Shown piece after piece: positions 1 through 46,852 of a stretch of DNA of 46,852 nucleotides. The translations under genes were made by a program, and so were the position numbers. Where the stretch lies: positions 1 through 46,852 of the forward strand of contig CAVOEM010000002.1 of NCBI GenBank assembly GCA_963694575.1, given 5' to 3'. A model generated the notes under the pieces. The model ran no database searches. It was not told the origin of the DNA and saw only the letters and a list, made by a program, of their open reading frames with translations. Origin of the DNA: Planctomycetes bacterium UBA1146. Lineage in GTDB: Bacteria; Planctomycetota; UBA8108; UBA1146. How positions within the stretch are numbered: position 1 is the stretch's first letter; every line of letters starts with the position of its first letter.

Positions 1-1306
1 AGTACTCGACTTCGGCCTTGCTGACCTGGACCAGCAATCGGCTGGCTCCATGGAACTGGAACTTTTCAGAGGTGATACCCGAGACATCAAACTGCGCTCG
101 TGGTGCGAAGACGCCCTCCGGTTGGTGGAGAAAAACCCAGCGATAACGACCAAAGGGAATCTCATCGATGGAGAAACGCCCGGATGCGTCAGTGGTGAAG
201 GAGAAGGGTCTGGGTCCGAACAAACTGCCCTGCATCTCGGAGAGGGGATTGCCCTGTGGACCGACCACCAACCCTTCGAGGGTGCCGGTCTTCAACTCGA
301 TGACGATGTCGCTATCTTCGAACAGTTCCATCTCGACGGTGGTACCTTCGCCGTTACCTTCTCCGGAGGTCCAGATGAAGCGCCAGTTACCAGGGCCGGG
401 GAGTCTTGTTTCGAATCGGCCATCGACGGTGACCGGTATCGATGAATCGGCCTGGGTCTCGCGACACCAGGTCTGGACGGTGCCCCCTTCGACAGGGATG
501 CCATTGCGGAGCACCTCGCCATAAACCTGGATCGCCGGCCCGAGGTTGAAGATCACCTCGCGCTCCTCGCCTTCGCCGATCTCGACCTCGCGTCGAGCCA
601 GCACCTTGGAGCCGGAGCGCAGGCTGATCAGGTGGCGACCCGCCAGTAATCCTCCGATACGAAGGTTGGAATCGACCAGTGGTTGCGGTGACAGTTTGAC
701 CGCGGAACCCAGTTCACGTGGGGTGCGAGCTTGCAACATGCGGATATCGATCAACGGACGATCTGGCAGTTCCAGATCGGGAGCCACCACCGAGACCCAG
801 ATCACACTCTCGGGAGAGATCGCCAGGAACAGATCTTCGGGGTGAGCATCAGTACTCGACTCTGCATCGGGCAGCATCTCGGGACTCCAGTGCCAGCGGC
901 CTGTGGCATATCCCAGACCACGCACGGTGATCAGTGCCTCGTTGCACTCTGGAATGTCGACGGCGAACTCGCCACCAGCACGGGTACGGGAGTGTCCCAG
1001 GGGGCGCGATCCCGACAGATCACGGAAGGCGACGGTCGCACCGGGCACGGCCAGACCGGTCGAGACATCGATGACCTGGCCAGCGAATCGCATGCGAGGG
1101 CCATCGACCACCACTGGTGGGCCGACATCGGAGATGGGAGGTAGTGGGGTCGAGGTTTCGCCAGCGTCCTGGACAGCAGCGTTGCCATCGCCATCGAGTT
1201 TCAGCACTTCTGGACCCGGATCATCCGGGTAGAAGAAAAAACTCAACACCAGGATGAGGAGACCCACCCCGATGAGTGACAGCGGTAGAACTTTGCCTTG
1301 AACCAT
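1..1306 (-). CDS. Signal-anchored protein with carboxypeptidase-regulatory-like beta-sandwich repeats (partial; C-terminus lies beyond the left edge)
   Basis: Absent from the ORF track because its stop codon lies outside the window. Reading the reverse complement from ATG 1306-1304, I find no stop down to base 2 (about 435 codons, hand-translated). The N-terminus MVQGKVLPLSLIGVGLLILVLSFFFYP is a hydrophobic anchor. Downstream are repeated modules of the type FAGQVIDVSTGLAVPGATVAFRD..RTRAGGEFAV and LEGLVVGPQGNPLSE..TTDASGRFSIDEIPFGRYRW. The short + strand ORFs at 50-1232 overlap each other in different frames and look like shadows of this gene. Confidence 0.6.
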   Translation of the reverse strand, partial: MVQGKVLPLSLIGVGLLILVLSFFFYPDDPGPEVLKLDGDGNAAVQDAGETSTPLPPISDVGPPVVVDGPRMRFAGQVIDVSTGLAVPGATVAFRDLSGSRPLGHSRTRAGGEFAVDIPECNEALITVRGLGYATGRWHWSPEMLPDAESSTDAHPEDLFLAISPESVIWVSVVAPDLELPDRPLIDIRMLQARTPRELGSAVKLSPQPLVDSNLRIGGLLAGRHLISLRSGSKVLARREVEIGEGEEREVIFNLGPAIQVYGEVLRNGIPVEGGTVQTWCRETQADSSIPVTVDGRFETRLPGPGNWRFIWTSGEGNGEGTTVEMELFEDSDIVIELKTGTLEGLVVGPQGNPLSEMQGSLFGPRPFSFTTDASGRFSIDEIPFGRYRWVFLHQPEGVFAPRAQFDVSGITSEKFQFHGASRLLVQVSKAEVEY

Positions 1307-1323
1307 GCTCACTCACCGACTCC

Positions 1324-1746
1324 TCAATCGCGCGGGGCGTACACCGTGACCTTCAACTCGACTGCGATGGGAGTCGGTAAAGCTACCACCTCGACGGTGG
1401 TGCGGCACGGCCGTATCTCCCCGAAGTACTTCTCGTAGACCCGATTGAAGGAGCAGAAATCCTTCTTCATGTCGGTCAGGAAGACGGTCACATCGACCAC
1501 TTCCTCCCAGCGAGCTCCGGCATCCTCGACCACATGGCGGACATTTTCGAAGCAGGATCTGCACTGGGTCTCGATACAGTATTCTACGATGTTTCCCGCC
1601 GAATCGAGGGTGACCCCCGGAATCTCGCTGCTAGCACGAGATCTGGGCCCGACTCCGCTGAGGAAGATGTAATTTCCGGCCCGGCGGGCATGGGGGTAGG
1701 GGCCCACGGGCTCGGGGGCACGGTCGCTGATGGTGACATCATTCAT
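1324..1746 (-). CDS. RidA (YjgF/YER057c/UK114) family enamine/imine deaminase
   Basis: ORF 1324..1788. PVGPYPHARRAGNYIFLSGVGP, VDVTVFLTDMKKDF, FNRVYEKYFG and RPCRTTVEVVALP..VELKV fit the RidA family pattern. I place the start at ATG 1746 (MNDVTISD), which overlaps the upstream ALDH stop as ATGAATGA. ATG 1788 is the longer alternative. Confidence 0.85.
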   Translation of the reverse strand: MNDVTISDRAPEPVGPYPHARRAGNYIFLSGVGPRSRASSEIPGVTLDSAGNIVEYCIETQCRSCFENVRHVVEDAGARWEEVVDVTVFLTDMKKDFCSFNRVYEKYFGEIRPCRTTVEVVALPTPIAVELKVTVYAPRD

Positions 1747-3235
1747 CGGATGATCCCGGTCCTTTCGAATCGAATCGGATGCAGACATTGGTCGGTTCCT
1801 GGAAAAAGTTCAGGGAGTCGCTGCCCCCTTCTCGTCCCAGTCCACTCTCCTTCACTCCGCCAAAAACTGTGCGGAGATCTCGTTTCATCCAGCAATTGAC
1901 CCACACGGTTCCCGCTTCAATCTTCTCGGAAACGCGCAGTGCTCGATCGACATCTCGAGTCCAGATGCTGGCAGCCAGTCCGTAGCGAACCCCGTTGGCG
2001 ATCTCGATCGCCTCCGCTTCATCATCGAAGGGGATGATGGTGGCGACAGGACCGAAGATCTCTTCTTGATTGGTACGAGTGGCTGGCCCGAGTCCGGTGA
2101 CCACTGCCGGGGAGAGGAAGTAGCCCTCACTGCAGCGTCCGTCGGGGGCGACCCGTTCACCACCGCAGAGGATCTCGCCCCCTTCCTCTCGGGCCAGTTG
2201 GAGGCACGCTTCGATCTTCTCACGATGGGACGAAGAGACGAGAGCTCCTAACTGGGTCGAGTCATCGAGGGGGTCTCCGATGGTCATCTCCTGAGCCTTC
2301 TCGACCAGACGAGAGGTGAAGGATTCGAGGATGCTGCGCTCGACCAGGATTCGTGATCCGCACAGACAAATTTGTCCCTGATTTGAAAAGGCAGCAGCGG
2401 TGGCTCCCTCGACCGCTGCATCGATGTCGGCATCGGAGAACACCACCGTCGGGTTCTTGCCGCCCAGTTCGAGCAGGGTCTTTTTGAACATCGGTGCGGC
2501 CTGGCTGGCGATGGCCGCTCCTGTGGCCGTGCCTCCGGTGAAGGTGATGGCGGGGATCCCAGGATGGCCGACGATGGCGGCTCCTGCCGCGGGGCCGAGT
2601 CCGTGGACGATGTTGAGGACTCCCGCAGGAAATCCCACCTCTTGCGCCACCCGTGCCAGAAGGTCGGCGGTGACCGGGGTCACCTCCGACGGCTTGGCGA
2701 CGACGGTGCAGCCCGCCGCCAGGGCGGGAGCGATCTTCCAGGTGAACAGGTACAGCGGCAGGTTCCACGGCGAGATACAACCGGACACGCCGACTGGCTT
2801 ACAGATGGTCACGTTCCACAGGTCTTCTCCCGCCAGGCGGCTGCGATGGGCATCCTGGTGCTGGAAGCGGGCGGCGCCGGCGAAGAATCTCAGGTTGGCC
2901 GCGGCTCTCGGAATGTCGATGGTGCGCGCTGCACTGATCGGCTTGCCGTTATCGACACTCTCTGCCCAGGCGAAATCATCCAGTCTCTGTTCGATGGCAT
3001 CGGCGAGCTTCTCGAGCCAGGCTCCACGGTACTCGGCACTCTGGTCGGACCAGCCGGGAAGAGCCCGGGTTGCGGCGGCGGTGGCTCGATCCACCTCGAC
3101 TGCAGTGCCCGCTGCGATGGTACCGAGAGATTCTCCAGTCGCCGGTTCGAAGTTGTCGAGGGTGGCCCCGTCGGCAGACGGGACCCGTTCTCCGTCGATG
3201 AAGTGCAGCACCTCGCGGATGTCGGAGCGATCCAT
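1739..3235 (-). CDS. NAD(P)-dependent aldehyde dehydrogenase (resembles ALDH8 / muconate-semialdehyde dehydrogenase-type enzymes; substrate unknown)
   Basis: ORF 1739..3310. ALDH hallmarks are present: VAKPSEVTP, FTGGTATG, LELGGKNP (general-base Glu), FSNQGQICLCGSR (catalytic Cys) and EEIFGPV. I trimmed the start to ATG 3235 (MDRSDIREVLHFIDGERV), which has GAGAGGGG about 6 nt upstream. The subfamily resemblance is from memory only. Confidence 0.88.
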   Translation of the reverse strand: MDRSDIREVLHFIDGERVPSADGATLDNFEPATGESLGTIAAGTAVEVDRATAAATRALPGWSDQSAEYRGAWLEKLADAIEQRLDDFAWAESVDNGKPISAARTIDIPRAAANLRFFAGAARFQHQDAHRSRLAGEDLWNVTICKPVGVSGCISPWNLPLYLFTWKIAPALAAGCTVVAKPSEVTPVTADLLARVAQEVGFPAGVLNIVHGLGPAAGAAIVGHPGIPAITFTGGTATGAAIASQAAPMFKKTLLELGGKNPTVVFSDADIDAAVEGATAAAFSNQGQICLCGSRILVERSILESFTSRLVEKAQEMTIGDPLDDSTQLGALVSSSHREKIEACLQLAREEGGEILCGGERVAPDGRCSEGYFLSPAVVTGLGPATRTNQEEIFGPVATIIPFDDEAEAIEIANGVRYGLAASIWTRDVDRALRVSEKIEAGTVWVNCWMKRDLRTVFGGVKESGLGREGGSDSLNFFQEPTNVCIRFDSKGPGSSDE

Positions 3236-3284
3236 CGTATCCCCTCTCGAAACTTCAAATGACTGATCGATCTGGTGGTCGATT

Positions 3285-4064
3285 CTAGATGACGTTGAGC
3301 CGTCCGCCATCCACCGGTAAGCAGACTCCGGTGATGTAAGCGGCTGCGGGGGAACAGAGAAATGCCACCGCCGAGCCGATCTCTTCGGCTCGAGCGAGGC
3401 GTGCCAGCGGAATCGACTGGATCCACGCTTCTTTCACCTGTTCGGGGGTGGTTCCCTGCGTCTCGGCCCTTTTTGCCATCAACTGGGTCAACCTGGCGGT
3501 GTCGGTGAATCCGGGCAGTACGCTGTTGATGGTGATGGCCGCCGGTCCCAGTTCCTTGGACAGGGTCTTGGCCCACGCGGCCACCGCACCGCGAGTGGTG
3601 TTGGAGACGCCCAGACCGGCGATCGGCTCTCGCACCGAAGTCGAGAGGATGTTGACGATGCGGCCGTAGCCACTCTCCTTCATCCCCGGAACCAGCGCTT
3701 GAACCAGCCGGTGGTTGCACACCAGGTGGCGTTGCATGGCGACCAGGAACTGATCTGAATCGGCAGCGAAGAGCGGCCCGCCGGCCGGGCCTCCCGAGTT
3801 GTTGATCAGGATCTGGAACGGACCGTGCTCGGAGATGTGAGAGTTCACCGCCGACTCGAGTTGATCTGGCTGATCGAAGTCAGCGACGATCCGGGTGTGT
3901 CCTGAGCCGGGCAAGGTTTCCAGAGCTGCATCGAGATCAGTCTTGTTACGGGCACAGAGGGTGACCTGCGCGCCGATCTTCGCCAGCTGTTGGGCACTGG
4001 CGAGACCGATGCCCTGGCTACTGCCACAGACCAGCGCCTTCTTGTCGTCGAGTTGAAGATCCAT
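3285..4064 (-). CDS. Short-chain dehydrogenase/reductase, FabG-like but with a non-canonical catalytic motif
   Basis: Cofactor motif KKALVCGSSQGIGLASA, NNSGG, Ser in ILSTSV and the C-terminal ITGVCLPVDGG are typical of classical SDRs. The position of the YxxxK motif reads SNTTR. Confidence 0.88.
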   Translation of the reverse strand: MDLQLDDKKALVCGSSQGIGLASAQQLAKIGAQVTLCARNKTDLDAALETLPGSGHTRIVADFDQPDQLESAVNSHISEHGPFQILINNSGGPAGGPLFAADSDQFLVAMQRHLVCNHRLVQALVPGMKESGYGRIVNILSTSVREPIAGLGVSNTTRGAVAAWAKTLSKELGPAAITINSVLPGFTDTARLTQLMAKRAETQGTTPEQVKEAWIQSIPLARLARAEEIGSAVAFLCSPAAAYITGVCLPVDGGRLNVI

Positions 4065-4075
4065 CGGTTATCCGT

Positions 4076-5179
4076 TCATTCTAGATTCAGGATCGGGTCG
4101 CCCAGGGCACTCTCGATCGGTGTGATCCCCAGACCGGGCTGCTTTGAGGCGGCCATTCGACCATCGACTCGCTGTGGGGCTCCATCAGCGATGGAGACGG
4201 TGACATAGGAGTTGAAATCGGTGGCGGTCAGGAGCAGTTGTGGCGGTGTGCTGTGGGCCAGGTGCGAGATGGCGGCAGTGACGATGTCGCCCCCCCAGGC
4301 GTCCTCGATGGTCATGGCAATTCCCATCTCGATGCATAGATCTCGAGCCTGGCGTGCTCGGGTCAGCCCGCCGAACTTAGAAATCTTGATGTTGACGGCA
4401 TCCATCGCCAGGTCGCAGTGGGCTCTCATCAGAATTTCGATGCCATCGATCACCTCGTCAAGTACGAATGGATGGTCTGTACTGCGACGCACGGCCAGGC
4501 ACTCCTGGTAACTCTCGCACGGTTGTTCGATGGTGACATCGAGATCCCTGACCGCTCTCACGACTCTCATCGCTGAATGCTGGCTCCAGCCTGTGTTGGC
4601 ATCGGCGATGAGGATGTCGGTCGGTTGCAGCAGTTCACGGACCATGTGGATTCGCTCGATATCCACATCGGGATCTCCACCCACCTTCAACTGGAAGCGA
4701 GTGTATCCTTGCTGGCGATACTGCTCGACCTTGTCGCGCATCGCATGTGGATCTTCCTGTGAGATGGCGCGATAGAGAACAAAGTCTTCGCCGTGGCATC
4801 CTCCCAGAAGAGTACTCACTGGAACGCCACACGACTGCCCGAGGATGTCCCAGCAAGCGATGTCGATGGCAGATTTCACATAGGGGTGGCCCTTGAGGCA
4901 AGCATCCATCTTCTGGTTCAGTTTCAGTAACTCGCGTGGGTCTTCACCGATCAGTTGTGGAGCCAGTTCTGCGATTCCGGTGCGGGCTCCCGCTGGATAG
5001 GCGGGCAGGTAAAAGGGGCCGAGCGGGCAGACCTCGCCGTGTCCGGTGATGCCCTCATCGGTCTCGACTCGCACCACGGTGCTGTCGAACACTTCGACCG
5101 ACTTTCCTCCCGACCAGCGGTAACTCCCCTCGACCAGCGGGAGGTCGACCTGGAACACCTGGATGCGACGGATCTTCAA
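4076..5179 (-). CDS. Enolase-superfamily enzyme, MR/MLE type (dehydratase/epimerase/cycloisomerase; possibly acting on a hydroxyproline-like substrate)
   Basis: The ORF track gives 4076..5431, but the first ~84 codons are Pro/Arg/Thr-rich with no family signal. Similarity starts at [15 protein letters not shown], whose Leu is TTG 5179-5177 with GGAGGAG just upstream. Motifs are the capping domain [12 protein letters not shown], then in the barrel FQLKVGG (KxK), [18 protein letters not shown] and NIKISKFGG. The result is 368 aa, a typical family length. Confidence 0.85.
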
Positions 5180-5405
5180 TGCTCCTCCAATAGGGTCGGG
5201 GAAAACCCCCCCAGGGGTGCCCGATCCTGCTCCTGGCTTACCATGTCTCCGCTGCTTTTGACAACCGATCGTCCGCAGATCCAAGACGGGCCGCCTTTCC
5301 CTACGGGTCGTCGTCGGGAGAAATGCGTTCTTGTGAGCCTGCAGTGGGCGTGTTGTCATCGGAGGGCTTGATGGCCAGGGCAAAGTGGAGAGGACCGGTA
5401 GGGAA

Positions 5406-6857
5406 ATGGATCGAAGAACCTTTGTAGCCACGGGAATAGCAGCAGGGACTGCGATGGCCCTGGGTCGATCGCCGTTGGCTTTTGCTGGCGGGAAAAACGA
5501 CGAGATCCGGGTCGGAGTCGCGGGAATTCGCAGTCGCGGATGGTCTCATGTGATGGGGCTCAACCGTCTCGAAGGAGTGCGAGTCGTAGCACTGTGCGAT
5601 GTCGATAAGGGAGTGCTCGAGAAGCGCCAGATGGAACTGGCAGAAAAAGGCATCCAGACCGACACCTATAGAGATTTCCGCGACATGATCGCTCGGGAAG
5701 ATATCGATGTCATCTCCATCGCCACTCCCAACCATTGGCATGCGTTGCAGACGGTGTGGGCCTGCGCTGCGGGAAAAGATGTTTACGTGGAGAAGCCGAT
5801 CAGTCACAACGTCCGCGAAGGGCGGCTGATGGTCGAGGCCGCGAGTCGTCATGGCCGCATCGTGCAGACCGGTACCCAGTCACGTTCATCTTCAGCGATT
5901 CGGGATGCGATCGCCTGGATGCATCAAGGAAATATCGGCAAGCCGACCCTTGCCAGAGGGCTCTGTTACAAGCCCCGTGGCTCGATCGGAAAGGTCGATG
6001 GGCCTCGCGATGTGCCCAAGGGCATCGATTACGACCTGTGGGTCGGGCCGGCACCGATGAAACCCTTCGGTCGGCGTCAATTGCATTATGACTGGCACTG
6101 GGATTTTGACACGGGCAATGGCGACCTGGGCAACCAGGGGATTCATCAGATGGACCTGTGTCGCTGGGCCCTGGGTCATGAAACGATGCCTCAGCGGGTG
6201 TTGGCCTACGGTGGTCGATACGGCTACGACGATGATGGAAACACACCCAATACTCTGGTGTCGATTCTCGATTACCCAGAAGCTCCGATCATCTTCGAGG
6301 TGCGGGGACTGCCCAGCAGTCTGAAAGCTCAGAAGGAGAACTGGGGCGGCAACATGGACCGATACCAGGGGATGTCGATCGGCGCGGCGATTCACTGTGA
6401 AGCGGGTACCCTGCTCCTCCCCGATTACTCGAGCGCCCGTGCCATCGATCGGACCGGCAAGACGATTCAGGAATGGCGAGGAGCACAGAACCATTTCCAG
6501 AATTTCATCGATGCCGTTCGATCCCGTGATGGATCGACGATCCACGGGACCATCGAGGGAGGGCACCTCTCCAGTGCTTTGTGTCACCTGGGAAACATCT
6601 CCTATCTGCGCGGAGAGATGGTCTCACCAAAGGAGGCCGCCAGCAGAATCACCTGGCCGACCACCTCTGCTGCGGATGTCGAACGGGTGGTGGCGCATCT
6701 GAAGGGCAATGGTGTCGATTTCGCATCGACTGGGCTGGTCGCCGGCAAGTTGCTGGAGATCGACTCTTCCAGCGAGAATTTTAGTAACGATGCAGAGGCC
6801 AATGCCATGCTGTTTCGGCCGGGTCGGGCAGAATATCGCTTCCCCGAGGAAGCCTAG
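5406..6857 (+). CDS. Tat-exported Gfo/Idh/MocA family oxidoreductase
   Basis: ORF 5385..6857. With the start moved to ATG 5406, the N-terminus [29 protein letters not shown] is a twin-arginine signal. It has the Rossmann segment [16 protein letters not shown] and the EKP motif [11 protein letters not shown]. Confidence 0.85.
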
Positions 6858-6860
6858 GCG

Positions 6861-7820
6861 GTGCAGTCGCAAACCGAGCATCGAACAGAGCATCGAACAG
6901 AGCATCGAATAGAGGATCGAATAGAGGATCGAATCGATCGGAGGCGAGTCCTGCAAGGTCTCGTTGCAGGCGGTCTCGTGGCCACCACTGGCGGCGTGTT
7001 CGCGGAGTGGTTACACGCGGATGAACCGACCCCCCTCCCCGCCGCTCGATTTCGCTTTGGCCTGGTCACCTATCTGTGGGGGCAGGATCTTACACTGCCA
7101 CGGCTCATCGACAGCTGCGAGTCCTCGGGCCTGGAGGGAATCGAGCTGCGCACGACCCATGCACACGGGGTCGAGCCGGATCTGACTCCCCAGCAGAGAG
7201 TCGAGGTGAAGCAACGCTTCGATGATTCTTCGGTGACCTGTGTCGGAATCGGCAGCAATGAAAAATTGCATCACCAAGATCCCGCCAGGCTGAAGGCTGC
7301 GATGGACGCCACTCGTGCCTTTCTCAAGCTGAGTGCTGAGATTGGTGGTAGTGGAGTCAAGGTGAAGCCGGACCAGTGTCCGCAAGGGGAAGCACTGGAT
7401 CGCACCATCGAACGCATCGGTGGCGCATTGCAACAACTTGGCAAGGAAGCCGCGGACATCGGCCAGCAGATTCGACTTGAGGTTCACGGCTCCTGTGCAA
7501 AGTTGCCGCTGATCGAACGCATCCTGGAAGTGGCGGATCATCCTGCAGTGGGGGCGTGCTGGAACAGCAATGACAGCGATCTGGCAGGAGACGGACTCGA
7601 GAACAACTTCGCCAGGGTTCAGCAGAGGCTTGCAGATACCCTCCATGTCAGACGACTCGATGAGCAGCGTTATCCCTACAAGAAGCTGTTTGGGTTGTTA
7701 CGACAGCAGCATTGGGCTGGCTGGATGTTGCTGGAAGCTCACGATCGTCCGCCGGAGGCGCGGGTCGAGGCTCTACGGGCTCAGCGGGTTCAATTCGATG
7801 CGATGGTGAAACTGCCGTGA
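6861..7820 (+). CDS. Tat-exported sugar-phosphate isomerase/epimerase (xylose isomerase-like TIM barrel)
   Basis: GTG start 4 nt after the Gfo/Idh/MocA stop. The Tat motif is IDRRRVLQGLVAGGLVATTGGVFA. The body (FGLVTYLWGQD..GLEGIELRTTH..LKLSAEIGGSGVKVKP..IRLEVHG..WMLLEAH) fits the AP_endonuc_2/xylose-isomerase-like fold. No alternative in-frame start lies downstream of the repeat and upstream of the RR motif. Confidence 0.8.
   Translation: MQSQTEHRTEHRTEHRIEDRIEDRIDRRRVLQGLVAGGLVATTGGVFAEWLHADEPTPLPAARFRFGLVTYLWGQDLTLPRLIDSCESSGLEGIELRTTHAHGVEPDLTPQQRVEVKQRFDDSSVTCVGIGSNEKLHHQDPARLKAAMDATRAFLKLSAEIGGSGVKVKPDQCPQGEALDRTIERIGGALQQLGKEAADIGQQIRLEVHGSCAKLPLIERILEVADHPAVGACWNSNDSDLAGDGLENNFARVQQRLADTLHVRRLDEQRYPYKKLFGLLRQQHWAGWMLLEAHDRPPEARVEALRAQRVQFDAMVKLP
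6876..6935 (+). repeat. Five-copy 12-bp tandem repeat (gagcatcgaaca x2, gagcatcgaata, gaggatcgaata, gaggatcgaatc), in frame, encoding (TEHR)3(IEDR)2
   Basis: Read directly from the sequence. The copies are contiguous with 0-3 substitutions between them. The repeat lies in the n-region of the Tat signal peptide of the 6861..7820 gene. Confidence 0.95.
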
Positions 7821-7851
7821 CCGAAGGGTCCAGGCCCGAGCCATCGATGGC

Positions 7852-9891
7852 TCAGGGACAACCGCCGTCGAGGCAAATCTGATCCCCTGCAAGATTGCCA
7901 CACTCCGGAAATGGAGCGGTAGGTGGGGTGGCGGAGTTGAACTGGTATCCCAGCAGTGCCACGGGATCGGCGATGTTCACCAGTTCATCATGATTGATAT
8001 CGATGGCTGCCATGCAGGAGCATGGTTCACCGAAGAAGAGGTGTTGAAGCAACTGGATCGGATCGGCGATATTCAAGATGAGGTCGGTGTTCACATCGCC
8101 GCGAATGAAATCGCGATCGCACGCATCGGGTAATAGGTCGCCGTCTGTATCGATTTCGGTGCCGAGGAACAACTCCATCAGATCGTTGACACCATCCGAA
8201 TCGCAGTCCGGCAGGAGTACTCCATGTAGCATGAACATCATCTCAAGGTCGCTGACGCTCAGCAGGGAGTCTCCATCGAAGTCAAAGATCTCGCACCCGG
8301 GGGAAAAGTCACCGGCAGCAGCAATCAGGAACTGTGAGATATCTTCCAGGTCGACGGAGCCATCGCGGTTGGCATCGCCTAGCAGATCGGAATGGTAGAG
8401 CTTCCAGGTGTGATTGGCGGGGAGATCGGTGAGATTCCTGCTGGAACCATCGGGAAAGGTGACAGTCAAGTGAGCCACTGTTTCTGCAGCTGCTAGACCG
8501 TGTTGAAAGATCATTTCACCTTCCGAGCGGTAGTGCTGACCTGCACCTCGCTGGGAGGCGTAGAAGAGATCTCCCGATTCATCTCGTAATTCGATTCTGG
8601 ACCCGATGGCGAAATGATTGGGGAAAGGGGCCACCGGATCGAGGCGGATGAAGTTCCCATTGCCTTCATTTGGATGGATGTAGAGGTGGAAGTAGCCCAG
8701 GCAATCCTGAGCGGCCAGGTCGATGTCTCCATCGAGGTCTACATCGAGAGGAACTGCACAGAAACTCTGGCCAGTGCCGGCAAGGTCCAGTTCCGAGGCG
8801 TTTTCGATCCAGTTCATCGGGCCGAGCTGCTCGAAGAAACGATTGGGAGCCATGCTGTCGACCACGAACAGGTCGAGATCACCGTCGAGACCATGATCGA
8901 AGAAGAAGTTGGCCCAGCCCACTGACCCGTCGGAGATACCGTAATCGTCGGACGCATCGTAGAAGTTGAAATCGCCTTGATTGATCAGAAGCGGATGAGC
9001 TTCGTTCACATTGGTGCAATACAGGTCCATCAAGCCATCCAGATTTACATCTGCGGTGGTGATGCCCATCGAACAGATACTGACACCAGATCCGAGGTCA
9101 CTCTGGTCGAGGTAAAAAGGATCTGAGTTCTCCAGCATGTAGTTCTGTGGGTCGCCAACACAGCCCTTGTCATTGGAGAGATAGATGTCGAGATCTCCAT
9201 CGAGGTCAAAATCTTGAAGCAATCCCTGGAAGGTCACGAGGATGTTAGTGATCGGCTCGAGCGGATTCACCGACTCCTCGAAGGTGCCATCTCCATTGTT
9301 GTAATAGAGATGCCCATGAGAGGATTCAGGCCCTCCCGCGGTCGAAGGAGCGGACCCTACGACGAGCAAGTCGAGCCAGTCGTCGCCATTGAGGTCAGCG
9401 AATGCTGCGCCTGAAGTATTGCCACTGGTCATCAGGCCGACCTCTTCGGTGGTGTCAGTGAACAGGAAGTCGCCGTCATTTCGGAGAAAGTAATCGTGCT
9501 GGCCCCAGCAAAGAATCAGCAGATCCAGGTCTCCATCACCATCCGGATCTCCGGTGGCCAGCGCATTGGCAGTGGGCATCTCCGGTAAATTGACATCGGC
9601 AGTTCGGTCGATGAAGTAACCACTACCATCATTTTCAAGAAAGCGAACAGGTCCAGCCAGGCCGGTGATGACCAGGTCGGCATCTCCATCTTGATCGAGA
9701 TCAATCGCACCAAATCCGGCTCCGGCATCGGGGACCGAGGTGATGTAGAACAGGTCGAGACCTCTGAAAGCGGCTTCGTCGGTGAACGGGATGCTCTGGG
9801 AGCAGAGGATGCACGGCAGCAGGATCATCCAGATCGCACTCGATGCGATCAGTGATGAAGTGGAGTATTTGCAGTGCGAAATCCTCGACAA
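7852..9891 (-). CDS. Secreted CRTAC1-like protein: FG-GAP/VCBS repeats + ASPIC/UnbV domain + Cys-rich dockerin/EF-hand-like C-terminal module (paralog 1)
   Basis: TTG start, hydrophobic N-terminus IASSAIWMILLPCILCSQS. FG-GAP/VCBS units include AIDLDQDGDADLVITG, GDPDGDGDLDLLILC and FADLNGDDWLDLLVVG. The UnbV-like part is NFIRLDPVAPFPNHFAIGSRIELRD..FQHGLAAAETVAHLTVTFPDG. Ca-binding-like repeats are GDANRDGSVDLEDISQF, DTDGDLLPDACD, RGDVNTDLILNIADPIQLL and IDINHDELVNIADPVALL. The protein ends in CLDGGCP. Confidence 0.8.
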   Translation of the reverse strand: MSRISHCKYSTSSLIASSAIWMILLPCILCSQSIPFTDEAAFRGLDLFYITSVPDAGAGFGAIDLDQDGDADLVITGLAGPVRFLENDGSGYFIDRTADVNLPEMPTANALATGDPDGDGDLDLLILCWGQHDYFLRNDGDFLFTDTTEEVGLMTSGNTSGAAFADLNGDDWLDLLVVGSAPSTAGGPESSHGHLYYNNGDGTFEESVNPLEPITNILVTFQGLLQDFDLDGDLDIYLSNDKGCVGDPQNYMLENSDPFYLDQSDLGSGVSICSMGITTADVNLDGLMDLYCTNVNEAHPLLINQGDFNFYDASDDYGISDGSVGWANFFFDHGLDGDLDLFVVDSMAPNRFFEQLGPMNWIENASELDLAGTGQSFCAVPLDVDLDGDIDLAAQDCLGYFHLYIHPNEGNGNFIRLDPVAPFPNHFAIGSRIELRDESGDLFYASQRGAGQHYRSEGEMIFQHGLAAAETVAHLTVTFPDGSSRNLTDLPANHTWKLYHSDLLGDANRDGSVDLEDISQFLIAAAGDFSPGCEIFDFDGDSLLSVSDLEMMFMLHGVLLPDCDSDGVNDLMELFLGTEIDTDGDLLPDACDRDFIRGDVNTDLILNIADPIQLLQHLFFGEPCSCMAAIDINHDELVNIADPVALLGYQFNSATPPTAPFPECGNLAGDQICLDGGCP

Positions 9892-10069
9892 CGTAGTCCT
9901 ACCTTTCCCAGAGCCCCTGGGGATGGCGTCACACAGAATGGAGCCATCTCATCTTTCAATTAAAGTTATCTACCGGGGGCCAAGCAACAAAATTATCGGA
10001 GAGACTCAGGAGGGAAGGCTGGACGGGTAATTTTCCCGAAATTCGTGCCTGAAGCGAAGTGGCGAGGAT

Positions 10070-12097
10070 TTAGGGGCATCCACTCTCGATGCAAGTCAGA
10101 GATTCGAGACCATTTCCGCAGTCGGGGAACGGAAAATGTGGAGCTGGGCCGGAATTGAACAGGTACCCGAGGAGTGCCACGGGATCTGCGATATTCACCT
10201 GTTCATCGTCATTGACGTCGACGGCCGCGAAACAGGGACAAGGGGTACCGAAGAACAGATGCTGAAGCAACTCGATAGGATCGGCGACATCCAGGGAGAG
10301 GTCGATATTGACATCTCCTCGGAGGTAGTGGCTGTCACAACTGTCGGGGAGGTTGTCCCCATCGGAATCGACCATGGTTCCAAGATACAGTTCCATCAGA
10401 TCAGAGATGCCGTCTGAATCGCAGTCTGACAAAACGCCGTCGTAGAGGCTGACCAGCCACTCCAGATCAAAGAGGTCGAGTGTAGAGTTTCCATCAAAGT
10501 CGAAGATGGCTGATCCCGGACCAAAGGCACCGGAGCTTACTTGCAGGAATTGCTGACAGTCTTCCAGGTCGACCGATCCATTGCCATTTTCATCTCCCAG
10601 CAGATCTGGATGGTAGAGTTTCCAGGTCTGGTTTGCCGGGAGATCGGTCAGATTCCGGGATTCACCGTCAGGGAAATAGATGGTCAATTGAGCGACTGAT
10701 TCGGCACTCCCCAGGCCGTGGTGGACGATCATCTCTCCCACTGACTTGTAGAAGTCCCCGCCGGCACGTTGGGCGGAATGGAAAAGCACGCCGTTGTCAT
10801 CTCGTAACTCAATTCTGGATCCGATGGCGAAATGATTGGGGTAGGGAGCCACTGGGTCGAGACGGATGAAGTTGTTGCTGGGTACTCCAGTCTGGATGTA
10901 GATATGAACCGGTCCGAAGTGCTCGGTAGTGATCAGGTCAATATCTCCATCCAGGTCGATGTCTACGGGTACTCCGCAGTATGCGAAGCCATTGGCGTCG
11001 AGGCCCAGATCCGGAGCCACATCGAGCCATTGCTGAATACCTTGCTGTTCAAACATCCGATTGGGGCTGGAGGAGTCGAGTACAAATAGATCCAGATCCC
11101 CATCGAGTCCGAGGTCGAAGAAACAGGTGCCCCAACTGATCATTCCAAAGTCGACGCCGTAATCAGTTGCTGCATCGTTGAACGAAAATCCTCCTTCATT
11201 GATGAGGAGAGGATGCGTTAAAGAGTAGTTGGTGCAGTAGATGTCAGGAAAGCCGTCGAGGTTGACATCCGCAGCGGCGATCCCCATCGAGTCGATGCTG
11301 ACGCCAGAGCCCAAATTGCTCATGTCGATGAAGTTCCCCTGCTGATTTTCAAGCATCCAGTTGTGGGCATTTGTGGAATTGCCACGATCGTTGGAGAGAT
11401 AGATATCCAGATCTCCATCCAGGTCGAAGTCTTGCAGTAGACCCTGAAAGGTATGATTTTCAGATTGTGGTATGGCGCGGCCTGGAATTTGTACGGGTGA
11501 CTGGCTGAACGTGCCATCTCCATTATTGTACGAGATTACATTGTCTTCGACGGCACTCCCGGAAGCGATGCAAACCTCCAGCAAATCAATCCAACCATCT
11601 CCATTGAGGTCGCCGAAGGCTGCCGAGGACGTGTTTCCTACATGGGTCAGCCCTGAGTTTTCACTGACATCGGTGAAGTTGAAATCACCATCATTTCTCA
11701 GCAGTCGATTTTTCTCCCCAACACACAAGATCAATAGATCAAGATCTCCATCGCCATCCACATCGCCTGCTGCGACTCCTCGTCCGTTTTGGATCTCCGG
11801 CAAGTCGAGAGTATTGGAGAGGTCAGTGAAGTGACCGGTCCCATCGTTTTTCAGGATGGAAATGTCACCACCAATTCCCGGCAGAACCAGGTCCGCATCC
11901 CCATCTTGATCGAGGTCGACTGCTGCCAGTCCGCTTCCGTATCCAGGAGCTCCTTCAGTGAAAGGGAAGTCGACGCCACGAAGGACCGCTTCATCGATGA
12001 AGGATTGGGATTGTGCGACCAGGACATTGGTGCTGGTCATACAGAGCAGCGCACCACCTGACAGAAGCAGGATGAATATGAAATTTCGAGATTGCAT
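10070..12097 (-). CDS. Secreted CRTAC1-like FG-GAP/UnbV protein with dockerin-like Cys-rich C-terminus (paralog 2)
   Basis: Same architecture and near-identical blocks as 7852..9891: LLQDFDLDGDLDIYLSND, NFIRLDPVAPYPNHFAIGSRIELRD, TWKLYH, CDSDGISDLMELYLGT and VNIADPVALLGYLFNS, ending in CIESGCP. The signal peptide is MQSRNFIFILLLSGGALLCMTSTNVLVAQS. Confidence 0.8.
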   Translation of the reverse strand: MQSRNFIFILLLSGGALLCMTSTNVLVAQSQSFIDEAVLRGVDFPFTEGAPGYGSGLAAVDLDQDGDADLVLPGIGGDISILKNDGTGHFTDLSNTLDLPEIQNGRGVAAGDVDGDGDLDLLILCVGEKNRLLRNDGDFNFTDVSENSGLTHVGNTSSAAFGDLNGDGWIDLLEVCIASGSAVEDNVISYNNGDGTFSQSPVQIPGRAIPQSENHTFQGLLQDFDLDGDLDIYLSNDRGNSTNAHNWMLENQQGNFIDMSNLGSGVSIDSMGIAAADVNLDGFPDIYCTNYSLTHPLLINEGGFSFNDAATDYGVDFGMISWGTCFFDLGLDGDLDLFVLDSSSPNRMFEQQGIQQWLDVAPDLGLDANGFAYCGVPVDIDLDGDIDLITTEHFGPVHIYIQTGVPSNNFIRLDPVAPYPNHFAIGSRIELRDDNGVLFHSAQRAGGDFYKSVGEMIVHHGLGSAESVAQLTIYFPDGESRNLTDLPANQTWKLYHPDLLGDENGNGSVDLEDCQQFLQVSSGAFGPGSAIFDFDGNSTLDLFDLEWLVSLYDGVLSDCDSDGISDLMELYLGTMVDSDGDNLPDSCDSHYLRGDVNIDLSLDVADPIELLQHLFFGTPCPCFAAVDVNDDEQVNIADPVALLGYLFNSGPAPHFPFPDCGNGLESLTCIESGCP

Positions 12098-12208
12098 CGA
12101 ACGCCCTCAATCGGATCCGCTGCAGAACGAGCCCGATCTGCAGTGCTTACTCAATTAATATGCTCAAGGAGAGGGAGGGCTACTTAAATCTTGGAGGGAA
12201 GATCCTAA

Positions 12209-15200
12209 ATGAGCCATAAGTCTTGTTTTCTCATCGATTTGGGACAATTCAGTCGGATTTCCACGAGATACGGAGACCGCAACGCAGATCCCACTCTTCT
12301 CGGTCAGGCGCCACCTGACTGCCCGGGGTCACTCTGGTACCCTCATTCCAGCCTCACAGAACACCCTGAAATGGAGATCAGCCGAGTGAAAATACTCAAC
12401 TCAAATTGGTTCCGATGCATGGCACTTGGCTTGGGCATCGCTAGCGGAATCGCCTGGCCGGCTTTCCTCGCCCGGGCAGATGAGCCCACTCCAAAGAAGA
12501 CTTCCCCGGTCAGTTACTATCGCGATATCCGTCCGATCTTTCAGGCCAATTGCCATGGTTGCCATCAGCCAGCAAAAGCCAAGGGTCAGTACGTGATGAC
12601 CAGCTTTGTCAGCCTGCTCTCCGGTAGCGGAGATCATCCTGCGATCGTTCCTCATCAGCCGGACCAGAGTGAACTGGTTGAAATGATCACCCCCATCGAT
12701 GGTGAATCGGAGATGCCGAAGAAGGGAGATCCGCTGAATCCTGCCCAGATCGATTTGATCAGGGCCTGGATCAGTCAGGGCGCCGTGGACGACACCCCCG
12801 AAAATGCTGTGCAGAAGTATGACTCGAACCATCCTCCTGTATACGAATCTCCTCCGATCGTGACCGCTCTCGACTACTCCCCAGATGGTCGCTGGCTTGC
12901 CGTCTCCGGATATCACGAGGTGTTGATCCACGATGTTGAGAGTTCGACCATCATCGAGCGACTGGTAGGGCTCTCGGAGCGGATCGAATCGGTTCGATTC
13001 TCTCCCGACGGAAAGAAACTGGCAGTGACTGGCGGCTTGCCCGGTCGCATGGGTGAAGTGCAGGTGTGGAATACCGAGAAGTGGATCTTGACCATCTCGG
13101 TACCGGTCACCTTCGACACCGTGTATGGCGCCAGCTGGTCCCCCGATGGCCAGTTGATTGCGTTTGGCTGCGGAGACAACACGGTTCGGGCCATCGATGC
13201 CAGTAGCGGTCAGCAGGTTCTCTTCAATGGAGCATCATCGGACTGGACTCTCGATACTGTCTTCTCCCTCGATGGAAGCCATGTGATCTCCGTCGGACGG
13301 GACATGACTGCAAAGTTGACAGAGGTGAAGACGCAGCGATTCATCGACAACATCACCTCGATCACACCGGCGATTCTCAAGGGCGGGCTGGCGGCCGTCG
13401 ATCGCCACCCGGCCAAGGAAGAGATCCTGGTCGGTGGATCGGATGGGACACCGCAGATCTACAGAATCCACCGTGAGGTCAAGCGCGTCATCGGCGACAA
13501 CTCGAACCTTCTGAGGTCCTTTCCGCCGATGACCGGCAGAGTGTTCGGCCTGGGATACAGCGGCGATGGGAAGAGTATCGCTGCTGGAAGTAGCCTCGAT
13601 GGTCGTGGCCAGGTGACGATCTATAGCAGTGATTTTGACGGAACGCTTCCAGAGGGAATGAAGGGAATTCTCGAAAAGGTCTCCACTTCTCGCAATGCAG
13701 CGGAGAAGAAGAAAATCGAGGAGTTCCACTCTCGGGACATCGAGGTGCTTGCCACCATCGATTTCGACACTCCGATCTATTCGCTCTGTTGGCATCCACA
13801 GAGGCAAGAGGTCGCCATCGGAAGTGCGGATGGAGTGGTCCGCATTCTCGATGGAGAGAAAGGGACCGTGTTGCGAATGGTGATGTCTGCGCCGATGTCT
13901 GGAGATCGAGGAAAGAAGTTGATTGGAATGGTGGTCGACCCACCGACGGTCGAGATCTCCGAGAAGTATCGATATCAGCAGTTGCTGGTCACCGGAGTGC
14001 TCGCTTCGGGACACACCATCGACCTGACACATCAAGTGCGCTACGAGTTGTCCGATTCGATCGCTTCGGTCTCTGGCGGGCTGGTCAGGGCTCTCTCCGA
14101 TGGACAGACCAGCATTCAAATCGTGCATGAAGGTGAAAAGTTAGAAATTCCGGTGGCCATCACAGGTCAAGAAGTGGCCTTCGAGCCAAACTTCATCCGA
14201 GACGTCAATCCAATCATCTCCAAAGCCGGGTGCAATGGCGGCTCCTGCCATGGCTCGAAAGATGGGAAAAACGGATTCAAACTGTCTCTCAGGGGGTACG
14301 ACCCACTGGTCGATGTCAGGGCGTTTTCCGATGATCACGCAGGGCGAAGGATCAATTTTGCTTCTGCGAATGACAGTTTGATGCTGCTGAAGTCGACCGG
14401 GACTGTGCCTCATGAAGGTGGACAGCGATTCACCGTCGACTCGGAGTACTACCAGTTGCTTCGAGACTGGATTACTGCGGGTTGTCCACTGGATCAGCAA
14501 GTGGCGAGGGTCGCCAGGATCGAGGTGATGCCGAAGAATCCAACGATTCAGAGAATCGGCGATACGCAGCAGTTACGAATCACCGCCTTCTATGATGACG
14601 GATCGAAGAGAGATGTGACCGCCGAGGCTTTTGTCAGCAGTGGCAACATCGAGGTCGCTCGGTGCAATCCAACTGGCCTGGTCTCGACCGAAAGAAGGGG
14701 AGAGGCGCCGCTTCTGGCTCGCTTCGAGGGGGCGTATGCGGCAACCACATTGACGGTGATGGGGGATCGATCGCGATTCGAGTGGCAGGAACCAGAGATC
14801 TTTAATCCCATCGATGGTTTTGTTGCCGACAAGTGGAAGCGAATGAAACTCCAGTCTTCTGTTCTTTGCACGGATGCCGAATTCTTGCGCCGTGTTTCGT
14901 TAGACCTGGTGGGCTTGCCTCCGACCGTGGAACAATTGATGGAATTTCTGGAAGATGAGCGAGACAGTAAGATCAAGCGTGAAGCAATGATCGATGAATT
15001 GATCGGCTCTGAAGGTTATGTCGTCCACTGGGGCAATCGCTGGGCAGATTTACTGCAGGTCAACGGCAAGTATCTGGGCAAGGAGGGCGCTTCCAGTTTC
15101 CGTCAGTGGATTCATGAGAAGGTCGAATCCAACGAGCCCTACGACCAGTTCGTTCATCAGATTCTCACTGCCAATGGATCCAACAAGGAGAATCCTCCTG

Positions 15201-17419
15201 CTTCCTACTTCAAGATCCTCCGAACGCCCGTTGAAACGATGGAAAATACCACTCAGTTGTTCCTCGCAACCCGATTCAACTGCAACAAGTGCCATGATCA
15301 TCCATTCGAGCGTTGGACCCAGGATCAGTACTATCAACTGGCGGCCTACTTTGCTCGTGTTGATCTGAAACCAGATCCGGCGGGTGGCGATGCGAAGATT
15401 GGTGGCACTGCAGTGGAGGGAAGCAAGCCGCTCTACGAGATCATTTCCGACAAGGAAACCGGAGAGGTGGTTCATGACCGGACCCGGCAGGAGACCACAC
15501 CAGAATTTCCCTACCCGGTGGACTTCACCGTCGATCCAGGCGCAACTCGGCGGGAGCAACTGGCAGCATGGATGACGTCTGCGAATAATCCGTATTTTGC
15601 CAGGAGTTACGTCAATCGCATCTGGGGATATCTGACCGGAGTCGGCTTGATCGACCCACTGGATGATATCCGAGCCGGAAATCCGCCATCGAATCCAGAA
15701 TTGCTAGAGTTCCTCACCACTCGCTTCGTCGAGAACGACTTCGACGTGAGGATCTTGATCGGGGAGATCTGCAAGTCGAGAACCTATCAACTTTCCATCG
15801 TGGCGAACCCATGGAACCTGGAAGACCAGATCAATTACTCCCATGCGACCCCTCGCAGATTACCAGCCGAGGTGCTCTACGATTCGATCTATCAGGTTCT
15901 GGGGGCGAGTGCCAAGATCCCAGGTGTTCCGGAAGGAACCCGTGCGGCAGCGTTACCCGATGTGGGAATCCAGCTGAAGGACGGCTTCCTGAGCACGCTT
16001 GGTCGATCCGCGCGAGAAAGCGCCTGTGAATGCGACCGCTCCGATGCCTTGGGTCTCGATAGTGTCATGGCACTGGTGACAGGACCGACCGTGGATCAGG
16101 CGATCAGTGATCCCGGTAATGTCATCACCCAACTGGTCGATCAGCATGATGATGACGGAACTCTGATCGAACAACTGTATTTGAGAATCCTCAACCGTCC
16201 GGCCAAGGCTGCGGAAATTGATGCGGTTCTGAACCTGCTAGATGAGATCGATTCCGACCACGTCGCATTGTCTCGAGATTACCAGTCGTACCAGGTGGTG
16301 GCAGCAGAACTCGCCGCGGCTAGAGAAGTTTCTCGACAGTCGGACATCGCCGATGCGAGAGGCGAGGTGACAGAATTTGAGCTGACCATCGCACCGAGAG
16401 AAGAAGAGCTCGACCGGAATCAGCAGGAAGCGATCGCACTGGCCACGACCGAGCAGCTGGCCTATGGCAAGACGATTCCAGAGAAGTTGCTGGAGTGGGA
16501 GAAGTCGCAGGCGTCGTCGACGAGGTGGGAGCTGTTGATCCCGGAGAAATTGCAGGCATCGAGTGGTGCGACCTTGACCCTTGAAGAAGATGGAGCGGTC
16601 CGTGCCACCGGCGAACTGGGGATGGGAACCTACACCTTCACGGCGTCGACTGACCTGGATGCGATCACTGCGATTCGCATCGAAGCGCTGGCCGATCCTG
16701 CTTTACCGGCAGGCGGACCGGGTCGGGGCAACGGCAACTTTGTTCTCTCCGAACTCCAACTCGACTGGACTCCAGCAGCAGTGGGGGAAGATGTCCCGGA
16801 GCCTACAAGAGTGGCCTTGCACCAAGCAAAGGCGAATTTCAGTCAGTCCAGCTACGATGTTGGATTCTCCATCGATGGCAAGATCGATCGGACTGGCTGG
16901 GCAATCTCGCCAAAGACGGGGTCGGATAAGAACGCAACCTATGAACTGACTCAGCCGATCGGCGCTGTAGGTTCGACTCTGACCTTCACTCTCCATCAGA
17001 TTTTCGATGCCAAACATGTGCTGGGAAAATTTCGGATCTGGGTGACCACTTCCCAGGTTCCTGTGGAGATTGGATTGCCGATCGACATCGCCAGCATCGT
17101 CGACATCCCGGATGACGCTCGCAGTGAGGATCAGCGAGGGAAGTTGCTTGGCTACTTCACAGAGAATGATCAAGGTACTCAAGACCACCAGAAGAAGGTT
17201 GCGGATGCAAAAATGCCACGACCGGTGGATCCTGGATTGTTGAAATTGCACGAGAAACTCGCTCGAGTCGAGGTGCCCACATCGCCAGATCCAAAGTTGC
17301 TGCGACTCGAACGAGCGATGAAACTGAGTGAAGAGCAATTGAAGAGCCGACGACTTACACTGGTGCATGACATCGCCTGGGCGCTGATCAACAGTCCGGC
17401 ATTTCTCTTTAACCACTGA
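12209..17419 (+). CDS. Giant PSCyt1 (CxxCH) - WD40 beta-propeller - Ig-like - PSCyt2/DUF1549 - PSD1/DUF1553 protein with a ~400-aa C-terminal extension
   Basis: Heme-binding-type motif CHGCH at 12551-12565. WD40-like blades include LDYSPDGRWLAVSG, VRFSPDGKKLAVTGG, ASWSPDGQLIAFG and VFSLDGSHVISVG. The DUF1549 motifs are CNGGSCHGSKDGKNGFKLSLRGYDP (from 14231) and RFNCNKCHDHPFERW (15281). The DUF1553 motifs are NNPYFARSYVNRIWGYLTGVGLIDPLDD and SARESACECDRS. The C-terminal part contains GRGNGNFVLSELQL. ATG 12209 has GGAGGG 10 nt upstream. ATG 12371 (MEISRVKILNSNWFRCMALGLGIASGIAWPAFLARA) would put the signal peptide at the N-terminus and is a plausible alternative start. Confidence 0.85.
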   Translation: MSHKSCFLIDLGQFSRISTRYGDRNADPTLLGQAPPDCPGSLWYPHSSLTEHPEMEISRVKILNSNWFRCMALGLGIASGIAWPAFLARADEPTPKKTSPVSYYRDIRPIFQANCHGCHQPAKAKGQYVMTSFVSLLSGSGDHPAIVPHQPDQSELVEMITPIDGESEMPKKGDPLNPAQIDLIRAWISQGAVDDTPENAVQKYDSNHPPVYESPPIVTALDYSPDGRWLAVSGYHEVLIHDVESSTIIERLVGLSERIESVRFSPDGKKLAVTGGLPGRMGEVQVWNTEKWILTISVPVTFDTVYGASWSPDGQLIAFGCGDNTVRAIDASSGQQVLFNGASSDWTLDTVFSLDGSHVISVGRDMTAKLTEVKTQRFIDNITSITPAILKGGLAAVDRHPAKEEILVGGSDGTPQIYRIHREVKRVIGDNSNLLRSFPPMTGRVFGLGYSGDGKSIAAGSSLDGRGQVTIYSSDFDGTLPEGMKGILEKVSTSRNAAEKKKIEEFHSRDIEVLATIDFDTPIYSLCWHPQRQEVAIGSADGVVRILDGEKGTVLRMVMSAPMSGDRGKKLIGMVVDPPTVEISEKYRYQQLLVTGVLASGHTIDLTHQVRYELSDSIASVSGGLVRALSDGQTSIQIVHEGEKLEIPVAITGQEVAFEPNFIRDVNPIISKAGCNGGSCHGSKDGKNGFKLSLRGYDPLVDVRAFSDDHAGRRINFASANDSLMLLKSTGTVPHEGGQRFTVDSEYYQLLRDWITAGCPLDQQVARVARIEVMPKNPTIQRIGDTQQLRITAFYDDGSKRDVTAEAFVSSGNIEVARCNPTGLVSTERRGEAPLLARFEGAYAATTLTVMGDRSRFEWQEPEIFNPIDGFVADKWKRMKLQSSVLCTDAEFLRRVSLDLVGLPPTVEQLMEFLEDERDSKIKREAMIDELIGSEGYVVHWGNRWADLLQVNGKYLGKEGASSFRQWIHEKVESNEPYDQFVHQILTANGSNKENPPASYFKILRTPVETMENTTQLFLATRFNCNKCHDHPFERWTQDQYYQLAAYFARVDLKPDPAGGDAKIGGTAVEGSKPLYEIISDKETGEVVHDRTRQETTPEFPYPVDFTVDPGATRREQLAAWMTSANNPYFARSYVNRIWGYLTGVGLIDPLDDIRAGNPPSNPELLEFLTTRFVENDFDVRILIGEICKSRTYQLSIVANPWNLEDQINYSHATPRRLPAEVLYDSIYQVLGASAKIPGVPEGTRAAALPDVGIQLKDGFLSTLGRSARESACECDRSDALGLDSVMALVTGPTVDQAISDPGNVITQLVDQHDDDGTLIEQLYLRILNRPAKAAEIDAVLNLLDEIDSDHVALSRDYQSYQVVAAELAAAREVSRQSDIADARGEVTEFELTIAPREEELDRNQQEAIALATTEQLAYGKTIPEKLLEWEKSQASSTRWELLIPEKLQASSGATLTLEEDGAVRATGELGMGTYTFTASTDLDAITAIRIEALADPALPAGGPGRGNGNFVLSELQLDWTPAAVGEDVPEPTRVALHQAKANFSQSSYDVGFSIDGKIDRTGWAISPKTGSDKNATYELTQPIGAVGSTLTFTLHQIFDAKHVLGKFRIWVTTSQVPVEIGLPIDIASIVDIPDDARSEDQRGKLLGYFTENDQGTQDHQKKVADAKMPRPVDPGLLKLHEKLARVEVPTSPDPKLLRLERAMKLSEEQLKSRRLTLVHDIAWALINSPAFLFNH

Positions 17420-17446
17420 TCGAACCCGTGCCCGAAAGGGGCCAAA

Positions 17447-18910
17447 ATGCTACGAGTACCAGGTGATGATTGTTCCGATCTCTGTGATTCTGGACAGATC
17501 ACGCGCCGAGACCTGATGCGCATTGGCGGCGCCGGATTCCTGGGCTTGACGCTGGGCTCGGTCTTTGAGTTGCAGGCGATGGCCAGGGAGGCGGTCAAGA
17601 GTGCCCCAGGGTGGGCCAAGGCGAAGAGCATCATCATGGTCTACCTGCAGGGCGGACCGAGTCACATCGACCTGTGGGATCCGAAGGAAAACGTACCCGA
17701 AAACGTCAAGAGTGTGTTTGACACCATCCCGACGAAGATTCCTGGGGTTCACTTCACCGAGTTGCTCCCCAGGCTCGCCCAGATCAATGACAAGATGACG
17801 ATGATTCGCTCGATGAGTTACACACCCAAGGGCCTCTTCAACCACACCGCTGCGATCTATCAGATGATGACTGGATACACCACGGACAAGGTCAGTCCAT
17901 CGGGACAACTGGAGCCACCCAGTCCCAAGGACTTCCCCAATTTCGGTTCTCAACTGGTCAGAATGCGTCCACCGGAAGTGCCGATGCTTCCCTTCGTGAT
18001 GCTGCCGAGGCCACTTCAAGAGAGCAATGTGGTGGGTAAAGGGGGCACGGCAGGGTTCCTCGGAAAGTCCTATGATCCTTACAACCTGTATCCACCTGGG
18101 GACGATCTGAACATGACCAAGATGGACAAGATCAAGGTCGATGATCTCTCGATGGCTCCTGGTGTCTTCGCCCATCGGCTACAGAGACGCGCCAGGATCA
18201 GAGATGCCATCAACGATGCGATGCCAGAGATCGACAAGGCTGTGGAGGATTATCAACTCAACGATTATTACTCGAAGGCGATCAACCTGATCGTCTCCGG
18301 CAAGGCGCGTGAGGCATTTGATCTCGATCAAGAGCCGTTCAAGCTTCGAGAAAGATATGGCAGAAATACCTTCGGGCAGAGCTGCTTGCTGGCACGGAGA
18401 TTGGTCGAGGCTGGTACCCGTGTGGTCGAGGTGATCTGGCCCAAGGTCGCCAACTCTGATAATCATTCATGGGATGTGCATGTCGACCTGTCCAAGCGGA
18501 TGAAAACGCAATCGGCTCCGATGCTCGATTCAGGGCTAGCCACACTGATCGAGGACCTGGATGAGAGAGGAATGCTCGATGAGACGCTGGTAGTTGCGGT
18601 GGGTGAGTTTGGTCGCAGCCCTCAGCGCGGAGTCAGCACCTCCGGCAATGCCAACACCGATGATGGTCGAGATCACTGGCCCTACTGCTACACGGCGGTG
18701 ATGGCCGGCGCAGGGATCAAGCGCGGTTACGTCCACGGCGAATCAGATGAGACCGGTTCTGCGCCTCTGAGCGATCCAGTGCATCCAAAGCAACTGCTCG
18801 CGTCGATCTATCATTCCTTCGGCATCGAGCCGGATACGATGGTGCTCAACCACCTGAAGCAGCCGCGCGAGCTGGTCAAGGCAGAGGCGGTCGACGACTT
18901 CTTCAGCTAG
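17447..18910 (+). CDS. Tat-exported DUF1501 protein (sulfatase/alkaline-phosphatase-like fold)
   Basis: Tat signal [20 protein letters not shown]. Family blocks are [26 protein letters not shown] and GRDHWP. It starts 27 nt after the PSCyt/PSD gene, the usual pairing in Planctomycetes. Confidence 0.9.
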
Positions 18911-18921
18911 CGAGGGGACTG

Positions 18922-19467
18922 CTAGTCGATTCTCGTCATGTTGAAGATGTGTGGGTCGCCTACCTCGCCATCCTGGAATGTGCGCCATCTGGTGGTGAGG
19001 TGATTCTCATCGGTGAAGATCCACTCCGCCTCCCCCATGTATAGATCGCTGGGGTCGAGTTGATTGGTCACATGATCGGTTACGAAGTACACGCTGTCCT
19101 TGGTGACCTCGCTGGCCTTCATGTGTGGTTGATTCTTGGCGGCACAGTAGTGCGTCATGAGAAGACGGTCTCCGTCGAGAAATATCACAGTACTCATCTC
19201 GAAGGGTGTGTCCTTGAAGACCGTCTCCACCACGGCACTGCCGTTGGCGATGGTGCGGTAATTGACGATGGATGGGGGAATGTCCGATGGATCGGGAACT
19301 GAGTTCCAGTCTCCTTCCAGTGCGCTGAATCGAGAAAACGCTTCAGCAGCGGACTCGGGTGAATACGAAATGCTGGGGGTCGTGGAACAACCCGCATGCA
19401 AGACCACCACACTCAAGAAGAGAATCGAAACAGGAGTTATCTTCATTTCAGTTCCTTTACTTTTCAT
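18922..19467 (-). CDS. Small secreted protein / probable lipoprotein, function unknown
   Basis: N-terminus MKSKGTEMKITPVSILFLSVVVLHAGCSTT (signal peptide with a near-canonical lipobox Cys). The conserved-looking block LLMTHYCAAKNQPHM recalls uncharacterised lipocalin-like proteins, but I cannot name the family. ATG 19446 is an alternative start. Confidence 0.6.
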   Translation of the reverse strand: MKSKGTEMKITPVSILFLSVVVLHAGCSTTPSISYSPESAAEAFSRFSALEGDWNSVPDPSDIPPSIVNYRTIANGSAVVETVFKDTPFEMSTVIFLDGDRLLMTHYCAAKNQPHMKASEVTKDSVYFVTDHVTNQLDPSDLYMGEAEWIFTDENHLTTRWRTFQDGEVGDPHIFNMTRID

Positions 19468-19513
19468 CTATGAACTCTCAACCAACTAAATCTTGTGAAT
19501 CGGATTCTCTTGT

Positions 19514-21277
19514 TCAGTTCTTTTTCCCGAACCGATCTAGTATCCAATTCGTCATCTTCTCCAGCACCTCCACGGAAATACTCTCCTCGATCTCGCCGTA
19601 TTCCGAAGGCACTCCAGTATTGCAGTGCTGGAACAGGTGATTCAAGTCAGGGAATTCGATCAATTCGTAATCATGATTCTGACCTCGTTTCAGCGCACCA
19701 CCGATCGCAGCGAGATTTTCCTTGCAAGGAACCTGTAGATCGAGGGAACCGTTGATCGCAAGCACCGGACAGCGGACCTTCTCAAGGATTGGAGCGGGGT
19801 CGTGGCGAACGAACCAGCGAAGCCAGGGGATCTCCAGCTCTGCAATCACCCTCGCAACCTCTGCATCTCCTGCTTCTCCATCGGGGAGATCAGGCGACTT
19901 GCGCACCAGTTCCTCAATTTTCGATCGAGTCACTTCTTTCGAGAGGTCATCTTCTCGTAGCAAGGCGAACAATTGTCGAGAGAGTTTCATCCCGCGGTCG
20001 ATCTTTTGCTGTTCGACACCGCTGGCACGAGTGATCAGTTCATTTTGTTTCATCAGCAATAGGTCTCCACGGATACCGGTACCGGCCATCAGGATGATGA
20101 AAGCAATATCCTGGTTCTTCACTGCAGCCAGCGGTGCGATCACCCCGCCTTCACTGTGTCCTATCAGGCCGATTTTGGAGCCAACGAATTCGGGGTGTTC
20201 TTTGAGAAATTTGAATCCACTCAGCACATCGCCGACATAGTCTTCTGTGGTGGCATTTTCAGGCTCGCTTCCGGAAGTAGTTTTCCCTACACCCCGATCA
20301 TCTACCCTCAGAACGGCGATCCCATTTCGAGTGAGGTGGTCGGCGATGACCAGGAAGGGGCGATGCTCGAAAATCATCGCGTCGCGGTCCTGGGAGCCCG
20401 AGCCGGTGATCAGCAGGACACAGGGGAAGGGTCCCTGACCCGGAGGAATCGTCAGGGTTCCCCCGAAGGTGATTCCTGCGGCCGGATTGGCGTAGGAGAC
20501 ATCTTCCGATCGATAGGGGAAGGGTGGTTCAGGTTGCTGGGGGCGGCGCAACTCGCTGAGTTGCTCCACTCTTGTCAGAGACATGTCGAACTTCGAGCGG
20601 CCTTGCAGGAAGTAGCCCTGGAGTTCATCTCCTGATCCGGAGAGATCCATTTCAAATCTCACGGATGCTTCACCGACACAGATTCGAACCCTTCGATCCT
20701 GCAGGAAGTCGACTCGGGTCACGGAGATCTGGGTCCGAGATTGGTCGGGGCTGACCATGAACCCGGCAAGTGAATTGTCCTCGGCGCGTTCGAGATGGAG
20801 GTGGATTCGTAGTTGGACGGCGCCCACCGGGAGTACACCTTCCCAGGAACCAGAGAGCGCCATGGCGATCTCAGCAGGCAGCGCTGGAAATGTATCTATT
20901 CTCTGGCAGTGGAGAGTTAGTTCGGCCCCGCGTTGTTTCCAGATGCCTTGCAACTCATCGCCCTTCGAAGTCAATTTCGCCTCGAACGCTGCGCCAGTGG
21001 CAGCGACCGAGATGATCACGCGACCATCTTCATCGATGGAGATTCCACTCAGAGGGAGCCCGAAGGAGTTTTGGGCGGGAGTATCGACGGTTCCTTCCCA
21101 GCCATCATCTGCCGAGGAGTAGATGTGGAAGATCAGTTCGATGGAGGCACCGTCAGGATCGATGATCCCGCGCCAGGCTCCGGAGAGTTCTTCAGCGGTG
21201 GTATCGGTTGCTGCAGAAAGGGAAGGGGCGATCTGCACCAGTGTAATACAGAGAATGATGGGGGTGATTTTCATCAT
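19514..21277 (-). CDS. Secreted alpha/beta-hydrolase (serine hydrolase/peptidase-like) with two N-terminal ~100-aa repeat domains
   Basis: ORF 19514..21358. I prefer the start at ATG 21277 because MMKITPIILCITLVQIAPSLSAAT is then an N-terminal signal peptide. The nucleophile elbow is LIGHSEGG, followed by Asp/His regions (INGSLDLQVP, DLNHLF). Two related N-terminal modules begin LSGAWRG and LSGSWEG, and each carries GDELQG. Confidence 0.8.
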   Translation of the reverse strand: MMKITPIILCITLVQIAPSLSAATDTTAEELSGAWRGIIDPDGASIELIFHIYSSADDGWEGTVDTPAQNSFGLPLSGISIDEDGRVIISVAATGAAFEAKLTSKGDELQGIWKQRGAELTLHCQRIDTFPALPAEIAMALSGSWEGVLPVGAVQLRIHLHLERAEDNSLAGFMVSPDQSRTQISVTRVDFLQDRRVRICVGEASVRFEMDLSGSGDELQGYFLQGRSKFDMSLTRVEQLSELRRPQQPEPPFPYRSEDVSYANPAAGITFGGTLTIPPGQGPFPCVLLITGSGSQDRDAMIFEHRPFLVIADHLTRNGIAVLRVDDRGVGKTTSGSEPENATTEDYVGDVLSGFKFLKEHPEFVGSKIGLIGHSEGGVIAPLAAVKNQDIAFIILMAGTGIRGDLLLMKQNELITRASGVEQQKIDRGMKLSRQLFALLREDDLSKEVTRSKIEELVRKSPDLPDGEAGDAEVARVIAELEIPWLRWFVRHDPAPILEKVRCPVLAINGSLDLQVPCKENLAAIGGALKRGQNHDYELIEFPDLNHLFQHCNTGVPSEYGEIEESISVEVLEKMTNWILDRFGKKN

Positions 21278-21333
21278 GAAGCGAATGATAGGGGTTGCAA
21301 CAGTGGCAAACAATCGCTGAGGGAGGAGGATCG

Positions 21334-22317
21334 CTAGAGGTTTGAGAACCGATTCCATTCCTTGTCGATCATTTCAGGAGTTACCGATCCCTCGAAGATG
21401 AGCAGTTGATGACGGAAGAAAAGATCCTCTCCAGGACCGATCAGAAGATCTCCTGATCCTGCGGATTTGTTCTCGAAATCGTGCTGACCGAAGGGATTGG
21501 CGGCGACCAGTCCGTAGGTTCGCGCGTGCCACCAGGTCGGGTGTCTCGGGTTATCCTCATGATCGAGTAATGCCACGGTGACCCGCTGGCCATTCACGGG
21601 GCCGGCGTAGGCAATCCAGCGAGCACGTTTTCCCCAGATCTGGCCGCACGACTGCCCGTTCGAATTGAAACTAGTTCCGGCGGCTACAGGTCCGTCGACA
21701 CGCAGGGTCGGGGCGAGTCGAAGGGCAAAGGTGCCCTCCTTCGTATCTCCGATTCTGACGGCCTCTTCACCACCGGGTTTCCATAGGCTCCAGATTTCAA
21801 TCCGGTGGAGGTGCTCCTCCACTCGAATGTCGTAAGTGCGTATTTCCTCGATGACTTTTTTATCCCCAGCCATCCAGTCCAGTTTGCCTGAGGCCACCAG
21901 GATTTGACCATCGTCGAGCAGGAAGGATGACCAATCACGGGGGACCTGCCGGGTCTCTTGTCCATGCCAGAAATCGTGTCCATCGATGGATCCATGGGCG
22001 ATCCAAACTCCGGCGTGATGCGGATGATCTTGCTGCTCGCCACTGGCAGCGGGTTCGATCGGATGGCGACGGAGAACCATCGAGCCCGAGGGTGAATGGA
22101 GCGGAAAAAGACAGGGACGCGACTGATCGAGTCTCAAGGTCGAGATGGGACCCTCTTCAGTGCGGATCACCAATTGATCCCTGGATTCGTTCCATTGCAT
22201 CTCGATGGGGGAGGTGGGGATCGGTGCTTCGGTGGCTTTGTTGGGCCCCCCAGAACATCCCAGGAGCGACCCCAACCCGAGGCCCAAGAGCAGTGGGGTG
22301 GCCAGGGCCCCTCTCAC
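21334..22317 (-). CDS. PmoA-family / DUF6807-like lipoprotein
   Basis: The GTG start overlaps the topA stop (GTGA). The signal/lipobox is LLLGLGLGSLLGCSGG. Blocks DHPHHAGVWIAHGSIDGHDFWHG, DTKEGTFALRLAP and NPRHPTWWHARTYGLVAANPFG match my recollection of this family, which is common in PVC genomes. Confidence 0.65.
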   Translation of the reverse strand: MRGALATPLLLGLGLGSLLGCSGGPNKATEAPIPTSPIEMQWNESRDQLVIRTEEGPISTLRLDQSRPCLFPLHSPSGSMVLRRHPIEPAASGEQQDHPHHAGVWIAHGSIDGHDFWHGQETRQVPRDWSSFLLDDGQILVASGKLDWMAGDKKVIEEIRTYDIRVEEHLHRIEIWSLWKPGGEEAVRIGDTKEGTFALRLAPTLRVDGPVAAGTSFNSNGQSCGQIWGKRARWIAYAGPVNGQRVTVALLDHEDNPRHPTWWHARTYGLVAANPFGQHDFENKSAGSGDLLIGPGEDLFFRHQLLIFEGSVTPEMIDKEWNRFSNL

Positions 22318-25001
22318 TCGCTGCTATTCTTCTTTGTGGTCTTCTTCGCAGTCTTCTTCTTTGTGGTCTTCTTCGTAGCTTTCTTCGCAGTCTTCTTCTT
22401 GGCGGTCTTCTTCTTGGCGGTCTTTTTCTTTGCGGTTTTCTTCTTGGTCTTCTTGCCCTTCTTGGCATCCCGCTCGCGCTTGTCGAGGATGCGTTGGGCT
22501 GCCTCGGAGGAGGAGATCTTCTGTGGATCCTGATCCTTGGCGAGAGTTGCATTGGTCTCGCCATCGGTGGCATACGGACCGAAGCGTCCGTCCTTGATCA
22601 TGATGGTGGCCCCTTCGAGCTCGATGACGTTCTCGAAGGTCTGGATCGGCGGTTTGGCTGCTGCTCGGCCTCGTTGCTTCGGCTGTGCCAGCAACGCCCG
22701 GCAGCGCTCTTCATCTACGGTGAATGGATCATCTCCCTCGGCAAGACTACGAGTTTCTTTAGCCGACTTGATATAGAGACCGTAGCGACCATTGAAGACT
22801 CGAATTTCTTCACCTTCGGCGGAGGTGCCACAGATACGACCCTCTTTCAACTGCAGCAGTTGAATCGCAATCTCGGTGGTGACATTTTGCGGCTCCATGT
22901 CCTTCAAGAGCGAAGCAAACTCGGGTTTCTCTTCCGACTCGGAATCTCCGCGCTGGATATAAGGGCCGAAGCGGCCGCTCTTGATGAAGATCGGCTTACC
23001 GGTGGCACTGCACTGCCCGATCGGTTCATCCTTGCGAGCTCCCGCTTCCATGATCTCGCTCATCTTGTTGAGGTCGAGATCATCGGGGCACAGTTCCTCG
23101 GGAATGTTGCCTCGCACCTCGCCTGCTTCGAGGTAGGGGCCGTATCGACCGACCCGGAGAATGACTTCCAGGTCACGGAACTTCCATGGATCTCCGGCTC
23201 CGAAGGGCATCGGGAAGCGGCAGATCTGGGAAGGGTCGATGGTTTCGAGGCCGGCCTCGAGGAGTCCTTCGAGTCCTTTCGATCCATTGCCAGACCAGAA
23301 GGCTTTCAGGTACTGCTGACCATTTCGCTCTCCCCTGGCGATCTGGTCGAGGTCGTCTTCCATCTGTTTGGTGAAACTGTATTCGACGATGTGAGCGAAG
23401 TGCTCCTCCATCAAGCGCACCACGGCAAAGGCGGTCCAGGTCGGGACCAGTGCCTTGTTCTTGCGAAAGGAGTAGGCCGCAGACTGGATCCTGTCGATGA
23501 TCGCGGCATAGGTACTGGGGCGACCGATGCCGCGTTTTTCCATCTCCTTGATCAACCCCGCCTCGGTGTAGCGTCCAATCGGCTGGGTTCGGTGCTCCTC
23601 TGGATTCAGTTCTGCTACCTCGACACGATCACCCACAGTCACCGAGGGGAGGATGGTCTCCTTGGTGCCAGCGGGATCGACCTTGAGGAATCCCGGATTG
23701 TCGATCACGGTGCCTCTCGCCTGATAGCGTGCCGCATCGGCATGCTCTTCCTCGACCTCGACGATGACGGTTCGGCCGGTCGCCGGTTTCATCTGGGTAG
23801 CCACGGTTCGCTTCCAGATCAGGTCGTAGAGGCGCCTCTCATCCTCACCGACCTTTTTCGCAACTTCTTCAGGATCGACGAAGTCAGCCGGGCGAATCGG
23901 TTCATGTTCACCGCCGGCACCCTCCGAAAGGGAATGGAAGTTCCTTGGTGCATGTTCATTCGCCCCGAAGCGCTGCTGGATCAGGTTCTCGATCGATTGC
24001 ATCGCTTCAGGGGCGAGCACGTAGTTGTCGGTGCGGACGTAGGTGATGAAGCCCTTCTGAAACAGCGCGCTAGCCGAGCGCATCGTCCGGGAAGGGGAAT
24101 ATCCGAGCCGATTACTCGCTTCTTGCTGGAGTCCACTGGTGATGAAAGGTATCGGTGGTTTACGAGAGTAGTGCTTCTCTTCGAGTGACGAGATGGAAAA
24201 GGTAGAGGAGTTGAATCGATCACGTAAGGCCTCGGCCTCGGGCCCATCGAGTACCCGACAACCTGCGGATTCCTTCTTCAACTGGCCGTCGTCGCCGAAA
24301 TCCTTGCTCTGCGCCACAGGCTGGCCGCCGAGTCCGAGCAACTTGGTTTCGATGGTCTCATCGGATCCAGTTCTGAAGACCGCATCGAGATCCCAGAAAA
24401 CTGCCGGGACGAAGAGCAGTCTCTCCTTTTCTCTGTCGACCAGCAGACGAATCGCCACGGTTTGAACGCGACCTGCAGACAAGCCCTGAGCCACCTTGCG
24501 CCACAACAGATTCGACACGGGGTAACCATACAATCGGTCGACCAGCCTTCTGGCTTCCTGTGCTTCGACCAGTTGGGTGTCCAGTTCCTCTGGCTCGGAG
24601 ATGGCCTTCTGCAGCGCACTTTTTGTGATTTGACCGAGGCGAAGACGTTTGATCGGCATACTCTTGGGAGGCTTGAGGACCTCGAGTAGATGCCAGGAGA
24701 TCGCCTCTCCCTCGCGGTCTGCGTCGGTGGCGAGATATAATTCATCCGCCAATTTCATCTGCTTTCGAATTGCATTGACGGTCGATCTCTTGTCCTCGTC
24801 GAGGATGTAGATCGCTTCGAAATCCTTGGTGATGCCGGTGACCACCTGGTTGTCCTTCAGTTCTGCTGGAACCTGACTGGCTTTCTGAGGGAGATCGCGA
24901 ATGTGACCGACGCTGGCCTCGACCACGTAATCTTCACCGAGATACTTCTCGATGGTCTTGGCCTTGGTCGGAGATTCCACGATCACGAGCCGTTTAGGCA
25001 T
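22314..25001 (-). CDS. topA: DNA topoisomerase I, with zinc-less C-terminal repeats and a lysine-rich tail
   Basis: Toprim N-terminus LVIVESPTKAKTIEKYLG, acidic TDADREGE and active-site Tyr context GFITYVRTDN. Four C-terminal GRYGPY-type repeats are present (VGRYGPYLEAGE, SGRFGPYIQRGD, NGRYGLYIKSAK, DGRFGPYATDGE), with no CxxC zinc ribbons. Confidence 0.95.
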   Translation of the reverse strand: MPKRLVIVESPTKAKTIEKYLGEDYVVEASVGHIRDLPQKASQVPAELKDNQVVTGITKDFEAIYILDEDKRSTVNAIRKQMKLADELYLATDADREGEAISWHLLEVLKPPKSMPIKRLRLGQITKSALQKAISEPEELDTQLVEAQEARRLVDRLYGYPVSNLLWRKVAQGLSAGRVQTVAIRLLVDREKERLLFVPAVFWDLDAVFRTGSDETIETKLLGLGGQPVAQSKDFGDDGQLKKESAGCRVLDGPEAEALRDRFNSSTFSISSLEEKHYSRKPPIPFITSGLQQEASNRLGYSPSRTMRSASALFQKGFITYVRTDNYVLAPEAMQSIENLIQQRFGANEHAPRNFHSLSEGAGGEHEPIRPADFVDPEEVAKKVGEDERRLYDLIWKRTVATQMKPATGRTVIVEVEEEHADAARYQARGTVIDNPGFLKVDPAGTKETILPSVTVGDRVEVAELNPEEHRTQPIGRYTEAGLIKEMEKRGIGRPSTYAAIIDRIQSAAYSFRKNKALVPTWTAFAVVRLMEEHFAHIVEYSFTKQMEDDLDQIARGERNGQQYLKAFWSGNGSKGLEGLLEAGLETIDPSQICRFPMPFGAGDPWKFRDLEVILRVGRYGPYLEAGEVRGNIPEELCPDDLDLNKMSEIMEAGARKDEPIGQCSATGKPIFIKSGRFGPYIQRGDSESEEKPEFASLLKDMEPQNVTTEIAIQLLQLKEGRICGTSAEGEEIRVFNGRYGLYIKSAKETRSLAEGDDPFTVDEERCRALLAQPKQRGRAAAKPPIQTFENVIELEGATIMIKDGRFGPYATDGETNATLAKDQDPQKISSSEAAQRILDKRERDAKKGKKTKKKTAKKKTAKKKTAKKKTAKKATKKTTKKKTAKKTTKKNSSE
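22317..22463 (-). repeat. Low-complexity Lys/Thr/Ala tail of TopA (KKGKKTKKKTAKKKTAKKKTAKKKTAKKATKKTTKKKTAKKTTKKNSSE), encoded by imperfect cttctt-rich repeats
   Basis: Read from the translation and from the DNA (reiterated ggcggtcttcttctt / gcagtcttcttc units). Confidence 0.9.
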
Positions 25002-25226
25002 GATGTTATCGGCCTCTCTCCACTGCCGGGCGCACGGCAGAGGGTGTTGTGGTTAACGGGTACACGGCAATGGGCTTCGGTTTCAACCCCTCTTTTTCGC
25101 TGGAGGGCAGATTTCGAAGGGTGGAAACCACTCCAATCATGGTCATGCTACCGATTGAGCCACTCCCGAGGCGACTGAGGAAATTTGTTCATGAATTGTC
25201 GGGATCTCCAGAAAGGGGCGATTCTC

Positions 25227-26042
25227 GTGCCAGAACTGCCTGAGGTGGAGACGACCCGCCGGGGGATTGCCGAGCAGATCCGTGGCTGCCGCATCGAGGA
25301 AGTGGTGGTTCGCAACTCTCGCCTGCGCCAGCAGGTTCCGGGGGATCTCGATGAGAGATTACGAGGATCCACCTTTCAGGAGACGAAGCGACGCGCCAAG
25401 TACCTGCTGCTGGAAACCACCGCGGGCGAATTGTTGATCCATCTCGGGATGTCCGGAAGCTTGAGAATCGTCGCCGAGGAGGAGCAACAGCGGACTCATG
25501 ATCATGTCATCTGGTTTCTCGAGGGTGGTCGACAGTTGCGCTATCACGATCCCCGTCGATTTGGATTGGTGACCTGGGCGGGAGATGATCCGAGCCAGCA
25601 CCCGTTACTGAGGGATCTTGGACCGGAGCCGCTCGAACAGGAGCAGTTGGGAGAGATCCTCTTTGACCGCTCGCGTGGAAGAAATCTTCGATTGAGGGAC
25701 TTCCTGCTCGATCCGAAGGTGGTCGCAGGTGTCGGTAACATCTATGCCAATGAGGCGGCGTGGCAGGCAGGGATCCGTCCCGATCGCCGCTGCGGACGCA
25801 TTTCTCTCCAGCGATACCAGCGGCTGGGTGAATCGATCCAGGATGTACTTTCGCGGGCCGTGATCCAGGGGGGCACCACCTTGAATGACTATGTCCAGCC
25901 GGATGGAGAACCGGGATATTTCCAGCATCACTTCGAGGTGTATGGGAGAGCGGGAGAGGCCTGTAGCCGCTGTGAAGGCTTGATCCGCCGGGTCGTGAAG
26001 GGCCAGCGATCGCTCTTTTTCTGCTCGGGGTACCAGAAGTAG
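25227..26042 (+). CDS. mutM: Formamidopyrimidine-DNA glycosylase (Fpg/MutM)
   Basis: ORF 25185..26042. I place the start at in-frame GTG 25227 so the protein begins (M)PELPEVETTRRGI, with the catalytic Pro at position 2. The H2TH region is GNIYANEAAWQAGIRPDR. The C-terminal zinc-finger region is CSRCEGLIRRVVKGQRSLFFCSGYQK. Confidence 0.9.
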   Translation: MPELPEVETTRRGIAEQIRGCRIEEVVVRNSRLRQQVPGDLDERLRGSTFQETKRRAKYLLLETTAGELLIHLGMSGSLRIVAEEEQQRTHDHVIWFLEGGRQLRYHDPRRFGLVTWAGDDPSQHPLLRDLGPEPLEQEQLGEILFDRSRGRNLRLRDFLLDPKVVAGVGNIYANEAAWQAGIRPDRRCGRISLQRYQRLGESIQDVLSRAVIQGGTTLNDYVQPDGEPGYFQHHFEVYGRAGEACSRCEGLIRRVVKGQRSLFFCSGYQK

Positions 26043-26152
26043 GATACCGTCCGGGTCCGCTTTCCCCGGCTCCAGCCAGATCCTAGAATCGGAGCATCTG
26101 GAGAATCAAAACTAGCCACTCCCCGGATGATCCGGGTTGTCAGGAGCGTTCA

Positions 26153-27370
26153 GTGGAAAAGATCAAGGTGGAGAACCCCGTCGTCGAACTCGATGGGGAC
26201 GAGATGACTCGCATCATATGGCAGTTCATCAAGGAACGTCTGATCCTTCCCTATGTCGATGTCGACCTCAAGTACTTCGATCTGGGAGTGGAAAGCCGCG
26301 ATCAGACCGACGACCAGATCACCATCGATGCTGCCAATGCGATTCTCAAGTACGGCGTTGGAGTCAAGTGCGCCACCATCACGCCGGATGAACAGAGGGT
26401 GGAGGAGTTCAGCCTCAAAAAGATGTGGCGATCTCCTAACGGAACTATTCGAAACATCATCGGTGGCACCGTTTTCCGCGAGCCCATCATCTGTGAAAAT
26501 GTGCCTCGCCTGGTTCCCGGCTGGACCCAGTCGATCGTCATCGGTCGCCACGCACATGGTGACCAGTATCGAGCGACAGATTTCCTGGTCCCCGGTGCTG
26601 GAACGCTGTCGATGACTTTCACCCCGAGCGAGGGGGGAGAAGTCCAGAACTACGAGGTGATGCAATTCGATCAACCAGGGATCGCCATGGGCATGTACAA
26701 CTACGATGAATCGATCCGTGGTTTCGCTCGTGCTTGCATGAACTACGGATTGAAGCGGAAGTGGCCGGTATACCTTTCGACCAAGAACACCATCCTCAAA
26801 GCCTATGATGGGCGATTCAAGGATCTGTTCCAGGAAGTGTTCGACGAGGAGTTCCAGCCCGCCTTCGAAGATGCGGGAATCAGCTACGAGCATCGACTTA
26901 TCGATGACATGGTGGCTTGCGCCATGAAGTGGAACGGCGGCTTCGTCTGGGCGTGCAAGAATTACGATGGCGACGTTCAATCGGATACCGTGGCACAGGG
27001 ATTCGGGTCACTAGGCCTGATGACCAGCGTGCTGATGACCCCGGACGGCAAGACGGTCGAGGCGGAGGCTGCACACGGGACCGTGACCCGCCACTACCGA
27101 GAGCATCAGAAGGGCAATCCGACATCGACCAACCCGATCGCCAGCATCTTCGCCTGGACCCGTGGGTTTGCCCATCGGGCGCTGCTCGACGGAAACGATG
27201 ACCTCCGGCAATTCGCATTGGACCTGGAGGATGTCTGCATCGAGACGGTGGAGTCTGGACACATGACCAAGGATTTGGCGCTGTTAGTCGGGCCGGATAC
27301 TCCCTTCATGACCACGCAAGAATTTCTGGCCAAACTCGACGAGAACTTGCAAGCGAAGCGAGTTCTCTGA
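26153..27370 (+). CDS. icd: NADP-dependent isocitrate dehydrogenase (homodimeric, eukaryote-like type)
   Basis: Near-textbook sequence: [85 protein letters not shown] and [11 protein letters not shown] start. Confidence 0.95.
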
Positions 27371-27384
27371 GATTCGAAGGAGAA

Positions 27385-28083
27385 GTGAAAGAGATGGTTG
27401 ATTCTTCCAGTGAAGGAATGACCCAGCAACGCTGGGAGCGGACCCATCAGTACATCGATCAACTCTTCTGTGATGATACAGAGCGATGGGATCGAGAGCA
27501 TGAAGCTTCAATGGAAGCGGGACTTCCAGCGATTTCGGTCGGTGCGGGAGTCGGACGGTGGCTCTCCTTGCTTGCATCGTTGTCGAGATCTGGTGGAGCG
27601 AATCTGATTGTGGAAGTGGGGACTCTCGGAGGTGCGAGCGCACTCGCACTGGCGCAGGGCCTCGGTGCAGATGGTCGAATCGTGACCATCGAAGCCTCGG
27701 ATGAGCATGCCGATTTTGCCCGGAAATCGATCGAGCGCGCAGGAGAATCGAGGATCGATGTGCGTCTCGGTGAAGGATTGGAACTGCTGCCTCGACTGGT
27801 CGAAGAACTCGGTGTGGGAAGTTGTGACCTGTTATTTCTGGATGCGATCAAAACCGAGTACCCGGGATACCTGGAGGCGGGAATGCCTCTGATGAGAAGC
27901 GGTGGCCTGGTCGTTGCTGACAACGTACTGGGAGCTGGAGAAGGATGGATTCCGGATGCCATCGATGGCGAGCCGAGCCGGGTCGCCATCGACCGGTTCA
28001 ACCGGATGGTCTCGGCAGATCCCAGGCTACAGGGGACCATCCTGCCGATGCGTCAGGGTCTACTGGTGGCACGGGTTCTCTAG
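27385..28083 (+). CDS. Class I SAM-dependent O-methyltransferase (caffeoyl-CoA OMT / Methyltransf_3-like)
   Basis: IVEVGTLGGASALALAQGL..DGRIVTIE (SAM motif I), DLLFLDAIKTEY and GGLVVADNVL fit the family. The start is GTG 27385 or ATG 27394. The stop lies 2 nt before the next gene. Confidence 0.8.
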   Translation: MKEMVDSSSEGMTQQRWERTHQYIDQLFCDDTERWDREHEASMEAGLPAISVGAGVGRWLSLLASLSRSGGANLIVEVGTLGGASALALAQGLGADGRIVTIEASDEHADFARKSIERAGESRIDVRLGEGLELLPRLVEELGVGSCDLLFLDAIKTEYPGYLEAGMPLMRSGGLVVADNVLGAGEGWIPDAIDGEPSRVAIDRFNRMVSADPRLQGTILPMRQGLLVARVL

Positions 28084-28085
28084 CG

Positions 28086-29033
28086 ATGGCAATCTCTCCG
28101 ATTCATTACATCGACACTCACACGGCAGGGGAACCGACCCGTGTGATCACAGGTGGTTTTCCTGATCTTGGATCAGGCAGTATGGTCGACCAGAGAGATG
28201 TGTTGCTTCGAGATCATGACTCGCTTCGAGCGGGAATCGTCCGCGAGCCACGAGGACACGAGGCGATGGTCGCAGCACTACTGCTCGAGAGTTCCCTGCC
28301 GGACTGCAATGCGGGAGTGATCTTCTTCAACAATGTCGGTGCTCTCGCAATGTGTGGCCATGGAGCGATGGGGGTTGTCGAAGCTCTCCGGCACATGGGG
28401 CGCATCGAGCCGGGGGATTGCCAGCTCGAAACTCCAGCGGGAGTTGTGGGTTTAAAGCTGCGAGAAGATGGCGAGATTTCCCTGCAAAATGTGGTCAGTC
28501 ATCGTGCTTCTGCAGATTGCACGGTGACTCTCGGCGACGGGAACTCGGTGACCGGAGATATTGCCTGGGGCGGAAACTGGTTTTTCATCGCAGAGACCCC
28601 TGGCATCGAGGTGGATTCGAAACATGTCTCTGCATTGACTGAAGCCGCCAGTCGAATTCGAGACGCACTAGATGGTGCAGGAATCCGTGGATCCAACGGT
28701 GAGCGAATCGATCATATCGAATTGCATCAGTCATTGCCGGCGGGGCAGGGCCAAGGGACTCGATCGTTCGTTCTTTGCCCTGGTCGAGAATGGGATCGTT
28801 CACCGTGCGGGACCGGCACCAGTGCCACGATGGCGTGCGAGTATCAGAAAGGGACGCTGAAGGAGGGGGATCTGTGGCACCAGATCGGGGTGCTAGGGAC
28901 TCGCTTTGTCGGATCCTTCGTGGTGGCGGACGAGGGGATCGTACCGACGATTCGCGGGCAGGCCTCCTTGTGTGGAGAGGGAACACTTTACTTCCCTTCG
29001 GATGATCCCTTTCGGCATGGCATCGACCTGTAA
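28086..29033 (+). CDS. Proline racemase-family enzyme, probable 4-hydroxyproline 2-epimerase
   Basis: ORF 27945..29033, with the start set at ATG 28086 (MAISPIHYIDTHTAGEPTRVI), giving 315 aa. Both catalytic Cys motifs are present (ALAMCGHGAMG and DRSPCGTGTSA), so it is an epimerase/racemase rather than a dehydratase. Neighbouring genes favour hydroxyproline as substrate. Confidence 0.85.
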   Translation: MAISPIHYIDTHTAGEPTRVITGGFPDLGSGSMVDQRDVLLRDHDSLRAGIVREPRGHEAMVAALLLESSLPDCNAGVIFFNNVGALAMCGHGAMGVVEALRHMGRIEPGDCQLETPAGVVGLKLREDGEISLQNVVSHRASADCTVTLGDGNSVTGDIAWGGNWFFIAETPGIEVDSKHVSALTEAASRIRDALDGAGIRGSNGERIDHIELHQSLPAGQGQGTRSFVLCPGREWDRSPCGTGTSATMACEYQKGTLKEGDLWHQIGVLGTRFVGSFVVADEGIVPTIRGQASLCGEGTLYFPSDDPFRHGIDL

Positions 29034-29066
29034 CAGATCCTGACCTATCCTTCTCTCGGAGGTCCC

Positions 29067-30155
29067 GTGCGCATCACCATAGACGCCACTGCTGCATGCA
29101 CTCCCCGACCCACAGGGATCGGGAGATATACCGCCCAACTGGCGCGTGCGCTGGACCAGATTGGATCGACGATTTCACTTGGAACTCGTTGTTCTCACCT
29201 GCACCGCCATCGACATCGATTAAAAATCCCCACGATCCGCAGCTTCTGGATCCAGGAACCGTGGTGGCCAGCGCTGACTCGACCCGATGTGGTCCATGTG
29301 ACCGATTCGAGAGTTCCACGCTGGAGATCCCCAAGAGTGGCGACGCTGCATGACGTGGTGCATCTGCTTCCTCAGAAGAAGAGAGACTTCCACTACTCGA
29401 CGAGGGAATTTCGGGACAAGAAGATCGCTGCCTACCAGTCGTTGGCGAGTGAATGTCATCGCATCATCGCTGTTAGTGAAACGACGCGACGCGATTTCCT
29501 GGAAGGTGTCGATTGTGACCCGAGCAAGGTTGTCGTGGTTCATCATGGCCTCGATCCCTTGTTCCAGCCGATCCCGCCCGATGAAGCTGCGCGCATTCTC
29601 GCTACTCGAAACATTCCCTATGGGGCAGTCATTTACGTTGGGGATCTCTCGAACCGAAAAAACATCCCCGGAATGATCGAGGGGTTCCTTGCGGCAGATC
29701 TGGGGGAGATCCCGATGGTGATCGCCGGTGAGCCGTCATTTGGTGGCGATGAAATTCTCGGTTTGATCGAGCGAAAAGGAAAGGGTCGAATCCATCTGAT
29801 CGGATGGCATGGTGACGATGTATTGCCCGCCCTCTACTCTTCGGCTCGGGCACTGCTGTACCCCACTCACTACGAGGGATTTGGAATGCCAGTGCTGGAA
29901 GCGATGGCCTGTGGTACGCCGGTGGTGGTTTCCAATACCGGTGCAGCACCCGAGATCGCGGGGGAACAGGCTCAGGTCTGTGATCCCGATGATCCTATAT
30001 CGATCTCCCGGGCACTCCAGAGGGCGTTGGGTCACGACCAAAGAAGACAGGATCTGGCCCGGAAGCATGCAACGACTTTTGATTGGAAAACCTGTGCCCG
30101 AGAAACGACCGTTGTTTATCGGCAGGCGATCGAAGCGGCTGGCGGTGCCCGCTGA
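29067..30155 (+). CDS. Family-4-like (GT-B) glycosyltransferase
   Basis: GTG start with GGAGG 5 nt upstream. The family signature is YPTHYEGFGMPVLEAMACGTPVVVSNTGAAPEI (E-x7-E region), with N-terminal IGRYTAQLARAL. Its stop TGA overlaps the next ATG (TGATG). Confidence 0.85.
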   Translation: MRITIDATAACTPRPTGIGRYTAQLARALDQIGSTISLGTRCSHLHRHRHRLKIPTIRSFWIQEPWWPALTRPDVVHVTDSRVPRWRSPRVATLHDVVHLLPQKKRDFHYSTREFRDKKIAAYQSLASECHRIIAVSETTRRDFLEGVDCDPSKVVVVHHGLDPLFQPIPPDEAARILATRNIPYGAVIYVGDLSNRKNIPGMIEGFLAADLGEIPMVIAGEPSFGGDEILGLIERKGKGRIHLIGWHGDDVLPALYSSARALLYPTHYEGFGMPVLEAMACGTPVVVSNTGAAPEIAGEQAQVCDPDDPISISRALQRALGHDQRRQDLARKHATTFDWKTCARETTVVYRQAIEAAGGAR

Positions 30156-31285
30156 TGGCAAATTTCAAGGTTGTGATCGTCGGTGCAGGAGTGGTCGGCG
30201 CCTGCTGTGCTCGAACACTGGCTCGCTGCGGGGCCGAAGTGCTGGTGGTGGACCAGGGTGAGGCGGTGGGAGTTCGAGGGGGAACCGCTGCGGGAATGGG
30301 ACACATCGTCATCAATGATGGGGATGAAGCCGGATTGCAACTTTGCAAGCTGGGAAGATCGATCTGGCGAGACGATTGCCCAGAAATCGCTGGAGCGGAC
30401 GGTTTCATCGAAACCGGTACCCTCTGGATGGCTGAAGATGATGTCGCATTCGAAGGACTCGCAGACTCTGCAAAGAGACTCGAGTCAGAAGGCATTCATG
30501 CCGAGTTACTCGAAGGAAAATCCTTCCACGATGCGGAGCCAGCACTGGCGAGGGATCTGGTCGGCGGTCTTCGATTGCCGGAGGATGGGGTGTTGTACGC
30601 TCCTGTGGTTGCCGCAGCGATGATGGATCAGGCAAAGCAGATGGGAGCGAGCTTTCGTCCACGGGTGAGGGTTTCTTCTGTGGAGTCGGGAGTGGTTCGC
30701 CTCGACGATGGGAACACCATCGGAGCCGATGCCATCGTGATCGCCTCAGGATTGAATGCGCTCGACCTACTCGATGAATCGGGGATCACCGTGCCGATCG
30801 TCCCTCGTGAAGGACAACTCGCCATCACTGCCCGAGGAACCCAGGTTCTCACTCACCATGTCGTCGAGGCGGGATACCAGAAGGGGGCTCACGGTGTCGT
30901 GGAAGAAGCAGTGGCCTGCGCCATCCTGCCCAGATCTACCGGCCAGCTGTGTATCGGGTCGAGTCGCCGTCCCCGGCATGGCGGAGCGGTCGACCGGGAG
31001 CTGATGGAGCGAATTGTCGCCCGAAGTGATCGATTCCTGCCAGGGATCTCGAGGTTGCCAATTGTTCGCTGCTGGAGTGGAACTCGGGCGGCGACCGCAG
31101 ATTCGAGACCGCTGATCGGCCCGGTGCCCGCTCAGCCAGGGGTCTGGATCGCTGCAGGCTTCGAGGGCCTGGGGATCACCCAGGCTCCTGCGGCGGCCCA
31201 GTTGATCGCGCACTCGATGCAGGGAACCACCAGCCCCATCGATCCCCGAGCCTGGGATCCGGCTCGAGTCATGACCACTTCTTGA
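30155..31285 (+). CDS. DAO-family FAD-dependent oxidoreductase, probable D-hydroxyproline dehydrogenase (beta-type subunit) or opine-oxidase-like subunit
   Basis: ORF 30083..31285, with the start set at ATG 30155 (MANFKVVIVGAGVVGACCARTLARCGAEVLVVDQ, a GxGxxG dinucleotide fold). 376 aa, with C-terminal AAGFEGLGITQAPA typical of DAO enzymes. Confidence 0.8.
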   Translation: MANFKVVIVGAGVVGACCARTLARCGAEVLVVDQGEAVGVRGGTAAGMGHIVINDGDEAGLQLCKLGRSIWRDDCPEIAGADGFIETGTLWMAEDDVAFEGLADSAKRLESEGIHAELLEGKSFHDAEPALARDLVGGLRLPEDGVLYAPVVAAAMMDQAKQMGASFRPRVRVSSVESGVVRLDDGNTIGADAIVIASGLNALDLLDESGITVPIVPREGQLAITARGTQVLTHHVVEAGYQKGAHGVVEEAVACAILPRSTGQLCIGSSRRPRHGGAVDRELMERIVARSDRFLPGISRLPIVRCWSGTRAATADSRPLIGPVPAQPGVWIAAGFEGLGITQAPAAAQLIAHSMQGTTSPIDPRAWDPARVMTTS

Positions 31286-31380
31286 TCCTGGCAGAGCAAA
31301 GGGCACGATGCAGCCGTTGAGCCAGGGATCCAGAGGATCAGGCCGCAGGTGAATCGAATTCATTTCAGGGAGGAACAGTC

Positions 31381-32790
31381 TTGCAGATCACGGTGACTGA
31401 GATCGAACTGGAACTGAAGGAGTGCCATACGCGCATCCCATTTCGTTTCGGTGTGCATACACTCACCGAGGCCCCGATGGCGGTGGCTACTCTTCATGCA
31501 GAAACATCCGATGGTACTCCGATGGTCGGCTACACATCGGAGTTACTGGTACCTCGCTGGTTCGAGAAGAACCTCGAGCGATCGGTCGAAGCTGATATCG
31601 AATCGCTGGTCGAGAGTATTCAGATCGCCGGGCAGATTCTAATCGATGGAACCAAGGCCTCGGTATTTGATCATTACTGGAGAACCCTGGAAGACCGGGT
31701 CCTGTCGGTTCCCGTCTCGGCAGCCGATCGACTGACTCGAGGATTCGGGTGCGCGATCTGGGAACGAGCGATGATGGACGCAGCCTGTAGAGGTGTCGGG
31801 GTACCGTTCATCGATGCTCTCGAGTGTGATCTGTTCAAGATCCAGCCCGATCGCTTTCACTCATCCATTCCAGCAGGTTGGAAGTTTCATCCTGCACCTC
31901 CGCCTTCGACGATTGCGGTCCGTCACACGGTCGGTTTGCTCGATGATCTGGAGGAGGCGTCTGAGGGAGCTCCCGAAGATGGCCTGCCGGTGACCCTGGT
32001 CGAGGATATCCATCGTCACGGCCTCGCCTGGTTCAAGGTGAAGGTCGGCGGAGATCCGCAGCAGGATCTGGAGCGACTGGGTCAAGTGGCTCGGATTCTC
32101 GAGCGTGAAGCTTCCCCCGGTTACCGGGTGACCCTCGATGGGAACGAGCAGTATGCCGATCCCTCGCAACTGGCACAGGTGCTGGAGCAGTTGTCAGCGA
32201 AGCGGTCTGGCTCCACCTTCATCGATGCGATGGTCAGCATCGAACAACCGGTGCCACGTTCCTTGACCTTTGATGAGAGCGCCAGCCCCGGCGAACTGAC
32301 AAAGTTCGCCCCCGTCATCATCGACGAGGCGGACCATGGTCCGGAGGCCTTTCCCGAGGCGTTACGCATCGGCTATCGAGGGGTCTCTGCCAAGAACTGC
32401 AAGGGCGTATCGCGCTCCATTGCGCATCAGGGCCTGTGCGACCATCACGAAGGCGGCGCCTTCATCAGTGGCGAGGATCTGACCAATCTGCCACCGTGGG
32501 GGTTGCATCAGGATTTGTTGACGGCGGCGGCACTGGGATTGCACCATGTCGAGCGAAACGGTCACCATTACTTCAGAGGTCTCGATCATCTTCCTCCAGC
32601 GGAAGTGGCTTCGCTGGTAAATGATCATCCAGATCTCTATCGAGCACTCGGCGATGGAGCCGAACTCCACATCGAAGACGGTAACCTCTCGATTCGATCT
32701 CTCGATTGCGATGGCTACGGCTGCACCATCGAACCTGCGAGCGATCAGCGTCGCTCGGTACTCTCCCGAAGAGCGAAAGAACAGGGATGA
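31381..32790 (+). CDS. Divergent, unusually long (469 aa) enolase-superfamily-like protein, function unknown
   Basis: TTG start with GGGAGG 8 nt upstream. The capping-domain pattern is ECHTRIPFRFGVHTLTEAPMAVATLHAETSDGTPMVGYTSE. Barrel motifs occur in canonical order: WFKVKVGGD (KxK), RVTLDGNEQY, VSIEQPV, VIIDEAD and GVSAKNCKG. Assignment is by motif order only. Confidence 0.6.
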   Translation: MQITVTEIELELKECHTRIPFRFGVHTLTEAPMAVATLHAETSDGTPMVGYTSELLVPRWFEKNLERSVEADIESLVESIQIAGQILIDGTKASVFDHYWRTLEDRVLSVPVSAADRLTRGFGCAIWERAMMDAACRGVGVPFIDALECDLFKIQPDRFHSSIPAGWKFHPAPPPSTIAVRHTVGLLDDLEEASEGAPEDGLPVTLVEDIHRHGLAWFKVKVGGDPQQDLERLGQVARILEREASPGYRVTLDGNEQYADPSQLAQVLEQLSAKRSGSTFIDAMVSIEQPVPRSLTFDESASPGELTKFAPVIIDEADHGPEAFPEALRIGYRGVSAKNCKGVSRSIAHQGLCDHHEGGAFISGEDLTNLPPWGLHQDLLTAAALGLHHVERNGHHYFRGLDHLPPAEVASLVNDHPDLYRALGDGAELHIEDGNLSIRSLDCDGYGCTIEPASDQRRSVLSRRAKEQG

Positions 32791-34247
32791 AGATTCGATC
32801 TCCGAACAAGTTCAAGGATACAGACTCCTTTCGTGCTCGATGGAAGGAGATCGATGGCCGGCTGGACCTCGATGATGAGGTGGAATCTCCCGGACCACTC
32901 GGATCCGCACTGGAGAAGGGGGGCTGGTCCCTCTCCAACCGATTTGCCGTCCATCCGATGGAGGGTTGGGACGCCCATGCCGATGGATCTCCTTCCGAAG
33001 AGACGCTCCGGCGCTGGCGCCGCTTTGGAGAGAGTGGCGCTGCCCTGATCTGGGGTGGTGAAGCGTTTGCGGTGGTGGAGGATGGTCGGGCCAACCCGAA
33101 CCAACTGTTCCATCGCGATTCGGACCGAAGTTGCCGGACACTGGAGTCGCTGCGACAGGCGATCACGGCCGGCCATGATGCGATCGGAAACGAAGCACCC
33201 ACTGCTTCAGTGGTAGGTTTGCAACTGACTCACTCCGGACGCTGGTCGCGCCCGACCGTGGCGGGTCCTTCGCCAAGGATCGCCTTTCAGCATCCGATTC
33301 TCGATGAGCGAGTTTCCGCCACTGCCGAACAGTTGCTCGACGATGGTGAACTGGAATCGATCGCTGAGAGGTATGTCGAGGCTGCGGTCTGTGCGCAGAA
33401 GGCGGGTTTCGATTTCGTCGATATCAAGGCGTGTCACGGTTACCTGTTGCACGAGTTACTGTCGGCGAGAACGCGCCCTGGTCGATACGGTGGAGATCTG
33501 GAGGGTCGTAGTCGTCTGTTGAGAGAGGTGATTGCAGCAGTCCGCAGCGCCGCACCGGGGCTGGGGGTCGCGGTACGCCTGTCGGTGACCGATGTGATTC
33601 CCTTCAAGAAATCGCAACAGGGTGAGGGTGAACCGGACTGGCCCGAGGGCGAGCCTTACCCGCATGGCTTTGGCCTCGATCCTGCAGATCCGCAGAACCC
33701 CAGCTGGACCGAGCCGATGCAATTGATCACCTTGCTGCAGGAGGTGGGCATCGAATGGCTCAACTTGACCATCGGTTCGCCCTACTGGTGTCCTCACCGT
33801 CAGAGACCGGCACAGTATCCTCCCAGTGACGGATATCCGCCGCCGGAAGATCCGCTGGTGGGAGTTGCCGCACATCTTCAGGCGGCCAGAGCGGTCCGAC
33901 AGTCATTTCCCCAGCTCGGTCTGGTCGGCACCGGCTGGACCTATTTGCAGGAGTGGTTGCCGGCGGTGGCGCAGCATGAGATCCGTAACGGATTCCAGGA
34001 TGTGGTCGGCCTCGGCAGATCGATGCTCTCCTATCCCGAGTTACCGAGGGACATCATCCATGGCCGAACGATGCCGAAGAAACTGGTGTGCCGGACCTTC
34101 AGTGACTGCACCACAGCACCGAGAAACGGATTGATCAGCGGGTGCTTTCCACTCGATGAGCATTACAAATCGCACCCGGCCGCAGCGGAACTGAAGTCCG
34201 TCAAGGCGAGTGCCCGGCAGATCGCCAGAGAAGGGGAGAACCATTGA
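32787..34247 (+). CDS. Old-yellow-enzyme-like FMN oxidoreductase (NADH:flavin oxidoreductase family)
   Basis: ORF 32706..34247, with the start set at ATG 32787 (MKIRSPNKF), which overlaps the previous stop as ATGA. Motifs are FAVHPMEGW, GAALIWGGEAFAV, VGLQLTHSGRW, FDFVDIKACHGYLLHELLSARTRPGRYGGDLEGRSRLLREVI and VRLSV. The C-terminus has CRTFSDCTTAPRNGLISGC. Confidence 0.8.
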   Translation: MKIRSPNKFKDTDSFRARWKEIDGRLDLDDEVESPGPLGSALEKGGWSLSNRFAVHPMEGWDAHADGSPSEETLRRWRRFGESGAALIWGGEAFAVVEDGRANPNQLFHRDSDRSCRTLESLRQAITAGHDAIGNEAPTASVVGLQLTHSGRWSRPTVAGPSPRIAFQHPILDERVSATAEQLLDDGELESIAERYVEAAVCAQKAGFDFVDIKACHGYLLHELLSARTRPGRYGGDLEGRSRLLREVIAAVRSAAPGLGVAVRLSVTDVIPFKKSQQGEGEPDWPEGEPYPHGFGLDPADPQNPSWTEPMQLITLLQEVGIEWLNLTIGSPYWCPHRQRPAQYPPSDGYPPPEDPLVGVAAHLQAARAVRQSFPQLGLVGTGWTYLQEWLPAVAQHEIRNGFQDVVGLGRSMLSYPELPRDIIHGRTMPKKLVCRTFSDCTTAPRNGLISGCFPLDEHYKSHPAAAELKSVKASARQIAREGENH

Positions 34248-35677
34248 GTGAACCCGAAGCCGATTCCAAGAATTCCATCGACCTTCCGATGGTGGCTCCA
34301 CCCGATCCGGTTGCTCTGGCCGAGGAAAAGAAGTGGCTCACTTCGCTAGAATCTGCACCCATCACGAAGCGCTGGGCCGCGTTTCTCAAGCGAGGCGGAC
34401 CGGGCTATCTGCAGAGTTCACTGACCCTCGGTGGTGGCACCGCAGCCGCAACTCTGATGGCAGGGGGTGCGTTCGGCTATCAACTGTTGTGGGTGGCGCC
34501 ACTCTCGATGCTACTGGGAGTCGCGGTGCTGTCGGCGGTCGCACACCAGACCCTTTCGACGGGAAAGCGGCCACTGCCGGCGATCCGAGAGCACGCCGGG
34601 CCTTTCTTCGCCTTCGCCTTCATCGCCGGAGCGGTGCTGTCGAGTGTCATCTGGCATTTCGCCCAGTACGCCCTCGCCTCGGCAGCGATCGAGGATATCG
34701 GTGCCGTCAGTGGAACGGGAATCTCGCGCTGGATGGGGGGATTGCTAGTACTGGCGTGGGCCATCAGCTGGTCCTTCACCTATGGCCGTTCACCGGCGTT
34801 GTTGAAACTGTTCGAGCGTAGCATGCAGGTGATGGTGTGGTTGATCGTGCTCTGTTTCGCCGCCGTCGTGGTCAAGACGGGGATCAGTGATCCCGGAGCC
34901 TTCCTGTCCGGTTTCATTCCCGGTGGCGTCGGCGAAGTCTATACGCCTGGAGGGGATGAGGCGAAGTCGATCGGTGCTCTCAGCATCGTGGTGGCGGGAT
35001 TGGCCGCGGCCATCGGTGCCAACATGGTTTTTCTCTATCCGTACTCGTTGCTGGCGAGAGGCTGGGGCAAGGAGCACCGATCACTGGCGAGGTTCGATCT
35101 GTTCGCGGGCATGTTCGTTCCTTATCTGTTGACGACGACCCTCATCGTGGTGGCGGCCGCGAGCACCTTCGGTGCCGATGGGATCCCCTTTCCCGGCAAG
35201 GGTTTTGCGCCCGTCGATGCCGCAAAGATCCTCGGCGGCACCTTCGGCACCAGCACCTCACGAATTCTGTTCGACCTGGGGTTACTGGGAATGGTCACCA
35301 GCAGCATCACGATGCACATGGTCTGCTGCGGCTTCGCAGCCTGTGAAACATTGGGCTGGAAGGTCGGATCGGCGAAGTTTCGTCTCGCCTGTCTGTTGCC
35401 GACCCCTGGAGTGCTGGGTGCCTTCTTCTGGGGTGACATCAAGATCTGGATCGCGGTCCCGACCACCATCCTGACCGGTTTCCTGCTGCCTGCGGTCTAC
35501 ATCGGAATCCTCAAGATGCAGCGCTCCAGGGCGTACCTCGGTGCAGATCTACCGCAGGGCAGGAAGGCGATGCTGTGGCAGGGATTGATCTTGCTGGCGA
35601 CGCTGGTGCTGAGTGTCTTCCTGATCTGGATTACCGTCACCGCGATACCTGGATGGTGGAGGACTCTCACCGGATGA
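34244..35677 (+). CDS. Nramp-fold (MntH-related) membrane transporter lacking the canonical metal-binding residues
   Basis: The TTG start overlaps the previous stop (TTGA), with GGGGAG upstream. [33 protein letters not shown] aligns with E. coli MntH [33 protein letters not shown] (recalled from memory). About 11 hydrophobic segments. ATG at codon 16 is an alternative start. Confidence 0.75.
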   Translation: [477 protein letters not shown]

Positions 35678-36852
35678 GAATCGAACTGCCAAATCCTGAT
35701 GGAGACCCGATCTGGCTCGAAGATGGATTGCTCTCCAGTGAGCCGGAGCCGGTTGCGGCAGTGCCGGTCAGGGTCGCCTATGCTGCGGCTCACATCATCT
35801 TGAAGGATGACGCCAGCCATCGATCGAGCAGTGCAGATGCCATCGAGATGGTGGACTGGGACCAGACGACGGCGTTTCGCCAACACCTGGCCTCGCATGG
35901 ATTTGGCATCGCAGAAGCGATGGACACCGCACAGCGATTTGAACTGGGTTGGCCCGCCGCACGAAGATTGATCGAGCAGTGCGGGGAACTCGATCTCGAT
36001 ACAGGCTTCATCGCCGGAGCCGGGGCAGACCAGTGCAACGAGGTGTCGGATCCCACGACGTTGATCGATGCCGTGGTCGAGCAAGTTCATATCATTCAGC
36101 AGGCCGGTGGCATTGCGATCATCTTGCCGATGCCTTGGCTCTGTCGCTGGGGGTGTGACGAGCAGCAGTATGTCTCGATCTACCGCTCCATCATCGAGCA
36201 GAGTGAGGGACCAGTACTCCTCCACTGGCTCGGCCCGATGTTCATGGCAGAACTGGCGGGCTACTTCCCTGGTGACAGCCTCGATCGGATCCTCAGCATC
36301 GATGTCGACAAGGTGCGAGGGGTCAAGATGTCGATGCTGGATCACGACCTGGAGATCGAGGTGCGCCAGCGTTGTCGTGAACGGGGGCAGATCGTGCTGA
36401 CCGGGGACGACCATCACTTCTGCGATCTCATCGCAGGGGATGGCAAGATCCCATCCCAGAGCATCGCCATCGGAGCTCGTCAGGTTCCCGATGGAGATTT
36501 TAGCCATGCCCTGCTGGGAGTACTGGATGGTGTCGCGGTTCCTGCCGGACGAGCACTGAGACATCTGGCGGCAGGAGATCTCGCTGGATATCGCCGTTGG
36601 ATGCAGCCATGTGAAGACTACGGCCAGCGAGTCTTTGAAGCACCGACCCACCTCTACAAGGCGGGCCTCGCCTTCACCGCCTGGCTCAATGGTCATCAGC
36701 ACCAACCGATGTTGCTCCATCGTATCGACCTCGAGCGCGATCTCGATCATCTGCTAGATGTGGCCCGTCTGGCCTCACGGGCCGGAGCGATCGCCGATGC
36801 CGGAATGGCGGCGGAGCGCATCGAACTCATGATGGCGGGCGTGCATCGATGA
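35674..36852 (+). CDS. DUF993-like protein (predicted aldolase/DapA-like TIM barrel), function unknown
   Basis: ORF 35575..36852, with the start set at ATG 35674 (MRIELPNPDG), which overlaps the transporter stop as ATGA. Blocks RVAYAAAHIILKDD, VDWDQTTAFRQHLASHGFGIAEAMDTAQR, LLHWLGPMF..LAGYF, SHALLGVLDG and YKAGLAFTAWLNGHQ match my recollection of the DUF993 family. Confidence 0.6.
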   Translation: MRIELPNPDGDPIWLEDGLLSSEPEPVAAVPVRVAYAAAHIILKDDASHRSSSADAIEMVDWDQTTAFRQHLASHGFGIAEAMDTAQRFELGWPAARRLIEQCGELDLDTGFIAGAGADQCNEVSDPTTLIDAVVEQVHIIQQAGGIAIILPMPWLCRWGCDEQQYVSIYRSIIEQSEGPVLLHWLGPMFMAELAGYFPGDSLDRILSIDVDKVRGVKMSMLDHDLEIEVRQRCRERGQIVLTGDDHHFCDLIAGDGKIPSQSIAIGARQVPDGDFSHALLGVLDGVAVPAGRALRHLAAGDLAGYRRWMQPCEDYGQRVFEAPTHLYKAGLAFTAWLNGHQHQPMLLHRIDLERDLDHLLDVARLASRAGAIADAGMAAERIELMMAGVHR

Positions 36853-38387
36853 GCGGCGATCGTAAGGTGAAGATTCGCCTCGATGGTGTGTGGGTCGAGG
36901 TGAAGGAAGGTGCCCAGCTCGCTGCCGCCTTGCTCGATCTGGGAGTCGTGTCGCTGAGAAGATCTCCGACAGGCGAGCGACGTGGAGCACTGTGTGCGAT
37001 GGGGAGTTGTCACGAGTGTCGTGCAGTGGTCGACGGGCACCGGGGTGTGAGAAGCTGCTTGATCCGGGTTCGAGATCGGATGCAGGTGGAAACGGAACGC
37101 GACCTGGATCGATCTCCACTGGCACCTCTGGAGATCTCAGCGGCGAAACGAGATGTAGCAGATCTGGTCGTCGTCGGTGCCGGCCCGGCAGGGTTGGCTT
37201 CAGCGATTGCTGCGGCAGAACTGGGGCTAGACGTCCTGGTGGTCGACGAATCTCCGGGTCCGGGTGGGAGGATCTGGGCTCACCACGATCGGATCCCAGC
37301 GGCGGCTCGCAACTGGATCGAGCGAGCCGAACGAGCCGGAGTTCGCAGGCTTCATGGCTACAGCATCATCGATGGAGAGCCGGGGAGGCTACAGGCGAGT
37401 TCGGTCGCCAGTGGAGAGTCGATCGAGATCGAGTGCGACACGATCGTCATCGCCACCGGAGCCAGAGAACGGTTCCTGCCATATCCTGGCTGGACCCTTC
37501 CAGGAGTGGTCGGAGCCGGAGCACTGCAATCGCTCATCAAGGGTGGATTGGATGTGAAGGGCAAGCGACTGGTGGTGGCTGGAACCGGGCCATTGCTCCT
37601 GGCGGTGGCCCAACTGGCTCGGCAGCAGCAAGCTTCGGTGCTGCTCGTCGAGCAAGCTTCCATCTTCAATCGGATTCCACTGCTTCTTGGAGTGCTGCAA
37701 TCGAAAACTCGTATTCGACAGTCGGTGGCGTTGTGGAAATCATTGCGAGATGTCGAGAAGTTGTCTTGCTCCTGGCCGGTCAAGGCAGAGGGGGATCAGC
37801 GAGTCGAGCGAGTGCATCTTCGCACCGAGAAGGGGATTCGCATCGAAGAGGTAGATGGACTGGCGGTTGGATTTGGACTGGTGCCGGAGACTCGGGTCGC
37901 GGAGGGACTCGGGTGCCGCATCCTCGATGATGGTTGCGTTGCCGTGGATCACCATCAGTGGACTGGAGTCGAGGGAGTATATTGCGCTGGAGAGCCGACC
38001 GGAATCGCCGGCTGCGATGCGGCCATCGATAGCGGCCTGGTGGCGGGGATCAGTGCAGCAGGTCGGACTCCACGGGCGTACCTGCAGACACGCGTGCGGC
38101 GCCACCGGGCGTGGGGGGCGGCGCTCGAAGCGGCGCATTCCCTGCGACCGGAACTGTTCCACCAGGGGCGTGGTGAGGTGCTGCTCTGTCGATGTGAGGA
38201 TGTGACCGCCGAGACAGCCGATCGAGCCAGTTCCATCCGGGAGGCGAGGTTATTGTGCCGCATCGGCATGGGACCTTGTCAGGGTAGGGTCTGCATGCCG
38301 ATCCTGGAGGCACTAGGGGCGGATCGAGCCGATTCGGTGCGCCCGCCGTGGTCGACCAGCCCGGGGAAAGGTCAGATCTCGCGGTGA
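36849..38387 (+). CDS. Fused HcnA-like [2Fe-2S] domain + HcnB-like FAD/NAD(P) oxidoreductase with BFD-like [2Fe-2S] domain (putative gamma-alpha fusion of a heteromeric D-hydroxyproline/opine dehydrogenase)
   Basis: ATGA overlap with the upstream gene. The N-terminus is IRLDGVWVEVKEGAQLAAALL..GALCAMGSCHECRAVVDGHRGVRSC. The FAD fold is DLVVVGAGPAGLASAIAAAELGLDVLVVDE, with a second Rossmann KRLVVAGTGPLLLAVA, then VYCAGEPTGIAG. The BFD-like domain is LLCRCEDVT..CRIGMGPCQGRVC. Confidence 0.8.
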   Translation: MSGDRKVKIRLDGVWVEVKEGAQLAAALLDLGVVSLRRSPTGERRGALCAMGSCHECRAVVDGHRGVRSCLIRVRDRMQVETERDLDRSPLAPLEISAAKRDVADLVVVGAGPAGLASAIAAAELGLDVLVVDESPGPGGRIWAHHDRIPAAARNWIERAERAGVRRLHGYSIIDGEPGRLQASSVASGESIEIECDTIVIATGARERFLPYPGWTLPGVVGAGALQSLIKGGLDVKGKRLVVAGTGPLLLAVAQLARQQQASVLLVEQASIFNRIPLLLGVLQSKTRIRQSVALWKSLRDVEKLSCSWPVKAEGDQRVERVHLRTEKGIRIEEVDGLAVGFGLVPETRVAEGLGCRILDDGCVAVDHHQWTGVEGVYCAGEPTGIAGCDAAIDSGLVAGISAAGRTPRAYLQTRVRRHRAWGAALEAAHSLRPELFHQGRGEVLLCRCEDVTAETADRASSIREARLLCRIGMGPCQGRVCMPILEALGADRADSVRPPWSTSPGKGQISR

Positions 38388-38453
38388 CCGTGGGATGTTG
38401 TCGCCTCCGGATCGGTTATCTTCTGCGGGATCACCCCAGTACGGAGCAAGACC

Positions 38454-39350
38454 TTGGACCGTGGTTCCATCTTCATCATCATCGCTCTCGCCTCTTTGGC
38501 TGTCGCCATCTCCGGCCTCGTGTCCACCGATGAGTTCACAGGAAATGCTGCAGTGGAGTCTTTGGTTGCCAAATCAGGGAGTGGGGTCGTCTCGCTGGCT
38601 CCTTGCATCACAGGAACCTTGCAGTCGATCGGTGCCGAATCAGCCATTTCCATGATCAGTGATTACTGTCCGCAAATCGTTGGAGTGGCGCGGGGAGGGA
38701 CGGCACTGGCTCCCGATCTGGAAAGAATTGTTCGGAGCGGTTCCCGAATCTTGCTGGTCAGAAGTGCCGCAGGACTGCCAAGGGATGAACTGGAAAGAGT
38801 CGGAGAGACGATCGAGTTGCCCTGGTCATCGGTGGCGCAAGTGGTTGCCAGCATCCGTGCCATCGGTGTCGTTGTGCATCGTGAATCTTCAGCGAACCAA
38901 CTTGCGGATCGATTCGAGAAACTATTGGCGGATCCAGTCGTGGCTGAGGATGCACCGCGAGTGCTACTGGTGATTGGAACCGACCTCGATGCCTCAGGAG
39001 GACCCTGGGTCATCAAACCCAACTCGATTCACGGTGCGGTACTGAAAGCCGCAGGATTTCGAAATGCCATCGAGCAGGCGATGAGCGGCACGCCGCAGAT
39101 CTCCTACGAGCGACTTCTGGCGATCGATCCTGACATCATTCTCCACCTGAATGGTGGACGAGGGGCCACTGCCGATCAGTCACTGCTCGATCATTATCGA
39201 AAGCTCTCCGGATTGAAGGCTGTGACCGGCGGTGCGGTGGGGGAAGTCTCCGGGCCGAGGATTCTCGATGAAGGACCTGAACTTCTCGACCTGGTGCAGG
39301 CGATTCGAGCAGAGGTGACTCGATTGGCGGCCGGGGGGGCACAGTGGTAG
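38454..39350 (+). CDS. Periplasmic substrate-binding protein of a type-II ABC importer (BtuF/FhuD/Peripla_BP_2-like)
   Basis: TTG start with GGAG 8 nt upstream. The N-terminal anchor is IFIIIALASLAVAISGL. VVSLAPCITGTLQSIGAESAISMISDYCPQI resembles the BtuF N-lobe signature. LAIDPDIILH is typical of the C-lobe. Confidence 0.75.
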   Translation: MDRGSIFIIIALASLAVAISGLVSTDEFTGNAAVESLVAKSGSGVVSLAPCITGTLQSIGAESAISMISDYCPQIVGVARGGTALAPDLERIVRSGSRILLVRSAAGLPRDELERVGETIELPWSSVAQVVASIRAIGVVVHRESSANQLADRFEKLLADPVVAEDAPRVLLVIGTDLDASGGPWVIKPNSIHGAVLKAAGFRNAIEQAMSGTPQISYERLLAIDPDIILHLNGGRGATADQSLLDHYRKLSGLKAVTGGAVGEVSGPRILDEGPELLDLVQAIRAEVTRLAAGGAQW

Positions 39351-40123
39351 CCCTGTTAGAACTGGAGCAGGCCACGGTCCTGGCGGGCGATATTCCGATC
39401 CTCGATCAACTGTCCCTGGAGGTGAGCGAAGGGGAGATGGTAGCGATCATCGGCCCCAACGGCTCGGGAAAGAGCACCCTGATCAAGGCACTGCTCGGGC
39501 TGGCGCCACTCGATCAAGGCACTGCTCGGATCGAAGGGCGACCACTGACGACTCTCACGGCGAGACAGCGAGCCGCATCGATGGCGTGGCTTCCCCAGGA
39601 CGGTCTTTCTGCGGAAAGATTGCGAGTTGAGGATGTGGTCGCTGCGGCCCGCTTTCGCTTCAACGAAACGCGCCAAGACTGCCTCGCTGCCGCGTATCGA
39701 GCACTCGAGGATGCGGGTGCAGATTCGCTCGCGGATCGCTGGATCAACGAACTCTCCGGCGGTGAACGACAGCGCATCGAACTGGCTTCGATGGTCGCAC
39801 AGGAATCGAAGTGCTGGCTGCTCGATGAACCGGCCAATCATCTGGATCCGGTGTGGCGTGCGCGGACGTTGAAATTCTTGTCGAGGCGTCTTGCGCAGGG
39901 CAATACCGTGCTGGTGGTGCTCCATGATGTCCATCTGCTGGGACACATCGAGGCTGCCCAGACCAGGGTGGTGGGTCTTCGCCAGGGCAAGATCGCATGG
40001 CAAGGAAGACTGTCAGATCAAGATCTCGGTAAAGGACTGGAAACGGTTCATGGCATCCCCTTCGAGCGCGCCGTTGCTGGGAACCGGGAGTACTGGATCC
40101 CTGGTGAGGAGCCACTCGAATGA
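39344..40123 (+). CDS. ABC transporter ATP-binding protein (FepC/BtuD-like)
   Basis: Walker A GPNGSGKST, signature LSGGERQR, Walker B CWLLDEP and H-loop VLHD. The GTG start overlaps the binding-protein stop by 7 nt. Confidence 0.9.
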   Translation: MVALLELEQATVLAGDIPILDQLSLEVSEGEMVAIIGPNGSGKSTLIKALLGLAPLDQGTARIEGRPLTTLTARQRAASMAWLPQDGLSAERLRVEDVVAAARFRFNETRQDCLAAAYRALEDAGADSLADRWINELSGGERQRIELASMVAQESKCWLLDEPANHLDPVWRARTLKFLSRRLAQGNTVLVVLHDVHLLGHIEAAQTRVVGLRQGKIAWQGRLSDQDLGKGLETVHGIPFERAVAGNREYWIPGEEPLE

Positions 40124-41082
40124 AGGCTCTGATACGCTGGCTTCCCTGGGTCGTGCTGGCGACCACCATCGCGGTGGCGACCGCATGGATCGGTCCCACT
40201 CTCGATGATCAGCACGGGCAGTGGATCCTGCACGAATTGCGACTCCCTCGTGCTCTCGCGGGTGCGATGGTCGGAGCGGTTCTGTCTGCAGCAGGAGCGG
40301 TGGTGCAGATCCTGCTACGCAATCCGCTGGCGACGCCAAGTACCATCGGAACCACCGCAGGAGCGACCCTCGGAGTGCTGGCAGCACTGGTGCTCGGAAG
40401 TGGAAGTACCTGGATGGGACTGCCGATTCTCCCCGCTGCGGCCTTCGCCGGAGCCTTGCTGGTGACGCTGGTCATCGCTTCGGTAGCGGCACGAGATCGT
40501 GCTCGCACTGAGGATGTATTGCTGGCAGGCATCGCCTTGACGCTGGCGACAGGCGCGATTGCGTCGGGATTACGACTGGGTATCGATCAGGTGACTTCCC
40601 TCAGCGCTCTGCGCTGGTCACTCGGCAGCCTGACCATCATCGGACCCGATCGAATTTCGATGCTGGCTCCCTTCGTGGTGATCTCGCTGGCGGGAATGTT
40701 GTGGTTGATCCGGCCCCTCGAGGTACTGATCTCCGGTATCGAGAGAGCGCGGACACGCGGGGTCGAGGTGACTCGGGTGAGGACCCTCGGGCTCGGGCTC
40801 GCATCGCTCGGAGTGGCGGCCTGCGTGGCGACCTGTGGTCCCATTGCATTTGTCGGGTTGATCTGTCCTCACCTGGTGAAGCGAATTGTGGGCTCTGCCC
40901 CGAGAACCTTGCTACCGGCCTCGATCTTGCTCGGGGCGGTGTTCTTGCCACTGTGTGATTCGATCGGCAGAGTCATCTGGGAACAACGCGAGATTCCTGT
41001 CGGGGTCATCACTGCGGCGCTGGGTGCCCCGGTGCTGTTCATGATCGTGGTTCGTCGGGGTCGAGCTCACTCGAGACGGTGA
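40120..41082 (+). CDS. ABC transporter permease, FecCD/BtuC family
   Basis: ATGA overlap with the ATPase gene. LRLPRALAGAMVGAVLSAAGAVVQILLRNPLATPSTIGTTAGATLG is the family signature. Multiple TM segments. The C-terminus is PVGVITAALGAPVLFMIV. Confidence 0.9.
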   Translation: MKALIRWLPWVVLATTIAVATAWIGPTLDDQHGQWILHELRLPRALAGAMVGAVLSAAGAVVQILLRNPLATPSTIGTTAGATLGVLAALVLGSGSTWMGLPILPAAAFAGALLVTLVIASVAARDRARTEDVLLAGIALTLATGAIASGLRLGIDQVTSLSALRWSLGSLTIIGPDRISMLAPFVVISLAGMLWLIRPLEVLISGIERARTRGVEVTRVRTLGLGLASLGVAACVATCGPIAFVGLICPHLVKRIVGSAPRTLLPASILLGAVFLPLCDSIGRVIWEQREIPVGVITAALGAPVLFMIVVRRGRAHSRR

Positions 41083-41188
41083 ATCTTCTCGGTTCCGTTG
41101 GCTGGCTGGGTCAGCACCGACCCGAGGATGGGATGGTGCGCTGGCAAGAGGGGGGGGCGCCAAGATGGTTTGTCTGCCCCGGTTCTGC

Positions 41189-41240
41189 GTGTATATGATG
41201 GAGCCAAGTGTGTTGTCGATGCACAGGTGTGTTGTAGATG
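41189..41240 (+). promoter_or_regulatory. Candidate operator: two 14-bp direct repeats GTGTGTTGT(C/A)GATG (41208-41221, 41227-41240) plus a degenerate third copy GTGTATATGATG (41189-41200), spaced about 19 bp
   Basis: Read from the sequence. The two full copies match at 13 of 14 positions. The element lies 29-80 nt upstream of the DapA-family gene, in the largest intergenic gap of the co-directional string. No binding protein is identified. Confidence 0.3.
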
Positions 41241-41268
41241 GAATTGAACCGGCATTGGAGAGAACTCG

Positions 41269-42219
41269 ATGAGTATTGAGTCGAATCGATCGATGACATG
41301 GGCAGGGGTGATGCCTGCCATCACCACACCGTTCGATGAATCGGGGCAGGTGGATTTCGCATTCCTTTCGAAACACTGTCGCTGGATGGTCGATCAAGGT
41401 GTGACCGGAATCGTCCCCTGCGGGTCCCTCGGAGAGGGCGCGACGCTCTCTTTTGAGGAGAAGGAGCGCGTCATCGATACGGTGGTTCGTGCCGCCGATG
41501 ATCGGGTGCCGGTGGTACCAGGAATCGCTGCTGCTTCGACCCAGGAGGCGGGCCGCCTGGCTGCCAGTGCCAGCGTGATGGGTGCCAGCGGATTGATGGT
41601 CTTACCACCCTACATCCACAGGGGACCATTTTTTGAGGTCGAAGCTCATATCGAGGCGGTGATCGGTGCGACCGATTTACCCTGCATGCTCTACAACAAT
41701 CCCATCGCCTATGGAGTCGATTTTGCACCGGGTTGGATTGCCGGTCTCGCAGAGCGGGCTCCCAACCTCAAGGCGGTGAAGGATTCCAGTGGTGATTCGA
41801 GGCGGATCACCGCAGTCCATTCGCTGGTCGGAGATCGACTGGCGCTGTTTGCCGGGCTCGATGACATGGTGGTGGAAGCGGTCAGGCAGGGAGCCGTGGG
41901 CTGGGTTGCCGGGCTGGTCAATGCATTGCCGATGGAGTCGGTGGTGCTGTTCGACAAGGCGGTAGCGGGAATCGATGATCCTGTCGCCGCTCGCGAAGCC
42001 GATCGCATCTACCGCTGGTTCTTGCCACTCCTGCGACTCGATTGCATTCCTGAGTTTGTCCAGTTGATCAAGTTGGTGCAGCAGGAAGTGGGAATGGGAA
42101 CTGACACGGTTCGAGCCCCCCGCTTCCCGGCGATGGGTGCTCTTCGAGAGGGTGCCCTGGACGTGATCCAGTCATCTCTGGCGACCAATCCGTTCGCGGA
42201 TGTGAAGGAGAAGCGATGA
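41269..42219 (+). CDS. DapA/DHDPS-family enzyme, probable Delta1-pyrroline-4-hydroxy-2-carboxylate deaminase
   Basis: WAGVMPAITTPFDE, GIVPCGSLGEGATLS, LPCMLYNNPIAYG, the Schiff-base Lys context LKAVKDSSGD, LFAGLDD and IYRWFLPLLRLD..FVQLIKL resemble my recollection of the Pseudomonas LhpC-type deaminase. The ATGA overlap with the KGSA-dehydrogenase-type ALDH supports the assignment. Confidence 0.8.
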   Translation: MSIESNRSMTWAGVMPAITTPFDESGQVDFAFLSKHCRWMVDQGVTGIVPCGSLGEGATLSFEEKERVIDTVVRAADDRVPVVPGIAAASTQEAGRLAASASVMGASGLMVLPPYIHRGPFFEVEAHIEAVIGATDLPCMLYNNPIAYGVDFAPGWIAGLAERAPNLKAVKDSSGDSRRITAVHSLVGDRLALFAGLDDMVVEAVRQGAVGWVAGLVNALPMESVVLFDKAVAGIDDPVAAREADRIYRWFLPLLRLDCIPEFVQLIKLVQQEVGMGTDTVRAPRFPAMGALREGALDVIQSSLATNPFADVKEKR

Positions 42220-43796
42220 GCATCGAAGGAGTACACCTGATTGCAGGGGAATCGGTCGCGGGACGGGGAACCTTCGAGGCGACCAATCCAGCGAGTGGTG
42301 AACAACTCTCGCCGCAGTTTCCCGATGCGACCAGAGATCAAGTCGATGCCGCGGTCAAGGCCGCTGTGCAGGTTCATGAATCCCGTGGAGCGGGAGATGC
42401 CGAGCAACGAGCTCGATTCCTCGACGCAGTCGCCTCTCGAATCGATGAAGCCGGAGACGCGATCACCCAGCGGGGAGTCGAGGAGACTGGGCTACCTACA
42501 GGTCGCTTCGAGGCGGAGCGGGGTCGTACCTGTAACCAGTTGCGTATGTTTGCCAGCATGCTGCGAGAAGGTCTTTTCACCGAGAGCATCATCGAGACTG
42601 CACTTCCTGATCGACAGCCGGTTCCACGACCTGATCTTCGTCGTCGGATGAGAGCCCTGGGTCCGGTCGCTGTTTTCGGTGCCAGTAACTTTCCACTCGC
42701 TTTTGGCATCGCCGGCGGAGACACCGCCAGTGCACTGGCTGCCGGTTGCCCGGTGATTGCCAAGGGGCATCCGGCACACCCGGGAACCTGTGAACTGATC
42801 GGCAAGGCGCTCCAGGAAGCGGTTCGAGATGCAGGAATGCCTGCGGGTATCTTCAGTCTGCTGCAGGGCCAGTCCTTCGATGTCGGGACTCAACTGGTCG
42901 AGCATCCTGGAATCGCAGCGGTCGCATTTACCGGCTCTCGTTCCGGTGGGATCTCGCTGTGGAAATTGGCGGCTGCCCGCGAAGTACCGATACCGGTCTT
43001 CGCAGAGATGGGAAGTGCGAACCCGGTCTTCATCCTGCCGGAGGCTCTCGCCAGTCGCAGTGATGAGATCGCCACCTCGATCGCAGCCAGTGTCCGGCTG
43101 GGAGTGGGTCAGTTTTGTACTTCTCCGGGGATCGTCGTCACCGTCGCTGGAGATCAGGGCGCAACATTCAAGGATTCACTCTCCGCATCACTGTGCAATG
43201 AGCCACCTGGAACGATGCTTCATCCGGGAATCCGCCAGGGATACCAGGGGGCGCTGGAGCAATTGGCCGCCAGCCATGGCGTTCAGGTGGTGAGCCGAGG
43301 TCCTGCGGGAACTGGCCCCTGCGACGCCGAGGCGGCGCTGTTACAGACCGATGCCAGCAGTTTCATCGGGGACAAGAGTTTACAGGGAGAGGTGTTTGGC
43401 CCCAGTACGATGCTGGTGGAGTGTTCCAGTGTGGAACAGATGTTCCAGGTGGCTCGCTCTCTCGAGGGGCAGTTGACCGCCACCGTTCACGGCACGACGG
43501 AAGAACTGCAGCGATGCACACCATTGCTGGACCTACTGGAGGATCGAGTCGGCCGGATCCTGTTCAACGGAATGCCGACTGGAGTCGAGGTGGGGGAGGC
43601 GATGCACCACGGAGGTCCATGGCCAGCGACCACCGACTCGCGCTGGACCTCGGTCGGTGCGGCATCGATACAGCGTTTTGTTCGACCGGTATGTTGGCAA
43701 GGCTTTCCAGATTCATTACTTCCTGCCGATCTACGGTCGACGGTTCAGGGTAGACGTAGAGTCGATGGAGTCTGGCAAGATCCTGGTACCCGTTGA
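42216..43796 (+). CDS. Aldehyde dehydrogenase, probable alpha-ketoglutarate semialdehyde (2,5-dioxovalerate) dehydrogenase
   Basis: 526 aa. Motifs VIAKGHPAHPGT, FAEMGSANPVFI, GVGQFCTSPGIVV (catalytic Cys) and GEVFGPS fit the long KGSADH-type ALDH subgroup. It is coupled to the DapA-family gene. Confidence 0.8.
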   Translation: MSIEGVHLIAGESVAGRGTFEATNPASGEQLSPQFPDATRDQVDAAVKAAVQVHESRGAGDAEQRARFLDAVASRIDEAGDAITQRGVEETGLPTGRFEAERGRTCNQLRMFASMLREGLFTESIIETALPDRQPVPRPDLRRRMRALGPVAVFGASNFPLAFGIAGGDTASALAAGCPVIAKGHPAHPGTCELIGKALQEAVRDAGMPAGIFSLLQGQSFDVGTQLVEHPGIAAVAFTGSRSGGISLWKLAAAREVPIPVFAEMGSANPVFILPEALASRSDEIATSIAASVRLGVGQFCTSPGIVVTVAGDQGATFKDSLSASLCNEPPGTMLHPGIRQGYQGALEQLAASHGVQVVSRGPAGTGPCDAEAALLQTDASSFIGDKSLQGEVFGPSTMLVECSSVEQMFQVARSLEGQLTATVHGTTEELQRCTPLLDLLEDRVGRILFNGMPTGVEVGEAMHHGGPWPATTDSRWTSVGAASIQRFVRPVCWQGFPDSLLPADLRSTVQGRRRVDGVWQDPGTR

Positions 43797-44740
43797 ATCA
43801 GCCATCGAGTCCATCGCTGAACTCTTCGAAACCTCAGGGAGTAGGAGTCTGGTGGCTTCTGGCTCTCGGTATTTTCGGTGTCTCCACATCGACATTGTGG
43901 ATCCGTCTTTCCGATAGCGATGAGGTCAACCTGGCATTCCGTCGGCTACTGCTGGCGGCTCCGGTGTTGTGGTGGTTCGCATGGAGGAGCGGCAAGCAGC
44001 CGTCGCTTCGGACGGCGAGTCGATCGGTTTCCATCGCGGGAGTCTGCCTGGCGATTCACTTCGGTGCCTGGATGGCGTCGTTGCAATTTCTCTCGGTGGC
44101 GACATCTGTGGTGCTGGTGTACGTCCATCCGGTGATCGTCTACTCCATCGAGGTGATGAGGAGACAGGCGCGAGCCGATGGGTTGCGACTGGTAGGGGTG
44201 GTCGTGACTCTGATCGGAACCTGGATCCTGACCGAGGCTGCCAGAGATTCAACTCACGGTGATCAGTCGTTGCTGGGGATTGCGCTGGCGCTGATCGGAT
44301 CGGTGGCCTTCGTCGGCTATATCTTTGCCGGACGGGCCGCCACTCTGAAACTATCCACCGCAGTCTATACCAGTCGAGCCTACTCGGTTGCGGCTCTGGT
44401 ACTGGCGGGCTATCTGATCATCTCCGGTATCTGCGGAACTTCTCGAGGATTGCTTCCTCCGGAAAATGGAGATGAATGGATGCTGGCGGCGATGCTGGCT
44501 CTGTTTCCAACCCTGCTGGGGCATACTCCGCTCAATGCAGCGCTACGCCACTTGCCGCCATCGGTGGTCTCGACGGCGTTTCTCGGCGAGGTGGCGGTGG
44601 CTCCGATGATCGTGTGGATCTATCCGGGATTGAGGGAAGCTCCCCCGGAGGCGTTCTGGTCCGGAGGACCACTGGTGGTCGTGGGAATCCTGACGGTGGT
44701 GTGGCGGGGAAGTCGGGCCCCATCGACGGGCTTGAAGTGA
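43793..44740 (+). CDS. EamA/DMT-superfamily membrane transporter
   Basis: The TTG start overlaps the ALDH stop (TTGA). About 10 hydrophobic segments form two EamA-like halves (WWLLALGIFGVSTSTLWIRL... and LLGIALALIGSVAFVGYIFAGR...). Confidence 0.75.
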   Translation: MNQPSSPSLNSSKPQGVGVWWLLALGIFGVSTSTLWIRLSDSDEVNLAFRRLLLAAPVLWWFAWRSGKQPSLRTASRSVSIAGVCLAIHFGAWMASLQFLSVATSVVLVYVHPVIVYSIEVMRRQARADGLRLVGVVVTLIGTWILTEAARDSTHGDQSLLGIALALIGSVAFVGYIFAGRAATLKLSTAVYTSRAYSVAALVLAGYLIISGICGTSRGLLPPENGDEWMLAAMLALFPTLLGHTPLNAALRHLPPSVVSTAFLGEVAVAPMIVWIYPGLREAPPEAFWSGGPLVVVGILTVVWRGSRAPSTGLK

Positions 44741-44768
44741 CGAGAGCGAGGATTGCTGAGGAGTGGGT

Positions 44769-45092
44769 TCAGTCTGATTTCTGAATCAATCGCAGCAAGA
44801 GGCCCAGCGCCAGCCAAACCAGGATCACTTCCCTAGTGGGGAGGAATAACGTGGAAATAAATCCCAAAAGCAGCAAGCCGATGGTCAGCAAGCCGATTCT
44901 TCTGAGGCGTTCACTCTTGCTGTTTTGAGTTGAATCAGGCATCGAGGATGATTCGGGCAGCTCGATCGATGAGTACTCGATCTCGGCAGAGTCCTGCCAT
45001 CCCGTCTCGAAATCGCTGCCGCAAGACTTGCAGCAGATGCTACGCGGCATCACCGGCGATCCGCAGTGGGGGCAATCCTCGAGTTCCATCAC
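44769..45092 (-). CDS. Small zinc-ribbon membrane protein, function unknown
   Basis: The N-terminus has CPHCGSPV..x..CCKSCGSDF (two CxxC pairs). The C-terminal half has two hydrophobic segments (IGLLTIGLLLLGFISTLFL, VILVWLALGLLLRLI). Confidence 0.55.
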   Translation of the reverse strand: MMELEDCPHCGSPVMPRSICCKSCGSDFETGWQDSAEIEYSSIELPESSSMPDSTQNSKSERLRRIGLLTIGLLLLGFISTLFLPTREVILVWLALGLLLRLIQKSD

Positions 45093-45141
45093 CGCAACTT
45101 CCTACTCGACTGAGCTTCGCCGATTCAGCGTAGCATGAGAA

Positions 45142-45178
45142 AGGCCCGGGATCCCCATGGAAGAGGACCCTCGGGCCT
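45142..45178 (-). terminator. GC-rich imperfect hairpin downstream of clpC (weak candidate intrinsic terminator)
   Basis: aggcccg (45142-45148) pairs with cgggcct (45172-45178), with further partial pairing inside. On the minus-strand RNA the hairpin is followed by UUCUCAUG, only a weak U-tract. It lies 34 nt after the clpC stop. Confidence 0.3.
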
Positions 45179-45211
45179 GGCGGGCTCTGTCTCGGATTCT
45201 TGTTGTTCGCT

Positions 45212-46852
45212 TCAGTTGACCTTGTCTTGCTCTTCGATAACGACAGACACCTGTTGGTCTGGCTTGAGGGTGACCTTTACCAGTCCTCCGCTGTTGAGTT
45301 TTCCATCGAGGATCAGATCGGCGATTCGATCCTGGAGATTATCTTCCAGTACTCTGCGTAGGCCTCGGGCACCGGTTCCGGGAGCAGAACCTGCGCGTAC
45401 CAGGTGCAACTTTGCCGCTTCCTCGATGTGAATCTTCAGATCCAATCCTGCGATCCGGGCTTCCAGCTTGGCGACTTCCAGATCGAGGATCTGTACCAGT
45501 TCCGCCTCTGAAAACTCGTTGAAGACCACCACTTCATCCACACGGTTGAGGAACTCTGGACGGAAGAAGGACTTCACCGCTTCAAGCACAGCAGTTTTCG
45601 AAGCACTCTGGTCCTCTTGAGATTCACCGAATCCGAGGGAAGCACGGTTTTCAGCTTCTCTCACTCCGAGGTTCGAAGTGAACACCACGATGGTGTTGCG
45701 GAAATCGACCTTGCGACCGAAGGCGTCGGTCAGACGACCTTCTTCCAGCACTTGAAGAAGAGTATTCGAGATGTCGGTGTGTGCCTTCTCGATCTCGTCG
45801 AAGAGCACCACCATGTATGGCTTTCTCCGGACCTTTTCGGTCAACAGGCCTCCCTCATCGTATCCGACGTATCCAGGAGGGGATCCGATCAGGCGCGAGA
45901 TGGAGTGCTTCTCTGCGTATTCCGACATGTCGATCGAGAGCAACGCGTCTTCAGTCCCGAACAAGAACTTGGCCAGGGATTTGGCGACGAGAGTTTTTCC
46001 AACACCTGTGGGGCCGACGAATACGAAAGAACCCATCGGGCGCTGGGGATCTCTGAGACCTGCTCTGGCACGACGTGTGGCACGGCTGATCGAGTTGATC
46101 GCATGATCTTGGCTCACGACATCGAGGTGGATGGTTTCTTCCATCTTCTTCAGGCGGGTCGCTTCCTCCTCCTGGAGATTCTGGATCGGCACACCAGTCA
46201 TCTCGGAGACAGTGTAGGAGATGCTCGAGCTATCCACCTTGCCGTCGACTTCCTTGGCACTGTCTTTCCAATCCTGAATCACCTGAGACTTGTAGTTCTT
46301 GCGATTCTCAAGTTGATCGCGAATCTCTGCAGCCAACTCGAAATCCTGTGAGAACACGGCCTCGTTCTTCTCGCGTTGCAGTTGCTCGATCTGAGCCTCG
46401 ACTTCTGTGAGGTCGGGTGGACGGGTGGTCCGCTGCAATCGTTCGCGGGAACAGGCTTCGTCTAGAACATCGATCGCCTTGTCCGGAAGGAACCTGTTGG
46501 AGATGTAGCGGATCGACAGATCTACGGAGGACTCGAGGGCACAGTCAGTGATTTGAACGCGGTGATGCGCCTCGAAAGTGTCACGCAGTCCGGTCAAGAT
46601 CTCCAGAGCATCGTCCCGGTTGGGCGGGTCAACGATGATCGGTTGGAAGCGACGCTCCATGGCGCCGTCCTTTTCGATGTGCTTGCGGTATTCATCGAGG
46701 GTGGTGGCACCGATGCACTGGATCTCGCCCCTCGAGAGGGCGGGCTTCAGAATGTTGGAAGCATCGAGACTCGACTCGGATGCTCCAGCACCCATGAGGG
46801 TGTGCAGTTCATCGACGAACAGGATCACATTTCCAGACTCGGAAATCTCCTT
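45212..46852 (-). CDS. clpC: ATP-dependent Clp protease ATP-binding subunit ClpC (partial; N-terminus lies beyond the right edge)
   Basis: The frame stays open from 46828 to the window end (..[17 protein letters not shown]). AAA-1 remnant is [23 protein letters not shown]. The UVR-like linker [16 protein letters not shown] is characteristic of ClpC. AAA-2 has Walker A GPTGVGKT and Walker [12 protein letters not shown], plus [10 protein letters not shown]. Confidence 0.9.

Follow-up and report, generated by a model that had tools for sequence, protein, structure and literature searches.

A four-gene cassette set among hydroxyproline genes in a planctomycete: a possible autonomous catabolic system

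The window, the whole 46,852-nucleotide stretch of planctomycete DNA analyzed here, carries a quartet of forward-strand genes at positions 31381 to 36852, in the order ENO (a divergent enolase-superfamily enzyme), OYE-like flavoenzyme, Nramp-like permease, and DUF993 protein. The junctions were read in the sequence, and consecutive genes overlap on the forward strand, with ATGA at 32787..32790 (ENO stop and OYE-like start), TTGA at 34244..34247 (OYE-like stop and Nramp-like start), ATGA at 35674..35677 (Nramp-like stop and DUF993 start), and ATGA at 36849..36852, where the DUF993 stop meets the start of a Fer2_4/Pyr_redox_2 gene. All four overlaps had been listed in a first-pass annotation and are present; they put the true starts of the OYE-like and DUF993 genes at 32787 and 35674. 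The Nramp-like gene has an alternative start, an ATG at 34289 without a Shine-Dalgarno sequence, whose counterpart was picked by the gene callers in a 93% relative; the TTG at 34244 has a GGGGAG 5 nt upstream, and the 4-nt OYE/Nramp-like overlap recurs in four other loci (L001, L003, L097, and L098). Upstream, a 95-nt spacer (31286..31380, forward strand) separates a DAO-family gene from ENO and holds a Shine-Dalgarno sequence (GGGAGGAA) 6 nt before the ENO TTG start; a search of this spacer gave neither a promoter-like nor a terminator-like site.

The overlaps were originally read as obligate co-expression of the four genes. They do indicate co-transcription, and possibly translational coupling, but "obligate" is too strong, as overlaps occur at 9 of the 14 junctions of the co-directional block from 27.4 to 44.7 kb and so are not specific to the quartet. 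The others are between GT4 and DAO (30153-30155), PBP and ABC (39344), ABC and FecCD (40120), DapA and ALDH (42216), and ALDH and EamA (43793).

The ENO protein (31381..32790, forward strand, 469 aa) gives no match in Pfam or NCBIfam searches with the protein itself, and PF13378 is found in many of its homologs, which form a family of 645 clusters at 50% identity (E≤1e-30). Its AlphaFold2 model (pLDDT 89.4, pTM 0.91) has a predicted MR/MLE fold and matches MR/MLE structures in Foldseek with E about 1e-15, target-normalized TM of 0.70 to 0.77, and 13 to 20% identity; these structures have about 360 aa, in agreement with the earlier observation that ENO is about 100 aa longer than MR/MLE enzymes. 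The enolase-superfamily motif order noted at that time is also present, and the catalytic-type residues are invariant among 22 homologs (K219, K221, D253, N255, E256, Q257, E288, Q289, P290, D315-D318, K338, C340, K341, and G342). Mapping of residues to strands places K219-x-K221 at the end of barrel strand 2, K338-x-x-K341 after strand 6, E365/D366 after strand 7, and E391 with H395/H396 on strand 8, and D253, E288, and D315 on strands 3 to 5 are candidate metal ligands in the model. The catalytic layout is like that of the MLE subgroup, of the two-lysine type, and profile matches are to dipeptide epimerases at the KVKVGG and DxN motifs. The MLE subgroup is better known for its racemases, epimerases, and cycloisomerases than for classical acid-sugar dehydratases, which usually have a His-Asp dyad. 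The two-lysine layout of ENO, in place of that dyad, runs counter to an acid-sugar reading.

The second gene (32787..34247, forward strand) codes for a 486-aa OYE-like FMN enzyme of an atypical subfamily, with a PF00724 match (89.5 bits) that covers only profile positions 11 to 231 of 342, and with NCBIfam matches that are all far under the cutoffs. The second half of the barrel contains inserted segments, and 36 syntenic homologs conserve both a K214-x2-H217-x-Y219 motif and a C-terminal C435-x5-C441-x11-C453 motif. The third gene (34244..35677, forward strand) codes for an Nramp-fold permease (SLC11-like, LeuT-fold) of 477 aa from the TTG, or 462 aa from the ATG at 34289, with a PF01566 match of 88 bits and with NCBIfam Nramp models under their cutoffs. 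PDB alignment bears out the early statement that the metal ligands are missing: TM1 has GGGT for DPGN, and TM6 has G..ANM for A..MPH, with GGGT kept in 29 syntenic homologs.

The DUF993 protein (35674..36852, forward strand, 392 aa; PF06187, 293 bits) has as its best PDB match an uncharacterized protein, 4dnh (E 2.6e-49), which its AlphaFold2 model (pLDDT 94.3) also matches in Foldseek (TM 0.84). The next Foldseek matches are NAL, DHDPS, KDG-aldolase, and KdgD structures (E about 1e-8, target-normalized TM about 0.75 to 0.84), and the model is that of a TIM barrel of the N-acetylneuraminate-lyase/DHDPS type. An invariant lysine, K218 (numbered K219 in alignment A2), lies on the sixth barrel strand and, from its position in the predicted fold, may be the Schiff-base lysine. 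A literature search for DUF993, PF06187, 4DNH, and SMc04132 found nothing functional. The family calls made at first pass for the four proteins were all upheld.

The genes on either side lie outside the cassette and resemble subunits of a single enzyme. The DAO-family FAD oxidoreductase gene (30155..31285, forward strand; PF01266, 197 bits) is like that for the beta subunit of D-hydroxyproline dehydrogenase, and the Fer2_4 and Pyr_redox_2 gene (36849..38387, forward strand; Pfam) is like a fused gamma-alpha-subunit gene, with homologs that carry the JGI name "D-hydroxyproline dehydrogenase subunit alpha." In the subunit logic of this enzyme, DAO canonically sits beside Fer2_4/Pyr_redox_2 (PMC4575208), and it directly precedes that gene in L093, L094, and L095. 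Two of these loci, L093 and L094, from related genomes, keep the order TopA-Fpg-(Icd)-ProRac-GT4-DAO-Fer2_4/Pyr_redox_2-ABC without the quartet, the block in L093 continuing with DHDPS-ALDH-EamA-ClpB, and blastn collinearity between the window and L093 is broken between 31207 and 37170. The quartet is therefore a 5.5-kb indel, inserted in the clade of the window between the D-hydroxyproline-dehydrogenase-like subunit genes, with its 5' boundary in the 31286..31380 spacer and its 3' boundary at the 36849..36852 overlap. Its position there is conserved at 70 to 93% ENO identity, and since the 3' ATGA junction is conserved in the clade (L005 to L009), the cassette is likely co-expressed with the hydroxyproline (Hyp) genes. 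This conserved coupling to a Hyp-dehydrogenase subunit gene is at odds with an acid-sugar reading of the cassette.

Beyond this clade, the quartet is syntenic in related genomes. We sampled 80 loci, and among 47 informative species loci the quartet is present in the same order in 29, mostly in Planctomycetota and at 40 to 50% identity, which is more than chance would give. Hyp genes stand beside only two of these 29 complete quartets, both of which belong to the window's own clade, and the other 27 have no Hyp-type neighbor. The nearest outgroups (ENO 60 to 63% identical) carry the quartet alone, stand-alone quartets with 4-nt overlaps are present in L001, L003, L097, and L098, and no regulator or downstream central-metabolism gene is consistently adjacent among the 80 loci. 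The quartet is thus an autonomous, self-contained, and co-inherited unit with its own transporter, as had been proposed from the window; we found no description of it in the literature.

Variant clusters and the contexts of homologs point to carbohydrate and acid-sugar enzymes and to carboxylate transporters. Two Phycisphaerales loci (L026 and L042) have the order ENO-Gfo/Idh/MocA-AP_endonuc_2-Nramp-DUF993, and the variants replace the OYE-like gene with Gfo/Idh/MocA and a xylose-isomerase-like TIM barrel, retaining ENO and a DHDPS-fold partner along with carboxylate transporters. At 17 loci, mostly proteobacterial, an AP_endonuc_2, Gfo/Idh/MocA, or epimerase-like gene is near ENO (within about 100 nt in 16), and nine also have a DUF993 or DHDPS-family protein within contig reach; among annotated neighbors are carboxylate transporters of the TTT or TRAP type, a dehydrogenase of the HIBADH type, and a DUF1537 acid-sugar kinase domain. 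In Rhizobium johnstonii 3841 pRL10 the order is KduI/IolB-GH39-AP_endonuc_2-2-hydroxyacid dehydrogenase-ENO, a Subdoligranulum OYE-like homolog lies within a LacI, IlvD-Edd dehydratase, AP_endonuc_2, ADH, and SDR cluster, and plasmid DUF993 genes adjoin a sugar-phosphate isomerase/epimerase-family gene in three records, with a glycerate kinase nearby in two. The proteobacterial contexts transfer only loosely, because an ENO homolog at 38 to 40% identity need not share the function of the planctomycete orthologs. Two proteobacterial loci (L070 and L084), in which the ENO homolog adjoins a proline-racemase-family gene, speak against an acid-sugar reading; L070 also has an M20 peptidase and an ABC transporter of the peptide type in the vicinity.

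We give roughly an even chance to the interpretation that the quartet is an autonomous catabolic cassette, widespread in Planctomycetota, that is inserted among Hyp genes and functions independently of them, and its substrate is probably not a proline derivative but a compound resembling a sugar acid. The permease, having lost its metal site, would import an organic carboxylate, most likely hydroxylated and sugar-acid-like. ENO would hold the carboxylate through Mg2+ at D253, E288, and D315, and a lysine base (K219/K221 or K338) would take the alpha-proton, with dehydration, cycloisomerization, or epimerization giving a 2-oxo or enol product. The OYE-like flavoenzyme could oxidize or reduce an enone or ketone intermediate, a part perhaps played in the variants by a Gfo/Idh/MocA or epimerase-type NAD enzyme together with the xylose-isomerase-like TIM-barrel enzyme. 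K218 of DUF993 may form a Schiff base with a 2-oxo acid, for retro-aldol cleavage or dehydration/decarboxylation to central metabolites. The three enzymatic steps may follow one another in an order other than the one given here.

It is unlikely, in our judgment, that the cassette instead takes up proline or hydroxyproline in a modified form (a betaine, an N-substituted or opine-like compound, or 3-hydroxyproline) and turns it into a substrate for the enzymes encoded on either side (epimerase, D-Hyp dehydrogenase, Pyr4H2C deaminase, and KGSA dehydrogenase), as first suggested. ENO would then resemble HpbD or LhpJ as a 2-epimerase/dehydratase, the OYE-like protein would be amine-oxidizing or imine-reducing, and DUF993 would be a deaminase-like DHDPS-fold enzyme. 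Pyr4H2C deaminase does have a DHDPS fold (PMC4113996), contrary to the original statement that none of the four families takes part in Hyp routes, and the insertion between Hyp-dehydrogenase subunit genes with ATGA into the downstream one, the proline-racemase-family neighbors, the L070 peptidase and transporter, and the sole phmmer PDB match of ENO (4mgg, from Labrenzia aggregata, with a nonsignificant E of 0.96) are all in its favor. Against it, Hyp-type neighbors are absent from 27 of 29 quartets, the nearest outgroups are stand-alone, L093 and L094 keep the Hyp block without the quartet, and in the variants the enzymes are of sugar type and the transporters are for carboxylates; the coupling counts for little, because overlapping starts and stops pervade the block.

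We regard as improbable a biosynthetic or salvage/repair role, in which the cassette makes or recycles a small carboxylated metabolite or cofactor precursor and the Nramp-fold protein is an exporter or salvage importer. Its stand-alone occurrence without consistently adjacent regulators or central-metabolism genes would fit, as would very wide conservation within one phylum, which is frequent in housekeeping functions; however, its presence varies among close relatives at the Hyp site, in variant clusters catabolic-type enzymes and uptake systems of high affinity (TTT, TRAP, and ABC binding proteins) take the place of its components, and the Rhizobium plasmid homolog adjoins a glycoside hydrolase. 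That four unrelated functions, perhaps including an ion transporter, were merely packed together by genome streamlining is very hard to credit, even in a co-directional, tightly packed leading-strand block (27-45 kb) with unrelated genes (GT4 and a Fec-type ABC transporter) mixed among the Hyp genes, as the four families keep the same order and overlaps between unrelated flanks in lineages only 40 to 50% identical, and the permease lacks every metal ligand.

In the OYE-like enzyme a lysine replaces the first histidine of the OYE pair (DIKACHGYLL aligned with ELHMAHGYLL in PDB structures), and the permease is missing even the aspartate that the Mg transporter EleNRMT (7qia) keeps. The MLE-type K-x-K / K layout of ENO is common to LhpJ and hydroxyproline betaine 2-epimerase (PMC5144071), a further point for a proline-derived substrate, but its similarity to HpbD or LhpJ, at 13 to 20% identity and with profile matches at E≥1e-3, is not at an isofunctional level.

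The quartet (31381 to 36852), which codes for ENO (a divergent enolase-superfamily protein of 469 aa), an OYE-like protein, an Nramp-like permease, and a DUF993 protein, lies on the plus strand within a single co-directional and densely packed block at 27.4 to 44.7 kb, across the whole of which GC skew is positive, consistent with leading-strand genes. Pfam and NCBIfam matches place an O-methyltransferase (27385 to 28083), a proline-racemase-family protein (28083 to 29033), a GT4 glycosyltransferase (29067 to 30155), and a DAO-family flavoenzyme (30155 to 31285) upstream of it, and a Fer2_4/Pyr_redox_2 protein (36849 to 38387), a Fec-type ABC importer (38454 to 41082; Peripla_BP_2, ABC_tran, and FecCD), a DHDPS-family protein (41269 to 42219), a 526-aa aldehyde dehydrogenase (42216 to 43796), and an EamA transporter (43793 to 44740) downstream, all on the plus strand. 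The proline-racemase-family product (Pro_racemase, 283 bits) has both catalytic Cys motifs, MCGHG and SPCGTG, and its top model is the NCBIfam 4-hydroxyproline epimerase, at 349.6 bits and under the cut-off of 442. The flanks hold a full hydroxyproline (Hyp) pathway set by Pfam family (Cys/Cys epimerase, DAO, Fer2_4/Pyr_redox_2, DHDPS, and Aldedh), in agreement with the known trans-4-hydroxy-L-proline route of epimerase, D-Hyp dehydrogenase, Pyr4H2C deaminase, and KGSA dehydrogenase (PMC4113996), and with the organization of heteromeric D-Hyp dehydrogenase, whose beta, gamma, and alpha subunit genes are normally tandem (PMC4575208). In the D-Hyp-dehydrogenase-like enzyme of the window, a single fused protein combines the gamma (Fer2_4) and alpha parts. 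No Rfam family is found at gathering scores in the whole window, which offers no riboswitch clue, and a promoter and terminator scan of 26.9 to 45.3 kb gave a site count lower than that of shuffled sequence, with no site at either border of the cassette.

The four start/stop overlaps reported in the first-pass annotation are all real (ATGA at 32787, TTGA at 34244, ATGA at 35674, and ATGA at 36849), and the TTGA start has a good Shine-Dalgarno sequence upstream, which the alternative ATG at 34289 does not. Because nine of the 14 junctions in the block overlap, those of the quartet are not distinctive. Overlaps of 1 to 4 nt or tiny gaps between the quartet genes are also present in the gene calls of four loci from other genomes (L001, L003, L097, and L098).

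ENO homologues number more than 7,900 (as 90%-identity clusters), mainly in Planctomycetota; the family comprises 645 clusters at 50% identity (E<=1e-30), and relatives of ENO are encoded in no fewer than 593 species genomes. Of the 80 best species loci, 47 extend far enough downstream for the gene order to be assessed, and the order ENO-OYE-Nramp-DUF993 is present in 29 of these at 40 to 50% identity. Neighbor families were determined by GC3-based gene choice and targeted tblastn to deal with antisense ORFs in high-GC loci. No neighbor outside the quartet recurs among the 80 loci. This conserved order, together with literature searches that yielded nothing on the gene combination, supports the suggestion that the quartet is a self-contained, undescribed catabolic module.

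Hyp-type neighbors are absent from 27 of the 29 complete quartets and are restricted to the clade of the window, represented by L005 to L007 (93% ENO identity) and L008 and L009 (70 to 72%). The nearest outgroups by ENO identity, L097 (63%) and L098 (60%), have the quartet alone in unrelated contexts. Conversely, collinearity of the relative L093 (GCA_014239525.1) with the window extends from topA to clpB, with the same GT4, ABC importer, DHDPS, ALDH, and EamA genes, but no quartet is present at this site, and the L093 DAO gene directly overlaps the Fer2_4/Pyr_redox_2 gene. A second relative, L094, has GT4-DAO-Fer2_4/Pyr_redox_2 and likewise no quartet there, and a distant cluster (L095) has Aldedh-ProRac-DAO-Fer2_4/Pyr_redox_2-DHDPS contiguously. 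As L093 and L094 keep the subunit genes adjacent, the 5.5-kb quartet is an indel positioned exactly between two subunit genes. Since L093 and L094 have diverged further from the window than L008 and L009 have, parsimony would favor one insertion event, in the ancestor of the window's clade. The quartet is thus quite probably autonomous from the Hyp genes, and its nesting between genes for subunits of a Hyp enzyme, even with a shared start/stop overlap, is no evidence of a common pathway.

Several other features of the block vary or recur among these relatives. The GT4 gene (29067 to 30155) and the Fec-type importer genes (38454 to 41082) are odd members of a Hyp cluster and are in the Hyp block of every relative, including the two that are without the quartet. 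The O-methyltransferase gene (27385 to 28083), just 5' of the epimerase gene, occurs in the window and in L005 and L094 but not in the otherwise collinear L093, and constitutes a second small indel of the block. We also note that the ABC ATPase and FecCD permease are called as a single fused 576-aa gene in L093 (11521 to 13251), whereas these genes are separate in the window, with an ATGA overlap at 40120. Outside the block, the topoisomerase I gene of the window (22314 to 25001, minus strand) ends in a long lysine-rich tail of KKTAKKK-type repeats. At 12209 to 18910 is a gene for a giant 1736-aa protein with PSCyt1, WD40, PSCyt2 (DUF1549), and PSD1 (DUF1553) domains, followed by one for a DUF1501 protein; this type of pairing is typical of planctomycetes.

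Family searches, motifs, and structural models bear out the first-pass descriptions of the four quartet products. The AlphaFold2 model of ENO (pLDDT 89.4) predicts the two-domain fold of the enolase superfamily, with an alpha+beta capping domain and a modified TIM barrel, and its Foldseek matches are structures of mandelate racemase (MR), muconate-lactonizing enzyme (MLE), dipeptide epimerase, and glucarate dehydratase (E 3e-16 to 1e-13, target-normalized TM 0.62 to 0.77, and 13 to 20% identity to the solved structures). The candidate metal ligands D253, E288, and D315 do not vary among 22 homologues and lie at or just past predicted strands 249-253, 284-288, and 312-314, which would fit the superfamily ligands of strands 3 to 5. 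Also invariant are K219-V-K221, on strand 217-221, and K338-N-C-K341, just past strand 334-337, giving the strand-2 K-x-K and the strand-6 Lys, both at strand ends, that mark the MLE subgroup; in a profile alignment KVKVGG falls onto the K-x-K of dipeptide epimerases. E365/D366 and E391 are similarly at C-terminal ends of barrel strands (in the set of strands 2 to 8), as in the superfamily, and no His-Asp dyad was identified in ENO. ENO matches no Pfam family at E<=0.01, including MR_MLE_N and MR_MLE_C, and about half of its homologues have a precomputed PF13378 match. Its best PDB sequence matches are at E 0.96 (phmmer) and E>=9e-4 (profile), and it shows no isofunctional-level similarity to LhpJ or HpbD. 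A special kinship with the Labrenzia enzyme 4mgg was rejected, as 4mgg does not outscore other MR/MLE structures in Foldseek.

The OYE-like protein (486 aa) scores 89.5 bits against PF00724 (cut-off 27), over profile positions 11 to 231 of 342 only, with the C-terminal third divergent or containing insertions. The His/His or His/Asn substrate pair of OYE (H-x-x-H/N-x-Y) is not found; in its place is K214-A-C-H217-G-Y219, with a conserved Lys for the first His and with the second His and the Tyr kept. Enzymes of the FadH/TMADH/enoate-reductase class have a four-Cys 4Fe-4S motif past the barrel and C-terminal FAD/NAD(P) domains, features that the OYE-like protein lacks, with three conserved C-terminal Cys residues (C435-x5-C441-x11-C453) and no four-Cys motif, and ending at residue 486 with no C-terminal nucleotide-binding domain. 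The adjoining Fer2_4/Pyr_redox_2 protein was rejected as the missing reductase domain, as the two genes adjoin in this clade only. A single full-length homologue is present in the plasmid database, in a Firmicute sugar cluster of Subdoligranulum variabile (OY725857.1, 1582 to 13153; 37% identity over 92% of the query), where it is flanked by AP_endonuc_2 and Zn-ADH/SDR genes, which are in turn adjoined by a LacI regulator and an IlvD/Edd acid-sugar dehydratase; a sugar-type ABC transporter and a FAD_binding_2 protein are also encoded.

The Nramp-like permease (477 aa) resembles SLC11/Nramp proteins in scoring above the PF01566 gathering score (88.3 bits against a cut-off of 29.8, profile positions 2 to 351 of 357), although it is under the cut-offs of the NCBIfam Nramp models, and its best solved relatives are Nramps and the Mg2+ transporter EleNRMT (PDB 7qia; PMC8806188). 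None of the Nramp metal ligands (TM1 D-P-G-N and TM6 A-x-x-M-P-H) is kept; in alignment to the solved Nramp 10ky, IDPGNW is replaced by LGGGTA and VVMPHN by IGANMV, and even the TM1 Asp that EleNRMT retains is missing. A role as a metal transporter was rejected because the ligands are absent, and, unlike those of Nramp metal transporters, the genomic partners of the quartet permease are enzymes rather than metal-homeostasis genes. A tblastn search of the plasmid database with the permease gave no match.

The DUF993 protein (392 aa) matches PF06187 at 293 bits (cut-off 24; profile positions 21 to 377 of 382) and PF00701 not at all at the sequence level in Pfam. Its AlphaFold2 model (pLDDT 94) has the NAL/DHDPS TIM-barrel fold, with NAL, DHDPS, KD(P)G aldolase, and KdgD structures as Foldseek matches (E ~1e-8, target-normalized TM ~0.75 to 0.84), including the KD(P)G aldolase 2r91 and the keto-deoxy-galactarate dehydratase 4ur7. 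K218 is invariant and is on the sixth predicted barrel strand, making it a candidate Schiff-base Lys. The NAL/DHDPS Tyr and G-x-x-G-E motif are unrecognizable, and invariant A-E-A-M-D-T-A-x-R and H-W-L-G sequences are at the corresponding strand ends. PDB 4dnh (SMc04132 of Sinorhizobium meliloti) is of the same DUF993 family (E 2.6e-49, TM 0.84, and 30% identity to the window protein in the Foldseek alignment) and keeps the strand-6 Lys. In each of three proteobacterial plasmid records read, DUF993 adjoins a sugar-phosphate isomerase/epimerase-family gene and has CoA-transferase genes nearby, with a glycerate kinase gene near in two; its neighbors in these three records include no ENO, OYE, or Nramp-like gene. 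Literature searches on DUF993, PF06187, IPR009334, SMc04132, and 4DNH, and on a planctomycete combination of Nramp and mandelate racemase, found nothing functional.

Homologues of ENO are also found in variant clusters. In 17 loci, mostly proteobacterial, an AP_endonuc_2, Gfo/Idh/MocA, or NAD-epimerase-like gene is near ENO (within ~100 nt in 16), and in nine of them a DUF993 or PF00701-type DHDPS protein is also encoded on the contig. Annotated variant clusters have TTT or TRAP carboxylate transporters, and one (L059) codes in addition for a DUF1537-type acid-sugar kinase and a HIBADH-type dehydrogenase; two Phycisphaerales loci (L026 and L042) have the order ENO-Gfo/Idh/MocA-AP_endonuc_2-Nramp-DUF993. 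These "type B" clusters, consisting of AP_endonuc_2, an ENO homologue, Gfo/Idh/MocA or NAD-epimerase, and DUF993 or a DHDPS-like protein with TTT, TRAP, or ABC transporters, are seen in Burkholderiales, in Hyphomicrobiales and other Alphaproteobacteria, and in Phycisphaerales. They have in common with the quartet the ENO family (37 to 45% identity) and a DHDPS-fold partner, and, in Phycisphaerales, the same Nramp-like permease, but in place of the OYE-like enzyme they have an NAD-dependent oxidoreductase together with a xylose-isomerase-like TIM barrel, and the transporter type differs. The "DHDPS family" neighbor of ENO in Nitratireductor was rejected as a DUF993 protein; it is of another DHDPS-fold family (PF00701, 38 bits), and its hhalign comparison with the DUF993 profile is not significant (probability 0.2%).

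On plasmid pRL10 of Rhizobium johnstonii 3841 (97 to 10380), an ENO homologue (37% identity) is the last gene of an operon, following a peptide-type ABC transporter, KduI/IolB, GH39, an AP_endonuc_2 TIM barrel, and a 2-hydroxyacid dehydrogenase, and this cultured and genetically tractable host could serve as an experimental entry to the ENO family. In two proteobacterial MAGs, L070 (8857 to 11407) and L084 (8859 to 11419), an ENO homologue (38 to 39%) divergently adjoins a proline-racemase-family gene. Nearby are an M20 peptidase and a peptide-type ABC transporter in L070, and an aconitase-family (LeuC/LeuD-like) pair and a Peripla_BP_6 binding protein in L084; DUF993, OYE, and Nramp-like genes are in neither locus. 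The window itself has a second, canonical, acid-sugar-looking cluster (1739 to 7820), with minus-strand genes for an aldehyde dehydrogenase (1739 to 3310), an SDR (3285 to 4064), and an enolase-superfamily protein with normal MR_MLE_N and MR_MLE_C matches (4076 to 5431), and, divergent from these, plus-strand genes for Gfo/Idh/MocA (5385 to 6857) and a xylose-isomerase-like TIM barrel (6861 to 7820).

The variant clusters, the Rhizobium operon, and the context of the OYE-like subfamily are three independent lines that favor a carbohydrate-derived carboxylate over a proline derivative as the substrate, and the chances seem about even that the quartet functions in breakdown of such a hydroxylated carboxylate. 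Substrates of the enolase superfamily must be carboxylates, and from this, with the observed folds, conserved residues, and gene contexts, we infer a substrate, step order, and chemistry. The non-metal Nramp-fold permease would take up a hydroxylated carboxylate, and ENO would remove the alpha-proton, leading to dehydration, cycloisomerization, or epimerization. The OYE-like enzyme would perform a redox step that elsewhere may be done by Gfo/Idh/MocA and the xylose-isomerase-like enzyme, and DUF993 would handle a 2-oxo acid through a K218 Schiff base. More tentatively, the quartet may represent an undescribed Planctomycetota-wide catabolic pathway that combines a new enolase subgroup with an enlarged capping domain, a DUF993 Schiff-base lyase/dehydratase, and an organic-carboxylate Nramp/SLC11 protein without the metal site, with a Lys-His-Tyr OYE-like enzyme replacing the proteobacterial Gfo/Idh/MocA and xylose-isomerase-like pair.

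The first-pass annotation had proposed that the quartet feeds a modified proline or hydroxyproline to the flanking Hyp enzymes, a role consistent with the conservation of the nesting and 3' overlap within the window's clade, with the MLE-type lysines that ENO has in common with LhpJ and hydroxyproline betaine 2-epimerase, and with the adjoining proline-racemase genes in two proteobacterial loci. These are outweighed by the synteny data, in which most quartets, including those of the nearest outgroups, stand alone and Hyp blocks occur without a quartet, and we consider the proposal unsupported and such a role unlikely. The Hyp and quartet routes could nonetheless meet at 2-oxoglutarate semialdehyde, a possible substrate of the nearby aldehyde dehydrogenase. 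A biosynthetic or salvage role is less likely, and rather improbable, and set beside the recurrent gene order, the idea that these genes are mere neighbors has very little to commend it.

Planctomycetota play a major part in degrading complex organic matter in the sea and in soil; to our knowledge, most of their conserved operons lack an assigned function. The cassette is compact and recurrent and joins four uncharacterized subfamilies, so that identifying one substrate would allow thousands of genes to be annotated, and it is a good and tractable target for assigning function in a phylum that has received little study. If the proposed pathway is correct, it would provide the first function for DUF993 and the first non-metal substrate in the Nramp/SLC11 family, with the fold recruited for a non-metal solute.

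Each quartet protein is in a known superfamily and none is in a characterized isofunctional family. ENO and LhpJ/HpbD have MLE-subgroup-type catalytic lysines in common, and LhpJ is within an L-hydroxyproline gene cluster, as ENO is in the window. However, their sequence similarity is not significant, ENO is ~100 aa longer, and the ENO family is generally unlinked to Hyp genes, the link in the window being a lineage-specific insertion. In D-glucarate and galactarate catabolism, GudD or galactarolactone cycloisomerase is followed by KdgD and then 2-oxoglutarate semialdehyde dehydrogenase, and other acid-sugar routes use a dehydratase and a KDG-type aldolase. The quartet appears to resemble these in its predicted Mg-dependent enolase-superfamily scaffold, Lys-bearing NAL/DHDPS-fold barrel, and dedicated carboxylate uptake, a theme that extends to the TTT/TRAP carboxylate transporters and acid-sugar enzymes of the variant clusters. 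It differs in that neither ENO nor DUF993 belongs to the characterized isofunctional families, and in that acid-sugar dehydratases typically have a His-Asp dyad, whereas ENO has the two-lysine MLE-type layout; we know of no described acid-sugar route that includes an OYE-like flavoenzyme or an Nramp-fold permease. In its logic, with a transporter, an enolase-type enzyme, a redox enzyme, and a class I aldolase-fold enzyme, the cassette nevertheless follows familiar acid-sugar operons, and it is therefore not a categorically new system.
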